Below are positions 1-64,000 of a stretch of DNA of 64,000 bases, piece by piece. Positions within the stretch are counted from its first letter, which is position 1. Each line of letters starts with the position of its first letter. The notes below the pieces were generated by a model, which worked only from the letters and a program-made list of their open reading frames with translations, did no database searches and was not told the DNA's origin. The DNA lies in IMG/VR virus record IMGVR_UViG_3300042542_005136, one strand, 5' to 3'. This DNA is from an uncultured virus (IMG/VR IMGVR_UViG_3300042542_005136) (taxonomy: Duplodnaviria; Heunggongvirae; Uroviricota; Caudoviricetes). Position numbers and translations under genes: made by a program.

Positions 1-216
1 AATCATTTCTTGCTTGCCTTCCAAAGGCACCTTCACATAGGAGCCTTCAATGCGCTGCCTTCCTCGTTGCTCCACTTGACAATCCACCGTCCAAGAATGG
101 AAAAAGCAATTGACAATGGCGCCATCAGCCTCGAGCGCATCAATTAGTTCCCGCCATCGTCCTGCATGCTTCATAAAGCTACGCTTATGGCCAGAAAACA
201 ACAGGGCAATGTACAT
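1..216 (-). CDS. Hypothetical protein, runs off the window start; possible glycosyltransferase-like N-terminus
   Basis: Read manually: MYIALLFSGHKRSFMKHAGRW...VNCFFHSW, resembling the 'IALxFSGxxR...FxHSW' start of putative phage glycosyltransferases. Confidence 0.5.
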   Translation of the reverse strand, partial: MYIALLFSGHKRSFMKHAGRWRELIDALEADGAIVNCFFHSWTVDCQVEQRGRQRIEGSYVKVPLEGKQEMI

Positions 217-283
217 TGTGTGATTGTTAATTTTCTAGCTTTGTAGCCAATCCTACTCTCCCCCCATTGTTTCTTTTGATAGC

Positions 284-496
284 GTGGAAGGATTAAGCTT
301 TGGTGCCATGCTAGATGATCTGCCAATGCCTTTCATGGTCGGAGCGATTAAGCTTTGGCCCGTTCATAGCCGCCCCGGCTATCAATGGTTCATCGCTTAC
401 GGAGGTAAGCCGTATTATTTCCGTACAAAAAGCGAAGCGTTGCTTTTTGCTAGGGATCAGCAAAGTGGAAGTGATCCTGAAGGACTCTGCGACTGA
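284..496 (+). CDS. Hypothetical protein
   Basis: 70-aa ORF directly upstream of nrdA. Confidence 0.6.
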   Translation: MEGLSFGAMLDDLPMPFMVGAIKLWPVHSRPGYQWFIAYGGKPYYFRTKSEALLFARDQQSGSDPEGLCD

Positions 497-548
497 GCTA
501 CAGTAAGGAGTGTTCGTTCGGCCCGCGCAAAGCGGGCTTTGTTGTCTC

Positions 549-1979
549 ATGAAGCTCAAAGAAAGCGCAAAGTGCGAAAAGATTGCTCGAACTGGACGGG
601 TGGAAAACTGGTTAAATGATCCTGAGGGACGTTTGGCCGTGAGCTGCACGGTGTTCGTCGTAGAAGATTCAATGGAAGGGCCAGATGGTATTGAGCAATC
701 GTGGCGCTTTGTTTCCCATGGCCTTCGTAATGGCGCTGGCGTGGCAGTGCATCTTTCCAACTTGCGTCCCAAAGGCCAAGAAAATGGCAAAGGGCTTGTT
801 GCTAGTGGTCCACTCAGCTTTGGCAAAATCTATTCCACGCTCAATGAAATTCTGCGTCGTGGTGGCAAGTACAAAAATGGTGCTGTTGTTTTACATCTTG
901 ACTACGACCATCCCGATGCCATTGATTTGATCACTGCTCCGCGATCAGAATTTCCATGGGCAAAGCGCTGCATTGATGTGGATGAGCAATTTCTTGATAA
1001 ATCTTCGCCTGAATTCATCAAAGCATTATGCCAGGGCATTTCCAGCGGAGATATTTGGCTCAATAAGATTCGCTATAACGAAAGAGGAGAACGCTTGCGT
1101 GGAAATGTCTGCCTCGAGATTTATCTTCCTCATCGTGGCACTTGTCTTCTACAGCATGTCAATCTCGGCGCTTGTGGCATCAATGATGTAGAGCAAGCTT
1201 TCAAGGATGGCATGAAGCAACTGTGCGAGCTTCATCCTTCCACTGGCGTGGGCGACACTGGCGAATACCTTTCGCCTTCCATTGACAAGCAAGTGGGGCT
1301 TGGCATTCTTGGTTTAGCTAATTTCCTTTCCATTCATGACATCTCCTACGAAGACTTTGGCAAAGCTTTGGAAGCTTATCTTGATGAGGATCCTCATCCT
1401 TGGTGCCATCATTGGACTGATCAACGTGCTGGCGACGCCGTAGCCGCCATTCAATTGGGTTTGCTTGGTGCTGCGGACATTGCCAGGGAGCATGGCATGG
1501 AACGTGCCTTTACCATCGCCCCCACAGCTTCATGCTCTTATAGGTATTTGGACTCTAGAGGCTTTACGACTGCTCCTGAAATCGCTCCTCCCATTGACCA
1601 AATTATTGACCGTGATAGCGAGACGATGGGTGTGGAAAGATTTGAATACGGGCCAGTGGAGATTGCAGAGCAAGTGGGCTGGGAAGCATTTAAGAAAGTG
1701 GCTGATGGCATTGTTGAGCTGATGCGCCGCACTGGTCTTTTCCATGGCTATTCCATGAACTGGTGGTCTGATATGACCGTTTGTGATGAAGCTTTTCTTC
1801 GCGAATGGCTTGCCAGTCCTCAATCGTCTATTTACTATGCGCTGCAAGTGCAATCAGGCACACAAGCAAAGGACGATGTTGGAGTAGACTTGGGAGAGAG
1901 TCTGGCCGACTTCTTTAGCTTGGACGAGCCTGAGGCTTGTTCTTTGGAAGCTGGCTTCTGTAGCGCCTGCGCAGAGTGA
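549..1979 (+). CDS. nrdA: Ribonucleotide reductase alpha subunit, short cyanophage-type class I
   Basis: ARTGRVENW...VSCTVF, NVCLEIY (active-site N-x-C-x-E), TIAPTASCS, SIYY tyrosine pair, C-terminal CSAC; no ATP cone; beta subunit follows. Confidence 0.93.
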   Translation: MKLKESAKCEKIARTGRVENWLNDPEGRLAVSCTVFVVEDSMEGPDGIEQSWRFVSHGLRNGAGVAVHLSNLRPKGQENGKGLVASGPLSFGKIYSTLNEILRRGGKYKNGAVVLHLDYDHPDAIDLITAPRSEFPWAKRCIDVDEQFLDKSSPEFIKALCQGISSGDIWLNKIRYNERGERLRGNVCLEIYLPHRGTCLLQHVNLGACGINDVEQAFKDGMKQLCELHPSTGVGDTGEYLSPSIDKQVGLGILGLANFLSIHDISYEDFGKALEAYLDEDPHPWCHHWTDQRAGDAVAAIQLGLLGAADIAREHGMERAFTIAPTASCSYRYLDSRGFTTAPEIAPPIDQIIDRDSETMGVERFEYGPVEIAEQVGWEAFKKVADGIVELMRRTGLFHGYSMNWWSDMTVCDEAFLREWLASPQSSIYYALQVQSGTQAKDDVGVDLGESLADFFSLDEPEACSLEAGFCSACAE

Positions 1980-2056
1980 GCCACGTTTAAGACAATGGGG
2001 CAGCATTAGCTGCCCTTGTTTGTCGTCCTTTGTTTTTTACCATTGCTTCTTTTCAC

Positions 2057-2782
2057 ATGGCAGTTCTTGATTATTTTTCTGCAGTTGCCCGCAAGCGTCC
2101 TTGGCAAGCAGTGCCTGTTACTAAAGGTGATTTTGTGGAAGGCTCTGAGGAAACGATTTTCCGCGCCCTTGCCATTCGTCACCTTGAACTGCCTGTGAAG
2201 GACATGCTTCTTGAGGGCCTAGAGCGGGAACTTCCTAATAGCCCCGGCCTTATTGAATCCATTCATAGCAATATGGCCGACGAAGAGCGTCATGACGAAG
2301 CTCTCAATTACGTTGCTGCTGCCCATGGCACAAATGAGCAATCGGAAAAAGAAGCTTTTCGGATTCGCCAAGCATGGATCGACCATCCAGCCCATCCAAT
2401 TCTCAAGGTGGCAACAATTGAACGCAGTTTGTTTTTTACAATTTTGCCGTTCTTTCGTTTCAATGGCGACAAAGGGTTGAGGACTGTTGCTAGTGACATT
2501 TCTCGCGATGAAATATGCCACTCATTTTGCAATACCAAGATTGCGGAGGAGTCCGGGGAGGAATACAGCAGCAGTCTGAACAAGCTCAGAAAAATGACGG
2601 CGCTGTGGATTTACGATAAGCTTGATTCTTCGTCCAACAAATACTTAGACAAAGATTTTTGGCTTCGCCAAAGTGATAGCCTTTTTCTCAGCGGTAAAGC
2701 CCCAGAATTACAAGAAACTCGTGCCAGTACAGTGCCAGCGTTTTTTGAAACGAATGCGCTGAACTTACCGTCCTATGGTTGA
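2057..2782 (+). CDS. nrdB: Ribonucleotide reductase beta subunit (ferritin-like)
   Basis: Two ExxH dimetal motifs (DEERH, DEICH) plus LELPV and IERSLFF helices; adjacent to nrdA. Confidence 0.88.
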   Translation: MAVLDYFSAVARKRPWQAVPVTKGDFVEGSEETIFRALAIRHLELPVKDMLLEGLERELPNSPGLIESIHSNMADEERHDEALNYVAAAHGTNEQSEKEAFRIRQAWIDHPAHPILKVATIERSLFFTILPFFRFNGDKGLRTVASDISRDEICHSFCNTKIAEESGEEYSSSLNKLRKMTALWIYDKLDSSSNKYLDKDFWLRQSDSLFLSGKAPELQETRASTVPAFFETNALNLPSYG

Positions 2783-2819
2783 GTGGGCTTTTCCGACTTA
2801 TCTGCTCTACAGTAGTCTG

Positions 2820-3149
2820 TGACAGAGGCCAAGCCCCTGTTTGAGCCGCTTGCGGCTGTTCACGCTTGGCCCATCTCTTGCTATGCTGATGCAACGGTCT
2901 AAGCCTGGCACTTGTCAGGGGCGGACCGTTCTTTTCCCTCCATTGCTCTGTCGATGGAGAGCAGCCAAGCCTTCTAACGTTTGGTTTGCGTTCGAAGTCC
3001 TGCCTCGGCAGGCCAGGGGAGTTGATCGCCTCCTGCAGCCCCCCTAAGCCTCTTAACAATGCTCAAACCTGGGGGTCACTTGCGCTTAAGTGTTGGCACA
3101 CGCTAGGCAGATAGCCTAGAGTCCTGGAGTTCGATTCCCAGAAGCGCCC
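2820..3149 (+). ncRNA. Candidate structured non-coding RNA (multi-hairpin, ends in a tRNA-like domain)
   Basis: -10-like TACAGT at 2808-2813; consecutive stems GCCAAGC/GCTTGGC, AGCCG-CTTG-CGGCT, AACGGTC/GACCGTT, CTCCATT/GATGGAG, AGCCAAGC/GTTTGGTT, CCTGC-CTCG-GCAGG; no credible ORF. Confidence 0.55.
3081..3149 (+). tRNA. tRNA-like element (atypical; nominal anticodon GAT, Ile)
   Basis: Acceptor GCGCTT/AAGCGC, D arm GTGT-tggc-ACAC, anticodon arm CTAGG-cagatag-CCTAG, T loop TTCGATT; lacks U8, U33 and a normal D loop, and the T stem is bulged. Confidence 0.45.
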
Positions 3150-3150
3150 T

Positions 3151-3345
3151 ATGGCTCGTTTTCGCATTGTTAGGCGTTCATCCTTTGTACAAGCAGGAGT
3201 GCCCATATACGATGTGGAAGAGCGATGCTGGCTCTGGTGGGAGCCCAGGGGGACATTTACCACCGTCGACGAAGCAGAGCGTCGCGTTCATAGCCTGATA
3301 GAGGCAACTCCCATTTCAAGAATGGTGATCAAGGAGTACGACTGA
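3151..3345 (+). CDS. Hypothetical protein
   Basis: 64-aa ORF; stop overlaps the next start (TGATG). Confidence 0.65.
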   Translation: MARFRIVRRSSFVQAGVPIYDVEERCWLWWEPRGTFTTVDEAERRVHSLIEATPISRMVIKEYD

Positions 3346-3905
3346 TGAGCGCCTTCGTCATTGGAGATAGCCACTGGGGACACGCCAAAAGCTTGTCTTT
3401 TATCCAGCCCGATGGTTCCCCATTGCGTCCTTTTTCTTCGTGCGAAGAAATGGATGAGACAATGGTGGAGCGGTGGAATGCAGTGGTCAAGGATAAAGAC
3501 ACTGTTTACCATCTTGGCGACGTAGCGATTCCGCGTAGTGGGCTAAAAAACTTAGCCAGATGCAATGGGAGAAAGATTCTCATTCGCGGCAACCACGACA
3601 CGTTCAAGCTCAAAGACTACGCCGAGTATTTTGAAGACATTCGCGGGGCCATGTTTCACCATGCAGGTAAGGCATTGCCAGGTGGTCTTATTTTCACGCA
3701 CATTCCAGTGCATCCCGACAATCTTCGTGGGCACTATCTAGGTAATGTTCACGGACACCTTCACTGCCATCTAGTGATAAAAGATGGGCAAGTTGATCAA
3801 CGATTTTTCAATGCCTGCGTTGAGAGGAACGATTTCACTCCTGTAGCATTGGATTTGATCGTCGATCACTTCCGCACCAATGTCCGAGGAGCGGCGAACT
3901 TTTAA
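3345..3905 (+). CDS. Calcineurin-like metallophosphoesterase
   Basis: GDSHWGH, HLGDV, GNHD, THIP and HGHLH motifs. Confidence 0.9.
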   Translation: MSAFVIGDSHWGHAKSLSFIQPDGSPLRPFSSCEEMDETMVERWNAVVKDKDTVYHLGDVAIPRSGLKNLARCNGRKILIRGNHDTFKLKDYAEYFEDIRGAMFHHAGKALPGGLIFTHIPVHPDNLRGHYLGNVHGHLHCHLVIKDGQVDQRFFNACVERNDFTPVALDLIVDHFRTNVRGAANF

Positions 3906-4080
3906 CACGCCGTTGCGTGAGCCTCTCAATCCCATTATCCATCGTCTTCTTCAAGCCATTGATTGGCACAATTCCCGCTATTTCGAGGATCACGATCCTT
4001 GGCACTTGGAAAAAGCGGAAAGCTTGCGAAGCTATGTGAGAGACCTAAAAAACTGGGTGAAGAAAAAAGAAGAAGGGTGA
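3880..4080 (+). CDS. Hypothetical protein
   Basis: 66-aa ORF (FNTPLREPLNPIIH...) overlapping the upstream gene end. Confidence 0.65.
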   Translation: MSEERRTFNTPLREPLNPIIHRLLQAIDWHNSRYFEDHDPWHLEKAESLRSYVRDLKNWVKKKEEG

Positions 4081-4381
4081 GGCAGAGTTTTCCCGCATTA
4101 GGGAATCAATGGGTGCGGCCCACGCTCTGCCTTGTTGTGAGTGCTTCAACTCACTCACGGAATCCCCAAAGCCAACAGTGACGAGGATGTTGGAGCGGGG
4201 AGAGACTGAGCCCTCCCCTGGTATGAATACCACTAGGCGCCTAGTGGGCTCCTGCAGGAAGCTTGAAAAGCTTAGCAGACTTCCGTCCAATACACGGCGG
4301 CTCCCTCTAGGAACAATCGCTTATTGACATGACGGGCCTCGTGGAATGGCACTTCCCATATTTCCCGCTGTCCATTACGAG
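4080..4381. ncRNA. Candidate structured non-coding RNA between convergent genes
   Basis: Nested stems AGGCAGAGT/GCTCTGCCT (enclosing two hairpins), GTGAGTG/CACTCAC, CCAACA/TGTTGG, GAGCCC/GGGCTC, CACTAGG/CCTAGTG, CTCGT/ACGAG. Confidence 0.45.
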
Positions 4382-4399
4382 AAAAAAATAGGCGCACCA

Positions 4400-4573
4400 T
4401 TAGCCTTGAGCTTCGGTGAGTTCGATGTATTCGGCTCGCCATTGATGGAATGCTGCCCTTGCAAGGCGCACTTCCTCGCTATTGGGGCCATATAGCCTTC
4501 CGCTGGCTTCAACGGCCCTGGCGGCTTCCACAGCAAGCTCCCAGGCTTCTTCGGCAGCAGGGTGAAGGGCCAT
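4400..4573 (-). CDS. Hypothetical protein (57 aa, not in ORF track)
   Basis: MALHPAAEEAWELAVEAARAVEASGRLYGPNSEEVRLARAAFHQWRAEYIELTEAQG, co-oriented with terL. Confidence 0.6.
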   Translation of the reverse strand: MALHPAAEEAWELAVEAARAVEASGRLYGPNSEEVRLARAAFHQWRAEYIELTEAQG

Positions 4574-4598
4574 GGAAGGCAGGCATGGTTTCTTTAGT

Positions 4599-4775
4599 CT
4601 ATCCCTGCAAATTCTGCATTGTTTTTACCACTTTTTCTGCATTGCGCAGTTTCGGCAACAACGTGGGCTTGTAGGCATGTTCAGCCGCCAAGAGCTGCAG
4701 CGCTGTTTGCCTGTCCGCTTCAAGAAGAGCAAGAATAAAGGTTAGTTCTTTGTCCGTAAGTTCAACGCCAATCAT
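4599..4775 (-). CDS. Hypothetical protein (58 aa, not in ORF track)
   Basis: MIGVELTDKELTFILALLEADRQTALQLL..., directly downstream of terL. Confidence 0.6.
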   Translation of the reverse strand: MIGVELTDKELTFILALLEADRQTALQLLAAEHAYKPTLLPKLRNAEKVVKTMQNLQG

Positions 4776-4819
4776 TTTACAAAAATGCTGAAAAGTCTGA
4801 TTGGTGAAAATTCTAAGCG

Positions 4820-6193
4820 CTATCTAGTAAGGCTCCTTATCCAATCAATGTTGTCATCTTTTGACGCATCTAATACTGCCGCCGCAAGAGCAAAGCAATA
4901 GTCGTCCACGCCTGAGTCTTTGCCGCCAGTTACTGCCCATTGGCCGCTTGCTCGATACAACACGCTCAAATTTTTAAGCTGCCAGATGAGCTTTTTGTGC
5001 GGATACAGTTCAATTAGTCCAGCATTGAACAGTTCGCGCAGCTTGCTGAAGGCTTTCATCTTGGTGCTGACTGACCATGAAAGTTCAGTAATGGGAAAAT
5101 CTTTGGAGAGGTCTTGAATGATGGCAGAGCTATTGAACTGGTCAAGCGTGATGCTCTGAAATTCATAAAGGCGATGGTGCTCCTTAATCCATTCTTCCAC
5201 TTTTGCAATGCTCACTTCCTTTTTGCCACCAATCTCAAAATCAGCGTCGAAAGTATGGAGCTTGTCCACGACAAGGCGTTCGCCTTCGTAGTGAATAATG
5301 CAAGCAATGTATTCGTCTCGGCCTACGCCACCACGAGCAGGGTCAAGAGAAAGGAAATAGGTGCCAGCGAGTTCACGCTTAGGGGGCAGCACTGATCTGT
5401 CTTTGTTCACCGCCACATCTACCACTTCAGGAGCCAGCAGCACAGAGTTGCTACGCCTGAACTGGGCGCCATATTCCACCCAAAAGCTTTCTTCGTCTTT
5501 CTTGAGAGCGTTTTGCAGGAAGGGGCAATCAAAAGGCAGATTAGGGTTGATGTCCCATGTGGGAATCTGCAATGCTTGCATGCCAGGGTATTCACCACTT
5601 TCTGCTTGTTTGAAATGCTCGTAGAACAAGCCACTGGTTAGCCATGGAGACGACAGTTCAATAATCTTGCCGTGCTTACCGAACTGAGCAATAGAGGGGG
5701 ACAGTGCTGTGTACATGGCTTCTGCGCCACGGTTTGCATCGCCGTCAATACTGAAAGCAAGTTCGTCCATGACCACAGCCACGACAGCTTTCCCTCGAGA
5801 TGCTCGAGCTGAGGCGGGAATAGCTTGGAATACACAGCCATTGCTCAGTTCAATCTCCAAGGATGTTTCCCTTGTGATTTCTTGCTCTAGCGGGCTGTTG
5901 ATAATGAGCTGACGAATGTTGTCAAGAGCAATCTTGGATTGGCCCAAATCGTTAGCAACCGTCACCACATACCACTTCTCTCCTTTGCGAACCCTCCGGC
6001 GGAAGTGCTCATCTTGACAAAAGGCCATGTAGGCAGCAGCCACTGAGGCCATGAAGGTCTTGCCACTCCTTCTTCCCATTGACCAAATGGCATGGTTGAC
6101 ATTCTCTTCAAACAGATTGTTGAGAATTCTTTGCTGCCTCGGCCACAGGGGCGTCTTGAGGACTAGCTCTGCAAACTCACTACACTTCAGCAC
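4820..6193 (-). CDS. terL: Terminase large subunit
   Basis: LWPRQ adenine-binding motif, Walker A GRRSGKT, Walker B VVMDE, coupling motif SSP, nuclease LSLDPA and DDYCFALA. Confidence 0.93.
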   Translation of the reverse strand: MLKCSEFAELVLKTPLWPRQQRILNNLFEENVNHAIWSMGRRSGKTFMASVAAAYMAFCQDEHFRRRVRKGEKWYVVTVANDLGQSKIALDNIRQLIINSPLEQEITRETSLEIELSNGCVFQAIPASARASRGKAVVAVVMDELAFSIDGDANRGAEAMYTALSPSIAQFGKHGKIIELSSPWLTSGLFYEHFKQAESGEYPGMQALQIPTWDINPNLPFDCPFLQNALKKDEESFWVEYGAQFRRSNSVLLAPEVVDVAVNKDRSVLPPKRELAGTYFLSLDPARGGVGRDEYIACIIHYEGERLVVDKLHTFDADFEIGGKKEVSIAKVEEWIKEHHRLYEFQSITLDQFNSSAIIQDLSKDFPITELSWSVSTKMKAFSKLRELFNAGLIELYPHKKLIWQLKNLSVLYRASGQWAVTGGKDSGVDDYCFALAAAVLDASKDDNIDWIRSLTR

Positions 6194-6689
6194 GATATTT
6201 AACCACAGCCAGTTCTTCCATGTTATGCAACAATTCCTTTGGAAAGAAATAAGCTGGTCTGTTGCGAGCCGGATCTGCCCAATACTGTTCGTCCATCGCT
6301 TCCTTTCCCCAGCACCATCCGTGGATGAGAGTGCGATGGTTTTCGATGGTCACCAAGACAAATTTCTTATGCGGATCTTCATTGCGTTGCACGATAAGGT
6401 CGTAAGAATGTTTCGACCGGGTTTTGATGTCCATGCCGGGCAGGTCATCTGAGCCCCGCTTGGCTTCGCTTTCTTTATAGAGCAAATGCTTGAGCCCTAA
6501 GTAGGAACCCACGGCCATTTCGCCCGCTGCGCCAAGCAAGTGGATTTCCAAGGCTTTGTCGCCACGAGCGGCGCCACGATTGCGACCACGAAGCCCTTTT
6601 GCTTCATTCACGGACTGCCTCCGCTTTCCTTCCTCCATTGCCTGCTTTCGTTCCTCTTCGGAAAAGACAAATTCAATGGGAGTGGGCAT
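6180..6689 (-). CDS. Hypothetical protein, possible PD-(D/E)XK nuclease fold
   Basis: GAAGEMAV...DLPGMDIKT pattern (E...D...DxK). Confidence 0.55.
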   Translation of the reverse strand: MPTPIEFVFSEEERKQAMEEGKRRQSVNEAKGLRGRNRGAARGDKALEIHLLGAAGEMAVGSYLGLKHLLYKESEAKRGSDDLPGMDIKTRSKHSYDLIVQRNEDPHKKFVLVTIENHRTLIHGWCWGKEAMDEQYWADPARNRPAYFFPKELLHNMEELAVVKYRAEV

Positions 6690-6754
6690 AACAAGACGCA
6701 CGTCATGGCCATCATACACATCTTTAGAATGGAAGCAAGCCCATAATGTGAACA

Positions 6755-8830
6755 ATGTCGGAAGAAGCAGTAGATCTTGGCCATGCGAACGAAGCTGGTC
6801 TGCGAGCGGACGGCCTTGCCAATGCGCTCACGGGCATGGGCATCAAAGGCCGTGACAAAAGCCTGCAGACCACTGCCCAGCCCATCGTCTTCCTGGCTCA
6901 AGAAGAGCTGGAAGCTCTGTACGGCGAATGGCTTCCACGCCGCATTGTAGACATTTATGCCGAGCAGGCCACCCGCAAAGGCTTCAAGGTGCTGTTTGGC
7001 GGCGAGGGTGCCGCTGCCGAGGAGGTGGTGGGCATTGAACAAACTATCGAGGATCTGCACATCCTCGAGAATTTCATGCTGGCTTCCAAGAATGCTCGGC
7101 TCTATGGGGGGTCCGTCATCCTGCTCTACATCGACGATGGGCGTCCAGCGGATCAGCCAGTAGACAAGAGCCGCATTTATGCCGTTGAAGGCATGGAAGT
7201 GCTTGACCGTTGGCAAATTGCACCAGTGATTAACGAAGAAAATCTATACGACTACTCCAAGGCAACATATTATCAAATCATCTCAGGCGACCTCATTCGC
7301 CAGCCACAACTCACCTACATCCATAAAGATAGGATTTTGCGTTTTGACGGTGACTGGCTTCCCTATCGCATTAGGCAAAGGAACTATGGATGGGGGATGA
7401 GTAGTTTGCAAACTGTCTACGAAAGCTTTAAGCACTACTGGACTGGCCTAAATGCTTCGGCCACGTTGTTGTGCGAGTTTGATATTTTTGTTCACAAGAT
7501 TAAGGGCTTGGCGCAAATGCTGGCCGCTGGAAAAGAAAAAGATGTGCGTGATCGTCTGGTGCTAAATGATATGAGCAAGAGCGTTTATCGCGGCTACGCC
7601 ATTGATGCAGAGAAAGAAGAGCTTGCTTTTATCAGCAGAAACTTTGGAGGCGTGGGAGAAATCCTTGAAAAGATGCGCGTGGACATCATTGGAGCCTCCA
7701 AGATTCCTCACACAGTGTTGTTTGGGGAAAGCCCAAGCGGCCTTGGCTCTACTGGCAGAAGCGAAGAGCGCGATTTTGCCAAGACGCTTGCAGACTACCA
7801 GCAATCCACTTTCCATCGCCCTCTCAAGAAGCTGATGGAGCTAATCATGCTCAGCCGCACTGGTCCCACAAATGGACGCATGCCTGAGTCATGGCGTGTC
7901 AAGTTCAACGATTTGTTCGAGCTGAATGAACGCGAAAAGGCAGACGTGAGAGCCCGTGTAGCAGCCGTTGACGGGCGTTACATCCAACTGGGAGTGCTGA
8001 GTCCCAAGGAGGTGGCTGACGCCCGTTACGGTGGCACTGACTGGTCAATGGAACTCACTCTCGATCCGTCCGTTGTGCGGGAACTTCCCACTCAACTTGG
8101 GGGTGGTTCCACTCAAGAAAGGGGTGAGATGAAGGTGCCCCCAGGTGGTCGCGATCCCCTTGACGAGGCCAATGGCACTCTTCCCATGGACGGAAGTCGA
8201 GAAGTGGAAGATGCTGCCGGCTTGTACTTGCCTCGTGATCTTGAGCATCGACGCGGAGATGTTACTTTTACCGACAAAGATCTGCACAGTCGAGCCGTGG
8301 CAGCGGCTAAAAGCAAATTCAAAGTGTGGCCATCAGCTTATGCCAGTGGCTATGTGGTGCAGCAGTACAAGCGCATGTACAAAGAAAAGCACGGTTCAAT
8401 GAGCGGCGCTTTCAAGAGCGATGGTCAAGAAATTTATGCCGATGATCTTGATAAGTGGTTCAAGGAGAAATGGGTGAGAATTGGGGCCAATGGCGAAATC
8501 ATGGGACCATGCGGTGCTCGTGAAGAGAAAGAAGGAAAGCCCAAGTGCCTCCCTGAGGCGAAGGCTCAAGCCATGAGCAAAGAAGAGCGTCAAACCATTG
8601 TTGCTCGCAAGCGCAAAGCTGATCCCGATCCAGAGCGCAAAGGGCCGGCGAAGATGGTCAGCAGCAAAGTCGATGCCATTGAGCCCATGAAAGTAGAAGG
8701 CATGATCCTCGGCAACATTGACGAGGAAGCTTTTATTACGGAGGCTGACATTGACAAGGCTTTGAGTGAATGGAAGGAGGAGGCTCCTGTCAAGTTCAAG
8801 GAAATCCTGGAAGCCGACAATGCTGAATGA
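6755..8830 (+). CDS. Portal protein (DUF1073-type) with C-terminal accessory domains
   Basis: RRIVDIYAEQATRKG, ARLYGGS, IPHTVLFGESPSGL and WRVKFNDLF motifs; start of the head module. Confidence 0.88.
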   Translation: MSEEAVDLGHANEAGLRADGLANALTGMGIKGRDKSLQTTAQPIVFLAQEELEALYGEWLPRRIVDIYAEQATRKGFKVLFGGEGAAAEEVVGIEQTIEDLHILENFMLASKNARLYGGSVILLYIDDGRPADQPVDKSRIYAVEGMEVLDRWQIAPVINEENLYDYSKATYYQIISGDLIRQPQLTYIHKDRILRFDGDWLPYRIRQRNYGWGMSSLQTVYESFKHYWTGLNASATLLCEFDIFVHKIKGLAQMLAAGKEKDVRDRLVLNDMSKSVYRGYAIDAEKEELAFISRNFGGVGEILEKMRVDIIGASKIPHTVLFGESPSGLGSTGRSEERDFAKTLADYQQSTFHRPLKKLMELIMLSRTGPTNGRMPESWRVKFNDLFELNEREKADVRARVAAVDGRYIQLGVLSPKEVADARYGGTDWSMELTLDPSVVRELPTQLGGGSTQERGEMKVPPGGRDPLDEANGTLPMDGSREVEDAAGLYLPRDLEHRRGDVTFTDKDLHSRAVAAAKSKFKVWPSAYASGYVVQQYKRMYKEKHGSMSGAFKSDGQEIYADDLDKWFKEKWVRIGANGEIMGPCGAREEKEGKPKCLPEAKAQAMSKEERQTIVARKRKADPDPERKGPAKMVSSKVDAIEPMKVEGMILGNIDEEAFITEADIDKALSEWKEEAPVKFKEILEADNAE

Positions 8831-9497
8831 CCTCAGCGCATTTGCAGAAGCAGTGTTGTCTAGCAGGATGGATGCTGCATGGTCTTACGACCGCAACACT
8901 GGACGCTATCGGGACGAACGTGGCAAATTCCTAAGTCAAGCTTCTGTGCAAAAGCTTGTCGACGGACGCATTGATAAGCTGGAAGCTTCGCTTAAGCGCT
9001 TCACGCGCATGCTCAGCAATGGATCAATCACCCTTGACCAGTGGCAAGGAAGCGTGCGAGAAGCTATTAAAGCCGCCCACATTCAAGCAGCAATTATTGG
9101 CCACGGAGGCAAAGCTGGTATGGGCAGTGCAGAATATGGTCGCGTGGGTCAAAGGCTTCGTTTGGAATATGATTTTCTTGCGAATTTTGCCTCCGATTTG
9201 CTTGGCGGTCGCGTTTCTGCTCCCATGGCTTTGGCTCGCATTGGCTTATACGCTCAAAGCGTTCGTGGCAGTTACTGGCTGGGAGCCGAAATCAGACAGC
9301 AGGAACAAGGCTATTCCTTAATGCGGCGCATCCTGGACGAGCAAGCCAAGCACTGCGAAGATTGCCTGCGTTATGCCGCTCGTGGCGTTGTTTCCATTGG
9401 AAGCGTGCCACTGCCGGGACAGCGTTGTGAATGCGGCGCTAGGTGCCGCTGTTCTGTGCGCTACTTCAGGCAGCAGCCGCAAGCGGTGCCAGTATAG
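8820..9497 (+). CDS. Head morphogenesis protein (Mu F / SPP1 gp7-like)
   Basis: Follows the portal; C-terminal HCEDC...CECGARCRC cysteine cluster. Confidence 0.7.
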   Translation: MLNDLSAFAEAVLSSRMDAAWSYDRNTGRYRDERGKFLSQASVQKLVDGRIDKLEASLKRFTRMLSNGSITLDQWQGSVREAIKAAHIQAAIIGHGGKAGMGSAEYGRVGQRLRLEYDFLANFASDLLGGRVSAPMALARIGLYAQSVRGSYWLGAEIRQQEQGYSLMRRILDEQAKHCEDCLRYAARGVVSIGSVPLPGQRCECGARCRCSVRYFRQQPQAVPV

Positions 9498-9517
9498 TAG
9501 GGCAAAGTTTCAAGCCC

Positions 9518-10270
9518 ATGAAAGTTCTCGTAGGAGACACTGGTCTGATTGGTAGCGTTCTGCAGCAATCCGCCAACTTCGACGCCACCTTTAATTCCAG
9601 CAACATTCATGAGTTGCCGGAGATTGCCAATGCGCCAGGGCAAGTGGACGAACTGTACCTTGCTTGCCTGCCTGCAACAAAATGGTTGGTCAATCAAGAC
9701 CCAGCAAAAGACTTCAACAATATTCTCTCCATTGTCGATGTTCTAACAGAGGTATGGGCAACGAAAGTAATTCTTATTTCCACCATTGACATTTATCAGC
9801 CCGACAATTGCGGAGGCAATGAAAGTTGTTGGACGCATTTTGGACCATTGAGCTACGGCTCTAACAGACTTTTGTTTGAAACACTTGTCCAAGACACGCT
9901 TGGCTTTGATACTTGCATTGTGCGACTGCCAGCCGTCTTCCATCCGCTTATCAAAAAGAATATCTTGTTTGATTTGCTGAATGATCACAATATCGATCAA
10001 ATCAATGGCAACTCGGCCTATCAGTGGTATCCGCTCAAGCGACTGTGGCAAGACATTCAAGAAGTAAAAGACAATGAAGTGATCAATTTATTCCCGACTC
10101 CCATTGAAACCTTAGAAATCATTGATAGGTTTTTCCCCAATGCTGAAATCTCATGGAGTGAGCGTATCTCTTACGATTATCGCACCATGGCAACGAAAAG
10201 CGGTTATTGGCTTTCCAAGGGGGAAGTAATGGATGAAATGGAGGCATTTATCAATGAAGCTCGGGGTTAG
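9518..10270 (+). CDS. NAD-dependent epimerase/dehydratase-like protein
   Basis: LVGDTGLIG Rossmann motif, ISTIDIY, YGSNR, IVRLPAVF. Confidence 0.8.
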   Translation: MKVLVGDTGLIGSVLQQSANFDATFNSSNIHELPEIANAPGQVDELYLACLPATKWLVNQDPAKDFNNILSIVDVLTEVWATKVILISTIDIYQPDNCGGNESCWTHFGPLSYGSNRLLFETLVQDTLGFDTCIVRLPAVFHPLIKKNILFDLLNDHNIDQINGNSAYQWYPLKRLWQDIQEVKDNEVINLFPTPIETLEIIDRFFPNAEISWSERISYDYRTMATKSGYWLSKGEVMDEMEAFINEARG

Positions 10271-10997
10271 TGCAATTGGCTGGGAAGCCGAAGACCATAC
10301 AGAAATTGTCCTGCATCTTCCCGATGGCGTCGAGCTATTGGAAGCAGTGCCCTTCAAAAGGCACAGTCGCTTTTCCGGCTATTTGCAAAAATATTCGGCG
10401 CAATCATTGTTCTATGGCATGGACATTGACGCCTTCTGGGACGAGCAGGCGCTGGATTCATGCTTGGCCAATTTGATAGCAATGGCGCATGAATACGGAT
10501 GGAAGAGAATGGTGCTTGGAAGCCCAGGACTACGCAAAGGCGACAGGCGTTATTTGATGGACGCGCTTGCAAGGGTGAATGATGCCCTTGCCGCTCTCGA
10601 TTGCACTGTTTGTATTGAGCCCGTAGCCAAGCCCTATGGTGGCGAATATTTCTTCACAGTCGAAGAAATTGTGCAAAGCCTTGCGGAATACTCATTGTCC
10701 CACACTGCAACAATGATCGACACTAATAGCGTCTGGCTAGAGAGTCAATGGCCTGAAGATGTGCTTGTTCAATACTTTCCCTATATTAAGCATGTTCACA
10801 TTAGCGATCAAAATATTGGCCCCATTGTCTCCCAGGAAAAGCATGAGCGTTTTGCTGAAGCGTTGCGCAATGCCGAATACGAAGGGGCAGTCATTCGCGA
10901 GCTGTTAAAGGCAAAGAATTATCCAGGTGAGTACCATTATTTCGCTCATCTTTACAGACCCTCCAATATTTCGCGCACTTTTTCTTCGATTAAGTAG
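10254..10997 (+). CDS. Sugar-phosphate isomerase/epimerase (xylose isomerase-like TIM barrel)
   Basis: VLGSP, CIEP, MIDT, HVHISD and IRE metal-ligand pattern. Confidence 0.78.
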   Translation: MKLGVSAIGWEAEDHTEIVLHLPDGVELLEAVPFKRHSRFSGYLQKYSAQSLFYGMDIDAFWDEQALDSCLANLIAMAHEYGWKRMVLGSPGLRKGDRRYLMDALARVNDALAALDCTVCIEPVAKPYGGEYFFTVEEIVQSLAEYSLSHTATMIDTNSVWLESQWPEDVLVQYFPYIKHVHISDQNIGPIVSQEKHERFAEALRNAEYEGAVIRELLKAKNYPGEYHYFAHLYRPSNISRTFSSIK

Positions 10998-11932
10998 ATG
11001 CCCTGAATCTTGCCTGTATAGCAAGACAGAAGATTGTCCTGCTGTTTGAACAGCGGGGCTCGATATGCACTGGCATTGGTTCGTTTGCTTTTCATTGACA
11101 GCACAATACTATGACGAGAAAGATGGTCCAGGAAGCCCGGCCAGTACGAGCGAGCATGAAGCTCTGCCTTGTGTCTTAATTGTTCCAGCTTTTCCATCGG
11201 CGGCTCTTCCTCAATGGGCAACACTGAATCGGCGGCAACGCTATGCACCACATGACTCAGGGACATAGTGCCATCGTGAAACGGATAGAAAGAAAACAAT
11301 GGTCCGTCAATATAAGTGAGCGCACCAAAAGGCAAAGGCTTTTGAATGTCATAGAGAAACATTGCCACTGCCTCAAAGTATTCATTGCTTGATGGCTTTA
11401 GCAGCGCATTATTCGTGCAATCAATCACCAAATGAAAATCTTGCTTCAGCCGCTTAATGCCTTCCTTGGTAATTTGTTCTTGTTGGAACACTGGAGACAA
11501 TTGCTCCGAGAAGAACTGTTTGGCCTCGACGGGAGAAATGTAACGCTCTTGAGTGCGCCAAACCATGGAAGTGTCGCGAAGAAAGTCGGCTTCAATTTCT
11601 TCATACTGAAAGATCAATGGAGGGAAGATGCTTCTGACGGTTCCCGCGTCTAGCAAGCTTTCATCTTCTGGCACCGCATACAAATTATCCTCCACTGCGT
11701 AAGTGAGACTTCCGTATTCGTGCATAAAACGATCGAAAGTAAATCTGCACAGCGAACGAGTGGCTGCATTCCTTGCGTAGTGATAGCCAAGGTGAAGCCG
11801 ATTTTGGTTGACCAGCGAAGCGCCGTGAAACGGTTCAGGTTTGCGGTCAAACAGCGTGATGTGGTGTTCGTCTCTGAGTTGATAAGCCAAGTGGCATCCC
11901 ACCCATCCAGCTCCGATAATCGCTACGCGCAT
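10952..11932 (-). CDS. FAD-dependent oxidoreductase
   Basis: IIGAGWVG dinucleotide-binding motif, ASLVNQNRLHLGYHY, C-terminal TGKI. Confidence 0.82.
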   Translation of the reverse strand: MRVAIIGAGWVGCHLAYQLRDEHHITLFDRKPEPFHGASLVNQNRLHLGYHYARNAATRSLCRFTFDRFMHEYGSLTYAVEDNLYAVPEDESLLDAGTVRSIFPPLIFQYEEIEADFLRDTSMVWRTQERYISPVEAKQFFSEQLSPVFQQEQITKEGIKRLKQDFHLVIDCTNNALLKPSSNEYFEAVAMFLYDIQKPLPFGALTYIDGPLFSFYPFHDGTMSLSHVVHSVAADSVLPIEEEPPMEKLEQLRHKAELHARSYWPGFLDHLSRHSIVLSMKSKRTNASAYRAPLFKQQDNLLSCYTGKIQGIYLIEEKVREILEGL

Positions 11933-11995
11933 GCCACAGTCCGCTTCTGCCATAGTCTAAAACCCTTGTAAGATGAGGCCAGCTTTCCTTTTCTT

Positions 11996-13216
11996 GTGGC
12001 AACTATTCTCTACTGCGGCGACGTAGGAGTGCAAACTGGTTTTGGGCGCGTGAGCGAGCATTTGATTCCAGCACTGGCCAAAGAGCACGACGTGCATGCC
12101 CTGGCCGTGAACTGGCATGGCGACCCCAATGAAATGCAGGAGCATTGCAAAATGTATCCCGCCATGGCCTACGGCTCGGACCCGTTTGGGCAGCATCGCA
12201 TTGGAGAGCTGGTTCAGAAAATCAAGCCCGACCTCGTTTTCATCCTTAACGACATTTGGGTGGCGATCAATTTGTTTAATGGCATCAAACAATTCCAGGA
12301 GGATATTGGCTTCAAAACAATTGTGTACACCCCCATTGATTCTTATGGGCTATTTGCGGAGCTATGCGAGCCTATCAACCACTGGGACAAACTCATCACC
12401 TACACGGAGTTCGCGAAGGAAGAACTGCGAAAAATGGGCTATGAAAAGTCTGTTGAAGTGGTAGGGCATGGTACGGACTTTACAAAGTTTTTCCCGATGG
12501 ACAAAGAGCAATGCCGGAAGGAATTGGGTGTGCCAAGCGATGTATTTATCGTCTTCAATGGCAACAGGAATCAACCTCGTAAGCGTATTGACTTGACCAT
12601 TAAGGGCTTCATCAAGTTTGCGAAAGACAAGCCCGACGCACGTCTATGGCTCAATATGGGCAAGAAAGATTTGGGCTGGGACTTGGTGCCGCTGTTTAAG
12701 CGCGTGGCTAAAGATGAGGGATATGACCCTACGGGCAAGCTGATTCTTACCAGCCCCGAGTTTTCCACTCACAACTGCCTTCCCATTGAACAACTCAACA
12801 AGGTGTACAACGCCTGCGACGTGGGTGTAAATACTTGCATTGGCGAGGGCTGGGGCTTGGTCAATACGGAGCATGCAGCTACTGGCGTGGCGCAGTTGGT
12901 GCCTGACCATACAAGTCTGAAGGAAATCTTCGGTGAAGTACCCCGCATTCAATGCCAAGGCTCAGAAACCGATAGGAACTATGGCCTCGAGCGTCCGATT
13001 CCTACGCCCGAAAGTTTGGCGGAGCTTTTGAGCGGATATTACGAAAATCGTGACTTCCTGGCCGCCGATGGGGAATGGTGCTATAAACGCATTCATGAGA
13101 AGCCATTTACTTGGCCCTTCATCCAGAAGCAGATGCTTGGCATCATTGAAGAAACGCTTGCTCAAGGTGCGTCTTCACAGTTCAAGGGCTTCGGCACTCC
13201 CGCAAAAATTGTTTGA
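11996..13216 (+). CDS. Glycosyltransferase, GT-B fold (GT4-like)
   Basis: TGFGRV, NRNQPRKRID and GEGWGLVNTE (E-x7-E) motifs. Confidence 0.88.
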   Translation: MATILYCGDVGVQTGFGRVSEHLIPALAKEHDVHALAVNWHGDPNEMQEHCKMYPAMAYGSDPFGQHRIGELVQKIKPDLVFILNDIWVAINLFNGIKQFQEDIGFKTIVYTPIDSYGLFAELCEPINHWDKLITYTEFAKEELRKMGYEKSVEVVGHGTDFTKFFPMDKEQCRKELGVPSDVFIVFNGNRNQPRKRIDLTIKGFIKFAKDKPDARLWLNMGKKDLGWDLVPLFKRVAKDEGYDPTGKLILTSPEFSTHNCLPIEQLNKVYNACDVGVNTCIGEGWGLVNTEHAATGVAQLVPDHTSLKEIFGEVPRIQCQGSETDRNYGLERPIPTPESLAELLSGYYENRDFLAADGEWCYKRIHEKPFTWPFIQKQMLGIIEETLAQGASSQFKGFGTPAKIV

Positions 13217-13221
13217 TCACC

Positions 13222-13932
13222 ATGGAAATCTCTCAAATTTTTCTAAGCGACGCGGGGGATGAGCTTTCGCCGTTTCTCCAATATGCCACTGGCACTGTTA
13301 AAGCTTCGTTTCCTTCTGCAAATCACACGATCTACACCAAGGAAACACTAAGGCAATTTATTGCCGACAATTACGACCCTGACGTGCTGTGGGCTTATGA
13401 CTGTCTGAAGCCCTATTCGTACAAGGCTGATCTTGGACGTTTTTGCTTGCTGAACAAGCTTGGCGGATGGTATTTGGACATTGCCATCAGAGTGGTCAAC
13501 CCCGTAGAAGTGGGGCCTCGCATCAAATGGTTGGCCTTCAGGGACATCCAGCGCTTTAGCTTCACTTCCTGGGCATGCGCCACGACTGTTCTGTATTCAC
13601 AGCCCGACAATCCCGCGTTAACCACCGCCATTCAGTTGATCGTGAACAATTGTCACGAGCGCTTTTATGGCATCACGCCATTGTGCCCTACTGGCCCCAC
13701 GCTGCTTGGTCAGGCACTGGCAATGAACGGTCCTGCTTCGGACTTCGTTTATGGTGACTATCTAGAGCTAACTCCTACGCATGAGCAGAAGAACAGGGCT
13801 TTCGTCCTGCCCGATGGAACTATTATGGCTTGGTCCAAGCCTTCTGGCGGTGGTGATCTTACTGGCGTTGGCGCTAAAGGCGTAAACAATTACAACGAAC
13901 TTTGGGCCAAGCGAGATGTCTATGCAAGCTGA
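13222..13932 (+). CDS. Glycosyltransferase, GT32/DXD sugar-binding type
   Basis: KADLGRFCLLNKLGGWYLDI and TGPTLL motifs. Confidence 0.8.
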   Translation: MEISQIFLSDAGDELSPFLQYATGTVKASFPSANHTIYTKETLRQFIADNYDPDVLWAYDCLKPYSYKADLGRFCLLNKLGGWYLDIAIRVVNPVEVGPRIKWLAFRDIQRFSFTSWACATTVLYSQPDNPALTTAIQLIVNNCHERFYGITPLCPTGPTLLGQALAMNGPASDFVYGDYLELTPTHEQKNRAFVLPDGTIMAWSKPSGGGDLTGVGAKGVNNYNELWAKRDVYAS

Positions 13933-14644
13933 AGATTGGCACATCTATGTGATGTGTCATGGCGATAACGAGCCTCGTTATTCATCCTGCGCTTCTCTCC
14001 ATCGCATGAAATTAGGGGCAGAAAATCTTCCTCAAGAAGAACTGCTGCAACTTTTTCATGCGGGCTGGACCCTGGACAATTTGGGCGAGCATAATATTTC
14101 GTCCTACAACAAGTGGTGGTCCGAACTGACTGGCATTCACTGGCTCGTCAACAACGCCACGGAAGAGTTTATCGGCAATGCTCAGTACAGGAGGCAATGG
14201 GCAGATGAGGGACTGGCTCCTTCTTCTCTCTCAGTGCTGTACATTCCCAAGCCTGAACATTTTGGCTTTTCCATTGCCAAGCAGTACAGAGAAGGGCACG
14301 CAGGTATGGACGGCATTGAACAAGCGCTATTGATCGCGGATCGCGGACAAATGCCAATCACGAAAGAAGAACTAGAGCTTGCATTTAATCAGAATATTTT
14401 CTTTGGTCACATCATGGCGCGAGGAGCCCATGTGAATTATTGCGAAGTCATGCAAACTTTGCTGGATTGCATGTGGCCAATCTGGGACAATTGTCAAGAA
14501 AAAATTAAACAAATTGAAGGCTACAATTGTCGATACATTTCGTTTTTGGCAGAACGCATCATGACAGCATTGATCTTGCATCGTGAAAAGGTGTGGCCGG
14601 GGCTTAGCATTGAAACAGCTCCAATCAATTTCTTCCCGCAATGA
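13916..14644 (+). CDS. DUF4422-like putative glycosyltransferase
   Basis: DNLGEHNIS..N..WSELTGIHWL, FIGNAQYRR and R..SFLAERI motifs. Confidence 0.7.
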   Translation: MSMQAEDWHIYVMCHGDNEPRYSSCASLHRMKLGAENLPQEELLQLFHAGWTLDNLGEHNISSYNKWWSELTGIHWLVNNATEEFIGNAQYRRQWADEGLAPSSLSVLYIPKPEHFGFSIAKQYREGHAGMDGIEQALLIADRGQMPITKEELELAFNQNIFFGHIMARGAHVNYCEVMQTLLDCMWPIWDNCQEKIKQIEGYNCRYISFLAERIMTALILHREKVWPGLSIETAPINFFPQ

Positions 14645-14901
14645 CCAAGAAAGAAAAGCAAGCCAAAATCGCTCGCGTTTTAAGGGAATTCAAAGAGGGC
14701 AAGCTTAAAGGCAGCGATAAAAAGCCAATTACCAATTACAAGCAAGCAGTTGCAATTGCCCTGTCAGAAGCTGGTATGAGCATGAAAAAGAAAGATGCCA
14801 GCGAAGAGTACATGCGCGCCTTTATTCGTCAAGTGCTTGAAGAAGAAGAAGCAATGGAAGAAGAGGAGGAAATGGATGGCTCTTGCGGAAAAAAGCGCTA
14901 A
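14641..14901 (+). CDS. Small head-region protein (DUF6496-like); likely extended by a -1 frameshift
   Basis: KIARVLREFKEGKL...KQAVAIALSEAG; ends GGA AAA AAG CGC TAA. Confidence 0.7.
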   Translation: MTKKEKQAKIARVLREFKEGKLKGSDKKPITNYKQAVAIALSEAGMSMKKKDASEEYMRAFIRQVLEEEEAMEEEEEMDGSCGKKR

Positions 14902-15248
14902 GGGGCGACGCTGAATCGTTTGCCCCTCCATCGTCTGTTCGTTCAGCAGCGCGTCGCGGCTTGGAGCTGCGCAAGAAGCATGGCAAAGGCGGCCTGACCA
15001 CTCAGGAAGCCGGCAAGCAAGGCATTGGTAGTGGCGTTGCTAGAGCGACAAGCTTGGCCAATGGGGAGAAGGTGAGCTACGAAACCATTAAGCGCATGGC
15101 AGCGTTCTTTTCAAGGCATGAAAAGAATAAAGCCGGAGGAGAAGGTGATGCTGGATTTCACGCATGGCTCTTATGGGGAGGTGACGCTGGTAGGGCGTGG
15201 GCCAATCGGATTATTAAGATGGTGGAAAGCCGCAAGGAACAATCGTGA
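14883..15248 (+). CDS. Phage head-region domain; probably the -1 frame extension of 14641..14901
   Basis: ARRGLELR...GVARA...TIKRMAAFFSRH...AWLLWGGDAG; only a TTG start, beside the slippery site. Confidence 0.65.
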   Translation: MRKKALRGDAESFAPPSSVRSAARRGLELRKKHGKGGLTTQEAGKQGIGSGVARATSLANGEKVSYETIKRMAAFFSRHEKNKAGGEGDAGFHAWLLWGGDAGRAWANRIIKMVESRKEQS

Positions 15249-15556
15249 GCGAATACGTCCGCGTCATTGAAGAAGAAGAAGACGGCATTGGCATCATGAA
15301 GGCTCTGTGCATTCTTTCCGCGCATGAGCATCGTGACACTTCCAACTGGCGGCTAGTCGAAGAGCAGCACTTCAAGAATGGGCGTCTTGATGAAACCCAC
15401 ATCTTTGTGCGCAATGCCTATGACAAGCCCCATGAATATTTTGAACCAGTCAAAATGCTGGTCTTTGAAGCTGAGGCTATTGCAAAAAGTTATGTGATGA
15501 CCGGCATCGAACAACAAATCGAAGGGCTTCAGGACGACGATGACGACGAAGATTGA
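15245..15556 (+). CDS. Hypothetical protein
   Basis: 103-aa ORF with GTGA overlap and an acidic tail. Confidence 0.65.
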   Translation: MSEYVRVIEEEEDGIGIMKALCILSAHEHRDTSNWRLVEEQHFKNGRLDETHIFVRNAYDKPHEYFEPVKMLVFEAEAIAKSYVMTGIEQQIEGLQDDDDDED

Positions 15557-15807
15557 GCATAGACAAAATAGTTTGGCATGCCAAGAAGCCAAAGAATAGA
15601 GACTCCGTGAAGCCCGCTAAGCACGCGAATTTGTGCGCAGTCGGGCATCAAGATTCCTCGTTCCATGCGTGAATAAGAACTTTGACTAACGGACAAGGCT
15701 CTTGCTACGTCTCTCTGGCTCAGTCCAGATTGAAGGCGTGCATTTTTGATGCGGGAAGCGATTTCTTCCTTTGCGGCAAGGTAGGAAGACTGCGTTACGG
15801 CAAACAT
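15529..15807 (-). CDS. XRE-family helix-turn-helix regulator
   Basis: RIKNARLQSGLSQRDVARALSVSQSSYSRMERG...VSILWLLG. Confidence 0.85.
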   Translation of the reverse strand: MFAVTQSSYLAAKEEIASRIKNARLQSGLSQRDVARALSVSQSSYSRMERGILMPDCAQIRVLSGLHGVSILWLLGMPNYFVYAQSSSSSSS

Positions 15808-15833
15808 GGTCAGAATTTTTTCCATAAAAAAAA

Positions 15834-16457
15834 CTACAAGCGAGTCCACCCTTGCCAATTCTCAAGCCCTCCAGCCATGACAAGGGCAAGTTTTTTCGCA
15901 TTCAAGTTAAATCTTTCGCAAAAATTGGGCAAATTCGTGATAGCCATTGGCACTCCAGCGGGCGTTTTCAGCAAGCAAAGATTAATCAGCTCATGACCCC
16001 TCCCTTCTCGGATTAACCATTCATTTTCTTTTTGTATCATCTTGAATTGATCAAGCCAGTAGTCAATCTCTTCTTGTGACCAGACATAATCAGTCTCGAT
16101 ACTTGAGGGTGGCGATGTGAATGGCTTGCGTTTCTTGCTGAGACGGCAAATCCTTGCCTTTGATGGTCGCCTTAAGAAGCGGCAGAAATGTGGAGACGGC
16201 TGAATCGCCTTGTTGGCGAAGTGAGGCTCTTTGTCAACCTTGAAAAGGCGATGCAAGGCTATTTCAGCGCGTATCGCATTTTCTGAGCTGTCAAACGTGG
16301 CAATAATGATTTTGCGACTGGGCTTAAAAGTCTTGTCAGTGAAGCTTCCGAGGTATGGATCTTCCTCCGGGGGCAGTTTTGAACTTCTTTTTCCGATGTA
16401 ACCACGCCCGCCCTCCTCATATGAGTAGTAGACGTAGTGCCAGTAATTTTCGTTCAT
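15834..16457 (-). CDS. GIY-YIG-like (Seg-type) homing endonuclease
   Basis: HYVYY...YIGKRSS...YLGS...AIRAEI...FAN. Confidence 0.7.
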   Translation of the reverse strand: MNENYWHYVYYSYEEGGRGYIGKRSSKLPPEEDPYLGSFTDKTFKPSRKIIIATFDSSENAIRAEIALHRLFKVDKEPHFANKAIQPSPHFCRFLRRPSKARICRLSKKRKPFTSPPSSIETDYVWSQEEIDYWLDQFKMIQKENEWLIREGRGHELINLCLLKTPAGVPMAITNLPNFCERFNLNAKKLALVMAGGLENWQGWTRL

Positions 16458-16513
16458 AGTCGGATTTGACTCATCGGTTGGGCCGACTATAGCATGTGCG
16501 CTATTATTAATAT

Positions 16514-17707
16514 ATGAGCGAAACTTCTTTCCGCTACGATGTCGCGCCCATTGAAAAGTATGAAGTGACCCCCGAGGGTTATCTTCGTGCTTGGGCCACT
16601 ATCGCTCGCACTGGAGTGCAGATGTACTCCGATGCGGACGGCAGTGTCAGGCGCGAATATCGTCCCAAAGAAGAAGTGGCGTCTCCTGAAAGCCTCGCTT
16701 CATTTGCGGGCAAGGCCATCACGCTTGAGCATCCTCCAATCCTCCTTGATAGCGCCAATACAAAGGACTATCAAATTGGCTTTTCGGGCACTGAAGTGGT
16801 TTACGACGACGGATTTGTCCGTGCAGTCATGACAATCACCGATAAAAATGCCATTGAAAAGATCATGAGGGGCGATGCCAAGGAAGTGAGTGCTGGCTAT
16901 CGAGTGGAATACGATTCCACTCCTGGTGTGACGAGCGATGGCGAAAACTACGATGGCATTCAACGTGCTATTAGTGGAAATCACATTGCCGTGGTTCGTC
17001 GGGGCAGGGCTGGCCCACAAGTGAAGCTGCATCTGGATCGCCTAGATGCCGCTGACCCACAATTACTCCTTACAAAAGAGGAACCATCTATGACTGCCAA
17101 GGTCAACTTCGATGGCGCCGAGTTTGAAGTGAGCGAGAGCGTTGCTCTGGCGATCACTAAAGAACGCGACGACGCCCGCATGTCCTACGAGGACATGAAG
17201 AAGAAATACGATGAAATGATGTCCAACGCTTCCAAAATGAAGGAAGAGATGGATGCCATGAAGAAAGAGATGCAAGGCAAGTGCGACGCTGCCGAAGGTC
17301 GCGCTGATGCCCTCGAGCAAGAGCTGGAAGCCGCTAAGGCCGATCTGACTGTTGCTGGTCAAGTGAATATTGATTCGCTTGTTGAAGAGCGCGTTGCCCT
17401 CATTGACAAAGCTCGCACCAATCTGGATAGTGAGTTTGATTTTGCCGGCAAGAGCGCCCGTGAGATCATGGAAGCCTCGATCAAAGCTGTTCGTGGCGAC
17501 GCTGATCTGTCGGAGCGTTCCGACGATTACGTTCAAGCAATGTTCGACACGCTGGCTGAAGCTGCTCCTCGCAGCGACTCCGCCTCGACCGACGAACTGC
17601 GCAAAGCTGTGGCATCCATTGCCACCCCTGTTTCTGCTCCTGCGTCCTACATGGACAATCTGCAGAACGCTTGGAAAACCCCCCTCTCCGTTACTAAGGA
17701 GCGCTGA
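16514..17707 (+). CDS. DUF2213 prohead protease/scaffold
   Basis: TPEGYL, IARTGVQ, ITLEHP, EVSAGY, NHIAVVRRGRAG; coiled-coil C-terminus. Confidence 0.85.
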   Translation: MSETSFRYDVAPIEKYEVTPEGYLRAWATIARTGVQMYSDADGSVRREYRPKEEVASPESLASFAGKAITLEHPPILLDSANTKDYQIGFSGTEVVYDDGFVRAVMTITDKNAIEKIMRGDAKEVSAGYRVEYDSTPGVTSDGENYDGIQRAISGNHIAVVRRGRAGPQVKLHLDRLDAADPQLLLTKEEPSMTAKVNFDGAEFEVSESVALAITKERDDARMSYEDMKKKYDEMMSNASKMKEEMDAMKKEMQGKCDAAEGRADALEQELEAAKADLTVAGQVNIDSLVEERVALIDKARTNLDSEFDFAGKSAREIMEASIKAVRGDADLSERSDDYVQAMFDTLAEAAPRSDSASTDELRKAVASIATPVSAPASYMDNLQNAWKTPLSVTKER

Positions 17708-17709
17708 TT

Positions 17710-18270
17710 ATGGCCGTCGTTTTTTCTTCGGTGAGTTCCGGGACGGCAGGTGGCGTGCAGCAAAGCTATGCGCTTGAGCTGACCGCACTGCTGGAAGGTC
17801 AACTTTCCGACATCCGTGACAACACTATTGGCACCTACATCAACGAAACCAACGCCGTCCTGGCCTTCGGTAATGTTGTGGTGTACAACTCTGGCGGCAC
17901 TGTCGCCAACTCCGCTAAGACCATTGGCGGCACTGGCGAAACCGTCGTGGGCGTGAACGTGCTCACCTACGTTGACGAAACTGCTGAAGATTCCAACAGC
18001 CGCCCCGGCGTGAAGGACGAGCAAGTGCTCAACGTGGCCAACGAAGGCGCCGTTGCCCTGTATGTTCATGGCACTTGCACTCCGGCGACTGCCGTGCGCG
18101 TCATCCACACTGCTACTGGCGTCAAGTATGCCGGTCAGCTCACTGGCGATGCCATTGCCGGCAAGAGCGCGATTTTGTCGAATGCCCGTTATCTCACCTC
18201 CGTCACCGGCTCTGGCCTGGCGATCGTTGAGCTGAACGGTCCTTCGTTCACCCTCACCGCTGACACCTGA
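17710..18270 (+). CDS. Capsid decoration/cement protein
   Basis: Between protease and capsid genes; Gly/Thr/Val-rich; strongly biased codon use. Confidence 0.7.
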   Translation: MAVVFSSVSSGTAGGVQQSYALELTALLEGQLSDIRDNTIGTYINETNAVLAFGNVVVYNSGGTVANSAKTIGGTGETVVGVNVLTYVDETAEDSNSRPGVKDEQVLNVANEGAVALYVHGTCTPATAVRVIHTATGVKYAGQLTGDAIAGKSAILSNARYLTSVTGSGLAIVELNGPSFTLTADT

Positions 18271-18284
18271 TAGGAGGCCCTCCA

Positions 18285-19190
18285 ATGTCTGATTTCCGTA
18301 TGGATGAAGCGGGTCTGTTTCTCGAGCGTCAGCTTGAGTACATCCGCCCTCAAGTTTTTGAAGTCGCTTATGCCGACATCAAATACCCCACCATTCTGCC
18401 TGTTACCAGCGAAGCTGGTCCTGGCGCTCAAACCTTCACCTATCGCGTGATGGACGCGACTGGCGAATTCAAACTCATCGCTGACGCTGCTGACGATCTG
18501 CCCCGTGCCGACATCAGCCAAGTCGAGAAGAGCATCAACATTCGCTCGTTTGGTGGTTCCTTCGGCTACACGGTTCAAGAGCTGCGGGCCGCTCAAATGG
18601 CCAACATCGCTCTCGAGCAGCGTCGCGCTTCTGCCGTTCGTCGTGCTTACGAAGAGAAAGTGGAAGAAGTGGCCATGTTTGGCGAATCTTCCGTTGGCCT
18701 GCAAGGCTTCTTCAACAACGCCACTGTTGACGTTGTTGCTGCTGACAAGTGGTTCACCGATAGCGGCACCACTGCCCAAGAAATGCTGGACCTGCTGAAC
18801 TATGGCGTTACTGCCATCATCAACGGTTCCAACATGAAGGAGCAGCCCGATACCATCCTCATGGCTTGGGAAGATTACAACACCATCTCCACTCGTCGCA
18901 ATTCCGATTCTTCGGACGTGACCGTGATGGAATACTTCCTGCGCACCAACCCCTACATCCGCAATATCGAGCCCATCAACCAGCTCGACGCGGACAAGAG
19001 CACCCTGTCGAAGAACCGCATGGTGTTCTACAAGCGCGATCCGCAGAAAGTGCAACTGCACATTCCGCAGCCGCTTGAGCTGTTCCCGCCTCAGCAACGT
19101 GGTCTGGAATTCATCGTTCCGGCTCATGCTCGCGTGGGTGGCGTGGCCCTCTACTATCCCAAGAGCGTCCTGTACTTGCAGGCTCCCTGA
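18285..19190 (+). CDS. Major capsid protein (DUF2184-type, HK97 fold)
   Basis: FLERQLEYI, YTVQELRAAQ, RVGGVALYYP; position and codon bias. Confidence 0.88.
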   Translation: MSDFRMDEAGLFLERQLEYIRPQVFEVAYADIKYPTILPVTSEAGPGAQTFTYRVMDATGEFKLIADAADDLPRADISQVEKSINIRSFGGSFGYTVQELRAAQMANIALEQRRASAVRRAYEEKVEEVAMFGESSVGLQGFFNNATVDVVAADKWFTDSGTTAQEMLDLLNYGVTAIINGSNMKEQPDTILMAWEDYNTISTRRNSDSSDVTVMEYFLRTNPYIRNIEPINQLDADKSTLSKNRMVFYKRDPQKVQLHIPQPLELFPPQQRGLEFIVPAHARVGGVALYYPKSVLYLQAP

Positions 19191-19241
19191 GGATAGGTAA
19201 GTGATGGGCGTTAAGCTAATGAACAGTTCTTTTGAACACAA

Positions 19242-19628
19242 ATGTTGATTGCTTATCGCCCTGAACTTGAAAATCCGCCGCGTGAGGGAGGGTTTGGCAT
19301 TATCACTGACGCTGGCATGATTCAGCTCAGTCCTGGCGTTAACACTGATGTTCCTGAAACCAAGTGGGATATTGCCCGCAAAAATGGCACCGTCAAGCGG
19401 CTTATGGCCCTTGGAGCTATTGAGGAAGTGAAGGAACAGGCTACGGTCCAGGAGATTCCCACGAGCATCGACACTCTCATCCAACTACCACTGAACGAAG
19501 CGTTCCGTCTGCTTGAAATCATGCATGACGAGGATCAGCTTCTGCAATGGAAAGGGAAAGAGGGTCGCGTGAGAATCAGAAATGCCATCAATAAGCGTCT
19601 GGAAAACATTAAGGCAGGGAAGGTCTAA
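19242..19628 (+). CDS. Hypothetical head-associated protein
   Basis: ORF between capsid and adaptor genes. Confidence 0.65.
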   Translation: MLIAYRPELENPPREGGFGIITDAGMIQLSPGVNTDVPETKWDIARKNGTVKRLMALGAIEEVKEQATVQEIPTSIDTLIQLPLNEAFRLLEIMHDEDQLLQWKGKEGRVRIRNAINKRLENIKAGKV

Positions 19629-19630
19629 TC

Positions 19631-19945
19631 ATGGCCGTCACCTACGCCACTTTTCTAGATCGCTTCCCTGAGTTCACTCCCCACCCATCGGGAATTGTGA
19701 ACGGAGCCCTTGACGAAGCTGCAGCGGATGCCACCAGCGATGTGTTTGGCACTCAAACTGACAGAGCCGTCAAGCATCTCGCAGCTCACATTATTGCCAT
19801 TCAACTTGCACAAATGGGCATTCAGATTGGTGCCACAGAAGGCAAAGTGTATGGCAATGGGCTCGAAGCCACGCAATATGGCCAAGAGTTCAAACGCATG
19901 CTTGATACCGTCGCCGGATCTACCACAGTTGGTTTCGTCGTATGA
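19631..19945 (+). CDS. Head-tail adaptor (DUF4054-like)
   Basis: FLDRFPEF, LAAHII and TQYGQEF motifs. Confidence 0.75.
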   Translation: MAVTYATFLDRFPEFTPHPSGIVNGALDEAAADATSDVFGTQTDRAVKHLAAHIIAIQLAQMGIQIGATEGKVYGNGLEATQYGQEFKRMLDTVAGSTTVGFVV

Positions 19946-20331
19946 GCAATGTCCTGTCGCCACTTGCTAACGCCACTTTGGTTTGGCAGGTGGCGTCTGG
20001 ATACGTCACCGACTCAGGCACTGGCAATTACATCGCCATGGCCACTGGCATCACTTACTACGCTTCTCTTAAGCAAAAGAACAATCCTCGATTTGACTAT
20101 TTGCTTGGGGCCGATGCCACCGCAGTGTATATGGAGGGCAAGTTAACCGGCCCTCTAACGCTTTCTGGAATTACGCCTGGAAGCTCCGCTGCAGCAACGA
20201 TCAATGGTAGAGAGGGGCGATTTGAGCTGTTGCCGAACGAACAAATTGCTGAGCACTATTGGCAATTTCTTGGCACACCAATCAGAGGCATTTTTAGACT
20301 GGTTGGTAAAGGAAGCGTACAGAACGTCTGA
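19942..20331 (+). CDS. Putative head closure protein
   Basis: Synteny after the adaptor; ATGA overlap. Confidence 0.5.
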   Translation: MSNVLSPLANATLVWQVASGYVTDSGTGNYIAMATGITYYASLKQKNNPRFDYLLGADATAVYMEGKLTGPLTLSGITPGSSAAATINGREGRFELLPNEQIAEHYWQFLGTPIRGIFRLVGKGSVQNV

Positions 20332-20367
20332 CGCTTAACCATTTTCTTTCCCATTGAGGCTTTTCTC

Positions 20368-20946
20368 ATGCTCTACCATCCGACTGAACTGGTTAAGAGC
20401 CAAGACGTTATTGTGCGTGTTGGCTCGATTGCAGGCACTGGCCGTCCTGTGATCACCCAGAGTGGCGCCACCTTCACTGTTAGCGGTGCTCCTACCCTCT
20501 ACACGCTGCAGGCCGCTACGACGGCTTCCGTGGCCTTTAACGACGGCAACACGGAATTCTACCTGCTTGGCGGCGGCGGCTTCTCTGATAGCGTTATCGT
20601 CACCTCTCAAGCCACTGCTTCGGTCACTTCCTACTTCCAGAAGGACGTGGACGGCACTGTGTTCCTGCCCAATAGTTTTGACGAAGCCTTCCAAGTGATT
20701 AGCGCTTCGCGCTACGACAAGAACTCTGAAGTGTACGTTGAAATCAACAAGCAACTGGGCGCTTCCGGCACTACTTACTACTACGATCGCGTGGCTTACG
20801 TTGGTCGCGTAATGAACTACAACGAGAGCTATCCCGCTGACAACCTCGTTGAAGTTACGTTCGATCTGATCAGTCGTGGTCGCATCGGCATTCACCAGAA
20901 CGCTGAAGAGACTGGCAGCATCATCCCGAGCGCTCCCAACTCCTGA
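20368..20946 (+). CDS. Major tail tube protein
   Basis: Position, codon bias, PADNLVEVTFDLISRG C-terminal strand, followed by a terminator. Confidence 0.75.
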   Translation: MLYHPTELVKSQDVIVRVGSIAGTGRPVITQSGATFTVSGAPTLYTLQAATTASVAFNDGNTEFYLLGGGGFSDSVIVTSQATASVTSYFQKDVDGTVFLPNSFDEAFQVISASRYDKNSEVYVEINKQLGASGTTYYYDRVAYVGRVMNYNESYPADNLVEVTFDLISRGRIGIHQNAEETGSIIPSAPNS

Positions 20947-20973
20947 CCATTCTTTCTCCATTGTTTCTTTGCT

Positions 20974-21000
20974 AGCCTGCCTATACGGCAGGCTTTTTTT
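20974..21000 (+). terminator. Rho-independent terminator
   Basis: AGCCTGCC-tatac-GGCAGGCT followed by a T run. Confidence 0.85.
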
Positions 21001-21003
21001 ATT

Positions 21004-21411
21004 GTGAACATTGCTCAGTTTCGCGATACTATCGTCACTTTGCTTTCGGCTAGTCCCGACTTAATTGGCGAATACATCTTGCCGGATGCTACGGAAATTC
21101 CTGCGGTGTATGTGGTGGGACAACAGGGCGTGCCTGCTGAATGGAAAGTGAAGGGGCTGGAAGTGACCATGAGACAGTTCCCTGACTTGCGACCCGATTC
21201 GCCGTTGGGAGGGACTGTCAAAGTTAATCAGCTTTGGGAGGTGATCTTGATGCAATACACGCCTTCTTCTGATACTCTTGCCTTGGCTATGGACAGAATG
21301 GTGCGGAGATTTCCTGATGCCACGCCTAGATATTTTCCTGGCGATGACGTGGCTTATGAACGTTGCCGTTTTGTTGTGCCCGATCTCATTCTTCGCCCGT
21401 TAGCAGCATGA
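21004..21411 (+). CDS. Putative tail terminator/completion protein
   Basis: Synteny only. Confidence 0.5.
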   Translation: MNIAQFRDTIVTLLSASPDLIGEYILPDATEIPAVYVVGQQGVPAEWKVKGLEVTMRQFPDLRPDSPLGGTVKVNQLWEVILMQYTPSSDTLALAMDRMVRRFPDATPRYFPGDDVAYERCRFVVPDLILRPLAA

Positions 21412-21869
21412 GCGCTGTTATTCTTGGCGGCACCATTGCCAATGCCGAAAAATTAGTCGCAAAACTTGTTGATGCTTTTGAGCAATGGGCGGAGGAAGAT
21501 ATTACTGGCGCTTATTGGGACGATCAGTTCAGGGAGATGGGACGATGGCAGTATGATGGTGAAACTCGCAGGAAGAACGGCGAAACTGTTAGCTCTCCTC
21601 GAGACATTTACGACCTAGGAGCGTTGTACGAAAGTGGCGTCAACAGTTACAACTTTACCTTGTCGTCTAATTTGGCAGTGGCGGATTGGAATTGGGACGC
21701 GACAAACGGTTCAGGGCGATACTATGCCTACTATGTCCACGAAGGTGAAGGCACCAATCGTACTGGTCGTCCATGGACAGACGAGCTTGCAATTGCGCAG
21801 AAATTCAAGGGCAGCGTGCCGGAAAAGGCATTATTGCGCCGCATTCGAGCAGCCATTGGAACAAAATGA
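21408..21869 (+). CDS. Putative tail completion protein (HK97 gp10-like)
   Basis: PRDIYDLGALYES, YAYYVHEG and GRPW motifs. Confidence 0.65.
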   Translation: MSAVILGGTIANAEKLVAKLVDAFEQWAEEDITGAYWDDQFREMGRWQYDGETRRKNGETVSSPRDIYDLGALYESGVNSYNFTLSSNLAVADWNWDATNGSGRYYAYYVHEGEGTNRTGRPWTDELAIAQKFKGSVPEKALLRRIRAAIGTK

Positions 21870-22129
21870 AAATTGACTACCTCCATAGCCCTGACTCCAC
21901 GGTCCACGCAATCAACAATGAAATAGAAGGGATGGCCTTGCAGGCGGGCGTGTTGTGCTTGATTTCCTGCAGGGAATCGACCATTAGAATTGCAGACGAC
22001 AATCATTCGTTTTTGGTAGAAATTCCTAAGGAGTTTCGCTCAAGCCATGAACGGGTGAAGGTATTCAATGCCCTGTTGAACATTCTTGATCATGAGCAAA
22101 TACAGCTTCCTTCTGCAAACCAAGGCTGA
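21866..22129 (+). CDS. Hypothetical protein
   Basis: ATGA overlap with the upstream gene. Confidence 0.55.
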   Translation: MKIDYLHSPDSTVHAINNEIEGMALQAGVLCLISCRESTIRIADDNHSFLVEIPKEFRSSHERVKVFNALLNILDHEQIQLPSANQG

Positions 22130-22640
22130 AGACTATTTTCAACTGACGCCTGAGATTCGCCTGAAGAAATACAATGGCTGGCTCGTGGCTGAAGCCATTG
22201 AACAGGAGGAGATCAGTAAGCTTCAAAGCCAAGCAACCATTCGTGCCGTGCAATTGGCCAAGCGCATCGCCACGAGCAAGGACATTCCTCTCGACGAGGC
22301 ATTTGCGCTGTTGCAAGGCGGCAGTTCCATCACCGAAGCAGAGTTGCTTTCTGACTTCACTGACGAAACCATGGCCATGATTACCAGCGGCACGTCCGTT
22401 GAGGCCACAAATGCTCGCATGGTGACGGCTTTCGTGCGCTCACGCGGCCAAGGCATGATTGATGGTGACTGGACCGATCTGGGCGATTGGGAGCTGGACG
22501 ACACTAAGGGACTGCCTCGCGCCGCCATCGCCAAAGTGGTGGAATTTATCGCTGCCGAGCAAGATGCGGAAGTCAAGGAGGCCGCTGATGCAGCAAAAAA
22601 AGCGAAGAGCAAGCCCCAGGGTCTGTCGCAGAACAGTTAG
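22092..22640 (+). CDS. Tail assembly chaperone (gpG-like)
   Basis: Upstream of the tape measure gene; slippery A AAA AAA at 22595-22601. Confidence 0.75.
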   Translation: MSKYSFLLQTKAEDYFQLTPEIRLKKYNGWLVAEAIEQEEISKLQSQATIRAVQLAKRIATSKDIPLDEAFALLQGGSSITEAELLSDFTDETMAMITSGTSVEATNARMVTAFVRSRGQGMIDGDWTDLGDWELDDTKGLPRAAIAKVVEFIAAEQDAEVKEAADAAKKAKSKPQGLSQNS

Positions 22641-23068
22641 AAGATCGGGCTAGGAAATTCTTACAGGCTCTTACCAATTGGAACGACATCTATTTTCGCC
22701 TTTCAGCCTCCGACCTGAAAGACCATAGATGGCATGCGGATCAATTTGGCAAGCAGTCTATTCGCGATGTCAAAGCGGCTCTCAAATACCTTGAGAAGCA
22801 CGATATTGCTAAGCACAACATAGAAAGCGTTGCCATCGCCAAACTTGGGACGATGGTGGCGGGAATGATGGCGGGCAAAAAGAGCACCGTCAAAGCAGAG
22901 CATTTCCTGCCATTCGACACCAAAGCCATTAAAAAAGAGGACGGCATTACTGATGCCACCCTGATTATTATGCAGCGTCTTATGAAAACGCGACGCATGG
23001 ACGGCAGAGTGATTGCACTGTTGGCCGACGAAATAAAAGCCTTTGCTGGGCGAAACAAGGAAGAATGA
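22595..23068 (+). CDS. Tail assembly chaperone -1 frameshift extension (gpGT-like)
   Basis: The -1 frame is open from the slippery site (KKSEEQAPGSVAEQLEDRARKF...) through the 22853..23068 ORF. Confidence 0.72.
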   Translation, partial: KKSEEQAPGSVAEQLEDRARKFLQALTNWNDIYFRLSASDLKDHRWHADQFGKQSIRDVKAALKYLEKHDIAKHNIESVAIAKLGTMVAGMMAGKKSTVKAEHFLPFDTKAIKKEDGITDATLIIMQRLMKTRRMDGRVIALLADEIKAFAGRNKEE

Positions 23069-23106
23069 TTATAGAATTAAGAAACTAGAGACGCTGGCGC
23101 AAAATC

Positions 23107-26100
23107 GTGGCACAAGACGCACAACTTCTGCTGAAAGTAGGTCTTGATCTGTCCACATTTAGGAATCAACTGGCAACGCTTGGGCAAGCGGCGGCTGGGT
23201 ATAACTTGCCGATCAAGCTTAAATTTGATCGCACTGTCATAAAAAACGAACTGAACAGCCTTAGGCAATCCTTGGGGCGTCAAAAATTTAACATTGAACT
23301 GAATATTGTTGGCGGACTTACCAAGGATCAGTTTGAAAAAATTCAAGCAAGGCTTGACGCTCTTTCTAAGACAAAAGCGGTAGAAATACCAGTCAGTATT
23401 CGTTCCGCTGTCACGCAAAAAGATGTATTAAGTGTTATTGCTGGCATCAACAAGACTATCAAAGGTTCACCCGCGCTAGAGAATGCTGGAGGCAAAATTC
23501 GTATTGGTACAAGCATTAAGCCTTCTATTACGCAGGCAGATGTAAGAGAGTTCAAGAAGGCCGTCACGGAATCTCTTGGTGGAATCAGTGTCAATGTAAA
23601 AGCGAATGTTCAAGGCGGAAAGGGCGGAGTACCTCCTGGATTCCCTGATTTGATGGAATACATGCGCACACAGGGGATGGTCGGAAAGACTGCCTCTGGC
23701 ATGGAAATGCGCATGCGCAATGAGCCGGGCGGTGGCCAGCTTGAAAGAGTGTTGGATACGTTTGCTCGCGGAGTCTTCCGCATGCTCGGAATGGACCCTG
23801 CAGTGATCAGGGCACAAGAAGCGGAGAGGAGGCGGCTTCCTGCTATCAACTGGGAGGCCATGGTTCCTCCTGCTCGAGGCGTAAGCACGACCTCGACCAT
23901 GGCATTGGCTCCGGGACGAGCGTTCCCGCAACTCCCCGGCTCTGCTTTTGCCGAGCAGAAGCGCTTAGTTGGAGATATTCTAAATCCAGCACTGAAAGAA
24001 GCCTTGCGCAATGCCGCTAATGCATTTGTTGATGCAGTGCGCAATGGATTGAACACTGCTGTTCGCGGAGTGCAAGTCAGAGATCTTGGCGCTGCGGGAA
24101 TGCCAATGCTTGGCGGTGGAAGAGTGACTGGGCTGCTGCCTGCTGGCGTGGGTAGAGTCGCGTCTCCTTATGCAACAGGCGCTCTTGGTCGCGATGGAGA
24201 AACAAGGGCAGAGATGCTGGCACGGCGGGAAAGGGAAGCCCGCGTGCGTTCGGCATTGAGAGAAGTGGATGTAATGGGAGGAAGCGCAGGAAGGGCGCCA
24301 TCCCCATACAGTCAGTCGTACAGAGCCGCTCGTTCGCTGAGTGCAATTGTTCCGTATCAAGCTCCTGGGGCGTTAGTAGCGACCGGAGGCGGACAAGGTG
24401 GCGGAGGCGGCGGAGGCGGCGGAGGTGGAGGTCGACGCCCTAGTGGCGGAGGGGATCCCTTTGGCGGTCTTGGGCGATTGTCTCTTCCCGGCGCGGGAAC
24501 CATTAGGGAACTGGGCAGTGAATTCGCTTTTGCCACCAAGCAAGTGCTCTTGTTTGGGCAAGCCTATAAGCTGTTGGCGTTTGTTCAAGATTTTCCTAGG
24601 CAAGTTGGACAAGCAGTAGGACAACTGCAGAGCTTTAGAAACACGCTCAATGCGATCTCACCAAGTGCTGCTGAGGCTGCAAAATCAAATGAATTTATCT
24701 TGAGCATTGTCGATAAATACAACGTGCCTATTCAGTCGGCGCGTGATGGCTTTACCAAGCTTTACGCATCCATGGAGCCCGCTGGATTCCGGGGCGAGGA
24801 AATTCGCGGCTTATTTGAAAGTATTGCAATGGGAGCGGCCACATTTGGCATGAGTGCTGACAAGGTGGATCGTGTGATCTATGCCTTTTCGCAAATGGCA
24901 AGTAAGGGGCAGGTGATGAGCGAAGAACTTAAGGGGCAGTTGGGAGACGTGCTCCCTGGATCCATGGCTCTGTTTGCTGAAGCCGCTGGCTTCAAGGGAC
25001 CAGATGCGATCAGCAAGTTTTCTAAAGCTCTGGAAGATGGCGTGTACAAAGGGCAAAATATGGTGAAGCTTCTGAAAAACGTTCGCGTTGTGATGGAGCA
25101 AGAATTTGGGCCGGGGGCTGAAGGTGCTGCTCGCACGTTCCAAGGCGGCATCAATCGCATGCAAAATTCGCTGCGGCAGCTATATGAAGCATTTGAGCCG
25201 GTAGCGGTTAACTTCATGAATCAAGTGGTAAAGCCATTGACAGATGGTCTTCGCATTGCTGCCGATGGCTTCACTGCTTTTCTTCAAGGCGTCACTGCTA
25301 AAACACCTCAGGGCGCTGCATTTGCGCAAGAATTGGAAAGATTAAGGCCAGCACTGGAAGGTATTGGAAATAACTTGAAAGGGCTTTTGCCGACTTTTGA
25401 ATTATTTGGCAATGTGTTATTAAACGTTGGAAAGCTTCTACTGGCAATTGCAGGCAATCCTATTGCTGGATTTTTGCTAAAAATTTACACCAATGTACTC
25501 TTGGTAAATGCTGTCTTTAGCTTACTGGGCGGTAAAATTCTTCTTGGCCTAATCGCAAGTACAAGTACAGCTATTGCTCGATTTATAGCTCTTAACGTAC
25601 AAATGGGCTTGCTGCAGCGAACTAGCGCGGTAGCTGGATCGACGCTGGCTGGTACTCAGCTACAAATGGCACTTCTCTCTCGCAATGCCACAGCCGCAGT
25701 TGGCCCAGTGGGAACACTTGTCACAGCATTAAAAAGTATCGCCGCCATTGGCATTATCACCGTTGCGATCAATTTAATTGTCACTGGACTGGGAAATGCA
25801 ATTAAAGCAAATCAAGAGATTGCCAAGTTGCGAGGACAGCGACAGGCGGGTGGCCAAGCGGCGCTTTACGGAGGCTCAGTGCCGTTGAGCGACAAGACAA
25901 CTGCGCAAAAAACTCTGCAGGCAATCAAAGCTGAAAGACAGCGTGGAGTGCCATTGGCAACTCGACTGCTTGGCTCCCTTGCCCCACTGGTTGGCGCTCC
26001 AACACCTGCGGACGTGCTAGATCGTATTCCGCTACTAAAGGAACGTGAACTAGCGGCAAAGGGAAAGCTGGGGCTTCCCACGAGAGCGCAAGCAGCGGGC

Positions 26101-27324
26101 ACAGTCGTGTCTAATGCTGCTATGGAGGCTATCACGGGTGGTGGTGAAGGCGGCGCAAAAGGTGGCAAGAAAGGAGCCGCCGACAAAGCCGCCAAAGCTG
26201 CAGAACGCGCCGCGAAGGAGGCGCAGACATTGGAGGCAGTGCTCAAGCAGTTGCGAGAGGAAATTCGCATTCGCTCTCGTATTCTGCAAATTGATCAAAA
26301 CATTGCAATGGCTCGTGCCGATCAAGATGAAGAGGCGGTTGCTTCTTACGAGTCGGACAAGCGTCTGCTCGAAATAGGCACGCGCAAAGCGAAAATTCAA
26401 AAAGATTTTGATGCAGGCAGGATTAAGCAAGCAGAATATAACTTGCGAATGCAATTGCTGGAGATTGATAGAAGCGAAGAGCAATTACAGCATGAAAACG
26501 ACATCAATCGTCTTTTGCGCGAAAGATATGGAATACTGGATGCCGTGGTTAAAGCGGCGCGAGAAGCTCGCCAACGGGCATTTGAGGCGGGAGGAGTTGG
26601 CGCTGACACATTCCGCACGGATATCAATCTAATGCCAGAGCTGACTGGTGGGGAGTTGGGGGCTGGCTATGCCGCAGCAAAGGATCAGTTGGCGGAACTA
26701 ATGAAAGCATCTAATCAGATTATTGGCGCTGCGCAAGCTATTGGCGATGCTTTTGCAACATCATTCAAAGGTGTGATTTCTGGATCTATGTCAGCACAAC
26801 AAGCTCTCGCTGGATTCTTCCAGAGCGTTGCTAGTTATTTCTTGGACATGGCAGCCAAGATGATTGCAAAATGGATAGAAATGCAGATCATTGGGTTAGC
26901 CATGAGCCTTCTGCCGGGGGCTGGTGCCATTTTCCCGAAGGGTGTTGGCAATTTCTCTGGAGCTTTTGGCGCAGGAGGCCCTAAATTTAGTCCTGCCGTC
27001 TTTGGTGCAGCAAATGGTGCTGTATGGGAAGGCGGATTCCAAGCTTTCGCGAACGGAGGCATTGTCAACGGTCCAACCATGGGATTGATTGGTGAAGGTC
27101 GTTACAATGAAGCGATCGTGCCATTGCCCGATGGTCGCTCCATTCCAGTGGAGATGATGGGAGGTGGCAATGGTGACATTAGTATTACTATTAACGTGGA
27201 CGCGAAAGGCACAAAAACGGAAGGCGACGAAGGCCAAGCAAAAGCACTGGCGAGCATTGTCAGTGCAGCGGTGCAGTCAGAAATCGTCAAGCAACAGCGC
27301 CCTGGCGGCCTTCTTGTCCGATAG
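23107..27324 (+). CDS. Tape measure protein
   Basis: 1405 aa, Ala/Gly-rich; QMASKGQVMSEELKGQLGD tape domain; lambda-H-like C-terminus FANGGIV...EAIVPL...QQRPGGLL. Confidence 0.92.
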   Translation: MAQDAQLLLKVGLDLSTFRNQLATLGQAAAGYNLPIKLKFDRTVIKNELNSLRQSLGRQKFNIELNIVGGLTKDQFEKIQARLDALSKTKAVEIPVSIRSAVTQKDVLSVIAGINKTIKGSPALENAGGKIRIGTSIKPSITQADVREFKKAVTESLGGISVNVKANVQGGKGGVPPGFPDLMEYMRTQGMVGKTASGMEMRMRNEPGGGQLERVLDTFARGVFRMLGMDPAVIRAQEAERRRLPAINWEAMVPPARGVSTTSTMALAPGRAFPQLPGSAFAEQKRLVGDILNPALKEALRNAANAFVDAVRNGLNTAVRGVQVRDLGAAGMPMLGGGRVTGLLPAGVGRVASPYATGALGRDGETRAEMLARREREARVRSALREVDVMGGSAGRAPSPYSQSYRAARSLSAIVPYQAPGALVATGGGQGGGGGGGGGGGGRRPSGGGDPFGGLGRLSLPGAGTIRELGSEFAFATKQVLLFGQAYKLLAFVQDFPRQVGQAVGQLQSFRNTLNAISPSAAEAAKSNEFILSIVDKYNVPIQSARDGFTKLYASMEPAGFRGEEIRGLFESIAMGAATFGMSADKVDRVIYAFSQMASKGQVMSEELKGQLGDVLPGSMALFAEAAGFKGPDAISKFSKALEDGVYKGQNMVKLLKNVRVVMEQEFGPGAEGAARTFQGGINRMQNSLRQLYEAFEPVAVNFMNQVVKPLTDGLRIAADGFTAFLQGVTAKTPQGAAFAQELERLRPALEGIGNNLKGLLPTFELFGNVLLNVGKLLLAIAGNPIAGFLLKIYTNVLLVNAVFSLLGGKILLGLIASTSTAIARFIALNVQMGLLQRTSAVAGSTLAGTQLQMALLSRNATAAVGPVGTLVTALKSIAAIGIITVAINLIVTGLGNAIKANQEIAKLRGQRQAGGQAALYGGSVPLSDKTTAQKTLQAIKAERQRGVPLATRLLGSLAPLVGAPTPADVLDRIPLLKERELAAKGKLGLPTRAQAAGTVVSNAAMEAITGGGEGGAKGGKKGAADKAAKAAERAAKEAQTLEAVLKQLREEIRIRSRILQIDQNIAMARADQDEEAVASYESDKRLLEIGTRKAKIQKDFDAGRIKQAEYNLRMQLLEIDRSEEQLQHENDINRLLRERYGILDAVVKAAREARQRAFEAGGVGADTFRTDINLMPELTGGELGAGYAAAKDQLAELMKASNQIIGAAQAIGDAFATSFKGVISGSMSAQQALAGFFQSVASYFLDMAAKMIAKWIEMQIIGLAMSLLPGAGAIFPKGVGNFSGAFGAGGPKFSPAVFGAANGAVWEGGFQAFANGGIVNGPTMGLIGEGRYNEAIVPLPDGRSIPVEMMGGGNGDISITINVDAKGTKTEGDEGQAKALASIVSAAVQSEIVKQQRPGGLLVR

Positions 27325-27330
27325 TTAATT

Positions 27331-27672
27331 ATGGCCACTTTTCCATCCATTGCTCCCACTTTTGATGCGCAAAAGCGCAGTCAGCCACGAGTTCGCACAG
27401 TTCAATTTGGCGATGGTTACGAGCAACGTCTTAAATATGGGCTCAATCAAAACCCAAAAGAATGGTCTCTCACTTTCATGGTGAACGACACCGATGCCGA
27501 CACCATTGAAACATTTTTGGACGCTAGAGCTGATGATGCGAATTCATTTGATTGGACTCCACCAGGAGAAAACTCTTCTTACAAGTGGGTATGTCGCGAA
27601 TGGACCAGGCAATTGCTAAGCGATGGATTTAATCAAATCAACGCAACTTTCAATCAAATCTTTGAACCATAG
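27331..27672 (+). CDS. Distal tail protein (lambda gpM-like)
   Basis: VQFGDGYEQR...GLN, FLDAR, FDWTPP. Confidence 0.88.
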   Translation: MATFPSIAPTFDAQKRSQPRVRTVQFGDGYEQRLKYGLNQNPKEWSLTFMVNDTDADTIETFLDARADDANSFDWTPPGENSSYKWVCREWTRQLLSDGFNQINATFNQIFEP

Positions 27673-28565
27673 TGGCTTATTCTGCTTGGGCTTCTAGCAC
27701 TGCTTACACGGTTGGTCAAATCGTCCGTGCGACGGCCCTGCAGGCTAGCGGCCTTGTATTTCGCTGCACAGTGGCCGGCACAAGCGCCAGCAGTCAGCCT
27801 TCTTGGCCAACTGACATTGGTAGTACCATCGTCGACGGAGGCGTCACCTGGACGGCTGTAAGTAGCGTTTACGAAGAGCTATCGGTGTTGGCACCAAATG
27901 CCATTATTGAACTGTTTCAGCTCACGCTTGATGCCACTCTCCATGGAAGCAGCGACACTTACTATTTTCATGCTGGCGTAAACGCAAGCGTTACTGGTAA
28001 CATTGTTTGGAATGGTAACGAATATGTGCGTCTGCCTATTCAAGCGGAAGGCTTTGATTATGTAAGCGGAGGCACCCTTCCCAGGCCCACCTTGACAGTC
28101 GCAAACTTGGGGGGCGAAATTAGTACATTGATTCTTTTGGCAAATGCTGTAACACCCGGCAACGATCTGGGCGGCGCAAAAATTACTCGCATTAGGACAT
28201 TAAAAAAGTTTCTTGACGGAGAAGCGACCGCCGACCCCCATGCAAAATTTCCCGATGAAATTTGGTATGTTGATCGCAAGTCTTCAGAAAATCGCGATGT
28301 AGTGCAATGGGAGCTGGCGAGCAAGTTGGATATGGCAGGCATGATGATTCCAAAGCGTCAATTGATCGCTAATATTTGCCAATGGCAATACCGCTCCGCC
28401 GAATGCGGCTATACAGGAAGCAACTATTGGAATGCAAGTGACAACCCTGTGGGCACTTTAGCCCTTGATGCTTGCGGTAAAAGACTGAGTTCGTGCAAGC
28501 TTAGATTTGGGGCCACTTCGCCATTGCCGTTCGGGTCTTATCCGGGCGCGGGGTTGATCGAGTAA
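27672..28565 (+). CDS. Minor tail protein L (lambda gpL-like) with an extra N-terminal module
   Basis: IELFQL, PRPTLTVAN, CQWQYRSAECGY, CGKRLSSCKLRF, PFGSYPG. Confidence 0.88.
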   Translation: MAYSAWASSTAYTVGQIVRATALQASGLVFRCTVAGTSASSQPSWPTDIGSTIVDGGVTWTAVSSVYEELSVLAPNAIIELFQLTLDATLHGSSDTYYFHAGVNASVTGNIVWNGNEYVRLPIQAEGFDYVSGGTLPRPTLTVANLGGEISTLILLANAVTPGNDLGGAKITRIRTLKKFLDGEATADPHAKFPDEIWYVDRKSSENRDVVQWELASKLDMAGMMIPKRQLIANICQWQYRSAECGYTGSNYWNASDNPVGTLALDACGKRLSSCKLRFGATSPLPFGSYPGAGLIE

Positions 28566-28569
28566 GGAA

Positions 28570-29289
28570 ATGGAAATGAAGCTAAGTGCCGCTTTGCAAG
28601 CTGATATCTTACGGCACGCCAAGATTTGCGACCCGAAGGAATCGTGTGGACTAATTCACGTTGTCAAGGGGCGTCGTCGATACTTTCCTTGCACAAATAT
28701 TGCCGCCACTCCCGACGAACATTTTGTTCTGGATCCTGATGACTACGCTATTGCGGAAGATCTGGGAGAGATTATTGCAGTGATACATAGCCATCCAATT
28801 AGCCGCCCCCAGCCATCAGTCGCAGACCAGATTGGCTGCAACAAAACTGGTCTTCCGTGGATAATAGTCAACCCCAAGACTGAAGAATGGGGCGGTTGCG
28901 AGCCAAGGGATTTTGACCTACCCTATGTCGGTCGTGAATTTGTCTTTGGTGTTGTTGATTGCTATGCATTAGTGCGTGATTGGTACAGGCGAGAGCTTGG
29001 CATTGAACTGGCTGATTTTGAACGTCGCGATGGCTTTTGGGAGAGAGGGGAAAATCTTTACGTTGACGGATATAAGAGTCAGGGGTTTCGTCAAATTGCC
29101 TTTGAAGATTTGCAATACGGTGATGGAATTTTAATGCAGCTTGGCGCTGATCTCCCTAACCATGGCGCTATCTATCTTGGCGATCAGCAAATTCTGCACC
29201 ACGTCCAAGGAAGACTATCCAGCAGGGACGTTTATGGTGGCTATTATGTAAAGAATACTGCCATGGTCTTGCGGCATGAAAGTCGTTAA
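28570..29289 (+). CDS. Tail assembly protein K (JAB + NlpC/P60)
   Basis: ESCG, HSHP..PSVAD, DCYALVRDWY, NHGAIY, ILHH. Confidence 0.9.
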   Translation: MEMKLSAALQADILRHAKICDPKESCGLIHVVKGRRRYFPCTNIAATPDEHFVLDPDDYAIAEDLGEIIAVIHSHPISRPQPSVADQIGCNKTGLPWIIVNPKTEEWGGCEPRDFDLPYVGREFVFGVVDCYALVRDWYRRELGIELADFERRDGFWERGENLYVDGYKSQGFRQIAFEDLQYGDGILMQLGADLPNHGAIYLGDQQILHHVQGRLSSRDVYGGYYVKNTAMVLRHESR

Positions 29290-29908
29290 GGTGTATGGCG
29301 CTCTCCGCAAGAAGCTCGGGCAGTGCCGGTTTGAGTTTGACGTTGACACACCTGCTCAAGCAATCAAGGCGTTGTGTATCAACTTCCCAGGGCTTGAACA
29401 ATGGTTGATCAATGAAGAAGCGGCAGGCGCTGGTTTTCGCATTGGACTTGGCAAGGACAAAATTACAAAACAAAACCCCGAAGGTTTGGTTTTACCATGG
29501 TCGGAAAGGGAAGTTTTTAGCATCACTCCCGTAGTTATTGGAGCTGGTCAAGGTGTTGGGCAAATTTTTGCGGGCATTGGCTTGATTGCTCTTTCTATTT
29601 TGGTGCCAGGACTTGGGGGTGGCGTTGCTGCTGCTACTATTTTTGGTACGCCATTTACTGCACTTTCTCTAGGTATTGGCCTCACTGGCGCAAGTCTTTT
29701 GCTGACAGGCGTGTCAACTTTAATCTCGCCTCAACAAAGCATGGGCGGCTTTACTTCTGGACGGGAAGCGGCGCGGTTGGAGAGCTTCAGTTTCTCAGGC
29801 ATTGTCAACACATCCAAGCAAGGATTGCCAGTACCAGTGGCCTATGGCCGTCTTTTCGTGGGCTCTGCGGTGATTAGCAGCGGCCTTGATGTAAATCAAA
29901 CAGCATGA
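29276..29908 (+). CDS. Tail assembly protein I (lambda gpI-like)
   Basis: VYGALRKKLG, PVVIGAG, QGLPVPVAYG..VGSAVIS. Confidence 0.88.
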   Translation: MKVVKVYGALRKKLGQCRFEFDVDTPAQAIKALCINFPGLEQWLINEEAAGAGFRIGLGKDKITKQNPEGLVLPWSEREVFSITPVVIGAGQGVGQIFAGIGLIALSILVPGLGGGVAAATIFGTPFTALSLGIGLTGASLLLTGVSTLISPQQSMGGFTSGREAARLESFSFSGIVNTSKQGLPVPVAYGRLFVGSAVISSGLDVNQTA

Positions 29909-32900
29909 CCTATTCCATAGTCAGAGGTGCAGGTGGTGGCGGCGGTGGTAGCGGCTGTTTTCCGGGGCATACGCTTGTCAGCGTACCTGGTGGTCAACGT
30001 CGCATTGACTCATTAGAGCCTGGTGACGTAGTTTTAAGCTTTGATGATCAAGGGCGAATTATTCCGGCTCAGATCCTTAAGCTTCACGTTCACGAAGATC
30101 AACTTGTCAATCGCTACCATTTTTGGGGCGGCAATTACCTAGACGCCACTCCTAACCATTGGGTGTTAAACCAATTCAACGCCTTTGTTTGTATTGACAC
30201 GCTTGGAGCAGATGATTGTTTGGTCGACGGATTGGGGCACTTGCGTCCAATTTTGCACAAAGAAAAACTCCAAGCAACCACTGTTTACAACTTAACGGTT
30301 GAAGGGCAGCATACTTTCATTGCGGATAATATTCGCGTGCATAACGCTGGCCTCGGCGCGACCATCGCAGGCGCTGGTGGCGGCGGAGGCGGCGGTAAGG
30401 GCGGCGGTGGCTCGCAAAGCGTGCCCACCGAAGCAGATGATTCGCTGCAGTCTGTTCAATATGCCAGCGTTCTTGATTTACTCTGCGAAGGCGAGATTCA
30501 AGGGCTGGACGATGGCCTGAAGAGCGTCTACCTTGATGGCACCCCAATCCTCGGCCCTAGCGGAGGAAGCAATTTTACTGGCTATACCACCGACTTCCGC
30601 GCTGGCACTCAAGCTCAGTCATACATAGCGGCCACGAATGGCACGGAGTCTGAGAATGGTGTGAATGTTGAAGTGACTAATGCCACGCCAGTCGTCAGGA
30701 CCGTCACCGATACAGACGTGGATCGCGTGAGGGTGACCATTCAACTGCCAGCGTTGCAAATTATTGAAGACGATGGCGATATCATTGGTCACTCTGTGCG
30801 CGTTCAAGTGCAAGTGCAATACAACGGTGGCGGTTACACCACTGTTGTTGACGATACGATTAGTGGTAAAACGACCAATAGCTATCAGCGCGATTATTTA
30901 CTAACCCTTAGCGGTAGTTTTCCCGTGGATATTCGCTTGGTGCGTGTGTCTGCCGACGAAAGCAGCGCTCGGCGCCAAAATCGCACCTTTTGGTTTAGTT
31001 ATACAGAAATTCTTGACGAAAAACTACGCTACCCAAACTCGGCATTATCATTTCTTCGGTTTGATTCGCGACAATTTGATAATATTCCTACGCGCAAATA
31101 TTTAATTCGTGGTATGAAGGTAAGACTGCCTTCTAATGCCACTGTTGATACCAGCGTTTACAAAGGACGTGTCACATATGCCGGTGTGTGGAACGGTACA
31201 TTTGGGGCTGCTACTTGGTGCGCCGATCCTGCATGGTGCCTGTGGGACTTAATGACCAACACTCGCTATGGGGCGTCCATTCCCGAAGCGACGCTGGACA
31301 AGTTTGATTTTTATGCCATCAGTCAATATTGCAACGAGCTGGTTAGTAATGGCTTTGGCGGGTTGGAGCCCCGGTTCCAGTGCCATATGCTTTTGAATAA
31401 TCGCGATGAAATTTACAATGTTATTCAAGAATTTGTTTCACTTTTTCGCGGCATTGCTTACTATGGCGCGGGCTCAATGGTTGTGTTACAGGATAAGCCT
31501 GCATCGTCTCAATATCTTCTAGGACCAAGCAATGTAATTGACGGCAACTTTAGCTACTCAGGCAGTTCGCAAAAAGCCCGACACACCACAGCCACTGTCG
31601 GCTATCAAACTTACGAAAGCCTTGGGGAGGTGCAGTTTGAATATGTAGAAGATGCGGATGCTGTGTCGAAATATGGTGTGATCAATAAAGAAATCAAGGC
31701 TATGGGCTGTTATAGCAGGGGGCAGGCGCATCGTCTTGGTAAATGGTCGCTGTTGGCAGAACAAAACCTCACGGAAACAGTGAGCTTTTCTGTTGCCATT
31801 GATAGCGGTATTATTCTTCGCCCTGGCATGGTTATTGACATTGCTGATCCAGTCAAGGCAGGTAGTCGACGTTCTGGCCGCATCAGCAGTGCCACTACTA
31901 CTGCCATCACAGTCGATTCCATTGTTGGACTGCCAACCACGACAGCCAACTCTCCGACCATAAGCGTGCTCTTGCCCACGGGCCTCGTGGAGACACGCTC
32001 CGTCAGTGGCATTGCCAGCAATGTTTTTACGGTGAGCAGCGCATTTAGCGAAGCTCCCAATGCGCAAAGCGTTTTCCTGCTGCAGACGACTGATGTTCAA
32101 TCCAATCAGTTTCGCGTGTTGTCAGTAACGGAAGGTGATGACGGAGCATTCAGCGTGACGGCTCTTACTTACAACAACAGCATTTATGCGGCAATTGAGA
32201 GCGATTTGTCGCTCCAGTTCCGTGATATAAGCAATTTATCAGCCATTCCTGATGCACCATCGAACATTCAAGCGACCGAGCATTTATACGAAGACGGTCA
32301 AAGCGTTCTTACTGCCGTAGAGCTGAGTTGGATTAGTCCAGTACAGCGCGTTGCTGGCTTCCGTGTTGAATATCGCATTGATAACAATAACTGGACGCAA
32401 ATCAATACTTCTTCTCCATCGACGCGACTAACTGGCCTTCGGGCTGGCACTCTTTACGTTCAAATTCGCAGTGTTAACAGTCTTAACAAGTTGAGCGTGG
32501 CATCTACTGCGCAATTTACGCTCGTGGGCAAGACTGCGCCTCCAGGCAATGTTCAAGACCTAACCATTGAACCAATTAGCGCAAACAGTGCTCGACTGCG
32601 CTGGGCTCAAACCGTTGATCTCGATGTAAAAGTCGGAGGACGAGTGCATATTCGTCATACCAATCTCGCTGACGGCACTGGCACATGGAGCAACAGTGTC
32701 GACTTGATTCCAGCTAAATCAGGTGCTTCCACTGAAGCCATCGTGCCGTTGGTCGAAGGAGAAATCCTCGTTAAGTTTGAAGACGATGGGGGAAGGCAGA
32801 GCCCGCAAGAAGCTAGCGTTATTGTTGATTTTCCCGATGCTATTGGTGCGTTAATTATCCAGCAAAGGAGAGAAGATCAGGATGTGCCTCCTTTTCAGGG

Positions 32901-33660
32901 TGCCAAAACAAATGTCCTTTACAGCGAAGATCTTGACGCTCTTGCTCTCGACGCAGATGGTTTATTTGACGACATTGTAGATTTTGACGCCATTGCAACT
33001 TTGGACTTTTACGGAGCTATAGAGTCCTCCGGCGAATATACTTTTGCAAGCACAATTGATCTCGGTGCAGTTTTCTCTCTAGATCTTCGCCGCTATTTTG
33101 TTACTCGTGGTTTCTTCCCGAGCGATTTACTCGACAGCCGTACTGGCGATGTCGATGCTTGGTCCGATTGGGATGGAGGAGTGATTGATGGCGTCAATGC
33201 AAGGTTGTATTTACGCAGAACGCCTGACGATCCGAGTGGCACGCCTGCTTGGTCTGGCTGGCAAGAATTTGTCAACGGCACGTTTCTGGGGCGAGCCTTT
33301 CAATTCAAGGCGGAACTGACCAGTAACGATCCGGCAGAGAGCATTCTTGTTGACGAGCTTGGCTACGATGCGACATTTCAACGCCGCACCGAGCAGTCTG
33401 TTGGAGCTGTTAGCAGTGGTGCCGGGACGAAAACAGTCAATTTCGACAAGGCGTTCTTTACTGGCGTCACTGGCCTTGGAGGCAGCAACGCTTACTTACC
33501 GAGCATTGGCATTGTCGCGCAGGACATGAACACTGGAGATTATTTCCGCGTGACTAGCGTCACTAACGCTTCTTTTAATGTGACTTTCTACAACAGTAGT
33601 AACGTCGCAGTGAGCAGGCAGTTCCTTTGGTCGGCCATAGGATATGGAAAAGGCGCTTAA
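29905..33660 (+). CDS. Tail tip / host specificity protein J with an N-terminal Hint domain
   Basis: DLLCEGEIQG, YPNSA, DPAWCLWD, YCNELV..G.GGLEPRF, FN3-like repeats. Confidence 0.9.
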   Translation: MTYSIVRGAGGGGGGSGCFPGHTLVSVPGGQRRIDSLEPGDVVLSFDDQGRIIPAQILKLHVHEDQLVNRYHFWGGNYLDATPNHWVLNQFNAFVCIDTLGADDCLVDGLGHLRPILHKEKLQATTVYNLTVEGQHTFIADNIRVHNAGLGATIAGAGGGGGGGKGGGGSQSVPTEADDSLQSVQYASVLDLLCEGEIQGLDDGLKSVYLDGTPILGPSGGSNFTGYTTDFRAGTQAQSYIAATNGTESENGVNVEVTNATPVVRTVTDTDVDRVRVTIQLPALQIIEDDGDIIGHSVRVQVQVQYNGGGYTTVVDDTISGKTTNSYQRDYLLTLSGSFPVDIRLVRVSADESSARRQNRTFWFSYTEILDEKLRYPNSALSFLRFDSRQFDNIPTRKYLIRGMKVRLPSNATVDTSVYKGRVTYAGVWNGTFGAATWCADPAWCLWDLMTNTRYGASIPEATLDKFDFYAISQYCNELVSNGFGGLEPRFQCHMLLNNRDEIYNVIQEFVSLFRGIAYYGAGSMVVLQDKPASSQYLLGPSNVIDGNFSYSGSSQKARHTTATVGYQTYESLGEVQFEYVEDADAVSKYGVINKEIKAMGCYSRGQAHRLGKWSLLAEQNLTETVSFSVAIDSGIILRPGMVIDIADPVKAGSRRSGRISSATTTAITVDSIVGLPTTTANSPTISVLLPTGLVETRSVSGIASNVFTVSSAFSEAPNAQSVFLLQTTDVQSNQFRVLSVTEGDDGAFSVTALTYNNSIYAAIESDLSLQFRDISNLSAIPDAPSNIQATEHLYEDGQSVLTAVELSWISPVQRVAGFRVEYRIDNNNWTQINTSSPSTRLTGLRAGTLYVQIRSVNSLNKLSVASTAQFTLVGKTAPPGNVQDLTIEPISANSARLRWAQTVDLDVKVGGRVHIRHTNLADGTGTWSNSVDLIPAKSGASTEAIVPLVEGEILVKFEDDGGRQSPQEASVIVDFPDAIGALIIQQRREDQDVPPFQGAKTNVLYSEDLDALALDADGLFDDIVDFDAIATLDFYGAIESSGEYTFASTIDLGAVFSLDLRRYFVTRGFFPSDLLDSRTGDVDAWSDWDGGVIDGVNARLYLRRTPDDPSGTPAWSGWQEFVNGTFLGRAFQFKAELTSNDPAESILVDELGYDATFQRRTEQSVGAVSSGAGTKTVNFDKAFFTGVTGLGGSNAYLPSIGIVAQDMNTGDYFRVTSVTNASFNVTFYNSSNVAVSRQFLWSAIGYGKGA
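29956..30345 (+). other. Hint (intein-like/BIL) autoprocessing domain, 130 aa, inside gpJ
   Basis: Block A CFPGHTLV, block B ATPNHWV, blocks F/G VYNLTVEGQHTFIADNIRVHN; +1 residue is Ala. Confidence 0.88.
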
Positions 33661-33685
33661 AATAGTAGGAAATTCTTTGTAAATT

Positions 33686-35170
33686 GTGGCACAACACGAC
33701 TATTCGATCGCTAACGGAAGCGGCGCCGCCGTTCGTAGCGACTTAAACAATGCGCTTTCTGCCATTGTTAGTCAAAACAGCGGCACGACAGAGCCCACCA
33801 CCACCTACGCCTACATGCGCTGGGCCGATACCACGGCTGGCGTCATGAAGATGCGTAACGGCGCCAATAATGCCTGGATCACCCTTTACCAACTCGATGG
33901 CGAGTGGAGCACCATCGCCTTTGAGAACGGCAGCGCTTCCGCTCCATCCATCTACTTCAAGGACAGCGGCACCGATACCGGCATCTACAGCCCTGGCACT
34001 GATCAGGTGGCCATCAGCACGGGCGGCACCGGGCGCCTGTTTGTTGACTCCAGTGGTCGGGTAGGTCTGGGGACTAGTAGCCCTAGTTTTGCAGCACACA
34101 TCAGTTCCGCAAAGAATACAAGCCAGCTATTTATTGGCATCACTGGGCTGAGTTCCGTTGACGACTACGCGCAAATTGGACTTGGCAGCGGCTCAACTCC
34201 TTATGGTCTTGTACGACTTGGTTTTGATAATCCAGCAGGTGTCACCAATACATACTTAAGCTTCTATAACAACAATGGTTCAAGTAATGTTGAGCGCCTT
34301 CGTATAGACTCTTCAGGCCGCGTAGGGATTGGCACTACGACGGTTAGCTCTGCCCTCCACGTCATCGGAGACCAAATCCGTTTTAGCAATAGTTCAAACG
34401 CTTCATTCTATGGAACTATTACTCACGACGCAAATTCCACAGGCGCAAATATCTATAATTCTGTAGACAGCGGTCCTGGTCATATTTTTCAAAGAAACGG
34501 AACTGAGCAATTGCGGATTGATGCCAGTTCTAGGCTTTTAGTTGGCACGTCTTCTAGCGTTAGTTCAACCGCACTTATACAGGCTTACAAACCAAGCGGA
34601 GAGTTGCAGTGCGTTGTAAATTCTGGAAGCCTTGGCAACGCTGAGGGAGTAGTTTTTACCGCAAATGCTGGCGGAAGGCTTTCTCAGTTTGGAGCCTATA
34701 AGCACTCGGGGATTACCAATCCCTGCTCTTATTATTATCTTGAGCAACAAAATGGAGCTGGTCAAGTCTTTTGGGTTGATGATTCAGGTAATTTTAGACT
34801 TAGTACTAGCGGCGGCAACATCGGCACCACAGGCGGCACCGTCGTCGGCACACAAACATCTGACGAACGACTCAAGAACATTCTTGGGCCCGTCACATAC
34901 GGTTTGGGCACGCTCAAGCAGATCGAGCCAGTCCGTTACACGCTAAAGTCACAGCCCGACATCGAACAGCTTGGCTTTATCGCCCAGCAGGTGCAGCCAT
35001 TGGTCCCTCAGTCGGTGTTTGACACTAAGGAACACATTGAAGGCGAGCCCGAGGATGCACCGACCAAGCTCGGCATGGAGTACGTCGCGCTGATTCCAGT
35101 GCTGGTGAACGCTGTTAAAGAGCTATCGGCTGAGGTTGACGCATTGAAAGCACAACTCCAAGCCTTGTAG
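33686..35170 (+). CDS. Tail fibre with C-terminal intramolecular chaperone (peptidase S74-like)
   Basis: Repeated (L/F)xxDSSGRVGxGT modules; SDERLKNI, GFIAQQV, LIPVLVNAVKEL coiled coil. Confidence 0.88.
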   Translation: MAQHDYSIANGSGAAVRSDLNNALSAIVSQNSGTTEPTTTYAYMRWADTTAGVMKMRNGANNAWITLYQLDGEWSTIAFENGSASAPSIYFKDSGTDTGIYSPGTDQVAISTGGTGRLFVDSSGRVGLGTSSPSFAAHISSAKNTSQLFIGITGLSSVDDYAQIGLGSGSTPYGLVRLGFDNPAGVTNTYLSFYNNNGSSNVERLRIDSSGRVGIGTTTVSSALHVIGDQIRFSNSSNASFYGTITHDANSTGANIYNSVDSGPGHIFQRNGTEQLRIDASSRLLVGTSSSVSSTALIQAYKPSGELQCVVNSGSLGNAEGVVFTANAGGRLSQFGAYKHSGITNPCSYYYLEQQNGAGQVFWVDDSGNFRLSTSGGNIGTTGGTVVGTQTSDERLKNILGPVTYGLGTLKQIEPVRYTLKSQPDIEQLGFIAQQVQPLVPQSVFDTKEHIEGEPEDAPTKLGMEYVALIPVLVNAVKELSAEVDALKAQLQAL

Positions 35171-35382
35171 TCCTACTCTCTGCGAAGGCTGGCTCAACTA
35201 TCTGGAAATCCCGGATGGTTGGGCTTGGCATTAAAAAGGGGCAGGATGTCACCCCTGCCCCTATGCAACGGGATATCACCTCCGTTGCGGTGCCTTGTCA
35301 GCCGAAGCACTGTAGCACATGGTAGTGTGGTGGGGCAGCGAGTTTGCGGCTCCTGCCCCCTGGCCACGATTCCCTAGAAACC

Positions 35383-35748
35383 ATGACCCAACAAGATTAC
35401 AGGCACCCCATCACCCCACCTCCGGAGCTGGTGCAGCAGTGGTGGGACGACTTCAACGGTGCCTTTTACGAGTTTAAAGCAATCACCACCAAGGTCTTCC
35501 AAGCTGGCGCAGACCAGGAGCTGGAGGCGTGCTGTGAGTGGATTAAGAATTATCCATGGGCAGAACACGTTAATCGCCACTTGCTTATTGAAGCCTTTCG
35601 TTCCGCCCGCCGCCCCAGGCCGCCGAGCTTGAAGGAGCAGGCGCTGGAAACGTTGCAAAGGCTGTCCAAAGATGGATACCCCTGCAACTATCAAGAAGAT
35701 TCTGATTGGGACACCATCCGCTGCGCACTGGAGCAACTCGATGACTGA
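35383..35748 (+). CDS. Paralog family A protein (HPITPPPEL / GADQELEAC / RRPxPPSLKEQA / TIRxALEQLDD)
   Basis: Shares four blocks with 53062..53406 and three with 52119..52400. Confidence 0.8.
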   Translation: MTQQDYRHPITPPPELVQQWWDDFNGAFYEFKAITTKVFQAGADQELEACCEWIKNYPWAEHVNRHLLIEAFRSARRPRPPSLKEQALETLQRLSKDGYPCNYQEDSDWDTIRCALEQLDD

Positions 35749-35992
35749 CATCACCATCCCCGAAGGCAGCCCATTTGCTCACTTTGGCGGGACAGTTTGG
35801 CCTATTCCAGGTAGCCGACTGCGCGACCTAGAGCACACGCTTAGGTATGCGCAGAAGGGCCATATCTTCAACATGCAAGACCGACTCCTCGCTGCTTCCG
35901 TCATAAACGCTTACATCGAGCTTGTCTGGCAAACGCAGGAGGGTCGCAATGAAATCGCTGCCAACTTGTTTACCGCTGCCCAAAATGACTAA
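35741..35992 (+). CDS. Hypothetical protein
   Basis: Starts in the ATGACTGA overlap of the upstream gene (MTDITIPEG...). Confidence 0.7.
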   Translation: MTDITIPEGSPFAHFGGTVWPIPGSRLRDLEHTLRYAQKGHIFNMQDRLLAASVINAYIELVWQTQEGRNEIAANLFTAAQND

Positions 35993-36137
35993 CCCCAGCA
36001 CCACCGACTTCCGAGCGCTGTGCGCTGAGCTGCTTTGCAGCCTGGAACAGTATCCGGTGCAACCTCCCAGGGACCGCGACTTGATTGACCGCGCCCGAGC
36101 TGCTCTGGCCCAGCCCGAGCCGCAGCAAAAGGTCTAG
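35985..36137 (+). CDS. Paralog family B protein (TDFRALCAEL...RARAALAQPEP)
   Basis: ATGACTAA overlap; motif shared with 52578..53069. Confidence 0.7.
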   Translation: MTNPSTTDFRALCAELLCSLEQYPVQPPRDRDLIDRARAALAQPEPQQKV

Positions 36138-36139
36138 CA

Positions 36140-36229
36140 ATGACAATCTTGATCCTGTTTACTTGGGCTGCAGGCTTTATAACGGGATTGGTAGCTGGAC
36201 GCGCCATCACCATCCACTGGTTCAAGTAG
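36140..36229 (+). CDS. Small membrane peptide (29 aa)
   Basis: MTILILFTWAAGFITGLVAGRAITIHWFK; its stop TAG is part of the 36227 site. Confidence 0.5.
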   Translation: MTILILFTWAAGFITGLVAGRAITIHWFK

Positions 36230-36243
36230 TCATTCCCATTAAA

Positions 36244-36495
36244 ATGTCTGAACCAGAACAGATTCGCCGAGTAATTTCCCTGTCGGCATCGACTTATTAC
36301 TACACCGATTTCTTGAAGGAAGTTGAGGAGGAGATCCAGAAAAAAGCATTTCTTGTCAATGCTGGTCTGGATAAATTCTCCAAGGCAGAAATTTTTGCTT
36401 ACTGGGCTCTACACGCAAATGGCTATTTCTTTGTTGAGCCAGAACAAGCGAATCACGATCTTCCGGACCAAGCAGCCATTGCCAAACCCTCGTAG
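36244..36495 (+). CDS. Hypothetical protein (cassette-like)
   Basis: Bounded by the 36227 and 36493 sites. Confidence 0.65.
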   Translation: MSEPEQIRRVISLSASTYYYTDFLKEVEEEIQKKAFLVNAGLDKFSKAEIFAYWALHANGYFFVEPEQANHDLPDQAAIAKPS

Positions 36496-36513
36496 TCACC
36501 TTCTTTAATCACC

Positions 36514-36696
36514 ATGAACGCTGAAAACAAACGGTTTATTAAACAGTTCGTGATGGATCGCCTCTGGAGCGATACCGAAAAGCTTCGTCTTGATCTCAGT
36601 AATTACGCTAGTACTCGTGGCGTTGATGAGCTTGAAGCGATGGAAGAGTACGAGTATCAAGTTGAGCGTATTCAAAAGATGCTTGCCTGTTTTTAG
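36514..36696 (+). CDS. Hypothetical protein
   Basis: 60 aa; KRFIKQFVMDRL...EEYEYQVERIQK resembles 53406..53657 (KQIVRTFMLDKM...ECFDYEAYRIEK). Confidence 0.65.
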   Translation: MNAENKRFIKQFVMDRLWSDTEKLRLDLSNYASTRGVDELEAMEEYEYQVERIQKMLACF

Positions 36697-36698
36697 TT

Positions 36699-36866
36699 AT
36701 GCACGATAATCAAATTACCTGGCAAGGGGAACCACTTGATGATGAAGATGAAAACGATATACATTTTAAAAAGTGTATAGAAATCATTAACAACTTTAAG
36801 CCTGGTGAGCTGGAACAGTTAATGGGAAAAGAGTTTATGGAAGAATTTAAACGCATCTCGGCTTGA
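36699..36866 (+). CDS. Hypothetical protein (55 aa, not in ORF track)
   Basis: MHDNQITWQGEPLDDEDENDIHFKKCIEIINNF... Confidence 0.55.
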   Translation: MHDNQITWQGEPLDDEDENDIHFKKCIEIINNFKPGELEQLMGKEFMEEFKRISA

Positions 36867-36891
36867 CAGCATCTTTCTGGGCGAGTAGTGT
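36863..36891 (+). promoter_or_regulatory. Sigma70-type promoter of the recombinase
   Basis: TTGACA-N17-TAGTGT, 24 nt before the ATG. Confidence 0.65.
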
Positions 36892-36915
36892 AACCGTCTT
36901 CACTCACTTCAGATC

Positions 36916-37770
36916 ATGCCCACCACCCTAACAGAGCTTTGGAGCGCCTTCTTGGAGGAGCGCTCCATTTCCTTGTGTCCAACGAGCCTTACCTCTGACT
37001 ACAGGCAAGTGACTAAATGGCTCACTCGCTGCCCCATTCAAGACATTGACGAAGCCCGTAAGATCATGATTTGGGTGCTGGGTGAAAAACCAATACTCAC
37101 CGCCAGGCGGGTGGCAATGTACACAAAAACCATGTACAAGTGGGCGTCTCAAGAGGATATCGCCTATATACCCCGAAATCCATTGGCAAGCTTCAAAATG
37201 CCAAAGGCGCCGCAAAAGGATGAAGAAATTGTCGTCATTCCTAGAAGCGAAGTCGGATTGGTTCTTGCTGCGCTAGAAGCAAAACAAACGTATCGCCATG
37301 TCAACTGGTCTTGGTACACAGAATTCATGCTTCAAACCGCTATGCGCACGGGCGAAGTGAGAGCTTTGATGTGGAACGATATCAAAGACAACAAAATTCT
37401 TGTGCATCAAAACTGGACTCTTACTCACGGACTGAAAGATAGCACCAAGACAAACAAGAAAAGATGGGTGCCCTTGAATGGCAAATGCCTTAACATTCTG
37501 GAGCAACTGCCCAAAAACAATGACTTTCTTTTCCCATGGGACCGACTGGCTTTCCAAAGCTATTTCAGGAAAAAGCTGCAGCCGCTGCATCAGGCGGGCC
37601 TGATCACTCATCTTTACAGACCATACGACTGTCGGCACACCGCCATCAGTCGCTGGATCGAGGCCGGGATCCCCGTCCCCCAAGTTGCTGCGTGGGCCGG
37701 AAATACCAGCGAAGTGATCTTCAAGCATTATTGCAATACCACGCAAGAGTACGAGATGCCCGTGCTGTGA
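36916..37770 (+). CDS. Tyrosine recombinase (no arm-binding domain)
   Basis: TAMRTGE (R), TKT (K), YDCRHT (HxxR variant), AGNT..VIFKHY (catalytic Y); 284 aa. Confidence 0.9.
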   Translation: MPTTLTELWSAFLEERSISLCPTSLTSDYRQVTKWLTRCPIQDIDEARKIMIWVLGEKPILTARRVAMYTKTMYKWASQEDIAYIPRNPLASFKMPKAPQKDEEIVVIPRSEVGLVLAALEAKQTYRHVNWSWYTEFMLQTAMRTGEVRALMWNDIKDNKILVHQNWTLTHGLKDSTKTNKKRWVPLNGKCLNILEQLPKNNDFLFPWDRLAFQSYFRKKLQPLHQAGLITHLYRPYDCRHTAISRWIEAGIPVPQVAAWAGNTSEVIFKHYCNTTQEYEMPVL

Positions 37771-37817
37771 TCTTTTCCATTCGTCCCTTAAACTAACTAA
37801 GACTGTTTTTTTGTCTC

Positions 37818-38132
37818 ATGACCACTGAATTTTCTTGGAATATTGCCACGATGGAGCGCACGCTCTCTGATGGCATTGTTTATACGCTTCACTACACGGT
37901 TGAAGCCTTTGATGGCACTTACCGCTCCAGTGCCTATGGCAGTATCGGCCTCGAGGCTCCAGAAGGCGATGAAGCCATTCCATATGCCGATCTGACGAAA
38001 GCGATCGTACTTGGCTGGCTTCTTGACAAGTTCGGAGAGGAAAAGGTGGCTGAAATTCTGGGCGCTCTTCAGGCTCAGATTGATGAGCAAAAGGCTCCCA
38101 CAAAAGGCACTGGCACGCCTTGGGCTAGCTAA
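37818..38132 (+). CDS. Tail-fibre-associated small protein
   Basis: FSWNIATMER...IPYADLT...WL...G.PW, a pattern typical of genes that follow tail fibres. Confidence 0.65.
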   Translation: MTTEFSWNIATMERTLSDGIVYTLHYTVEAFDGTYRSSAYGSIGLEAPEGDEAIPYADLTKAIVLGWLLDKFGEEKVAEILGALQAQIDEQKAPTKGTGTPWAS

Positions 38133-38155
38133 GCTTTTCTTTTCGCATTGTCCTC

Positions 38156-38293
38156 GTGGCTGTCAAAAGCAAAGCCGGAGCTTCCAGTAGCAAGCGCATC
38201 ATCGTTTCCCGTCCTAAGACCACTCGTCAGGGGCAAGGCAAAAACAGCAAGCCAAGTCACGGAAGGAAGCTAAAGCGTGGACAGGGCGGTTGA
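38156..38293 (+). CDS. Small basic protein (45 aa, not in ORF track)
   Basis: MAVKSKAG...PKTTRQGQGKNSKPSHGRKLKRGQGG. Confidence 0.6.
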   Translation: MAVKSKAGASSSKRIIVSRPKTTRQGQGKNSKPSHGRKLKRGQGG

Positions 38294-38307
38294 CGATAGC
38301 AAGAGCA

Positions 38308-38339
38308 GGAGGTAGCCTAAGGGCTGCCTCTTTTCTTTT
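38308..38339 (+). terminator. Rho-independent terminator
   Basis: GAGGTAGCC-taa-GGGCTGCCTC followed by TTTTCTTTT. Confidence 0.6.
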
Positions 38340-38588
38340 GTGGCCTTCGTCAACTCAATTTCCTTTTCCCATCGCTTTTCCGACGATGGCGTGATGCACG
38401 ACACTTGCTCGTACCAAGAAATCAATCACACTTACAGCGCCGACACCGCCACTGCACTCGCTAGAGCATACTTTCAGTTTATGGTGGCATGCGGCTATGC
38501 CCCGCAAAGTGTTATTGAAGGCATGCTGTGCATTGGCACTGAATACGAACAGGCTTATTGTTACGATGGAGAGAAAGCTAGGGATTAG
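38340..38588 (+). CDS. Hypothetical protein
   Basis: 82-aa ORF (YFQFMVACGYAPQSV). Confidence 0.6.
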   Translation: MAFVNSISFSHRFSDDGVMHDTCSYQEINHTYSADTATALARAYFQFMVACGYAPQSVIEGMLCIGTEYEQAYCYDGEKARD

Positions 38589-38590
38589 TC

Positions 38591-39823
38591 ATGGGGCAAA
38601 TTGTGCGCGGTGGTGAGCAGTTTGAAACCCATATTGAGGCTGATCATCGCGGGCAAATACTCGCCAAGGGCCCCGACAGTGGCGCTCTCGACGCTTTTGG
38701 TAGACAACGCTTTAGCGAGCCGTTCACTTTGTTTGATTCGGCATTGCAATACAGTAAGCGCACCGATCTGTGGGACGAACAAGCTGTAGGTAGCGGAAGC
38801 ACTCTTTATCTGCCAAATGAAAGCTCCTTGGAGTTAAATACCACCACTGCGTCTGGAGATACAGTGTTGCGGCGCTCCAAGCGGAGCCTGCCTTATCAGC
38901 CGGGCAAAAGCTTGATGGTGCTGGCTAGTTTTGTTGGCAATGCTCCCACAGATGGCCTGGTGCAGGAGATTGGCTTTTTTAACGACAACAATGGTGTAAT
39001 GTTGAGAGCAAGTGGCACGACCATTTCGTTCGTTGTTCGCAGTAAAGCAACAGGAACAGTGGTAGAGAACATTGTCCCTCAGTCGTCGTGGAATATTGAC
39101 ACTTTTTCTGCCTTAAATTTTTCAAAAGCTAATATCTTCACTGCCGACCTGGAATGGCTGGGGGTGGGGCGCGTAAGGTGTGGATTCGTTGTTGACGGAG
39201 AAATTAAATATTGTCACGAATTTAACCATGCCAACACGATTGATAGTGTTTATATGACATCGGCAACATTGCCAGTGTCTTATCGAATTCACAATTCTTC
39301 TTCCATCGCCGCCAATGCATCGTTAAGGCAGATTTGCACTGCTGTTGTCAGCGAGGGTGGTTATCAGCCAACGGGGCCCATCTATATAGCTGGTCGAGGA
39401 GTGGAAACGTTTACTGCTATCACTGCGGAAACGCTTGTAGCAGCTATTCGCATTGCTAGCGGTCGCACCGATAACGTGATAATTCCCGCTCAAATTGATG
39501 CCAGTATAGGCGGAAATCCAGCTTCTAATATTGTCGCGCAATGGCGCCTACGGCTTAATCCAACCATCAGTGGCGCATGGACTGCTGCTAGTAATGGCAG
39601 GGGAAATGTGGAAGTTATGAGCAGCGGCACTTTTTCTGGTGGCACTGTTATTGGAGGAGGTTTGGTTGCATCGCGCAGTAGTATTGAATTTGACCCCGAA
39701 AGCGGACTCGCCTTGGCCCTTGGCAGCACCATTGACGGTACTAGCGACGTTATAGCTTTGACTATTCAATGCAGTACCAGCGAGCAGGCTACAGGGCTGC
39801 TGGGGTGGAGAGAAGTTGTCTAA
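38591..39823 (+). CDS. Putative virion structural protein
   Basis: DAFGRQRFSEPFTLFDS, YQPGKS, DLEWLGVGRVRCGF, C..VVSEGG; beta-rich. Confidence 0.65.
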   Translation: MGQIVRGGEQFETHIEADHRGQILAKGPDSGALDAFGRQRFSEPFTLFDSALQYSKRTDLWDEQAVGSGSTLYLPNESSLELNTTTASGDTVLRRSKRSLPYQPGKSLMVLASFVGNAPTDGLVQEIGFFNDNNGVMLRASGTTISFVVRSKATGTVVENIVPQSSWNIDTFSALNFSKANIFTADLEWLGVGRVRCGFVVDGEIKYCHEFNHANTIDSVYMTSATLPVSYRIHNSSSIAANASLRQICTAVVSEGGYQPTGPIYIAGRGVETFTAITAETLVAAIRIASGRTDNVIIPAQIDASIGGNPASNIVAQWRLRLNPTISGAWTAASNGRGNVEVMSSGTFSGGTVIGGGLVASRSSIEFDPESGLALALGSTIDGTSDVIALTIQCSTSEQATGLLGWREVV

Positions 39824-39851
39824 AATATTTTACAGGCACTAAGGCTTCGCC

Positions 39852-39959
39852 ATGATCACTCCAAGCAAGCACGATATTACCGTTTATCAAGGAGCCACCT
39901 TTGAACTGCAAGTGCAGCATAAGGATTCTTCTGGCACACCTGTGAAAATGATTGACTAA
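39852..39959 (+). pseudogene. Possible truncated remnant of a beta-sandwich virion protein
   Basis: MITPSKHDITVYQGATFELQVQHKDSSGTPV then an early stop. Confidence 0.45.
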
Positions 39960-40020
39960 ACGATGTAACTATTGATTGTGGAGAGTTTTAGGAGTAAGCT
40001 TGAGCGGCAAACAGAAACTG

Positions 40021-40377
40021 ATGGAGGATCCTTTGGTGGATTGGTTGAACACTCCTGAAATCAAAGCCTTTCGTGAAGCTTGGCAGGCAGAAGAGGTAAG
40101 AGCGCAGGCGGAAGATCAAGCCTGGTGGGACAGCCTCAATATAGAGGAAAGAGCAAGATGCTTCAGGCAAATGATGAAGCTCATGCACAAGGCGGAGGTC
40201 AAAGACAGAGGCTCCTATCGCTACGCCATGTACGACGTTTTCAGCGTGGACTATTGCGACGGACTAGCTCACTACATGGACCTGCACAATGCTATTTATC
40301 GTGGCCTGGAAGCGGACAGAAGGGCCTATAGGACGGATGATGAGGATGTACTAGGCGAAGATACAACTGGCCCGTGA
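40021..40377 (+). CDS. Hypothetical protein
   Basis: WWDSL...DRGSYRYAMYDVF...YMDLHNAI. Confidence 0.7.
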   Translation: MEDPLVDWLNTPEIKAFREAWQAEEVRAQAEDQAWWDSLNIEERARCFRQMMKLMHKAEVKDRGSYRYAMYDVFSVDYCDGLAHYMDLHNAIYRGLEADRRAYRTDDEDVLGEDTTGP

Positions 40378-40431
40378 GAGCCGCTCCTGCGGACAGCAGC
40401 ATTAAGCCTACGATTACTTCCATCGTCTGTC

Positions 40432-40839
40432 CTATTCTCCTTCCATTTTACTGGGGAGCTGCCAAGTGATACGGAGTTCCCATCCCAGAGCCTTAATGTC
40501 GTCGCTAGCGTCTGGAGGTGCTTCACGCACGATCATCACAGAAGGAACGATGGCATCAGGTAAGGGCGTAACAGTGGCCTCAGGAAATAGCTCTCGAGCC
40601 TTATCAGCAAGCTGATTCGCCTTGGCTTCCCTTTCGTCTTTTTCCCATTGCTTCACCAAAGCAGCAGCTTGCTTGTCCACTGCTTCCATCACCACTTTTG
40701 TTTTCCACTCTGTCCAGTCGGGCCTGCAATAGGCCATGAGCATCTTGAACCAAGGTTTTCCCGCTAGCGAAGGCCATTGTCCTGCGACCCAAAGGCCAGC
40801 TTCGTAGCACAGTGCATTTAGCCAGGACTGCCGGTTCAT
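40432..40839 (-). CDS. Hypothetical protein
   Basis: 135-aa ORF downstream of the endolysin. Confidence 0.65.
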   Translation of the reverse strand: MNRQSWLNALCYEAGLWVAGQWPSLAGKPWFKMLMAYCRPDWTEWKTKVVMEAVDKQAAALVKQWEKDEREAKANQLADKARELFPEATVTPLPDAIVPSVMIVREAPPDASDDIKALGWELRITWQLPSKMEGE

Positions 40840-40885
40840 CCTTCTCTTTTTTTCATAAAATAAAAGAGCAATGGAAGTACGTTGC

Positions 40886-41827
40886 TTAACCTTCCTGGAA
40901 AACTGACAGAAATACTGTGCCGGCCTTGGTTAGCGGCAATACTTTATCGCGAAGATCAATGTTAAAGATTCTGCAACAACCATGAGTTGGTACTAGCGGC
41001 TGCTTGGGTGCCCACGCGCCCGGCCAGCCATTTGCGGACCCACCCCCGTGGAGGCAAATTCCAGAGCGTCCGTGCTTGGCCTCTTGATTTTCTAACTCAA
41101 CCATGTCAAAGGTGTACCAGCCATACGCCATTAGAGTGCGGTCGTAAGCAGGGTTGTTCCCAACTCGTTCATAGTCTCTGTAAATAGCTCCCAATTTGTA
41201 TAGGCCAGGAGGACAGTCAGAGTTTTTAATCTTCCATTCAAAATCGCTATATTGTCCACGAGCTAAGCAGGGAATTTCCCATAGTAGTTTTCCTTCAAAA
41301 GAAAAAGCCTTCATCGTCTCCACTAGATCATTGACGATTAAATGGGAGTCGCCTCTCTTGAAACCAAAATCTTGCGGGCGTTTCTTTGGGCCGATCATGG
41401 TAGAAGTGGTGGATTCGGGAGCGTATTGTTTCATGAGCCGCGAAAGTTTCGCGGGATATTCTGGGTCAGTGGCGTATTTCTGCTCCTTAAGCATGCGAGC
41501 AGCGGCGTAACGATTAGGAGCATTGTTAATGCCCTTAAACTGCCTATAGTCTTTATACCAGCGAGTGATGAGATATTCGATGCAGGCGGATAAGCTTGGA
41601 AAATCAATGAAGCCCGCCTTGATTGTCACCCACTTCCCATCGTAAAATTCTTGCGTAGATACCACGCTGCCCCCGCCCTTTAGGCCAAGGTAGTTGTGCT
41701 TGCCAGAAGTGTGTTGGCCAAAGCCGCTCTCTAAACAGCATTGAGCCGCCACAAGCTCTGGGAATCGCGCCCCGTGCTTGCGAGCAAGCTGAAAACACTC
41801 ATCCCAGAACTCTTTGCTTGTGGCCAC
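40886..41827 (-). CDS. Endolysin: GH73 glucosaminidase + L,D-transpeptidase-like domain
   Basis: AAQCCLESGFG, NYLGLKG, YATDPEY; C-terminal ICLHGGGS...THGCCR. Confidence 0.85.
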   Translation of the reverse strand: MATSKEFWDECFQLARKHGARFPELVAAQCCLESGFGQHTSGKHNYLGLKGGGSVVSTQEFYDGKWVTIKAGFIDFPSLSACIEYLITRWYKDYRQFKGINNAPNRYAAARMLKEQKYATDPEYPAKLSRLMKQYAPESTTSTMIGPKKRPQDFGFKRGDSHLIVNDLVETMKAFSFEGKLLWEIPCLARGQYSDFEWKIKNSDCPPGLYKLGAIYRDYERVGNNPAYDRTLMAYGWYTFDMVELENQEAKHGRSGICLHGGGSANGWPGAWAPKQPLVPTHGCCRIFNIDLRDKVLPLTKAGTVFLSVFQEG

Positions 41828-41832
41828 TGGCT

Positions 41833-41976
41833 TTAGCCCTTCACGCGGAAGATAGCCTTAAGACCAGTGAGGAGCAATTGAATGAGGTTGTTCTCTTTCC
41901 AAGGAGTGTGTTGAATCACCTGATCGAGAGCAGCAATGACAATGCCGCCAACAACGAACCACTCGACGCCAGTCAT
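41833..41976 (-). CDS. Small membrane protein, holin candidate (47 aa, not in ORF track)
   Basis: MTGVEWFVVGGIVIAALDQVIQHTPWKENNLIQLLLTGLKAIFRVKG, directly upstream of the endolysin. Confidence 0.6.
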   Translation of the reverse strand: MTGVEWFVVGGIVIAALDQVIQHTPWKENNLIQLLLTGLKAIFRVKG

Positions 41977-42001
41977 GATCGTAAAGAAAGTTTCTTAAAG
42001 C

Positions 42002-42211
42002 CTAGCGTCCAATTTCAAGCGAACGCACCCTTGTTTCCAAGCCCTTAATATTTTCTGTGAGTTGATCAAGCTTCTCTGCAATGTTCTCCACTTGCGTGGT
42101 GATCTTCACTTGCTGCTGGCCAATGCTCATCATCATGCCACCAGTGGCGAGCAGCATGCCAGCAGTAATGCTCACGGCCAAATGCGCTAGTTGTTCCTGC
42201 CAGGCATTCAT
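42002..42211 (-). CDS. Membrane-anchored coiled-coil protein (lysis module)
   Basis: N-terminal hydrophobic helix plus heptad C-terminus ending RVRSLE. Confidence 0.6.
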   Translation of the reverse strand: MNAWQEQLAHLAVSITAGMLLATGGMMMSIGQQQVKITTQVENIAEKLDQLTENIKGLETRVRSLEIGR

Positions 42212-42296
42212 TGCACGCAAGCTTTTTGTCCATTCTAAACAATTCCCACGCCGTTGTTTTTCTGGGTAGGCTTAAGGCAAGACAACTTATTTCGCC

Positions 42297-42782
42297 ATGG
42301 GGAAAGGAAATGAGGCCGACTTTCTTCTTTATTCCCTTTGTGAATTACGCCCTGGAGAAGCTAAGCGTCGTTTCCGAAAAAGTATTTTTGAAGACTACTT
42401 CCTGCGAGGCCCATTTGGTCACTGTGCCTGTGCTTATTGCGGCAAGTGGACGGAAAATCTGACCATCGACCACATTGTTCCCAAGAGCAAAGGCGGTCCG
42501 CATTTTTCAAAATGGAACAGCGCTCCTGCTTGCCTGTCCTGCAATGCGAGCAAGGGAAGCCTGCCAGTGTTTGAATGGTGGCGACCACAGAAGTTTTGGA
42601 CGCCAGAACGGGAAGAAAAACTTCTTGCGTGGGTGCATGCTCATAGCTTCATCAGTGCTCATACAGACATTGGAGAGTGGGAGCAATGGATGGAGCAAAC
42701 GCAGCGAATCGTGCCAGTGCATGATGAAAAGCAAAAGGCGGCTTTGTGGCCGCCTTTGTCGCAATTAAAGCTTGCTAGTTAA
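42297..42782 (+). CDS. HNH endonuclease
   Basis: CAYCG...TIDHIVPKSKGG...N..PACLSCNASKG. Confidence 0.88.
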   Translation: MGKGNEADFLLYSLCELRPGEAKRRFRKSIFEDYFLRGPFGHCACAYCGKWTENLTIDHIVPKSKGGPHFSKWNSAPACLSCNASKGSLPVFEWWRPQKFWTPEREEKLLAWVHAHSFISAHTDIGEWEQWMEQTQRIVPVHDEKQKAALWPPLSQLKLAS

Positions 42783-43140
42783 TTGGCTCGAATAGTTCTG
42801 AAGGACCTTGTCTGACGGAGGGCATGGGACAAAAGCCGTCTGTGCATTCTTCTTCTAAGCCCAAACTTTCTCGCATGATGGCTAGCACTTTCGTCGCCGT
42901 GTCATCGGCCTTCGCTTCCTCTGTCTCGACCATGGCAATTAAGCGATCCAGGTACCACTGAGCCTTTTTGAGGTCTTGAGCGCCATTTTTCATTTCATAG
43001 CGCCAAACGTATTTCAAAATGTTGCCCTTGAGCATGCCCTTAAAGGCTTCTCCGCTCATGGAAGCTTCGATGGCTTCGATGGCTTCGATGGCGCCGCTGG
43101 CGTAGTGCGACGGACTGTTCACGGGATCATGCATGATCAA
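42775..43140 (-). CDS. DUF3310 (SaV-like) protein
   Basis: DPVNSPSHY..GAIEAIEAI...GNILKYVWRY..KNG..DLKKAQWYL. Confidence 0.85.
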   Translation of the reverse strand: MIMHDPVNSPSHYASGAIEAIEAIEASMSGEAFKGMLKGNILKYVWRYEMKNGAQDLKKAQWYLDRLIAMVETEEAKADDTATKVLAIMRESLGLEEECTDGFCPMPSVRQGPSELFEPIN

Positions 43141-43850
43141 AATTGGTAGTTGTTGGTTTCAAAAGCCGCAAAGGCTTCAGGAGCGATGGGGCGAGCAAGC
43201 TCTAGCAAAGCCTCGGCATAGGCCACAATTTCATACTGAGCGCCCTTGCCAATGCGAAGGCTGATGAAATGCAGCAAAGCCTGCAGCGAGCATGTCCAGA
43301 CAAAACTGGTATACATAGCAGGAGGCAGAATAGCTCGAGCCTGCTCCTTGCTCACTCCCATTGCAATCAGCTCCTCATAGGCCGCCTTGGCCGTCGCTAC
43401 GCCCTGCACGTAGAAAAGCCTGGCCCTTGACTGTGCGCTGGTGCTAACGGGGCCTGCAGACGCTTGACGGTTGCTCTCCGCTTGTCCCAGGAACTGGTCA
43501 GGCATGTAAAACTGAGCATCTTCTGCTGAGCAATAGCGAAAGCTCTTTTCGTTCCAGCCAAGTTGATCGTCAACATAAGTAGAGGCAACAGTGTGCTTCC
43601 ACCATTGACGAGCAACAAATAAAGGCGCCTTCACCTGCCACTTAAACACCACGCCACGAAATGGGCTTGTGTGGTGCTCACGAGCAAGATAGTTGAGAAG
43701 CTTTTCGTCCTTCTCATCCCATTGCTCTTTTCTGTTATCAAAGCTTTGACGGGCATCATTTACCACGGACAAACTATTGCCCATGGAGTCGATGAGAGCT
43801 ACGAGGCTCTTGCCGTCTTTAAGGGGATCAATGGAAGGGAAATTAGTCAT
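43137..43850 (-). CDS. thyX: Flavin-dependent thymidylate synthase
   Basis: VVNDARQS, HTSPF, APLFVARQWWKH, NEKSFRY, EQARAILP, AQYEI. Confidence 0.87.
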   Translation of the reverse strand: MTNFPSIDPLKDGKSLVALIDSMGNSLSVVNDARQSFDNRKEQWDEKDEKLLNYLAREHHTSPFRGVVFKWQVKAPLFVARQWWKHTVASTYVDDQLGWNEKSFRYCSAEDAQFYMPDQFLGQAESNRQASAGPVSTSAQSRARLFYVQGVATAKAAYEELIAMGVSKEQARAILPPAMYTSFVWTCSLQALLHFISLRIGKGAQYEIVAYAEALLELARPIAPEAFAAFETNNYQF

Positions 43851-44052
43851 TGGAGGTGCGATCAGTGCCAGTCATCAGGCGGAAGGTAAAAGCAAGGAGC
43901 CACCATTGCCAAAAGCCGAGCGCAAAGGTCGGGAAAAGAATGGCGGCGCAAAGGCTGAGCATCCATGCACGCAGGCAAGTGATCAAAAATGCGCTGATGC
44001 TTAAACCAACAAGGCGTCCAAGCTTTGTGGCCGTGTCGTCAGAGACAGTCAT
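43843..44052 (-). CDS. Small membrane protein
   Basis: Two hydrophobic segments. Confidence 0.6.
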   Translation of the reverse strand: MTVSDDTATKLGRLVGLSISAFLITCLRAWMLSLCAAILFPTFALGFWQWWLLAFTFRLMTGTDRTSND

Positions 44053-44421
44053 TGAGGAATGAAGGCGATGGGGCGGATGCGTTGAATTGCCACTGTACTA
44101 GAGACGAGAGTATCCTTTCGCTCCCAGGCGACCACTGCCGCTTTTCTTCCATTGCTTTTAACAAAACCTTGGAAGATGCCGAAGAGGCTTGTCGGCACCA
44201 TACCAGCCCCTGTGAGGGTGACCAGTACCACTCGCTCTCCAATGGTCCATGCATAGTTCTTGGGCAACTGCGGCAGTCTATGCTTTCTGCTCAGTGGGCG
44301 CAAGACTTTCTGGCAGTCCGAACCTTCTTTTTCGGCATTCCTACCATCATCCACTGCCTTGACAAAACTCTTGCGACCATCATGTTGCTTTAGCCTAAAG
44401 ACAACAAAGGAGGGCGAATGC

Positions 44422-44781
44422 ATGAGCTTTTGTATTCCAGTGGAGATGGTCTACAATGGTCAGATCAAGCGGGGCATTATGGGACCGTTCGAGCATTCAG
44501 CAGAGCGTCAGTTTGCTTTAACAGTAAACAAACGAGCCATTGACGAATGCTCAAGCTTGGATCAGTTGAAGCCAGTAGCAAAGAATTTGCTTGAAGGGTG
44601 GTCCACCATGAATACGGCCCTGCAAAGCATGATGCTGGAAAACATTCAACTTCGTCAGGCGCTAGCCAAGAAAGAGCTTGATTTACGGGCAGCGGATGAG
44701 CTCATGAACGAGGCCGCTGAGATTGTGCAACAATATGCGAAGCAATCAAAGAAAGCCAAGTCGAGTCTTTGGCCATGGTAG
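44422..44781 (+). CDS. Hypothetical coiled-coil protein
   Basis: GGAGG upstream; heptad-rich C-terminal half. Confidence 0.6.
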   Translation: MSFCIPVEMVYNGQIKRGIMGPFEHSAERQFALTVNKRAIDECSSLDQLKPVAKNLLEGWSTMNTALQSMMLENIQLRQALAKKELDLRAADELMNEAAEIVQQYAKQSKKAKSSLWPW

Positions 44782-45082
44782 AAGTTAGAAGAAAGATCGT
44801 CCAGCCGCTTGTGTACGCGAGATTATATTTTTTGCAATCGCGCTCATAACCAGAGCCAGTGACGTGGCGGCCACGACTGTAAACGCCACCTTGGATTTCG
44901 ATGCCAGTGCGAGAGAGGGGGTGAGCAAAGTCAAGGCGATACCGTTTCGATCGTTTGCTGCGGGAATAGCGCTCTTGAAAATCTTTTTCCCACGCATCAA
45001 TATCAGAAAATTCTCTTTCAAGAATTAACTTTGGGAAATGCGCTTGCCAAAGGCTGAGAAACTGATCTTCAAGAGCGCTCAA
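44702..45082 (-). CDS. PD-(D/E)XK endonuclease (Vsr/DUF559-like)
   Basis: SALE..F...YRLDFA...IEIQGG...H...YERDCKKYN....GW. Confidence 0.8.
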   Translation of the reverse strand: MSALEDQFLSLWQAHFPKLILEREFSDIDAWEKDFQERYSRSKRSKRYRLDFAHPLSRTGIEIQGGVYSRGRHVTGSGYERDCKKYNLAYTSGWTIFLLTSTMAKDSTWLSLIASHIVAQSQRPRS

Positions 45083-45085
45083 TGC

Positions 45086-45679
45086 CTACACGGCAGCTAG
45101 CTGTACTTTAGCCCCTTGGTTCTGGTAGTGGCCGGAATAAGCCTCTTCTACGGCACCATCGAGCTGGTAAAGCATCACCTGCACAATTCCTTCGTTCGCA
45201 TAGATGCGAGCGGGAAATGCCGTGGGATTGGCAATGTGCATGGTGAGATGGCCGGCCCAGCCAGGTTCAATGGGCGTCACGTTGATGATGATGCCACAGC
45301 GAGCGTAGGTGGACTTTCCATCGCATAGCCCCATGATGGACGGAGGCATGGAAATCAATTCCAGGCTCACGCCAAGGCCAAAGCTATGGGGAGGCAGGAC
45401 GAACCAACTTCCATGGGGACCATGATTCAGACAAGCTTCATAGCCAGTGATTGGCATGAGCTTGGGGTCAAGCGTTGGCTTGCTTTTCCCTTTGTAGTCT
45501 TTCCCATCGAAAATCAGGAACTGGTCAGGCGACAGGCGAATGTCATAACCTGCCTGGGAAAGGCCATACGAGATGGCCTTGGTTCCACAGTCAAGAGACC
45601 GTCGCTTTTCGCCTACGAAAGGAAGGAAGATGTCCAGCTCTGCGAGCTTGGTAATTTCCTTGTCGTAGAGCAGGCTCAT
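45086..45679 (-). CDS. dcd: dCTP deaminase
   Basis: ISYGLSQAGYDIRL, GKSTYARCG, TPIEPGW, IYANEGIVQ, YQNQ. Confidence 0.9.
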   Translation of the reverse strand: MSLLYDKEITKLAELDIFLPFVGEKRRSLDCGTKAISYGLSQAGYDIRLSPDQFLIFDGKDYKGKSKPTLDPKLMPITGYEACLNHGPHGSWFVLPPHSFGLGVSLELISMPPSIMGLCDGKSTYARCGIIINVTPIEPGWAGHLTMHIANPTAFPARIYANEGIVQVMLYQLDGAVEEAYSGHYQNQGAKVQLAAV

Positions 45680-45682
45680 GGC

Positions 45683-45934
45683 TCAGAAAAGGTCGTCAGA
45701 GCCGCCTTCACGATTGTCCCAAAGACTGGCATAGCCTTTGGCGCCTTCCTTCTGGCCTTTCACCTTGACAGAGCCGGTGAAGCCAGGAGCACGGTCGGAA
45801 GTCTTGCGCTCGTTCGGCCAGACAGCCATGTCGAGAGAATAGTTGCCGCGCTCGTTGGGGCCTGCTTCCTTAAGGGCCTTCAGAACGTCAACCGTGAGGT
45901 CGATAGCAGCAGTGATTGGAGGCTTTCCAGCCAT
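45683..45934 (-). CDS. Putative small single-stranded DNA-binding protein
   Basis: KTSDRAPGFTGSV core; acidic C-terminus DDLF; located in the recombination operon. Confidence 0.5.
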   Translation of the reverse strand: MAGKPPITAAIDLTVDVLKALKEAGPNERGNYSLDMAVWPNERKTSDRAPGFTGSVKVKGQKEGAKGYASLWDNREGGSDDLF

Positions 45935-45981
45935 GGTGTTTCTCCTGAGGAGTGATGGAGCCCTTTGTGGGCCCGCCAATC

Positions 45982-46704
45982 TTACCGCCTTGTAAACGCA
46001 GTGTCAACAGAAGCCGTCATAAAAAGTTGGTTAAGGCTTGCAACATCAAGACAGCTACGCCTCCAGTTTTCGTGGGTTCCTTTTATTAATAATCCTTTCT
46101 CACGCAGCCACGCCTTAATTCGGCTTTCCATTGACCACGCCATTGCTCCGTCTAGCGGGCCAATAATACTAAGCGTTTTCCATCCTCTAGCCTTATGCGC
46201 CCTTAGTCTTGATTTCAAATTATTTGTAATTCCAATTTTTTGTTGATCTTCTTTTTTCAATAAATACAGCCAGGCTTGTTTGTCTTTTGAGTAGCATCTA
46301 CCACTGCAAGTTGGGCATCCAGTGCCATGGCTCGATCTCATATAAATTTGCGCGGTCCAGATATGCCCAGTCTCGCATCTCCATTCAACCTTTTTATTTG
46401 ACTGAGGCAAATAAAACCGAGGGTCCCATCCGTTCGCCTCTTTTGCCAATTCTGGAAACAATGTTGCTAGATCATTAACGCCAGAAATCGCAAGCTTTCC
46501 TGCGCAGTAAGGGCACTTAGTCTTACTACTTGTCCTGTGATTTATAGTTGCCATCCAAGTATGACCGTTGTGACAGATCCACATCTTTTTATCTTTTGTT
46601 GCAGATAAAAATTCAGATGGATTCCATCCGCATGCCTCTGCGGCTATTTCAGGGAAAAGCGTTTTTAAATCATTGATTCCAGTTTGCAAAAGTCGAACCA
46701 TCAT
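45982..46704 (-). CDS. Zinc-ribbon repeat (DUF4379-like) + GIY-YIG-like endonuclease
   Basis: Two WxC..GHxW...CPxC repeats; LYLL...KIGITNNL..RLRAH; AT-rich insert. Confidence 0.75.
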   Translation of the reverse strand: MMVRLLQTGINDLKTLFPEIAAEACGWNPSEFLSATKDKKMWICHNGHTWMATINHRTSSKTKCPYCAGKLAISGVNDLATLFPELAKEANGWDPRFYLPQSNKKVEWRCETGHIWTAQIYMRSSHGTGCPTCSGRCYSKDKQAWLYLLKKEDQQKIGITNNLKSRLRAHKARGWKTLSIIGPLDGAMAWSMESRIKAWLREKGLLIKGTHENWRRSCLDVASLNQLFMTASVDTAFTRR

Positions 46705-47465
46705 CCTTTGTCCATTGTCAAGGACATCGCCTTTCCTCCAGGATAATACTGCTCAAAGTAGCGCCGCACAGTGTCTGCCGTGATGCGCTGCTGGTTGATC
46801 AGTTCAAAGCCGTCAAGGTGGACGAGCTGCAATGACGGCTCGCTTTCTTCGTTTTCGGGGTCGTAGCAGGCAATGACGCACCATGCCTCATCAATGGGTT
46901 GCTGGTACATTTGCTCTACTGCCATGGAATAGGCACCTAGCTGCCGCTTGTAGTCGGCCAGTTGGTAATCAGGCTTCTCCTTGTAGCTGGTCTTCCAATC
47001 GACCAGAGCAATGGCGCCGCCGGTCATTTGCGCCACCATGTCGAGCGTGCCTGAGTAGCCAATGCCAAGGCCAGCGTCATACCAGGCCACGGCACTCTCC
47101 ACTAGCAGCGGCTCTTGAATGCCCTCTAAGAATGGCTCTACTGCTTCAAAGTAGGGGCGCCAGTCGGGAGCTTTGTCAAGGTGGTGCTCAATATCTTCCC
47201 CATCGAAATGATCTTCCAGCACACCGTGCATCCAGGTGCCACGATTGGCTGCAAGGCGAGTGCGGCGATTGGCTTCATCAGCTCCCACACGCTTGCGCCA
47301 GTTAATCAGGGCCATCACCTTTGCCACAGGAGCCATGGCCGAAAGGAAGGTAGTGACGGAAGGCAGGACGATACCCTCCGGCACATTGGGAAACCCTTCG
47401 TTGATGTAGTGGCGTTTGCCGTTGAGGCTGATGCGCTTCGGCTCAAACTGCTCAAACGAAGGCAC
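46701..47465 (-). CDS. PD-(D/E)XK exonuclease (Cas4/RecB-like)
   Basis: LPSVTT, WRKRVG, RGTWMH, YSGTLD, LVDWKTS, QLGAY; start codon uncertain. Confidence 0.85.
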   Translation of the reverse strand: MPSFEQFEPKRISLNGKRHYINEGFPNVPEGIVLPSVTTFLSAMAPVAKVMALINWRKRVGADEANRRTRLAANRGTWMHGVLEDHFDGEDIEHHLDKAPDWRPYFEAVEPFLEGIQEPLLVESAVAWYDAGLGIGYSGTLDMVAQMTGGAIALVDWKTSYKEKPDYQLADYKRQLGAYSMAVEQMYQQPIDEAWCVIACYDPENEESEPSLQLVHLDGFELINQQRITADTVRRYFEQYYPGGKAMSLTMDKG

Positions 47466-47505
47466 GGTGGCTGCCAAACAAAGGTCTAGACAAGCCACTG
47501 TACCG

Positions 47506-47637
47506 TCAACGACTAGGAATGCAATAGCCGCCAGAGCTGTAGTAGCCAAGCGGGCAGGAGCCGTTTTTGATGATGGGCTGGTTGCAAGCTGCAGCAGTGA
47601 TGGGCAAAAAGCAGAAGAAAATGAGAACGATTTTCAT
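47506..47637 (-). CDS. Small secreted Cys-rich peptide (43 aa, not in ORF track)
   Basis: MKIVLIFFCFLPITAAACNQPIIKNGSCPLGYYSSGGYCIPSR. Confidence 0.55.
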   Translation of the reverse strand: MKIVLIFFCFLPITAAACNQPIIKNGSCPLGYYSSGGYCIPSR

Positions 47638-47903
47638 GGTCGGGGAAACGAAAGACTTACTTTGGGGTGGTCAATGATCGCGCCAGTGTCACGGTCCCAA
47701 GTGGTGCCGCAGTCTGGGCATTGATAGGCATAGCCTTTGTCCGTCTCCCATGACGACAGGAGAATCACGCGGCTGAACCATTTGGAGCCGCCAAATAAAT
47801 GACGGCTTTCTTCTGGAATCGGCTGGTCGTGCCAGAGACTGCCGCATTCAGGGCAATGTTGCAGCTCATCAAACCGCATAATGTTCATCGAGAGGGTTGC
47901 CAT
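47634..47903 (-). CDS. Zinc-finger hypothetical protein
   Basis: CPECG...CPDCG. Confidence 0.65.
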   Translation of the reverse strand: MATLSMNIMRFDELQHCPECGSLWHDQPIPEESRHLFGGSKWFSRVILLSSWETDKGYAYQCPDCGTTWDRDTGAIIDHPKVSLSFPRP

Positions 47904-47960
47904 TTTCGTCGCAGGCAATCAGGCCCGCAAAGCTTCTTGCGAGCCTGGCTGCTGCTCTAT

Positions 47961-48929
47961 CTACTTTTTTCCCTCCACATATGCCTTGACCCATTCAATG
48001 GCAGCATCAGCTCCATCAAGACAAGCGGCACGCAGGCAATCAATTTCTTTTGCCATTGCCACCTTTGTAATCTTGATGCCTTCTTCCTTTGTCCATGAAG
48101 TGACCATGGTGCTGATGACATTGGCAAACATTTCAGCATCCTGAATGTCTTCGCCTTTTGCCAAGCCAAGGGCCTGCAGCGCATTCTTGCCCAGCATCAG
48201 GCTTGCACGCTCATCAGCTTTGCCGAGAGGATTAGCTTTGCAGAAGCTAAGAAGCGCTCCTTTGCCATCGAACTCACTGGCTCCATTAGAGGCAGAAGTC
48301 CCATCGCCTCCAGATGCTGCAGCAGGCTCTGCAGCCTTTTGTTCCTTCGCGACAGTCCGCGCTTCAGGCTTCGGGCTTTCCTGTTGGAGCGGGAGCCTGG
48401 ACGTTGTTTCTTCATCGGCTTTAGGAATGTCTTCACCTGCATAAAGCTTGAGGCCAAGGCCGGTGAAGGTGGCAATGCACTTAACACTGGCACGTTGGAT
48501 GTTGTCGCTCACTTGACGAGCATCCAGCTCCTTCACTGCGTTGTGCTTGTTGTCCATCACGGGGAACACCAGCGCAGGAGTGCGTCTAATGCCGTCCGTC
48601 AAATAAGGACGCAGCAGCCAGCAGCCATCTCGGCCAAATACTGGCCAGCCAGCTTCCTTTTCTTCAAAGGCAACGAACACGCCAGGAAATTGTTCGTTGA
48701 GGTAGCGGAAGGCAAAAGGCCAAGACAGGTAGGACAGCCCTTTGTAGTTCTTCTCAACGTGATCGCCAATGGGAAGCTCATAAGCTTTCTTAAAGGCTTC
48801 AGGAGAAATGTCAAGGGGCGAAAAATGGCCAAGCATGCGCTCAGTGAGCAAGGCTTCGTTCACGGCAGTCACGGGAAGAGTCATGGAAGCAAAACTAGCA
48901 GGGTCGTAGGAGAGGAAGGAGTGGTTCAT
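47961..48929 (-). CDS. Sak3/DUF1071-type single-strand annealing protein
   Basis: VEKNYKGLSYLSWPFA, PVMDNKHNAV, IQRASVKCIA..GLGLKLYAGEDIP. Confidence 0.82.
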   Translation of the reverse strand: MNHSFLSYDPASFASMTLPVTAVNEALLTERMLGHFSPLDISPEAFKKAYELPIGDHVEKNYKGLSYLSWPFAFRYLNEQFPGVFVAFEEKEAGWPVFGRDGCWLLRPYLTDGIRRTPALVFPVMDNKHNAVKELDARQVSDNIQRASVKCIATFTGLGLKLYAGEDIPKADEETTSRLPLQQESPKPEARTVAKEQKAAEPAAASGGDGTSASNGASEFDGKGALLSFCKANPLGKADERASLMLGKNALQALGLAKGEDIQDAEMFANVISTMVTSWTKEEGIKITKVAMAKEIDCLRAACLDGADAAIEWVKAYVEGKK

Positions 48930-49189
48930 TTAACAATGGACGAGTCGAGCTTGTAATGATTGTCATAGAAAATGACAAGCTTCTTGGGCTTTTCGCCTTC
49001 GTAAGTGGTCAGGCTTGTACCAGGAAGAGGCCAATCTTCTACAATTCGCACATCGCTAATGCCTTCAGTGGAAGCCTCTTCATAACCCTCATCAATAGCC
49101 GTTTCTTCAAAGCAGAGAAGAATGGGCATGTCGGGGCCATGCTGGGCTTCAGCCTTGGCAAGGATTTCGCGCAGTTCGGAAACATTCAT
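48926..49189 (-). CDS. Hypothetical protein
   Basis: MNVSELREIL...HGPDMPI; N-terminus similar to the upstream gene. Confidence 0.65.
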   Translation of the reverse strand: MNVSELREILAKAEAQHGPDMPILLCFEETAIDEGYEEASTEGISDVRIVEDWPLPGTSLTTYEGEKPKKLVIFYDNHYKLDSSIVK

Positions 49190-49452
49190 TTGTCGTTACA
49201 AAAGATGGTAAGGAATTTGTCGTCGAGAGTGGAAGAGCGATCGCTTGAGAGATCGATGCCAGGTAAGTTCTCCGCTGATGAACCTGCGTAAGAACTCATC
49301 ACTCGCAAAGACACGCTCATGAGGTCTTCAGCTCTGCCCAGTTCGTAGCAGTATTCAGCAGAATACGCCCCAACAGGCATGTCGCCAAATTCTGCAACGC
49401 ATTGCTCCAGCAGGAGAATCATCTCCGAAACAAAGAGAGTTTTAGTTTCCAT
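49186..49452 (-). CDS. Hypothetical protein
   Basis: VSEMILLLEQ...FGDMPV. Confidence 0.6.
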   Translation of the reverse strand: METKTLFVSEMILLLEQCVAEFGDMPVGAYSAEYCYELGRAEDLMSVSLRVMSSYAGSSAENLPGIDLSSDRSSTLDDKFLTIFCNDK

Positions 49453-49666
49453 GGTCTCCGGGAATGGAATGGTCGATGATGCTGGGCCACACTTCGTCTT
49501 TAAGGATGTCCGCCTCGTAAAAGCTGAAGCCCCGAAGAATCCGCTCCACGGCCTCGGACTTGCTAAGTTGGGCGGCGCTTGAAATGGCCGAAAGGTGGGC
49601 ATAGGCTTGGTCAGAGAGGGTAAGGTGGCGGCGACGCTTGCCGCCTTCATAAAGGCTGGTGGGCAT
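49442..49666 (-). CDS. Ribbon-helix-helix-like DNA-binding protein
   Basis: KRRRHLTLSDQAYAHL...LSKSEAVERILR; first gene of the leftward operon. Confidence 0.6.
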   Translation of the reverse strand: MPTSLYEGGKRRRHLTLSDQAYAHLSAISSAAQLSKSEAVERILRGFSFYEADILKDEVWPSIIDHSIPGDHGN

Positions 49667-49805
49667 GGTTTTGTCGAGGGCTTCCCGAGCATAGGCCCAC
49701 AAAGCCCTCCTGCAAGCCCTTTCAGTCATTAGCTTTTCTTATGGCCCACAAGCCTTGCGGCAGCAGGCTCGCGGTGGCATGATGGTCTGATTCCTCCCAT
49801 GCTGC

Positions 49806-51788
49806 ATGGCCTTTAACATCCTCGACTTCCTCGAGCAACTCGAGCCCAGCAACGAGAAGGGCAAGTTCGTCTGCCCCGCATGCGGCGGCAACGACTTCAC
49901 GGTGAACAAGACCACAGGCGGTTACAACTGCTGGCACGACCCCAGCTCCGCTCATAGGGCCGACATCCGCAATGTGCTGGCTCCAATGGTGCGATGGGAA
50001 AAGCCCTGCAGGGAGACTGGCTCGCATCACTTCCCCTACTACAACAAACAGCGCGAAGAAATCGTGCGGGTGCATCGAGACGATTCGAGCGGCTCAAAAC
50101 GCATCTGGCAAGAATTTCCCACCATCCCATCGGACGCCACCAACCAGAAGGCGCTCCTGCAAGAGATGAAAGCCGGCATTTTGCCGTACAAATATTCGGA
50201 AGCCGTTGACGAGAGCCAGAAGACTGGCCTGCCCATCGTTGTCGTTGAAGGTGAACTCACCTGCGAAGCCTGCTGGGCTATTGGCCTGCCTGCTGTCACC
50301 TTCCTTGGCGGATCAAAGCAATATCGCACCAACGGCGACTACAGCCAGCTTTTCAAGGGACAGAAGATTGTCCTGGCTCCCGACAGGGATGAACAAGGCG
50401 TGGCCTTCATGGCAGAAATCGCCAATGACAATCCTGGAGCATCATGGCTGTATGCCGATCCGCGTTCGTGGGAATGGGACAATCTCCCGCCCGGAAATGG
50501 CTATGACTTAGCTGATTACATTGAAGAAGGCGCCACGAAAGATGAACTGCTTTCTTCCATTGTCACCAAGAGCCGCCACAAGAATCAAGACGGCAAGCCT
50601 TCTTACGAGGAGATTATCTCCACGGTAGAGAATTTCGTTGGCCTTTATGCCAATGATGCTCGCATTGCTTACGAAACCAGCTCATGGTTGGAGCAGCGTG
50701 CAGTGAAGATGAATCAGCAAAACATTGACAAGATCATTGAAGAAGCAAAAGGACGCATATATGGCAGGGAAGAAATTGAAACCATTGATGCTCTGACCAT
50801 TGCCAACTCCGACAAAGCTCGCGACTGGCTGATTGCTGGCATCATGCCGCTTGGCACTGTGATGCTACTAGCAGCTTCTGGCGGCACCGGCAAGAGTACT
50901 GTTGCCTACAACTGGGCGCTGCACATTGCCCTTGGCACGCCATGGTCTGGACGGCGCTGCATGAAAGGCAAGAGCCTTATCATTCAAAGCGACGAGCCTT
51001 TGGTGGATACCAGCGAAAAGCTTGGTGTGATCGGCTATGAAGATGCTGGCTTGGATCCTGGCACCATTGCATTCTGGGAAACTTGGCGCTTTGCTCACAT
51101 GCGACAGTTGGAAGATTACGTTCGTAAGCATCGCCCATTGTTTATTACCATTGACTCCCTCACCGCGTGCCTTGCGGGCATGGACGTGGATCTAATTAAA
51201 AGTAATGCTGGCGATGTTATTTATGGTCTGCGTGATATTGCCAACACTTACAAATGTTCCATTCTCATTCTTCACCATTTGAACAAAAGCGGAGGACTTC
51301 GTGACTCAACAAGCTTTGTCGATAATGTTAGCGAAGTGGTGAAACTTACCAAGCCTGAAAATAATTTTGACGGCAGTCAGTTTCATCTTGAATGGCTTAA
51401 GAGCAGGAGTGGTCTCACTGGCAAGCATATGCTTCGCCGCGATGCATTGAACTATGGCTGGGAATATGCTGGCCCTCTTGGCGGAAGCTTGGAAGAGCTG
51501 GATCGCGTGGTGAACACCATCAACATGCGTAAGCACGAACGCTTCACCAAACAACAAGCGGCAGCAATGGCTGGAGCATTTGACATTGCTGGCACGAGCA
51601 AAATGCTGGAAGTGGCCAGAAGGCAAGGCTTGATCACCAGCAGCTTTGAGAATGGTCCCAATGGAGAAAAACAGAGAGTGTATCATTCTTGGGAATACCA
51701 AGAGCCCGACCTTGATTTCGAGAGCAATCACTCTCCCGCTGCTCCCGCAAAAGAAAGCGACAGCTCCCTTGATGACGAATTCTTTTAA
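49806..51788 (+). CDS. Primase-helicase (Zn finger + TOPRIM + RecA-like AAA_25)
   Basis: CPACGG...YNCW, VVEGE, PDRDEQG, ASGGTGKS, ITIDSL, ILHHLNK. Confidence 0.88.
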   Translation: MAFNILDFLEQLEPSNEKGKFVCPACGGNDFTVNKTTGGYNCWHDPSSAHRADIRNVLAPMVRWEKPCRETGSHHFPYYNKQREEIVRVHRDDSSGSKRIWQEFPTIPSDATNQKALLQEMKAGILPYKYSEAVDESQKTGLPIVVVEGELTCEACWAIGLPAVTFLGGSKQYRTNGDYSQLFKGQKIVLAPDRDEQGVAFMAEIANDNPGASWLYADPRSWEWDNLPPGNGYDLADYIEEGATKDELLSSIVTKSRHKNQDGKPSYEEIISTVENFVGLYANDARIAYETSSWLEQRAVKMNQQNIDKIIEEAKGRIYGREEIETIDALTIANSDKARDWLIAGIMPLGTVMLLAASGGTGKSTVAYNWALHIALGTPWSGRRCMKGKSLIIQSDEPLVDTSEKLGVIGYEDAGLDPGTIAFWETWRFAHMRQLEDYVRKHRPLFITIDSLTACLAGMDVDLIKSNAGDVIYGLRDIANTYKCSILILHHLNKSGGLRDSTSFVDNVSEVVKLTKPENNFDGSQFHLEWLKSRSGLTGKHMLRRDALNYGWEYAGPLGGSLEELDRVVNTINMRKHERFTKQQAAAMAGAFDIAGTSKMLEVARRQGLITSSFENGPNGEKQRVYHSWEYQEPDLDFESNHSPAAPAKESDSSLDDEFF

Positions 51789-51836
51789 GGAGGTTATGAC
51801 TGGCTTATAATTATGGCTAGTGCATAATTGTCGATA

Positions 51837-52019
51837 ATGAAGATCATCTGGGCCGATCACGATCCTTCTTGGGGAGTCTCTAATCCTTTATGGGACGAGC
51901 CTTCTCGGGAAGAAGCAGAGGCTGAAGCATTAAAGGCCAAAGAATCTTCTCCGTCGGGAATTACGAAAGAAGCTGCCCAAGAAAAAAGCTCCTGGAAGGA
52001 GCAAAAAGGGTTCGGTTGA
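51837..52019 (+). CDS. Hypothetical protein
   Basis: Short ORF ending KGFG; CATAAT upstream. Confidence 0.5.
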   Translation: MKIIWADHDPSWGVSNPLWDEPSREEAEAEALKAKESSPSGITKEAAQEKSSWKEQKGFG

Positions 52020-52118
52020 TTGCATGTTGCTTACGGGTAGCAATAGCCTGTGTGGCCAAAAAAAGCCTGATAGAGGCAGAACGCTAGAAATAGCACAGAT
52101 GCCACCTTTTTGGTGATG

Positions 52119-52400
52119 TCAACAAAATGGTTTTTCACAAGTATGTTGGTTACTGGGTTTCAAGCTCGACGGCTTGGGGCGGCGGGCGGCGCGGAGAGCT
52201 GGATACTTTCGCTCACTCATTACTTTGCTAGCTAACCACTCTAAGCACGCCTCCAATTCTTGGTCTGCACCAGCTTGGAAACCATTCCTCCAGGCACAGT
52301 CCAGCACATAATCAACGTTTTCTCGTTCGTTGAGAATGTCGTCCTCCCACTGCTTAAATTCCTCTTGCGGCGGGCTAATCGGGTGTTGCTGGTCAGTCAC
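52119..52400 (-). CDS. Paralog family A protein, lacking the last block
   Basis: HPISPP, FQAGADQELEAC, LRAARRPKPSSLK, then diverges. Confidence 0.7.
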   Translation of the reverse strand: MTDQQHPISPPQEEFKQWEDDILNERENVDYVLDCAWRNGFQAGADQELEACLEWLASKVMSERKYPALRAARRPKPSSLKPSNQHTCEKPFC

Positions 52401-52581
52401 TGGTTTGGTTCAGATAGTCGGTTTGTGAAATTGTTGGCAATGGATCACCAAGTGCTTCAAGGGCGCAGATCATGCACCAGTGCCCTTCGTGGCCTTTGAT
52501 GTTGCTTGCGATGGTATGCGGGTGTGTTCCATGCTTGGGGCAGATCACGCCAAAGCCGGCCCATGTGTAGAAATCAGTCAT
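52393..52581 (-). CDS. Small zinc-binding hypothetical protein
   Basis: CPKHG...WCMIC; starts MTD. Confidence 0.65.
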   Translation of the reverse strand: MTDFYTWAGFGVICPKHGTHPHTIASNIKGHEGHWCMICALEALGDPLPTISQTDYLNQTSD

Positions 52582-53069
52582 TGATTTCCCCAGCGACCGA
52601 GAACGGCGCGAGCGTATTCCAGTGCAACGGTGTTAAGCACAACGCGAAAGAGACCCGGCTCGACTTGGCCGCCAGTGGCTGTGGAGTACACACTGGAAAC
52701 AGCCGCAAACTCATCCCGCATGGTTTCGGGCATCAGTTCCAGCAGTTCCTCATCTGTTGGCATCTGCGGCTCGGGCTGGTCGAGATAGGCACGAGCTTCG
52801 GCCAGCAAATCAAGTTCATCCTTTTCGTACCAGCACTCCCATTTCATGAGCATTTCTAGCGCATCAATGAATCGCCGGATCAAATCTCTGGGCTTGGCAT
52901 CACATCGGTTTGTTGCGGTGTTCTGCTTGAGAAACTCCACCATCAAGCGGTGAGCTTCACCAGCATCGGCAATAAACTGGCCCCGATAGTGAAAGCCTTC
53001 TTTGTCGAGGCGGATGATCTCTTCGGTGGGCGTGTTGAGTGTGATGTTGCTGATTGGTTGGTCAGTCAT
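52578..53069 (-). CDS. Paralog family B protein with an N-terminal extra domain
   Basis: EARAYLDQPEPQMPTDEEL...YARAVLGRWG; starts in the ATGACTGA overlap. Confidence 0.7.
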   Translation of the reverse strand: MTDQPISNITLNTPTEEIIRLDKEGFHYRGQFIADAGEAHRLMVEFLKQNTATNRCDAKPRDLIRRFIDALEMLMKWECWYEKDELDLLAEARAYLDQPEPQMPTDEELLELMPETMRDEFAAVSSVYSTATGGQVEPGLFRVVLNTVALEYARAVLGRWGNQ

Positions 53070-53406
53070 CGAGTTGCTCCAGGGCGCGGCGGATGGTGTT
53101 GTAAGTGTTCTGTTTGTCGCCGTGATCTGGATTGCCATAGACGTAAGCATCCAAGGCGGCGTAAGCCTGTTCTTTCAAGCTCGGTGGCTTGGGGCGGCGG
53201 TAATTATAAAACTCAATTACATCTTCTTCTTCCCACGCAGCGCACTGCTTAAGGTAATTTCCACAAGCTAGTAACTCTTTATCGGCGCCCCACTGGGTAG
53301 CTTCAATCAGTAGTTCATTGATTCCTTTGTTGTAATCATCATGCTGCTCAAACCAAAGCTGCAATAATTCTGACGGTGGGATGATTGGATGTTGTTGGTC
53401 AGTCAT
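53062..53406 (-). CDS. Paralog family A protein
   Basis: HPIIPPSEL, WGADKELLAC, RRPKPPSLKEQA, TIRRALEQLDD. Confidence 0.8.
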   Translation of the reverse strand: MTDQQHPIIPPSELLQLWFEQHDDYNKGINELLIEATQWGADKELLACGNYLKQCAAWEEEDVIEFYNYRRPKPPSLKEQAYAALDAYVYGNPDHGDKQNTYNTIRRALEQLDD

Positions 53407-53657
53407 TAGTCCTTTCCATTTGTGGATTTGGGGAGGTTGTCAAAACCATTAGGATTAATTGGATCAGGTAGGCCATCTTGGGGAAAGTTAAAAAACTTTT
53501 CTATCCTGTAAGCTTCATAGTCAAAACATTCAGCAACTGCAAACGAATCTAGTTCATACTTGAAAGCTAATTCGTGCAGGTCAAATGTTGTTGTGTCGCG
53601 CATTTTGTCAAGCATAAATGTGCGAACAATTTGTTTTCCTTGACTTGATAAGGACAT
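53406..53657 (-). CDS. Hypothetical protein
   Basis: 83 aa; TAATG coupling; weak similarity to 36514..36696. Confidence 0.6.
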   Translation of the reverse strand: MSLSSQGKQIVRTFMLDKMRDTTTFDLHELAFKYELDSFAVAECFDYEAYRIEKFFNFPQDGLPDPINPNGFDNLPKSTNGKD

Positions 53658-53896
53658 TGGTCGCTTTCTCTAAGTAGTGGCGATGATGTAGGTGATGCAG
53701 ATGAAAAAAACAATAATGACCAAGGCTTCCCACGGTCCCATCACTTGCCCTCCTTCCACTTGGCAGCATCACGCTCAGCTTGGCAGTTCTTGTCTTTGCC
53801 GTAGAGCCATGCAGCAGTGCTCTGGCCGGGTTTTGGGCCGTTACGAGGAAGCTTGGTCAAACGAGGTTCAGGCATGGTTGATTGAGAGGCTCGCTC

Positions 53897-53953
53897 ATTG
53901 TACACCTGTGTCAACCTTCTCTCGATCACTGTGCCAATTAAATGACTGTCACA
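53897..53953 (-). promoter_or_regulatory. Leftward promoter with an upstream palindromic site
   Basis: Imperfect palindrome TGTGCCAAT-N6-ACTGTCACA (53930-53953), 27 nt upstream of minus-strand TACAAT. Confidence 0.5.
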
Positions 53954-54130
53954 AGCCTGCTTGACTTAAGTATTACAATCCTCCCGTGACTGCTCTCCGG
54001 CATCTACGCGCCTGGGGACACCAGCCCGTTTCAGTCCCTGCGGCGCTTCTGACCAAAAGAATCGATGGGAAGGGAAATTTAGTTGGATTCTTAATAACCG
54101 CCTGTTATTGAGAATGCAAGTATCCTTCGC

Positions 54131-54271
54131 AAGCGCCATCGCGCAGGAGGCCCCCAGGCCGACCTTGTTCATGGCGCTTTAATTTCCTTTCCATTGACTT
54201 CTTCTGAAAAATGACTATTGTGGGAAGGCCGCTCGCGCAGGCGAGCCCCAGCGAGCTTGTTCAAGCGGCCT
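54131..54271. ncRNA. Duplicated structured element with covarying stems
   Basis: 54131-54179 and 54226-54271 share CGCGCAGG...CCCA...CTTGTTC inside different closing stems. Confidence 0.5.
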
Positions 54272-54291
54272 GTAGTTAATCTTCTTGATCA

Positions 54292-54534
54292 ATGCCCACA
54301 GCTCCTCTCGCTCCAGACAGACTCCCTCTGCTCGAGCACAACGGAACAACGATCGAGGTGTACCAGCACCATGGTTATTCCAGGCCCGACAGAGGTCCCC
54401 TGCCTCCCAGCAGAATCCTTTACGCTGCTCGTGATCAAAATAACGAGCGCCATTGGAGAGGAAGCCTTGATGAAATCGAAAGCCTGATTGACCGAGGCTT
54501 TGTCGTGGCAACGATTAGCGGAGGCAGTCTGTGA
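54292..54534 (+). CDS. Hypothetical protein
   Basis: 80-aa ORF, first of the rightward operon. Confidence 0.6.
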   Translation: MPTAPLAPDRLPLLEHNGTTIEVYQHHGYSRPDRGPLPPSRILYAARDQNNERHWRGSLDEIESLIDRGFVVATISGGSL

Positions 54535-54851
54535 TGGACAATGAAGAGCTAATTAGCCTCCTAAAAGAAATGGAAGCTATCAAAGCAAATCAACGCGCAT
54601 TGTCCGAAAAGGAACAGCAATGCCGCGAAGATATTTTTGCTCTCATGCAAGACCTTGGTATTGATCAAGAGAAAAGCAACTATGGCAACATTCGCCTGCA
54701 GCGCAGAGCAGAAAAAGACTATGGCGAAGCCATTAAAATGCTAGAGCGCCAATTGAAAGAAGCCAAAAAACTGGCTGATGACATGGGCGACTATCAAATT
54801 AAAGGCTACAAAGAAAGCCTTGTTTACACTCCTCCAGTTGAGCTGTTTTGA
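54534..54851 (+). CDS. Hypothetical coiled-coil protein
   Basis: GGAGG RBS; coupled to the upstream stop. Confidence 0.65.
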   Translation: MDNEELISLLKEMEAIKANQRALSEKEQQCREDIFALMQDLGIDQEKSNYGNIRLQRRAEKDYGEAIKMLERQLKEAKKLADDMGDYQIKGYKESLVYTPPVELF

Positions 54852-55009
54852 CCGCACCATTAACCAAAGCGGAAGTCACTGCTCTTATTGATCAAAAGAT
54901 AAGAGAGCATGAAATTCGCATTGGCGTAATTAGCGGCCTTGCGGGAGTCTTGTTTATCGCAGGACTCTCTTATTTCCTTTCCATTGTTTACCTTGCTACC
55001 ATCAGATGA
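54848..55009 (+). CDS. Small membrane protein (not in ORF track)
   Basis: LTKAEVTALIDQKIREHEIRIGVISGLAGVLFIAGL... Confidence 0.55.
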   Translation: MTAPLTKAEVTALIDQKIREHEIRIGVISGLAGVLFIAGLSYFLSIVYLATIR

Positions 55010-55182
55010 GCGCCCCATTTATTCCTTTACCATTGCTCTCTGACAGGGAGTGGAAAGAGCTAAATGTATTGCGCAAAGCCATTAGCGACAGCCCTTCAGC
55101 AGTGGTGCCAGAGCAGCAAGAGCGTTTTGCTGCATTGTTTGCTAGAAGCTTGCTTGGTAAAGGCGACAAGCCCTTAAAATGA
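55006..55182 (+). CDS. Hypothetical protein (not in ORF track)
   Basis: LSDREWKELNVLRKAISDSPSAVVPEQQERFAALFARSL. Confidence 0.55.
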   Translation: MSAPFIPLPLLSDREWKELNVLRKAISDSPSAVVPEQQERFAALFARSLLGKGDKPLK

Positions 55183-55200
55183 TTTTACTGCCCATTGACC

Positions 55201-55950
55201 ATGCCCCTTCCTGAAATTGACTTCCCGGACAAGGAGCAGCAATTGAAATATGGCGTGAAGGTGCTTCTGGAAGCTGGAATGACGCCTCAGCAAATTGAGC
55301 ACATTCGCGACAGAGTGGGAGCAGGTCCGGGCAAGATTCCCTACACCAAAGAACTCACTGGATTGCGCCGGTATATGGTGCAGGAGCTTTTGGCGGCAAG
55401 TTTAAGCAACAGGCAAATTGCCGACATCTTGAAGCTAAGCAAAGAAACTGTTAGCGCCGATCGTCATCACAACCGCAACTTGTGGACTGCTGAAATCCTT
55501 AAGAGCCAAGACACTTGGCGGGCACGGCTAATCAAAGAACAAGGCGAACTTAAAGACAAAGCCCTCGAAAGCTTTGAACACAGCAAGCGCAAAAAAGTCA
55601 CCACTTACAAGGAAGGGCCTGACGGCCCTGGCGAAACCATTGTGCGTATGGAAGAAAGTGCTGGCGAAAGCGGCTTCCTTGGCATTGCCCGTAGCTGTCT
55701 GGAGCAGCAGGCAAAGCTGATTGGCCTGTTCGATGTGAAACCACAAACGGAAGAGAAGAGCGGCTACAAAGCATTCCTTGATAATTTAAGCAAGGAAGTT
55801 CGCAAAATAAAAGAAGCTGAAAGCAATAGTGAAGTTAGAGCCACTGCCATTGATGCTGAGGCTTATTTCGACGAACAAGGAGAGCCCACTGGCCCCAGCA
55901 AGCCTTTGCTATTCGCGAATAGCGAACAGGACGATGGAGAGGAAAGTTAA
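55201..55950 (+). CDS. Putative terminase small subunit (HTH)
   Basis: HTH LSNRQIADILKLSKETVSAD; FL...CLEQQAKLIGL oligomerisation-like segment. Confidence 0.55.
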   Translation: MPLPEIDFPDKEQQLKYGVKVLLEAGMTPQQIEHIRDRVGAGPGKIPYTKELTGLRRYMVQELLAASLSNRQIADILKLSKETVSADRHHNRNLWTAEILKSQDTWRARLIKEQGELKDKALESFEHSKRKKVTTYKEGPDGPGETIVRMEESAGESGFLGIARSCLEQQAKLIGLFDVKPQTEEKSGYKAFLDNLSKEVRKIKEAESNSEVRATAIDAEAYFDEQGEPTGPSKPLLFANSEQDDGEES

Positions 55951-55962
55951 TTATTTCTTAGC

Positions 55963-55992
55963 TTGACAGGCCCTCCCGTGCATCGCTACGCT
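55963..55992 (+). promoter_or_regulatory. Sigma70-type promoter
   Basis: TTGACA-N18-TACGCT. Confidence 0.5.
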
Positions 55993-56013
55993 TGATGGGA
56001 CTGCTTTGTCTTG

Positions 56014-56487
56014 ATGAACTTTTCGTTTGATTCTGTGGGCAACTTCCTTCGTAAAACAAGGGAAGCAAAAGCCAGCAAGCGAGCAGCGATTGACGAAGGG
56101 CTGTCCCCATTGCTCACCGATCCTTCCACCTTCGCCATTGCTCCTGACGCTGCTGACCTGCTCGAGAAAAGCTTGGAGCGCTATGGGGACGAAGCTCTCA
56201 AGGCAATGGCCATTGTGGCCCTTGGCAAGTGGGTGGAGCTGCATGGCACCTGGCTCGAGCAGCACATGCTCAATGGCGCCATCCAAGAAGCCGTATTGAC
56301 TGCCTGCGACATGAACAAACTCACGCAAGCCGTCAGGCTCATGGAGGACGTGGGAAGCTTTGGAGGGGACGACGACTACAGGGCGGCCATGCGTCAGCAA
56401 ATCAATCAGGCCGTGCTGGAAAGGCTCGAGGAAACTGGCGAAGAGCCTTCTGACATCTTCGACCCCTACACCGACCCGTTGCTTTGA
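56014..56487 (+). CDS. Hypothetical protein
   Basis: ORF with typical codon use after the promoter. Confidence 0.65.
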   Translation: MNFSFDSVGNFLRKTREAKASKRAAIDEGLSPLLTDPSTFAIAPDAADLLEKSLERYGDEALKAMAIVALGKWVELHGTWLEQHMLNGAIQEAVLTACDMNKLTQAVRLMEDVGSFGGDDDYRAAMRQQINQAVLERLEETGEEPSDIFDPYTDPLL

Positions 56488-56852
56488 TCATGGACTCCCT
56501 CCCGCCCATGGTCACCATTTGCATTCCGCCAGTGCTGCGGAAGGAAGCAGAAGATTTAGTGGCCGAAAACCCTCCCGTGCATCCTGCCTGGCAGAAAGTG
56601 GCACAGCGTGGCCGTCATTATTCTCTTCGCACCTCCTCCATTGAAGACCTCGAAGAACTGGCCGACTGGGCCTATAGCTGGTTGATGGAGCCTGGCATGC
56701 CCTTGGACAAGACCAAACGACAAGCTTTTCAAAGCATCATCGCCAGAGCAGGCCGTCACGTTTTTCTGAAGCCCATTGGCAAAGGGCATTTCCTTGCAAC
56801 TGGCTGGAAGCCGCCAAAGACCATAAGCAAGACTAATAACTCTACCCCTTGA
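56484..56852 (+). CDS. Hypothetical protein
   Basis: 122-aa ORF in operon. Confidence 0.6.
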   Translation: MIMDSLPPMVTICIPPVLRKEAEDLVAENPPVHPAWQKVAQRGRHYSLRTSSIEDLEELADWAYSWLMEPGMPLDKTKRQAFQSIIARAGRHVFLKPIGKGHFLATGWKPPKTISKTNNSTP

Positions 56853-56870
56853 CTCTGCCCCACTCTGCCC

Positions 56871-57245
56871 TTGATGATAGGCAAGTTCCTTCTCATTCCC
56901 TCCATGGCTTCCCGCATTAAAACCGAATCATCTGGCGAAACCAGTGCCTTCACTACTGACGGCAAGCTCGTCATGAACTTTGGCAACCCTCACGTTGCAT
57001 GGGGATTCTCCGTGAAAAGCCTTGAAGAATGGCTAATCACGCTTGAAGAGGCCATGTCAGTGATGCCTGCTTGCCATAGTCGCTCCATTGAAACGCTCTA
57101 TTTTTCTCTCAAGGCAGCACACAAGCGCCACCTGCAGGAGCATGAAGCAGTGATCAGCGAAGCCCCTACTTCCGACGATCTCATGGCCTACCTCACTTCT
57201 TACGCTGCCGCAATGACTTGGGAAGCAATGGAAGGGAGGAAATGA
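56871..57245 (+). CDS. Hypothetical protein
   Basis: ORF; probable start at MASRIKTE. Confidence 0.6.
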   Translation: MMIGKFLLIPSMASRIKTESSGETSAFTTDGKLVMNFGNPHVAWGFSVKSLEEWLITLEEAMSVMPACHSRSIETLYFSLKAAHKRHLQEHEAVISEAPTSDDLMAYLTSYAAAMTWEAMEGRK

Positions 57246-57610
57246 TTTCCCTGCCTGTTTGCATGCCTTGGGAAGTGACGATCAAAAACGATGGCAATGT
57301 GAATATATTGTCTATCCTTGCTCCCACGAAAGAAAAGGCTCGCATCATTGCAGAAGAGCTTTACCCTCATAGTCACTACGACATCCAGCTTCAGCCCGAC
57401 TGGGACGACGCATCGTGATCACTGGCTCCTTCGGGAGCCTTTTTCTTTGTCCATGAATGATCACCAGGGATGGGCTCTGTGGCATAGGTCCAGTCATCAT
57501 ATTCTGGATCATTCCTCAGCCATCGTGCCAAACGCTCACGCTCGCGTTCTTGTTCAGTCATTAGAAACTGGACAGCTTTCTATTGCGAGTCTAGCTGGCT
57601 TCCTATAGGC

Positions 57611-57804
57611 AAAAAAGAAGGGCCTTGCGGCCCTTCTTCCTTTGCTTGAGCTTCCGATGCCACAGCCTCCCTCCCAAAGGGGAGCACTCCTCTCACTAGC
57701 CCATGCAATGCTAGGGACAGTCCTCGCGGAAAGTCCAGAGTGCTCAGCAGCGTCCACCCTTGCGGCGTCAGCGACGGGCCTTTCGGCCAGGACCAACTCA
57801 AGCT
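57611..57804 (-). ncRNA. Candidate ~190-nt structured small RNA with its own promoter and terminator
   Basis: Minus strand: TG-C-TATGAT extended -10; closing stem GCTTGAGTT/AGCTCAAGC; GAAA, GCAA and GCGA tetraloops; terminator AAGAAGGGCC-GCAA-GGCCCTTCTT plus T run. Confidence 0.65.
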
Positions 57805-57915
57805 TGCAAATCATAGCACCACTACCAGCCACGGCAGCAAGCCTCACAATTGTGATACGGTAAACCTTGGCAGGGGCGACCCTCCGTAGTCTCACTTCTT
57901 CTTTTTCCTTTCCTG

Positions 57916-58272
57916 ATGCTTTTTCGTTTTCTTCTTTCAGCCTCCGTTGCCTTAGGCGCTCTGGTGCCTGCTGCTGCGGAGGCTAAGTCTCGCTGCGGCG
58001 AGGCCAGCTTCTACGGGCACGGTGACGGCTTTGCAGGCCAGACAATGGCTAATGGTCAGCCAATGAACCCGCGAGCCATGATCACTGCCCACCCATCGCT
58101 TCCGCTCGGCACCCGCTTGAGAGTGGTGCGCAATGGTCGGAGCGTAATCGTCAAGGTGACTGATAGAGGCCCTTGGTACGGTGGTAGGATTCTCGACCTG
58201 AGCTATGGCGCTTTTGCTCGCATCGCTCACCCTGGTAGCGGCCTGGCAACGGTCTGTTATCAGGTGGTGTAG
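57916..58272 (+). CDS. RlpA-like double-psi beta-barrel protein (lytic transglycosylase family) with signal peptide
   Basis: GEASFYG, TMANG, TAHPSLPLGT, VKVTDRGPW, RILDLSYGAF. Confidence 0.9.
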   Translation: MLFRFLLSASVALGALVPAAAEAKSRCGEASFYGHGDGFAGQTMANGQPMNPRAMITAHPSLPLGTRLRVVRNGRSVIVKVTDRGPWYGGRILDLSYGAFARIAHPGSGLATVCYQVV

Positions 58273-58307
58273 GCACCAAGGTGGCCTAAGGGACAATGGA
58301 GGAAACC

Positions 58308-58340
58308 AAGGGCGCTTCGCATGGAGCGCCTTTTTCTTTG
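58308..58340 (+). terminator. Rho-independent terminator
   Basis: GGCGCTTC-gcatg-GAGCGCC followed by TTTTTCTTT. Confidence 0.7.
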
Positions 58341-58427
58341 GGCCTAGCCAGCTTCGTAACGAAAAGCAACTGAGCTCTTGCGAGATCCGGCTCGCTCGTT
58401 ATCGTGCGCAGGTATCGCCTCTTAACC

Positions 58428-58592
58428 ATGCAAAGCATCATGCTGCCGCTGCTCACGCTCGCAAGCCTGGTGGCCTTGGCCACGCTACCCGTGCAGCAGC
58501 AAGACGACCTCACCGCCCTCCGCAAGTGCATGGCACTCCACCCCGAACGCTACTGCAGGCTCACGCATGCCCCTAGTACAGTTGCACCATAA
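58428..58592 (+). CDS. Small secreted/membrane peptide
   Basis: Hydrophobic N-terminus; KCMALHPERYCRLTH. Confidence 0.6.
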   Translation: MQSIMLPLLTLASLVALATLPVQQQDDLTALRKCMALHPERYCRLTHAPSTVAP

Positions 58593-58685
58593 GCAACGCT
58601 AATAGGCAAAGGGCTTCCCAAAAGGCTCTCGATGGGCAATCATAGTTTCAACGGGGCGCGAGCCTCACCATTCATCTTCCCTCCC

Positions 58686-58964
58686 ATGGACAAAACCGCT
58701 TCCGTTAAAGCTTTTATCCGCGACGCAGGCGCAGCAATCGTCTCCGTGCAGTTCGTCAAGGCTGATGGCACCTTGCGCAAACTGCAGTTTAACCCTCTCG
58801 ACTCTTGCGAGATCAAGGGCACTGGCTATGCTCTCAAGAAGCCCGGCATTGTTCGCTGCCGCGACTTCACCATTGCCCGCAACAAAGGCCAGGGCGCTTG
58901 GCGTTCGTTTGATTGCGAGCGTGTGGTGAGCATCAAGAGCAATGGAAAGGAGCTGGTGTTCTGA
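58686..58964 (+). CDS. SH3-like / WYL-like beta-barrel protein
   Basis: SVQFVKADGTLR...AWRSFDCERVVSI. Confidence 0.65.
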   Translation: MDKTASVKAFIRDAGAAIVSVQFVKADGTLRKLQFNPLDSCEIKGTGYALKKPGIVRCRDFTIARNKGQGAWRSFDCERVVSIKSNGKELVF

Positions 58965-59233
58965 CCATGGCAGTTCTTGATCGCGACAACGTTTGGAGCC
59001 TTTGGGCGCTGTCGGGCACGGCATGGGCCATGCTCGATTCCAACCCTGACAGGCAAGCCCTAGAACGACAAGCCAGAAGCCTCAAGGCCGTGTTCATCAC
59101 CAAAACGTTCATGGTGGTGCAGGGCACGCAGAGCCCAGACCGTTTGTAAACAATTGTTACGGAGGGGCTGACCAGGCCCCTCCTGCCTGTACATTACTTG
59201 CAACGGGCCGCGAGGTCCACCCTCTCCAGAATC

Positions 59234-59452
59234 ATGAAGCACTATTCCTCCTATGAAGCCCGCCTGGAAGCCGACCGTCGAGCCCAGCATTCTGGCTATG
59301 GCATCAGGAAGTTCCATTGCGCTGATGGCACCATTAAATGGGAAGCCTATGGCTGGGAGCGCCTGACTGAGCTGACTACGCACACCACTTCCTACGGTCT
59401 ATTCGACCACAAGTGGGAAGCTGAATACTATTTCAACTCCATCGTTCATTGA
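59234..59452 (+). CDS. Hypothetical early protein
   Basis: Starts directly after a promoter module. Confidence 0.65.
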   Translation: MKHYSSYEARLEADRRAQHSGYGIRKFHCADGTIKWEAYGWERLTELTTHTTSYGLFDHKWEAEYYFNSIVH

Positions 59453-59454
59453 TC

Positions 59455-59745
59455 ATGAAATATATTTCTCGCGAAGAACTATTGGCCGTAGGCGCTTCAC
59501 TCTCTTGGGCCGATGCCACTGTTTTCACTGGCAAGCTTTACGATCAGGCATTTTCTCAAAGCTGCCGCAATGGCAGCAGCGCCGGAGGCTTTGCTTCTGG
59601 AGAGTTCAATGGGAAAGAAGTAAGCTGCTGGATTGTTCCTCGGTGCATGGGCCGTGGTCGCTGGAGCAGCACCACGCTTTGGAAAGTCAATGGTAAGCGA
59701 GTGGCGCAGAAGAAGCTGATCGACGCTGTTTGTGAAGCTTTGTAA
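59455..59745 (+). CDS. Hypothetical early protein
   Basis: ORF ending TLWKVNGKRVAQKKL. Confidence 0.6.
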   Translation: MKYISREELLAVGASLSWADATVFTGKLYDQAFSQSCRNGSSAGGFASGEFNGKEVSCWIVPRCMGRGRWSSTTLWKVNGKRVAQKKLIDAVCEAL

Positions 59746-59818
59746 CAAGCAGGGGGCCTCGGCCCCTCTTGCCTGTATTGTTCCTTTGTCCGGCGGCGAC
59801 GCCCTTTCCTTTCCTCCC

Positions 59819-60079
59819 ATGGCAACCATTCCCACCATCCACCTCAACGGCACCGGCTTCACCGACCTGCGCGATGGTTACGCTGCTGCGTACGATGCCA
59901 TCGACAAGGCCATTGATGCTCTGGCTGCTGCTGAGCTCAACGGCCGCGACTTTTATCCTCAAGGGCCTGATGCCTACTACCAGGCCCGCAAGGAGCGTGA
60001 TCAGGCCTTCGAGCAGCTTCGTACTGCCCATGCCTACGTGGGCGAAATACTGGCCGGCATTTGTGATCAGCGGCGTTGA
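59819..60079 (+). CDS. Hypothetical early protein
   Basis: PTIHLNGTG...NGRDFYPQG; after a promoter module. Confidence 0.7.
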   Translation: MATIPTIHLNGTGFTDLRDGYAAAYDAIDKAIDALAAAELNGRDFYPQGPDAYYQARKERDQAFEQLRTAHAYVGEILAGICDQRR

Positions 60080-60183
60080 TTGTGACGATAAGCAACAGTG
60101 ATGGTTCAGGGGCTGGCAACAGCCCCCCTTTTGCTCTATTGTTCCTTTGTTCGGAGGCGCGAGCTTCCACCATCTTTAAGATC

Positions 60184-60402
60184 ATGACCTGTCCTCTCTG
60201 GGGCGACCTGACCAAACTGGCCGACTACGCCCTCGATAATGCTCATTCCATTGCCCTCCAGCGTTCCAGCTTTGACGAAGGCTGTGCAGCAGCTCTGCCT
60301 TTCATCAAAGCCGAAATGGACAAGCGATGGGAGAACGGCGGCAAGGCTGCTTTTCAGGCGATGCTCAACAAAGAATTTGGAGATCGCGCAGTTCAGCTTT
60401 GA
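60184..60402 (+). CDS. Hypothetical early protein
   Basis: Starts directly after a promoter module. Confidence 0.6.
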   Translation: MTCPLWGDLTKLADYALDNAHSIALQRSSFDEGCAAALPFIKAEMDKRWENGGKAAFQAMLNKEFGDRAVQL

Positions 60403-60497
60403 TTGTTAAGCATTGTTACAGGCCCCTTTCCAGGGGCCTCTCCTGCTCTATTGTTCTTTCAACGAGCCGAGAGGCTCACTGCCACGTTCTCAAGATC

Positions 60498-60674
60498 ATG
60501 CAAACCGTCGCTCTCTTCCGGCTCTTTGAACAAACCCCCGATGGGGCCATTCGCCAGTGTGGCTTCACTGGCCCAGACCATGAAGAAGCCCTGCTCTGGC
60601 AAAAGGAAATGCAGCAGTGTTTCCCGGCCAATCGCCACTGGATACGACCAGTGTTCAATCATGCAGGTGCCTAA
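60498..60674 (+). CDS. Hypothetical early protein
   Basis: Starts directly after a promoter module. Confidence 0.6.
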   Translation: MQTVALFRLFEQTPDGAIRQCGFTGPDHEEALLWQKEMQQCFPANRHWIRPVFNHAGA

Positions 60675-60775
60675 TCACCAGCACAACAGCGGCAAGCCTC
60701 CCAAGCGGAGGCTTAAGCCGCAAGCCCTCAGGGCCGCTAGAGCCCGCAGACAAGCCCTTCTTAACCGGCTTCACC

Positions 60776-60964
60776 ATGCAAGACGCAATCAACATCCTGG
60801 CCATCAGCAACAGAGGCCGTAGCCGCATTGGCACCACTATCACTACTGCCATTGTTGAACAAGATCACCACGATAAACTGTTCATCGTGCTGCCGCAGTT
60901 CAATCAATGTCGATGGATAAAGAAAACAAACGATCCTGATTTTCGCATCATCGGAGAAGACTAA
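60776..60964 (+). CDS. Hypothetical protein
   Basis: INILAISNRGRSRIG...CRWIKKTNDPDFRI. Confidence 0.6.
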   Translation: MQDAINILAISNRGRSRIGTTITTAIVEQDHHDKLFIVLPQFNQCRWIKKTNDPDFRIIGED

Positions 60965-61140
60965 TGATTCGTTCAGTGTTTTATTTTGCTTCTGAAGATG
61001 GCTACGAAGATTATGCTCTCACCATTGAAGAGCGTGATCAGCTAAAGACCATCTACGAAGCTGCTGGCACCTCGTTCGTCATCAAGACACTGCCAAGCGA
61101 TGAAGAAGACTACGAGCCCCTTTACGAACCCTTTTGAACC

Positions 61141-61467
61141 ATGAAAACCACTATGCGCCCCAAGGCAAAAGCGACCATCCGCACCTTTCAAGACAACGGC
61201 CCCTACTTCTCTGCAACAAAAGGCTGCTACCAAGCAACGAGCCTTGAAGAGCTTCTGTTCCACACCAGACTGGCCATGGAAGACCGGGAAGATACCATTG
61301 CCATCTTTGATACAGAAGGCTCTTGCAAGGGCCTCTGGAGGCTTTCTATGGAAGGGCATGTGGACAGCGCTGGTGATAGCATTGTCGACCACGAAGGCTA
61401 CGAGCTGATGCGCCCTGATACGAAGGAGCAATGGATGTGGAACAAGCTTGTGGAGGAAGTGAAATAA
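61141..61467 (+). CDS. Hypothetical protein
   Basis: 108-aa ORF in operon. Confidence 0.6.
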   Translation: MKTTMRPKAKATIRTFQDNGPYFSATKGCYQATSLEELLFHTRLAMEDREDTIAIFDTEGSCKGLWRLSMEGHVDSAGDSIVDHEGYELMRPDTKEQWMWNKLVEEVK

Positions 61468-61880
61468 TGGGCACTAACTATTTCTTGCATGCTCCTGCTT
61501 GCGAGCATTGCGGCAAAGAGCCGGAAGAGCCCTTGCACCTTGGCAAAAGCTCGGCAGGATGGTGCTTTGGCTTGCACGTGTACCCCGAAAAAGATTTACA
61601 CAATTGGGGCGATATATGGAGCCATATTCATTACAGGGTGGAAGAAAAAGATTATGAAATCAGAAACGAGTATGGAGATTCTATTGATCCTGCTCTTTTC
61701 TTTTCTATTGTTTGGGACAGGAAAGGACAGCCAGAAAAGCTTCTCGACAAGAAATGGTTAGCAGACAATCACGCTACGATTGGCCCTTGTGGGCTTGCCA
61801 GGCATGCCTTGTATCCTGGCCATTGCATTGGTCATGGTGGCGACGGCCCTTTTGATTACATTATTGGAGAATTCTCATGA
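61467..61880 (+). CDS. Hypothetical phage protein
   Basis: MGTNYF...CEHCG...LHLGKSSAGWCF...IRNEYG...GEFS. Confidence 0.7.
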   Translation: MGTNYFLHAPACEHCGKEPEEPLHLGKSSAGWCFGLHVYPEKDLHNWGDIWSHIHYRVEEKDYEIRNEYGDSIDPALFFSIVWDRKGQPEKLLDKKWLADNHATIGPCGLARHALYPGHCIGHGGDGPFDYIIGEFS

Positions 61881-62277
61881 TTGACGATGATTCACTTTCG
61901 CATTTCGTTGAGGACTGGTGGAGAGGCATGGTGCTTTACGATCCTGACACCAAAGACTATGTGGACAATATCTTCAAAAACATTCACAAACAGCATTTTG
62001 TTGATTTCTTGCGGGATGCCTTAGCTGAATTTGGTGATCATCATGATTCTCATTGATTTCTTCACGGAAGCCTGCTGCAAAGGCACTGAACTTGTGGAAG
62101 GCTGGTACTGGTATGAAGACGATGGAGAAGAAGTGGGAGGGCCGTATAGAGACGAAGAAGCCGCTATTGAAGCGGCTCAGGAGCAGAAAGGCTGGTGATT
62201 CTGCGTTAGCATGGCAAAACGACGCAGGACTGGCATCCCACGTCGTTTCTAACCACTACCAAAAGAGAGGTTTGGCC

Positions 62278-62904
62278 ATGGCTACAGACAAGCATAGCAG
62301 TGTGCCTGAAGGATTCAAGGAGATCCCTGGGTATGGCGGGCGCTATTTTATTAATGAAAACGGTGATGTTTGGAGCATTGCAATAGCAAAATTGATGAGT
62401 CAGCAACGGGACGAGAAGCATCCCTATCCATGGCTTTTATTGCGCTGCAATGATGGCAAAAATCGAACCATAGCTGTGCATCGCATGATGGGGCGCACGT
62501 GGCTTGAATTACCTCCCGGACCCATTGGCTCAAAAAAAGGACAGTATTGTATTAACCATAAAGATGGTGATAAATGTAACAATAATGTGGCAAACTTGGA
62601 ATGGGTGACTTGTGAAGAAAACGTTCGACATGCCTGGACAAATGGCCTCAACCAATCAATAGGGGAGAATTCCCCCGTCGCAAAATTAAACTCTATTGAA
62701 GTTCGTCAAATACGAAAAGACTTTATTGATGGCAAATCGTTATCCAGCCTTGCTAGTGAGCACAACATGAGCATACAGGGAATTCATGACATTTGTCGAT
62801 TCAGGAGGTGGAAGACTCAGGATGCAGACTTGCTTGTTGCCATGAAACAGCGATCGTCTTCAATCTTTATTGATAGGCTAATCGAAAGGGAATTAAACTC
62901 TTAA
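62278..62904 (+). CDS. NUMOD4 + HNH homing endonuclease
   Basis: FKEIPGYGGRYFINENGDVWS, VHRMM, INHKDGDKCNNNVANLEWVT..ENVRHA. Confidence 0.88.
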   Translation: MATDKHSSVPEGFKEIPGYGGRYFINENGDVWSIAIAKLMSQQRDEKHPYPWLLLRCNDGKNRTIAVHRMMGRTWLELPPGPIGSKKGQYCINHKDGDKCNNNVANLEWVTCEENVRHAWTNGLNQSIGENSPVAKLNSIEVRQIRKDFIDGKSLSSLASEHNMSIQGIHDICRFRRWKTQDADLLVAMKQRSSSIFIDRLIERELNS

Positions 62905-62907
62905 TTG

Positions 62908-62985
62908 CCGGCTAGCTTCGTATAGTAAAAAATTACTACCGGCTAGGGTTGTATAGTAAAAAATTACTACCGGCTAGGGTTGTAT
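62908..62985 (+). repeat. 31-bp tandem repeat, about 2.5 copies
   Basis: CCGGCTAGGGTTGTATAGTAAAAAATTACTA-type unit at 62908, 62939 and 62970 (partial). Confidence 0.9.
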
Positions 62986-63032
62986 TATGCTCTTTTTGTT
63001 TTTTTATGACCTGGCACGCATAGCAGCATAAG

Positions 63033-63048
63033 TAGTACATTTGTACTA
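63033..63048. promoter_or_regulatory. Cyanobacterial LexA-like box
   Basis: TAGTACATTTGTACTA fits the RGTAC-N3-DGTWC consensus. Confidence 0.6.
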
Positions 63049-63050
63049 AT

Positions 63051-63213
63051 ATAAGCAAATCTTATGATTTCGGCCTGATCCATCAGCATTGCTTATCATA
63101 TAAGGCATCCTAATCGTTTCCGGCTGACTGATCAGCATCCCTTATCATATAAGGCATCCTGATCGTTCTTGGCCGATCCATCAGCATCGCTTATCTAATA
63201 AGGCATCCTGATC
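63051..63213 (+). repeat. 49-bp-period tandem repeat built from ATxAG-N5-CTxAT palindromes
   Basis: ATCAGCAT at 63082, 63131 and 63180; seven 15-bp palindromic units in total. Confidence 0.85.
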
Positions 63214-63605
63214 AGTACGGTTTGCCGATCGACAATAGGGGGATCCTGGCGGGATTGTCCGCATTGTCGACCGGAGAACGGGAGAATCTATGGGCGGCAA
63301 ACTGTAACGTTTTGCGACATAGGCTTGACCATGGCATCGCATTATCACGATGGCGTTATGGCATGGGTCAGTGTGACGGAATGTTACAGGCCTTGACCTA
63401 TGGGCGGCGCAAATGATACGGGCGGCATCCATGGCACGGTTTGATTGGTGCCCATAGCATCGCCTGCCCCATAGCGTCAAGGCAACGGCGCGGTATGGTG
63501 GCCACCTTTTTAACCGTCCACACTGACCTAGCGTTGACGGTTTGCCGGTTTTACAGTCCGTCCACGGCTGAGAGATCGGCCGCCCATCTCGCGGACTCTT
63601 TAATC

Positions 63606-63749
63606 ATGCGCCTGTCTCCCTTCCCTGTCTTGTTTGCTGCTCTGGCCGTTGGCATCGTTTGGGCCCATAACGACGCGCAAGCACGCTACGGGCGTTGCTT
63701 GGCCCGTCAGAGCGTGGACTACTGCCGCGTTGCGCATTGGGGGCGCTGA
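63606..63749 (+). CDS. Small secreted/membrane peptide
   Basis: Hydrophobic N-terminus; RCLARQSVDYCRVAH, similar to 58428..58592. Confidence 0.6.
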   Translation: MRLSPFPVLFAALAVGIVWAHNDAQARYGRCLARQSVDYCRVAHWGR

Positions 63750-63797
63750 TAGCCTCTCTAGCCTCAGTCCCTGCCATTCTCTCTACTCTCTAAAACC

Positions 63798-64000
63798 ATG
63801 CAAGCTACCATTAACTCTCGCGCCAAAACCCCCACTGATCTTAACGCCATTCAGAAACAATATAAAATTAATTTCAAAACTCTACTCTCCACCAATCCCA
63901 AAACCGAAAAATCTAAAGTCCAAACCTACATTCTACATCTAGCACCCGCTGATATATCAGGCGTTAACGTTTGCACAGGCGCTGGTAACTGTAAAAAGAT
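63798..64000 (+). CDS. Gp88-like phage protein, runs off the window end
   Basis: LLSTNPKTEKS...ILHLAPADISGVNVCTGAGNCKK. Confidence 0.55.
   Translation, partial: MQATINSRAKTPTDLNAIQKQYKINFKTLLSTNPKTEKSKVQTYILHLAPADISGVNVCTGAGNCKK

Follow-up and report, generated by a model that had tools for sequence, protein, structure and literature searches.

The end of the tail operon in this phage raises the question of how parts of a fibre gene, and the small genes behind it, pass between related viruses, and whether a recombinase encoded next to them does the work. The window analyzed here is the whole stretch of 64,000 nucleotides of IMG/VR record IMGVR_UViG_3300042542_005136. Its source is a freshwater (lake) cyanophage, a Synechococcus-type siphovirus, and the locus is the swap-prone end of its tail operon, where a mosaic fibre gene comes after gpJ, then a series of small accessory ORFs, an integrase gene that is optional, and finally DUF7936 (Table 1). 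The original prediction had described six 15-nt sites, TAG(G/T)-N7-(A/T)(C/T)TN, as targets of this integrase, with the different 7-nt spacers serving as slot addresses for the exchange of fibre modules and cassettes.

Table 1. Features of the locus and of the recombination genes in the window (positions count from the first nucleotide)
Feature	Position	Strand	Remarks
gpJ-like central tail fibre / host specificity protein with N-terminal Hint (intein-like) module	29905..33660	+	
Mosaic tail fibre gene	33686..35170	+	Conserved N-terminal part, AT-rich middle modules, C-terminal Peptidase_S74 chaperone module
Junction island with box C (site 1, 34062-34076)	34037..34084	+	End of conserved N-terminal fibre part
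Box B (site 2)	34323..34337	+	Encodes V-G-I-G-T
Box A (site 3)	34539..34553	+	Encodes L-V-G-T-S; left edge of module shared with L040
Fibre stop and CCTACTC-type linker (site 4), then conserved, strongly folding non-coding stretch	35167..35290	+	
Three small overlapping ORFs (121, 83 and 50 aa)	35383..36137	+	First is phrog_32006
29-aa ORF ending in CATTCCC-type linker (site 5, 36227)	36141..36241	+	From reading of the sequence
83-aa ORF ending in CACCTTC-type linker (site 6, 36493)	36244..36507	+	
Two small ORFs (60 and 55 aa)	36514..36866	+	No known family in Pfam and PHROG searches
Putative integrase promoter, TTGACA-17 nt-TAGTGT	36863..36891	+	
Core-only tyrosine recombinase, S-LBS1 integrase family	36916..37770	+	Optional gene
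DUF7936 / phrog_7802 gene	37818..38132	+	PF25590, 7.7e-34; conserved right-hand neighbour of the variable block
Exonuclease gene	46704-47549	-	PHROG search
Sak-like single-strand annealing protein gene	47964-48929	-	PHROG search

The gpJ-like protein matched the Pfam families FNIII-A_GpJ (4.5e-39), Phage-tail_3 and Hint (2.9e-07) as well as phrog_31 (1.1e-240). Residues 392-444 of the fibre protein matched PF13884 (3.9e-10), and tail-fibre PHROGs also matched this protein. The three overlapping ORFs behind the fibre gene are kept, missing or replaced depending on the relative, and the 60-aa ORF further downstream has a counterpart of 85% identity in locus L062. The two recombination genes matched phrog_298 (1.3e-48) and phrog_8492 (8.8e-45).

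All six 15-mers were confirmed by reading the sequence (34062, 34323, 34539, 35168, 36227 and 36493), and they mark module and cassette junctions, as had been proposed. The three sites inside the fibre gene are all in the same codon phase (offset 1 relative to its start), and measured against the G-T of the peptide repeat the third is shifted later by one codon; the TAG of each remaining site is the stop of the fibre gene, the 29-aa ORF or the 83-aa ORF, with an ATG following 17 nt and 21 nt after the stops of the two small ORFs. The reported switch in base composition is real, with GC3 values of 0.71 (33686-34061), 0.35-0.38 (34077-34800) and 0.66 (34801-35167). The six sites do not form one element; they belong to two separate conserved families, in-gene boxes and stop-codon linkers. 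Nor is the degenerate motif enriched in the window (40 matches vs 34.7 ± 5.6 in shuffles, with 17 of 100 shuffles reaching 40), and a synonymous-codon shuffle of the fibre gene gave P = 0.014 for at least four motif matches. The ideal form TAGT-N7-ACTA is absent from the window, but in relatives the linker consensus at +12 to +15 reads ACTA, the right arm of that form (A 39, C 46, T 43 and A 46 of 66). Of two additional local matches, one at 33663 is a chance match, unconserved in relatives, and one at 36886 is likely the -10 box of the putative integrase promoter.

The fibre sites are boxes of 14-15 nt that encode part of a joint motif, D-S-S-G-R-x-x-x-G-T. In relatives the inter-module joint reads D-S-S-G-R-(V/L)-(G/L)-x-G-T with fixed codons in the box part; of the 86 distinct contexts of this motif, 72 have the TAG-containing spelling, synonymous positions included, the D-S-S-G-R codons before the box vary freely, and exchanges between V and L keep xTA. 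The expected conservation of the 15-mers at synonymous positions beside non-homologous DNA was observed. In S-CBP1 and S-EIV1 this peptide motif is encoded too, with a spelling that lacks the TAG; the motif is shared with unrelated cyanophages, the spelling limited to the gene pool of this phage and its relatives. Around box C, 37 of the 39 columns from 34037 to 34075 are invariant in 8/8 aligned loci and the sequence downstream is non-homologous; an exact 30-mer of this island occurs in 11 IMG/VR contigs. The spelling of box B recurs in many unrelated fibre contexts, and a 321-bp block common to L116 and L120 starts 8 nt before a box B and ends 9 nt after a box A. With L040 the shared part is limited to 34536-35230 (98.6% identity), the N-terminal part being only 72% identical.

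Sites 4, 5 and 6 are each a copy of the linker (G)TAGTC-N6, which runs in one direction only and, in 66-99 distinct contexts, supplies the stop codon of an ORF and a brief leader for the following one; in a set of 66 distinct 90-nt contexts all are co-oriented. Linker density on the coding strand is 0.49 per kb in the 3 kb before the integrase vs 0.06-0.17 per kb in controls. The stretch 35167..35290 is conserved in L014, L040 and L062, although the fibre 3' ends before it are unlike, and has an RNA fold of -66.7 kcal/mol (z = -6.74); a terminator scan flagged a hairpin at 35237-35262 on the minus strand. The end of the 29-aa ORF recurs with its linker in L016 and L137 before different downstream DNA, and in L062 a CATTCCC linker stands before the ORF at 36514, vs the CACCTTC linker here. 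Boxes and linkers are unrelated in sequence and have common ends, TAG-N9-CTA; the linker consensus in relatives, quasi-palindromic TAGT-N7-ACTA, approaches an inverted repeat of 4-5 bp.

As judged from the comparison of related sequences, parts of the locus are swapped at short DNA linkers shared by many related phages. G001, a 95%-complete relative with 92-99% identity along most of the genome, has exactly 33653-37887 replaced; in L014, L015 and L016 the replaced segment is 34084-36915, L014 and L015 being close relatives, 98-99.96% identical up to 34084 and unlike beyond. Breakpoints of recent mosaics fall at the sites far more often than at random positions, at boxes in 14 of 157 cases (0.71 expected) and at linkers in 37 of 157 (0.92 expected), with the caveats that breakpoint contexts do not represent independent events and that control positions were drawn at random without restriction to gene boundaries. 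Such coincidence would also arise if the elements were functional signals only, a structural joint of the fibre and a stop-plus-translation-leader, and recombination were random and illegitimate, because selection would keep only recombinants that preserve gene ends. An ATG or GTG 16-23 nt after the linker in most contexts, linkers that fill nearly all of the intergenic space, and the occurrence of the peptide motif in unrelated cyanophages agree with this explanation. We regard it as very unlikely, since random joining would leave varied junctions and the linkers are kept in register, scar-free; the synonymous positions of the boxes do not vary, although other phages use different codons for the peptide; and within the window the linker is confined to this locus, with none at other small-gene junctions.

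The 284-aa protein is a tyrosine recombinase, as predicted (PF00589, E 6.8e-14). It lacks an arm-binding domain, because its AF2 model (pLDDT 81.4) aligns with residues 75-356 of lambda Int; the best fold matches were Tn1549 Int, lambda Int 75-356, XerA and XerH. Residues R144, K174, R240, H241 and Y272 are invariant in 19/19 recombinase sequences. The putative promoter of its gene, TTGACA-17-TAGTGT, is conserved in relatives (L017, L018, L020, L021, L030, L031, L043, L059 and L061), but a consensus promoter scan did not flag it. The integrase gene is optional and, where present, inserted behind the last linker and ahead of DUF7936. DUF7936 lies directly downstream of it in 56 of 64 metagenome loci and follows the fibre block in integrase-less loci, in keeping with the earlier reading of 37818 as the usual successor of the fibre.

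As the engine of exchange, the recombinase fared poorly: none of five box- or linker-carrying records (G001 and four partial relatives) has a PF00589 gene, linker arrays stand directly before DUF7936 in the integrase-less loci L122-L128, L129, L111 and L095, and L131 retains only the last ~12 integrase codons. A role of the spacers as slot addresses is not supported either. Among upstream-flank families with more than one downstream partner, 8 of 17 changed spacer type, the same upstream gene end occurs joined to different "spacers", and only 5-6 bases (TAGTC) are common to the putative parents in 22 of 54 recombinant triads. In a relaxed form of the prediction, the core-only enzyme, supplied in cis or in trans, would recognize TAG-N9-CTA and catalyze crossover between co-infecting genomes, and the invariant (G)TAGTC rather than the variable 7-mer may be the overlap. 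The location of the gene, with the fibre block on one side and DUF7936 on the other, in S-LBS1 and all six diverse long contigs annotated, a linker within 200 nt upstream of it in 35 of 62 metagenome loci, junctions that are sharp at linkers of 12-13 nt and offer too little identity for homologous recombination of the usual kind, the quasi-palindromic consensus, and a highly conserved enzyme with intact catalytic residues all speak for this possibility. So do two independent deletions, in G001 and L131, each with one end exactly at a linker (the DUF7936 gene of G001 is 5'-truncated at that junction), and the outcome of the search for a prophage or attB, which gave none (185,579 species genomes yielded only 2 matches, each on a short contig of a MAG labelled non-cyanobacterial; all contigs seen are ≤83 kb). 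We nevertheless consider it unlikely, given that boxes and linkers persist in genomes without a tyrosine recombinase, that distant integrase relatives (L077-L084, 62-66% identity) have no linker array nearby, that the conserved arms measure only 4-5 bp, that 7-mer type is ignored as described, that linker hairpins and inverted copies are lacking, and that many junctions lie at shared islands without the TAG-N9-CTA form (e.g., 35322-35400).

Hairpins formed by the linkers and inverted silent copies are both absent, which sets the locus apart from two known systems, as had been foreseen. Integrons combine the tyrosine recombinase IntI with attI and folded attC sites. The likeness lies in a tyrosine recombinase beside small co-oriented ORFs that mostly lack promoters and each have a conserved element behind them; unlike in integrons, 0/66 linker contexts fold better than z = -2 as attC-like hairpins would, NCBIfam gave no integron-integrase match (only weak XerD and XerC matches), and the recombinase is co-directional at the far end of an array that also exists without it. 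The R64 shufflon (Rci) and Int1 of the haloarchaeal virus phiCh1 invert silent alternative segments in the same genome. They resemble this locus in a tyrosine recombinase gene adjoining adhesin or fibre genes with constant N-terminal and variable C-terminal parts, and in sites inside coding sequence at the constant/variable joint, but the window holds no inverted or silent copies. The integrase of Synechococcus phage S-LBS1 is 80% identical and has the same position between tail-fibre gene and DUF7936 gene. It is treated in its description as a lysogeny integrase, with no lysogeny reported after mitomycin C and att sites proposed only from a 14-bp repeat (PMC6157547). The integrase here looks like a passenger of the variable block; it probably serves as a simple-site integrase of the ordinary kind or in another role, and is probably not needed for swapping.

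Another sequence-specific factor, such as an HNH endonuclease, a dimeric DNA-binding protein or a host enzyme, might make TAG-N9-CTA prone to breakage or recombination, after which phage recombination genes would repair the DNA and give swaps. The same ends in the unrelated box and linker classes, the linker-anchored deletions, the independence of the elements from the integrase and several HNH endonuclease genes in the window, one of which lies inside the array in L030, fit such a factor. We judge it quite improbable: no candidate protein is tied to the elements by co-occurrence, and the shared ends could reflect common descent within only two or three element families.

The reading we prefer, with a probability of about 0.5, is short-homology exchange between co-infecting phages at boxes and linkers, for which the integrase would not be needed; this mechanism is our inference. 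Across the 54 triads the identity shared at the linker exchange has a median of 12 bases (range 5-18), and one complete set of four combinations (two left and two right flanks) shares only 13 identical bases. Counting against short-homology exchange, common TAG-N9-CTA ends of unrelated elements and a near inverted repeat are not predicted by plain homology-driven exchange, the deletions in G001 and L131 would also fit a site-directed enzyme, and the box spelling does not extend beyond this gene pool.

Tetart and colleagues reportedly described in 1998 recombination between conserved motifs in the distal tail-fibre and gp38 adhesin genes of T-even phages. There, too, conserved motif-coding DNA separates variable receptor-binding segments and swaps occur at the motifs; unlike those motifs, the boxes here have only 14-15 nt, keep their synonymous sites fixed over hundreds of contexts, and nearly all carry TAG-N9-CTA in one codon phase. 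Promoter-early stem-loop (PeSL) cassettes are described as composite units of a sigma-70 promoter and a terminator stem-loop that, by recombining with one another, shuffle modules within the hyperplastic regions of T4-type phages (PMC2839356). In both systems, as far as that account goes, short conserved intergenic elements punctuate small non-essential ORFs, and insertions, deletions and replacements among close relatives end there; the linker differs in its length of 12-17 nt, in containing the stop codon, in lacking a hairpin and, in most subtypes, a promoter. Relaxed homologous recombination by Rad52-like phage recombinases, with a minimum of ~30 bp given for Red-beta (PMC3945230), resembles this case in the exonuclease and annealing protein of the phage and in recent mosaics (>95% identity) flanked by unlike DNA. 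The 5-18 nt of identity at linker junctions is well below that minimum, and ordinary annealing-based recombination should therefore be inefficient here.

Under short-homology exchange, co-circulating phages would reassort their parts at the boxes and at the linkers, both very short. Recombination by short homology or microhomology in co-infected cells would cross over within these elements, because only these sequences are common to otherwise unlike DNA, and the phage's own exonuclease and Sak-like annealing protein would help. Modules that keep the shared spelling would spread into more genomes, and in this way, we propose, the spelling stays fixed.

The window is nearly the whole genome of a freshwater Synechococcus-type siphovirus and encodes terminase, portal and protease together with lambda-like minor tail genes. 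The nearest record is G001, the genome of a close relative (68 kb, 95% complete by CheckV), which is collinear with the window and 92-99% identical to it over most of its length. Seven small ORFs are located between the fibre and the recombinase, and genes for a virion protein and an endolysin lie beyond the DUF7936 gene. The integrase of the Synechococcus phage S-LBS1 shows 80% identity to the recombinase of the window and is there, too, located between the tail-fibre and DUF7936 genes.

Main features of the fibre-recombinase region and its surroundings (window coordinates)
Feature	Position
Tape-measure gene	23107-27324
gpJ-like protein with N-terminal Hint module	29905-33660
Tail fibre, 494 aa, C-terminal Peptidase_S74 chaperone	33686-35170
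Tyrosine recombinase, 284 aa	36916-37770
DUF7936 gene	37818-38132

At the start of the gpJ-like protein (window 29905-30350), Hint (PF01079) covers residues 16-87, with a weak match to Intein_splicing at 124-147; because the J homologue of L095, a locus from a related phage (1102 aa), matches the J profile from residue 16, this Hint/intein-like module looks like an insertion in the lineage of the window. The first copy of the small-ORF family phrog_32006 is found at 35383-35748 and the second 16 kb away on the opposite strand (52122-52400 (-)). Two tandem copies are present in the variable block of G001, and in the related locus L030 the block between fibre and integrase contains an HNH endonuclease gene (6036-6515; phrog_99, 1.3e-59). 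The non-coding stretch after the fibre stop (35160-35290) forms four stable predicted RNA hairpins (-66.7 kcal/mol, z = -6.74), the second of which, a 15-bp stem with G-U pairs, is kept in sequence in L014, L040 and L062. TAG recoding was considered and dropped because of this structured stretch and because the window holds no suppressor tRNA. A TAAACTAAC(T/G)AAGA(C/A) motif, often 3' of a terminator-like hairpin, stands 10-20 nt 5' of the DUF7936 start in the window (37771-37817) and in relatives, being present in most loci with or without the integrase. Rfam gave no match over 33000-38500 at E up to 1.

The original prediction named six 15-mers of the form TAG(G/T)-N7-(A/T)(C/T)TN, all of which were found: three in the fibre gene (34062, 34323 and 34539, hereafter boxes C, B and A) and three downstream (35168, 36227 and 36493). 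Reading of the sequence also bore out the single codon phase of the in-gene sites, the shift of the third by one codon relative to the amino-acid repeat, and the supply of stop codons by the downstream sites, with ATGs nearby. Base composition switches at 34062 as described, GC3 going from 0.71 to 0.35-0.38; it climbs back to 0.66 near 34800 in a second sharp switch (from 0.35), located without a box where the S74 chaperone module begins. An excess of the pattern was not borne out: the degenerate form has 40 matches in the window compared with 34.7 ± 5.6 in shuffles, i.e., no window-wide enrichment, and the ideal form TAGT-N7-ACTA has none. A synonymous-codon shuffle of the fibre yielded P = 0.014 for the pattern, and eight matches follow one another in a cluster-like row on the + strand at 33663-36886, the region to which the pattern had been fitted. 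The site signal within this single genome is weak. The match at 33663, in the spacer between J and fibre, was rejected as a chance match not kept in relatives, and that at 36886 because it falls within the likely -10 element of the integrase promoter, which a consensus promoter scan did not flag.

Relatives were collected as 78 viral loci with the recombinase, 46 with DUF7936 and 11 with the junction 30-mer. Two of them (L014 and L015) match the window at 98-99.96% identity as far as 34084, are unlike it beyond that point, and return to 97-98% identity from 36915. When eight loci are aligned, 37 of the 39 columns at 34037-34075 are invariant, with synonymous changes upstream and unrelated DNA downstream. 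The N-terminal fibre of L040 is 72% identical to that of the window and 34536-35230 is 98.6% identical, the switch falling at the third site (34539). The boxes, 14-15 nt in length, were surveyed by selecting for the peptide D-S-S-G-R-x-x-x-G-T, not for DNA, and by counting distinct 60-nt contexts; the TAG-containing pattern was present in 72 of 86, in agreement with the claim that the spelling is kept at synonymous positions. Three or four fixed spellings recur, matching sites 1, 2 and 3 of the window; the five codons before the box vary freely, and V/L replacements retain xTA. The unrelated cyanophages S-CBP1 and S-EIV1 have the same peptide motif without TAG, so that the box spelling is a property of this gene pool and not of the protein. 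(Note that a separate selection by DNA pattern, which is circular for the central block, was used only for the number of distinct flanks per box.)

At each of the three downstream sites stands a copy of one linker, (G)TAGTC followed by six bases, which occurs in the recurrent types CCTACTC, CATTCCC or CATTACC, CACCTTC, CCCCTTC, CTTTGAC and CCACGTC; only the CTTTGAC and CCACGTC subtypes overlap with a TTGACA-like hexamer. On the coding strand of the 3 kb before the integrase, GTAGTC[AC] was found 76 times in 153,805 nt from 75 loci (0.49 per kb), compared with 0.17 per kb on the opposite strand and 0.06-0.09 per kb elsewhere, and within the window the linker is confined to this locus. The linker 12-mer occurs in 66 distinct 90-nt contexts, all co-oriented and usually with an ATG or GTG 16-23 nt downstream. 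The ideal right arm ACTA, lacking in the window, turned out to be the consensus of the relatives at +12 to +15 (A 39, C 46, T 43 and A 46 of 66). Folding of these contexts revealed no hairpin (mean z = -0.04, 0/66 under -2). Because such attC-like hairpins and an IntI-type enzyme are both absent, the array is not an integron, and because inverted copies are absent it is not a shufflon, as had been proposed; the junction 24-mer has no second copy on either strand when up to 3 mismatches are allowed, and 33000-38500 contains no meaningful inverted repeats. In L077, whose integrase is a distant relative (66% identity), the integrase start is immediately preceded by a perfect inverted repeat of 6 bp, GTAGTC...GACTAC, with 14 nt between the arms (~7960-7995).

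Breakpoints were determined by pairwise comparison of 123 sequences, i.e., the loci fetched by then minus 24 dropped rows, plus window 27001-43000. Dropped were duplicate loci of the same contigs (L094, L097, L098, L100, L102, L103, L105-L107 and L110), S-LBS1 (L001), G001 fragment loci (L002-L009), G001 pieces (L010-L013) and L146; the variable region of G001 was still compared, via L130. A breakpoint was defined as the end of a block of at least 95% identity and at least 150 bp, inside both sequences and with unlike DNA beyond, which gave 157 distinct contexts. As predicted, breakpoints fall in the sites: 14 of 157 are no more than 15 nt from a fibre box (random positions, 0.71 ± 0.82) and 37 of 157 equally near a linker (random positions, 0.92 ± 1.0), where a single event may recur in several contexts and the random control was drawn beyond gene boundaries too. 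About a third of the recent mosaic breakpoints (51/157) are thereby located at 12-15-nt elements covering well under 1% of the DNA.

Individual cases illustrate the joints. A 321-bp fibre block common to L116 and L120 has box B on its left edge and box A on its right. With 25-nt flanks, one quartet combines two left and two right flanks in all four ways around a common 13-mer; a strict form of this search, with long flanks, yielded no such set. In 54 triads, the putative parents have a median of 12 identical bases in common (range 5-18). Logan contigs from four lake metagenomes, of which only bridged joints were used and stretches without cover were given no weight, join 34083/4 to 34311-14, 34338/42 to 34536, 35227 to 35322, and 35400 to both 36006 and 36225; these joints may come from other phages, because their sides are mostly shorter than 30 letters. 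Junctions are also found at common islands without the motif, e.g., 35322-35400 with the conserved start ATGACCCAAGAAGATTAC at its end.

The most likely explanation is short-homology exchange at boxes and linkers, aided by phage recombination genes. An exonuclease and a Sak-like annealing protein are encoded by the phage, and Rad52-like phage recombinases recombine short, diverged sequences according to PMC3945230. Boxes and linkers would be the only common sequence in the otherwise unlike DNA of co-infecting relatives, any homology-guided crossover would then land in them, and modules with the common spelling would be copied into more genomes, by which synonymous positions would become fixed. 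However, the linker identity of 5-18 nt is well under the ~30 bp quoted for Red-beta in the same paper, and the model does not account for the TAG-N9-CTA ends that unrelated boxes and linkers have in common; a site-directed enzyme, the recombinase or another factor, is therefore still to be considered.

In this second explanation, which we regard as unlikely, boxes and stop-codon linkers would be true recognition sites of a dedicated enzyme, most obviously the core-only tyrosine recombinase of the block, with site-directed crossover between co-infecting genomes. If true, receptor-binding modules and accessory genes would here be exchanged as cassettes by a natural system that operates within coding sequence and between DNA segments that are otherwise unlike. 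Consistent with such a role, the recombinase is conserved, core-only and apparently active. It matches PF00589 with 52.5 bits (cut-off 27.1, E 6.8e-14) and the phrog_1 integrase at 8.1e-40. R144, K174, R240, H241 and Y272, invariant in 19/19 sequences, would by the usual motif order be the catalytic Arg, Lys, Arg and His and the Tyr nucleophile; Tyr237 stands where H-x-x-R usually has its first His, and W260/N263 where a His/Trp usually precedes the nucleophile. The AF2 model (mean pLDDT 81.4) has a two-domain fold, core-binding and catalytic, for which Foldseek yielded Tn1549 Int, lambda Int 75-356, XerA, XerH, IntI and Cre (E 8.7e-08 to 1e-04). The expected lack of an arm-binding domain was confirmed, as the whole model aligns with lambda Int from residue 75 and with Tn1549 Int 82-397 and has no extra N-terminal domain. 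By sequence, the single protein had no match in PDB, its profile had one weak integrase match (3nkh, E 0.0014), and NCBIfam gave only weak matches to XerD (1.7e-05) and XerC (0.0017), far under their cut-offs.

The position of the recombinase is also constant, with the order fibre, integrase, DUF7936 in S-LBS1 and six annotated long contigs; among metagenome loci, DUF7936 is directly 3' of the integrase in 56/64 and a linker is within 200 nt upstream in 35/62. Searches of species genomes, homologue clusters and metagenomes found no trace of lysogeny, which would likewise fit a role in exchange. The 185,579 species genomes contained two recombinase loci, each on a short contig from a MAG with a non-cyanobacterial label; contigs were at most 82,777 bp for the best 120 of 1338 homologue clusters and at most 82,633 bp, i.e., phage size, for the 80 metagenome loci kept. 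S-LBS1 showed no lysogeny after mitomycin C, as reported in PMC6157547. Next to the integrase, the relatives compared have no conserved non-coding segment except the linker. A tRNA-linked attP was rejected: the sole tRNA of the window, a tRNA-Ile at 3081, is far off. Of 16 relatives scanned for tRNA, only L037 has one, a tRNA-Arg(ACG) gene (7888-7961) forming a cassette between the post-fibre and pre-integrase linkers; it is complete and therefore not an attP fragment.

Two independent deletions anchored at a linker also speak for a dedicated enzyme. In G001 (G001:C1 ~22235; L130 ~5993-6243), a 73-aa ORF is followed by a CACCTTC linker that runs out of frame into DUF7936 at about codon 24; the integrase and the first 23 codons of DUF7936 are missing, apparently as the result of a deletion. 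In L131 (~1160-1296), only the last ~12 codons of the integrase are left, directly behind a degenerate linker and upstream of DUF7936. Against the proposal that the recombinase drives the exchange, none of five box- or linker-carrying records (G001 and four partial relatives) has PF00589. Directly before DUF7936, L122-L128 have the full linker series, and L095, L111 and L129 likewise a linker, so that the integrase behaves as one more optional insert. In addition, the array is absent near more distant integrase relatives, and the junctions at motif-free islands such as 35322-35400 count against the recombinase. The related idea that the 7-bp spacers serve as slot addresses had to be abandoned, since 8 of 17 left-flank families with several partners changed type and TAGTC alone was common in 22 of the 54 triads. 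The spacer type travels with the downstream flank, more than one type being found in 3/67 right-flank versus 8/68 left-flank families.

Regarding known systems, one of the closest kinds is the recombination, reportedly described by Tetart in 1998, that takes place at conserved motifs of T-even fibre and adhesin genes; here, too, unlike segments are bordered by box DNA, inside which recombinants are joined. Equally close is the PeSL modular shuffling of T4-type phages (PMC2839356): there, as at the linkers here (37/157 breakpoints), insertions, deletions and replacements that set close relatives apart end at conserved elements between genes. PeSLs consist of a promoter and a terminator stem-loop, whereas linkers have no hairpin. 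Compared with both kinds, the present elements are much shorter, boxes are codon-locked in genes, and both types have small palindromic ends. No description of boxes or linkers was found in the literature on cyanophage tail fibers with tyrosine recombinases and on DUF7936, where earlier print is still possible.

How receptor-binding modules pass between phage genomes that are otherwise unlike has long been asked in work on host-range evolution. The S-LBS1-type "integrase" is a widespread phage gene whose presumed role in lysogeny is so far without support. Boxes and linkers represent a sharply defined and abundant natural substrate on which to decide between short-homology recombination alone and the involvement of a site-directed enzyme.
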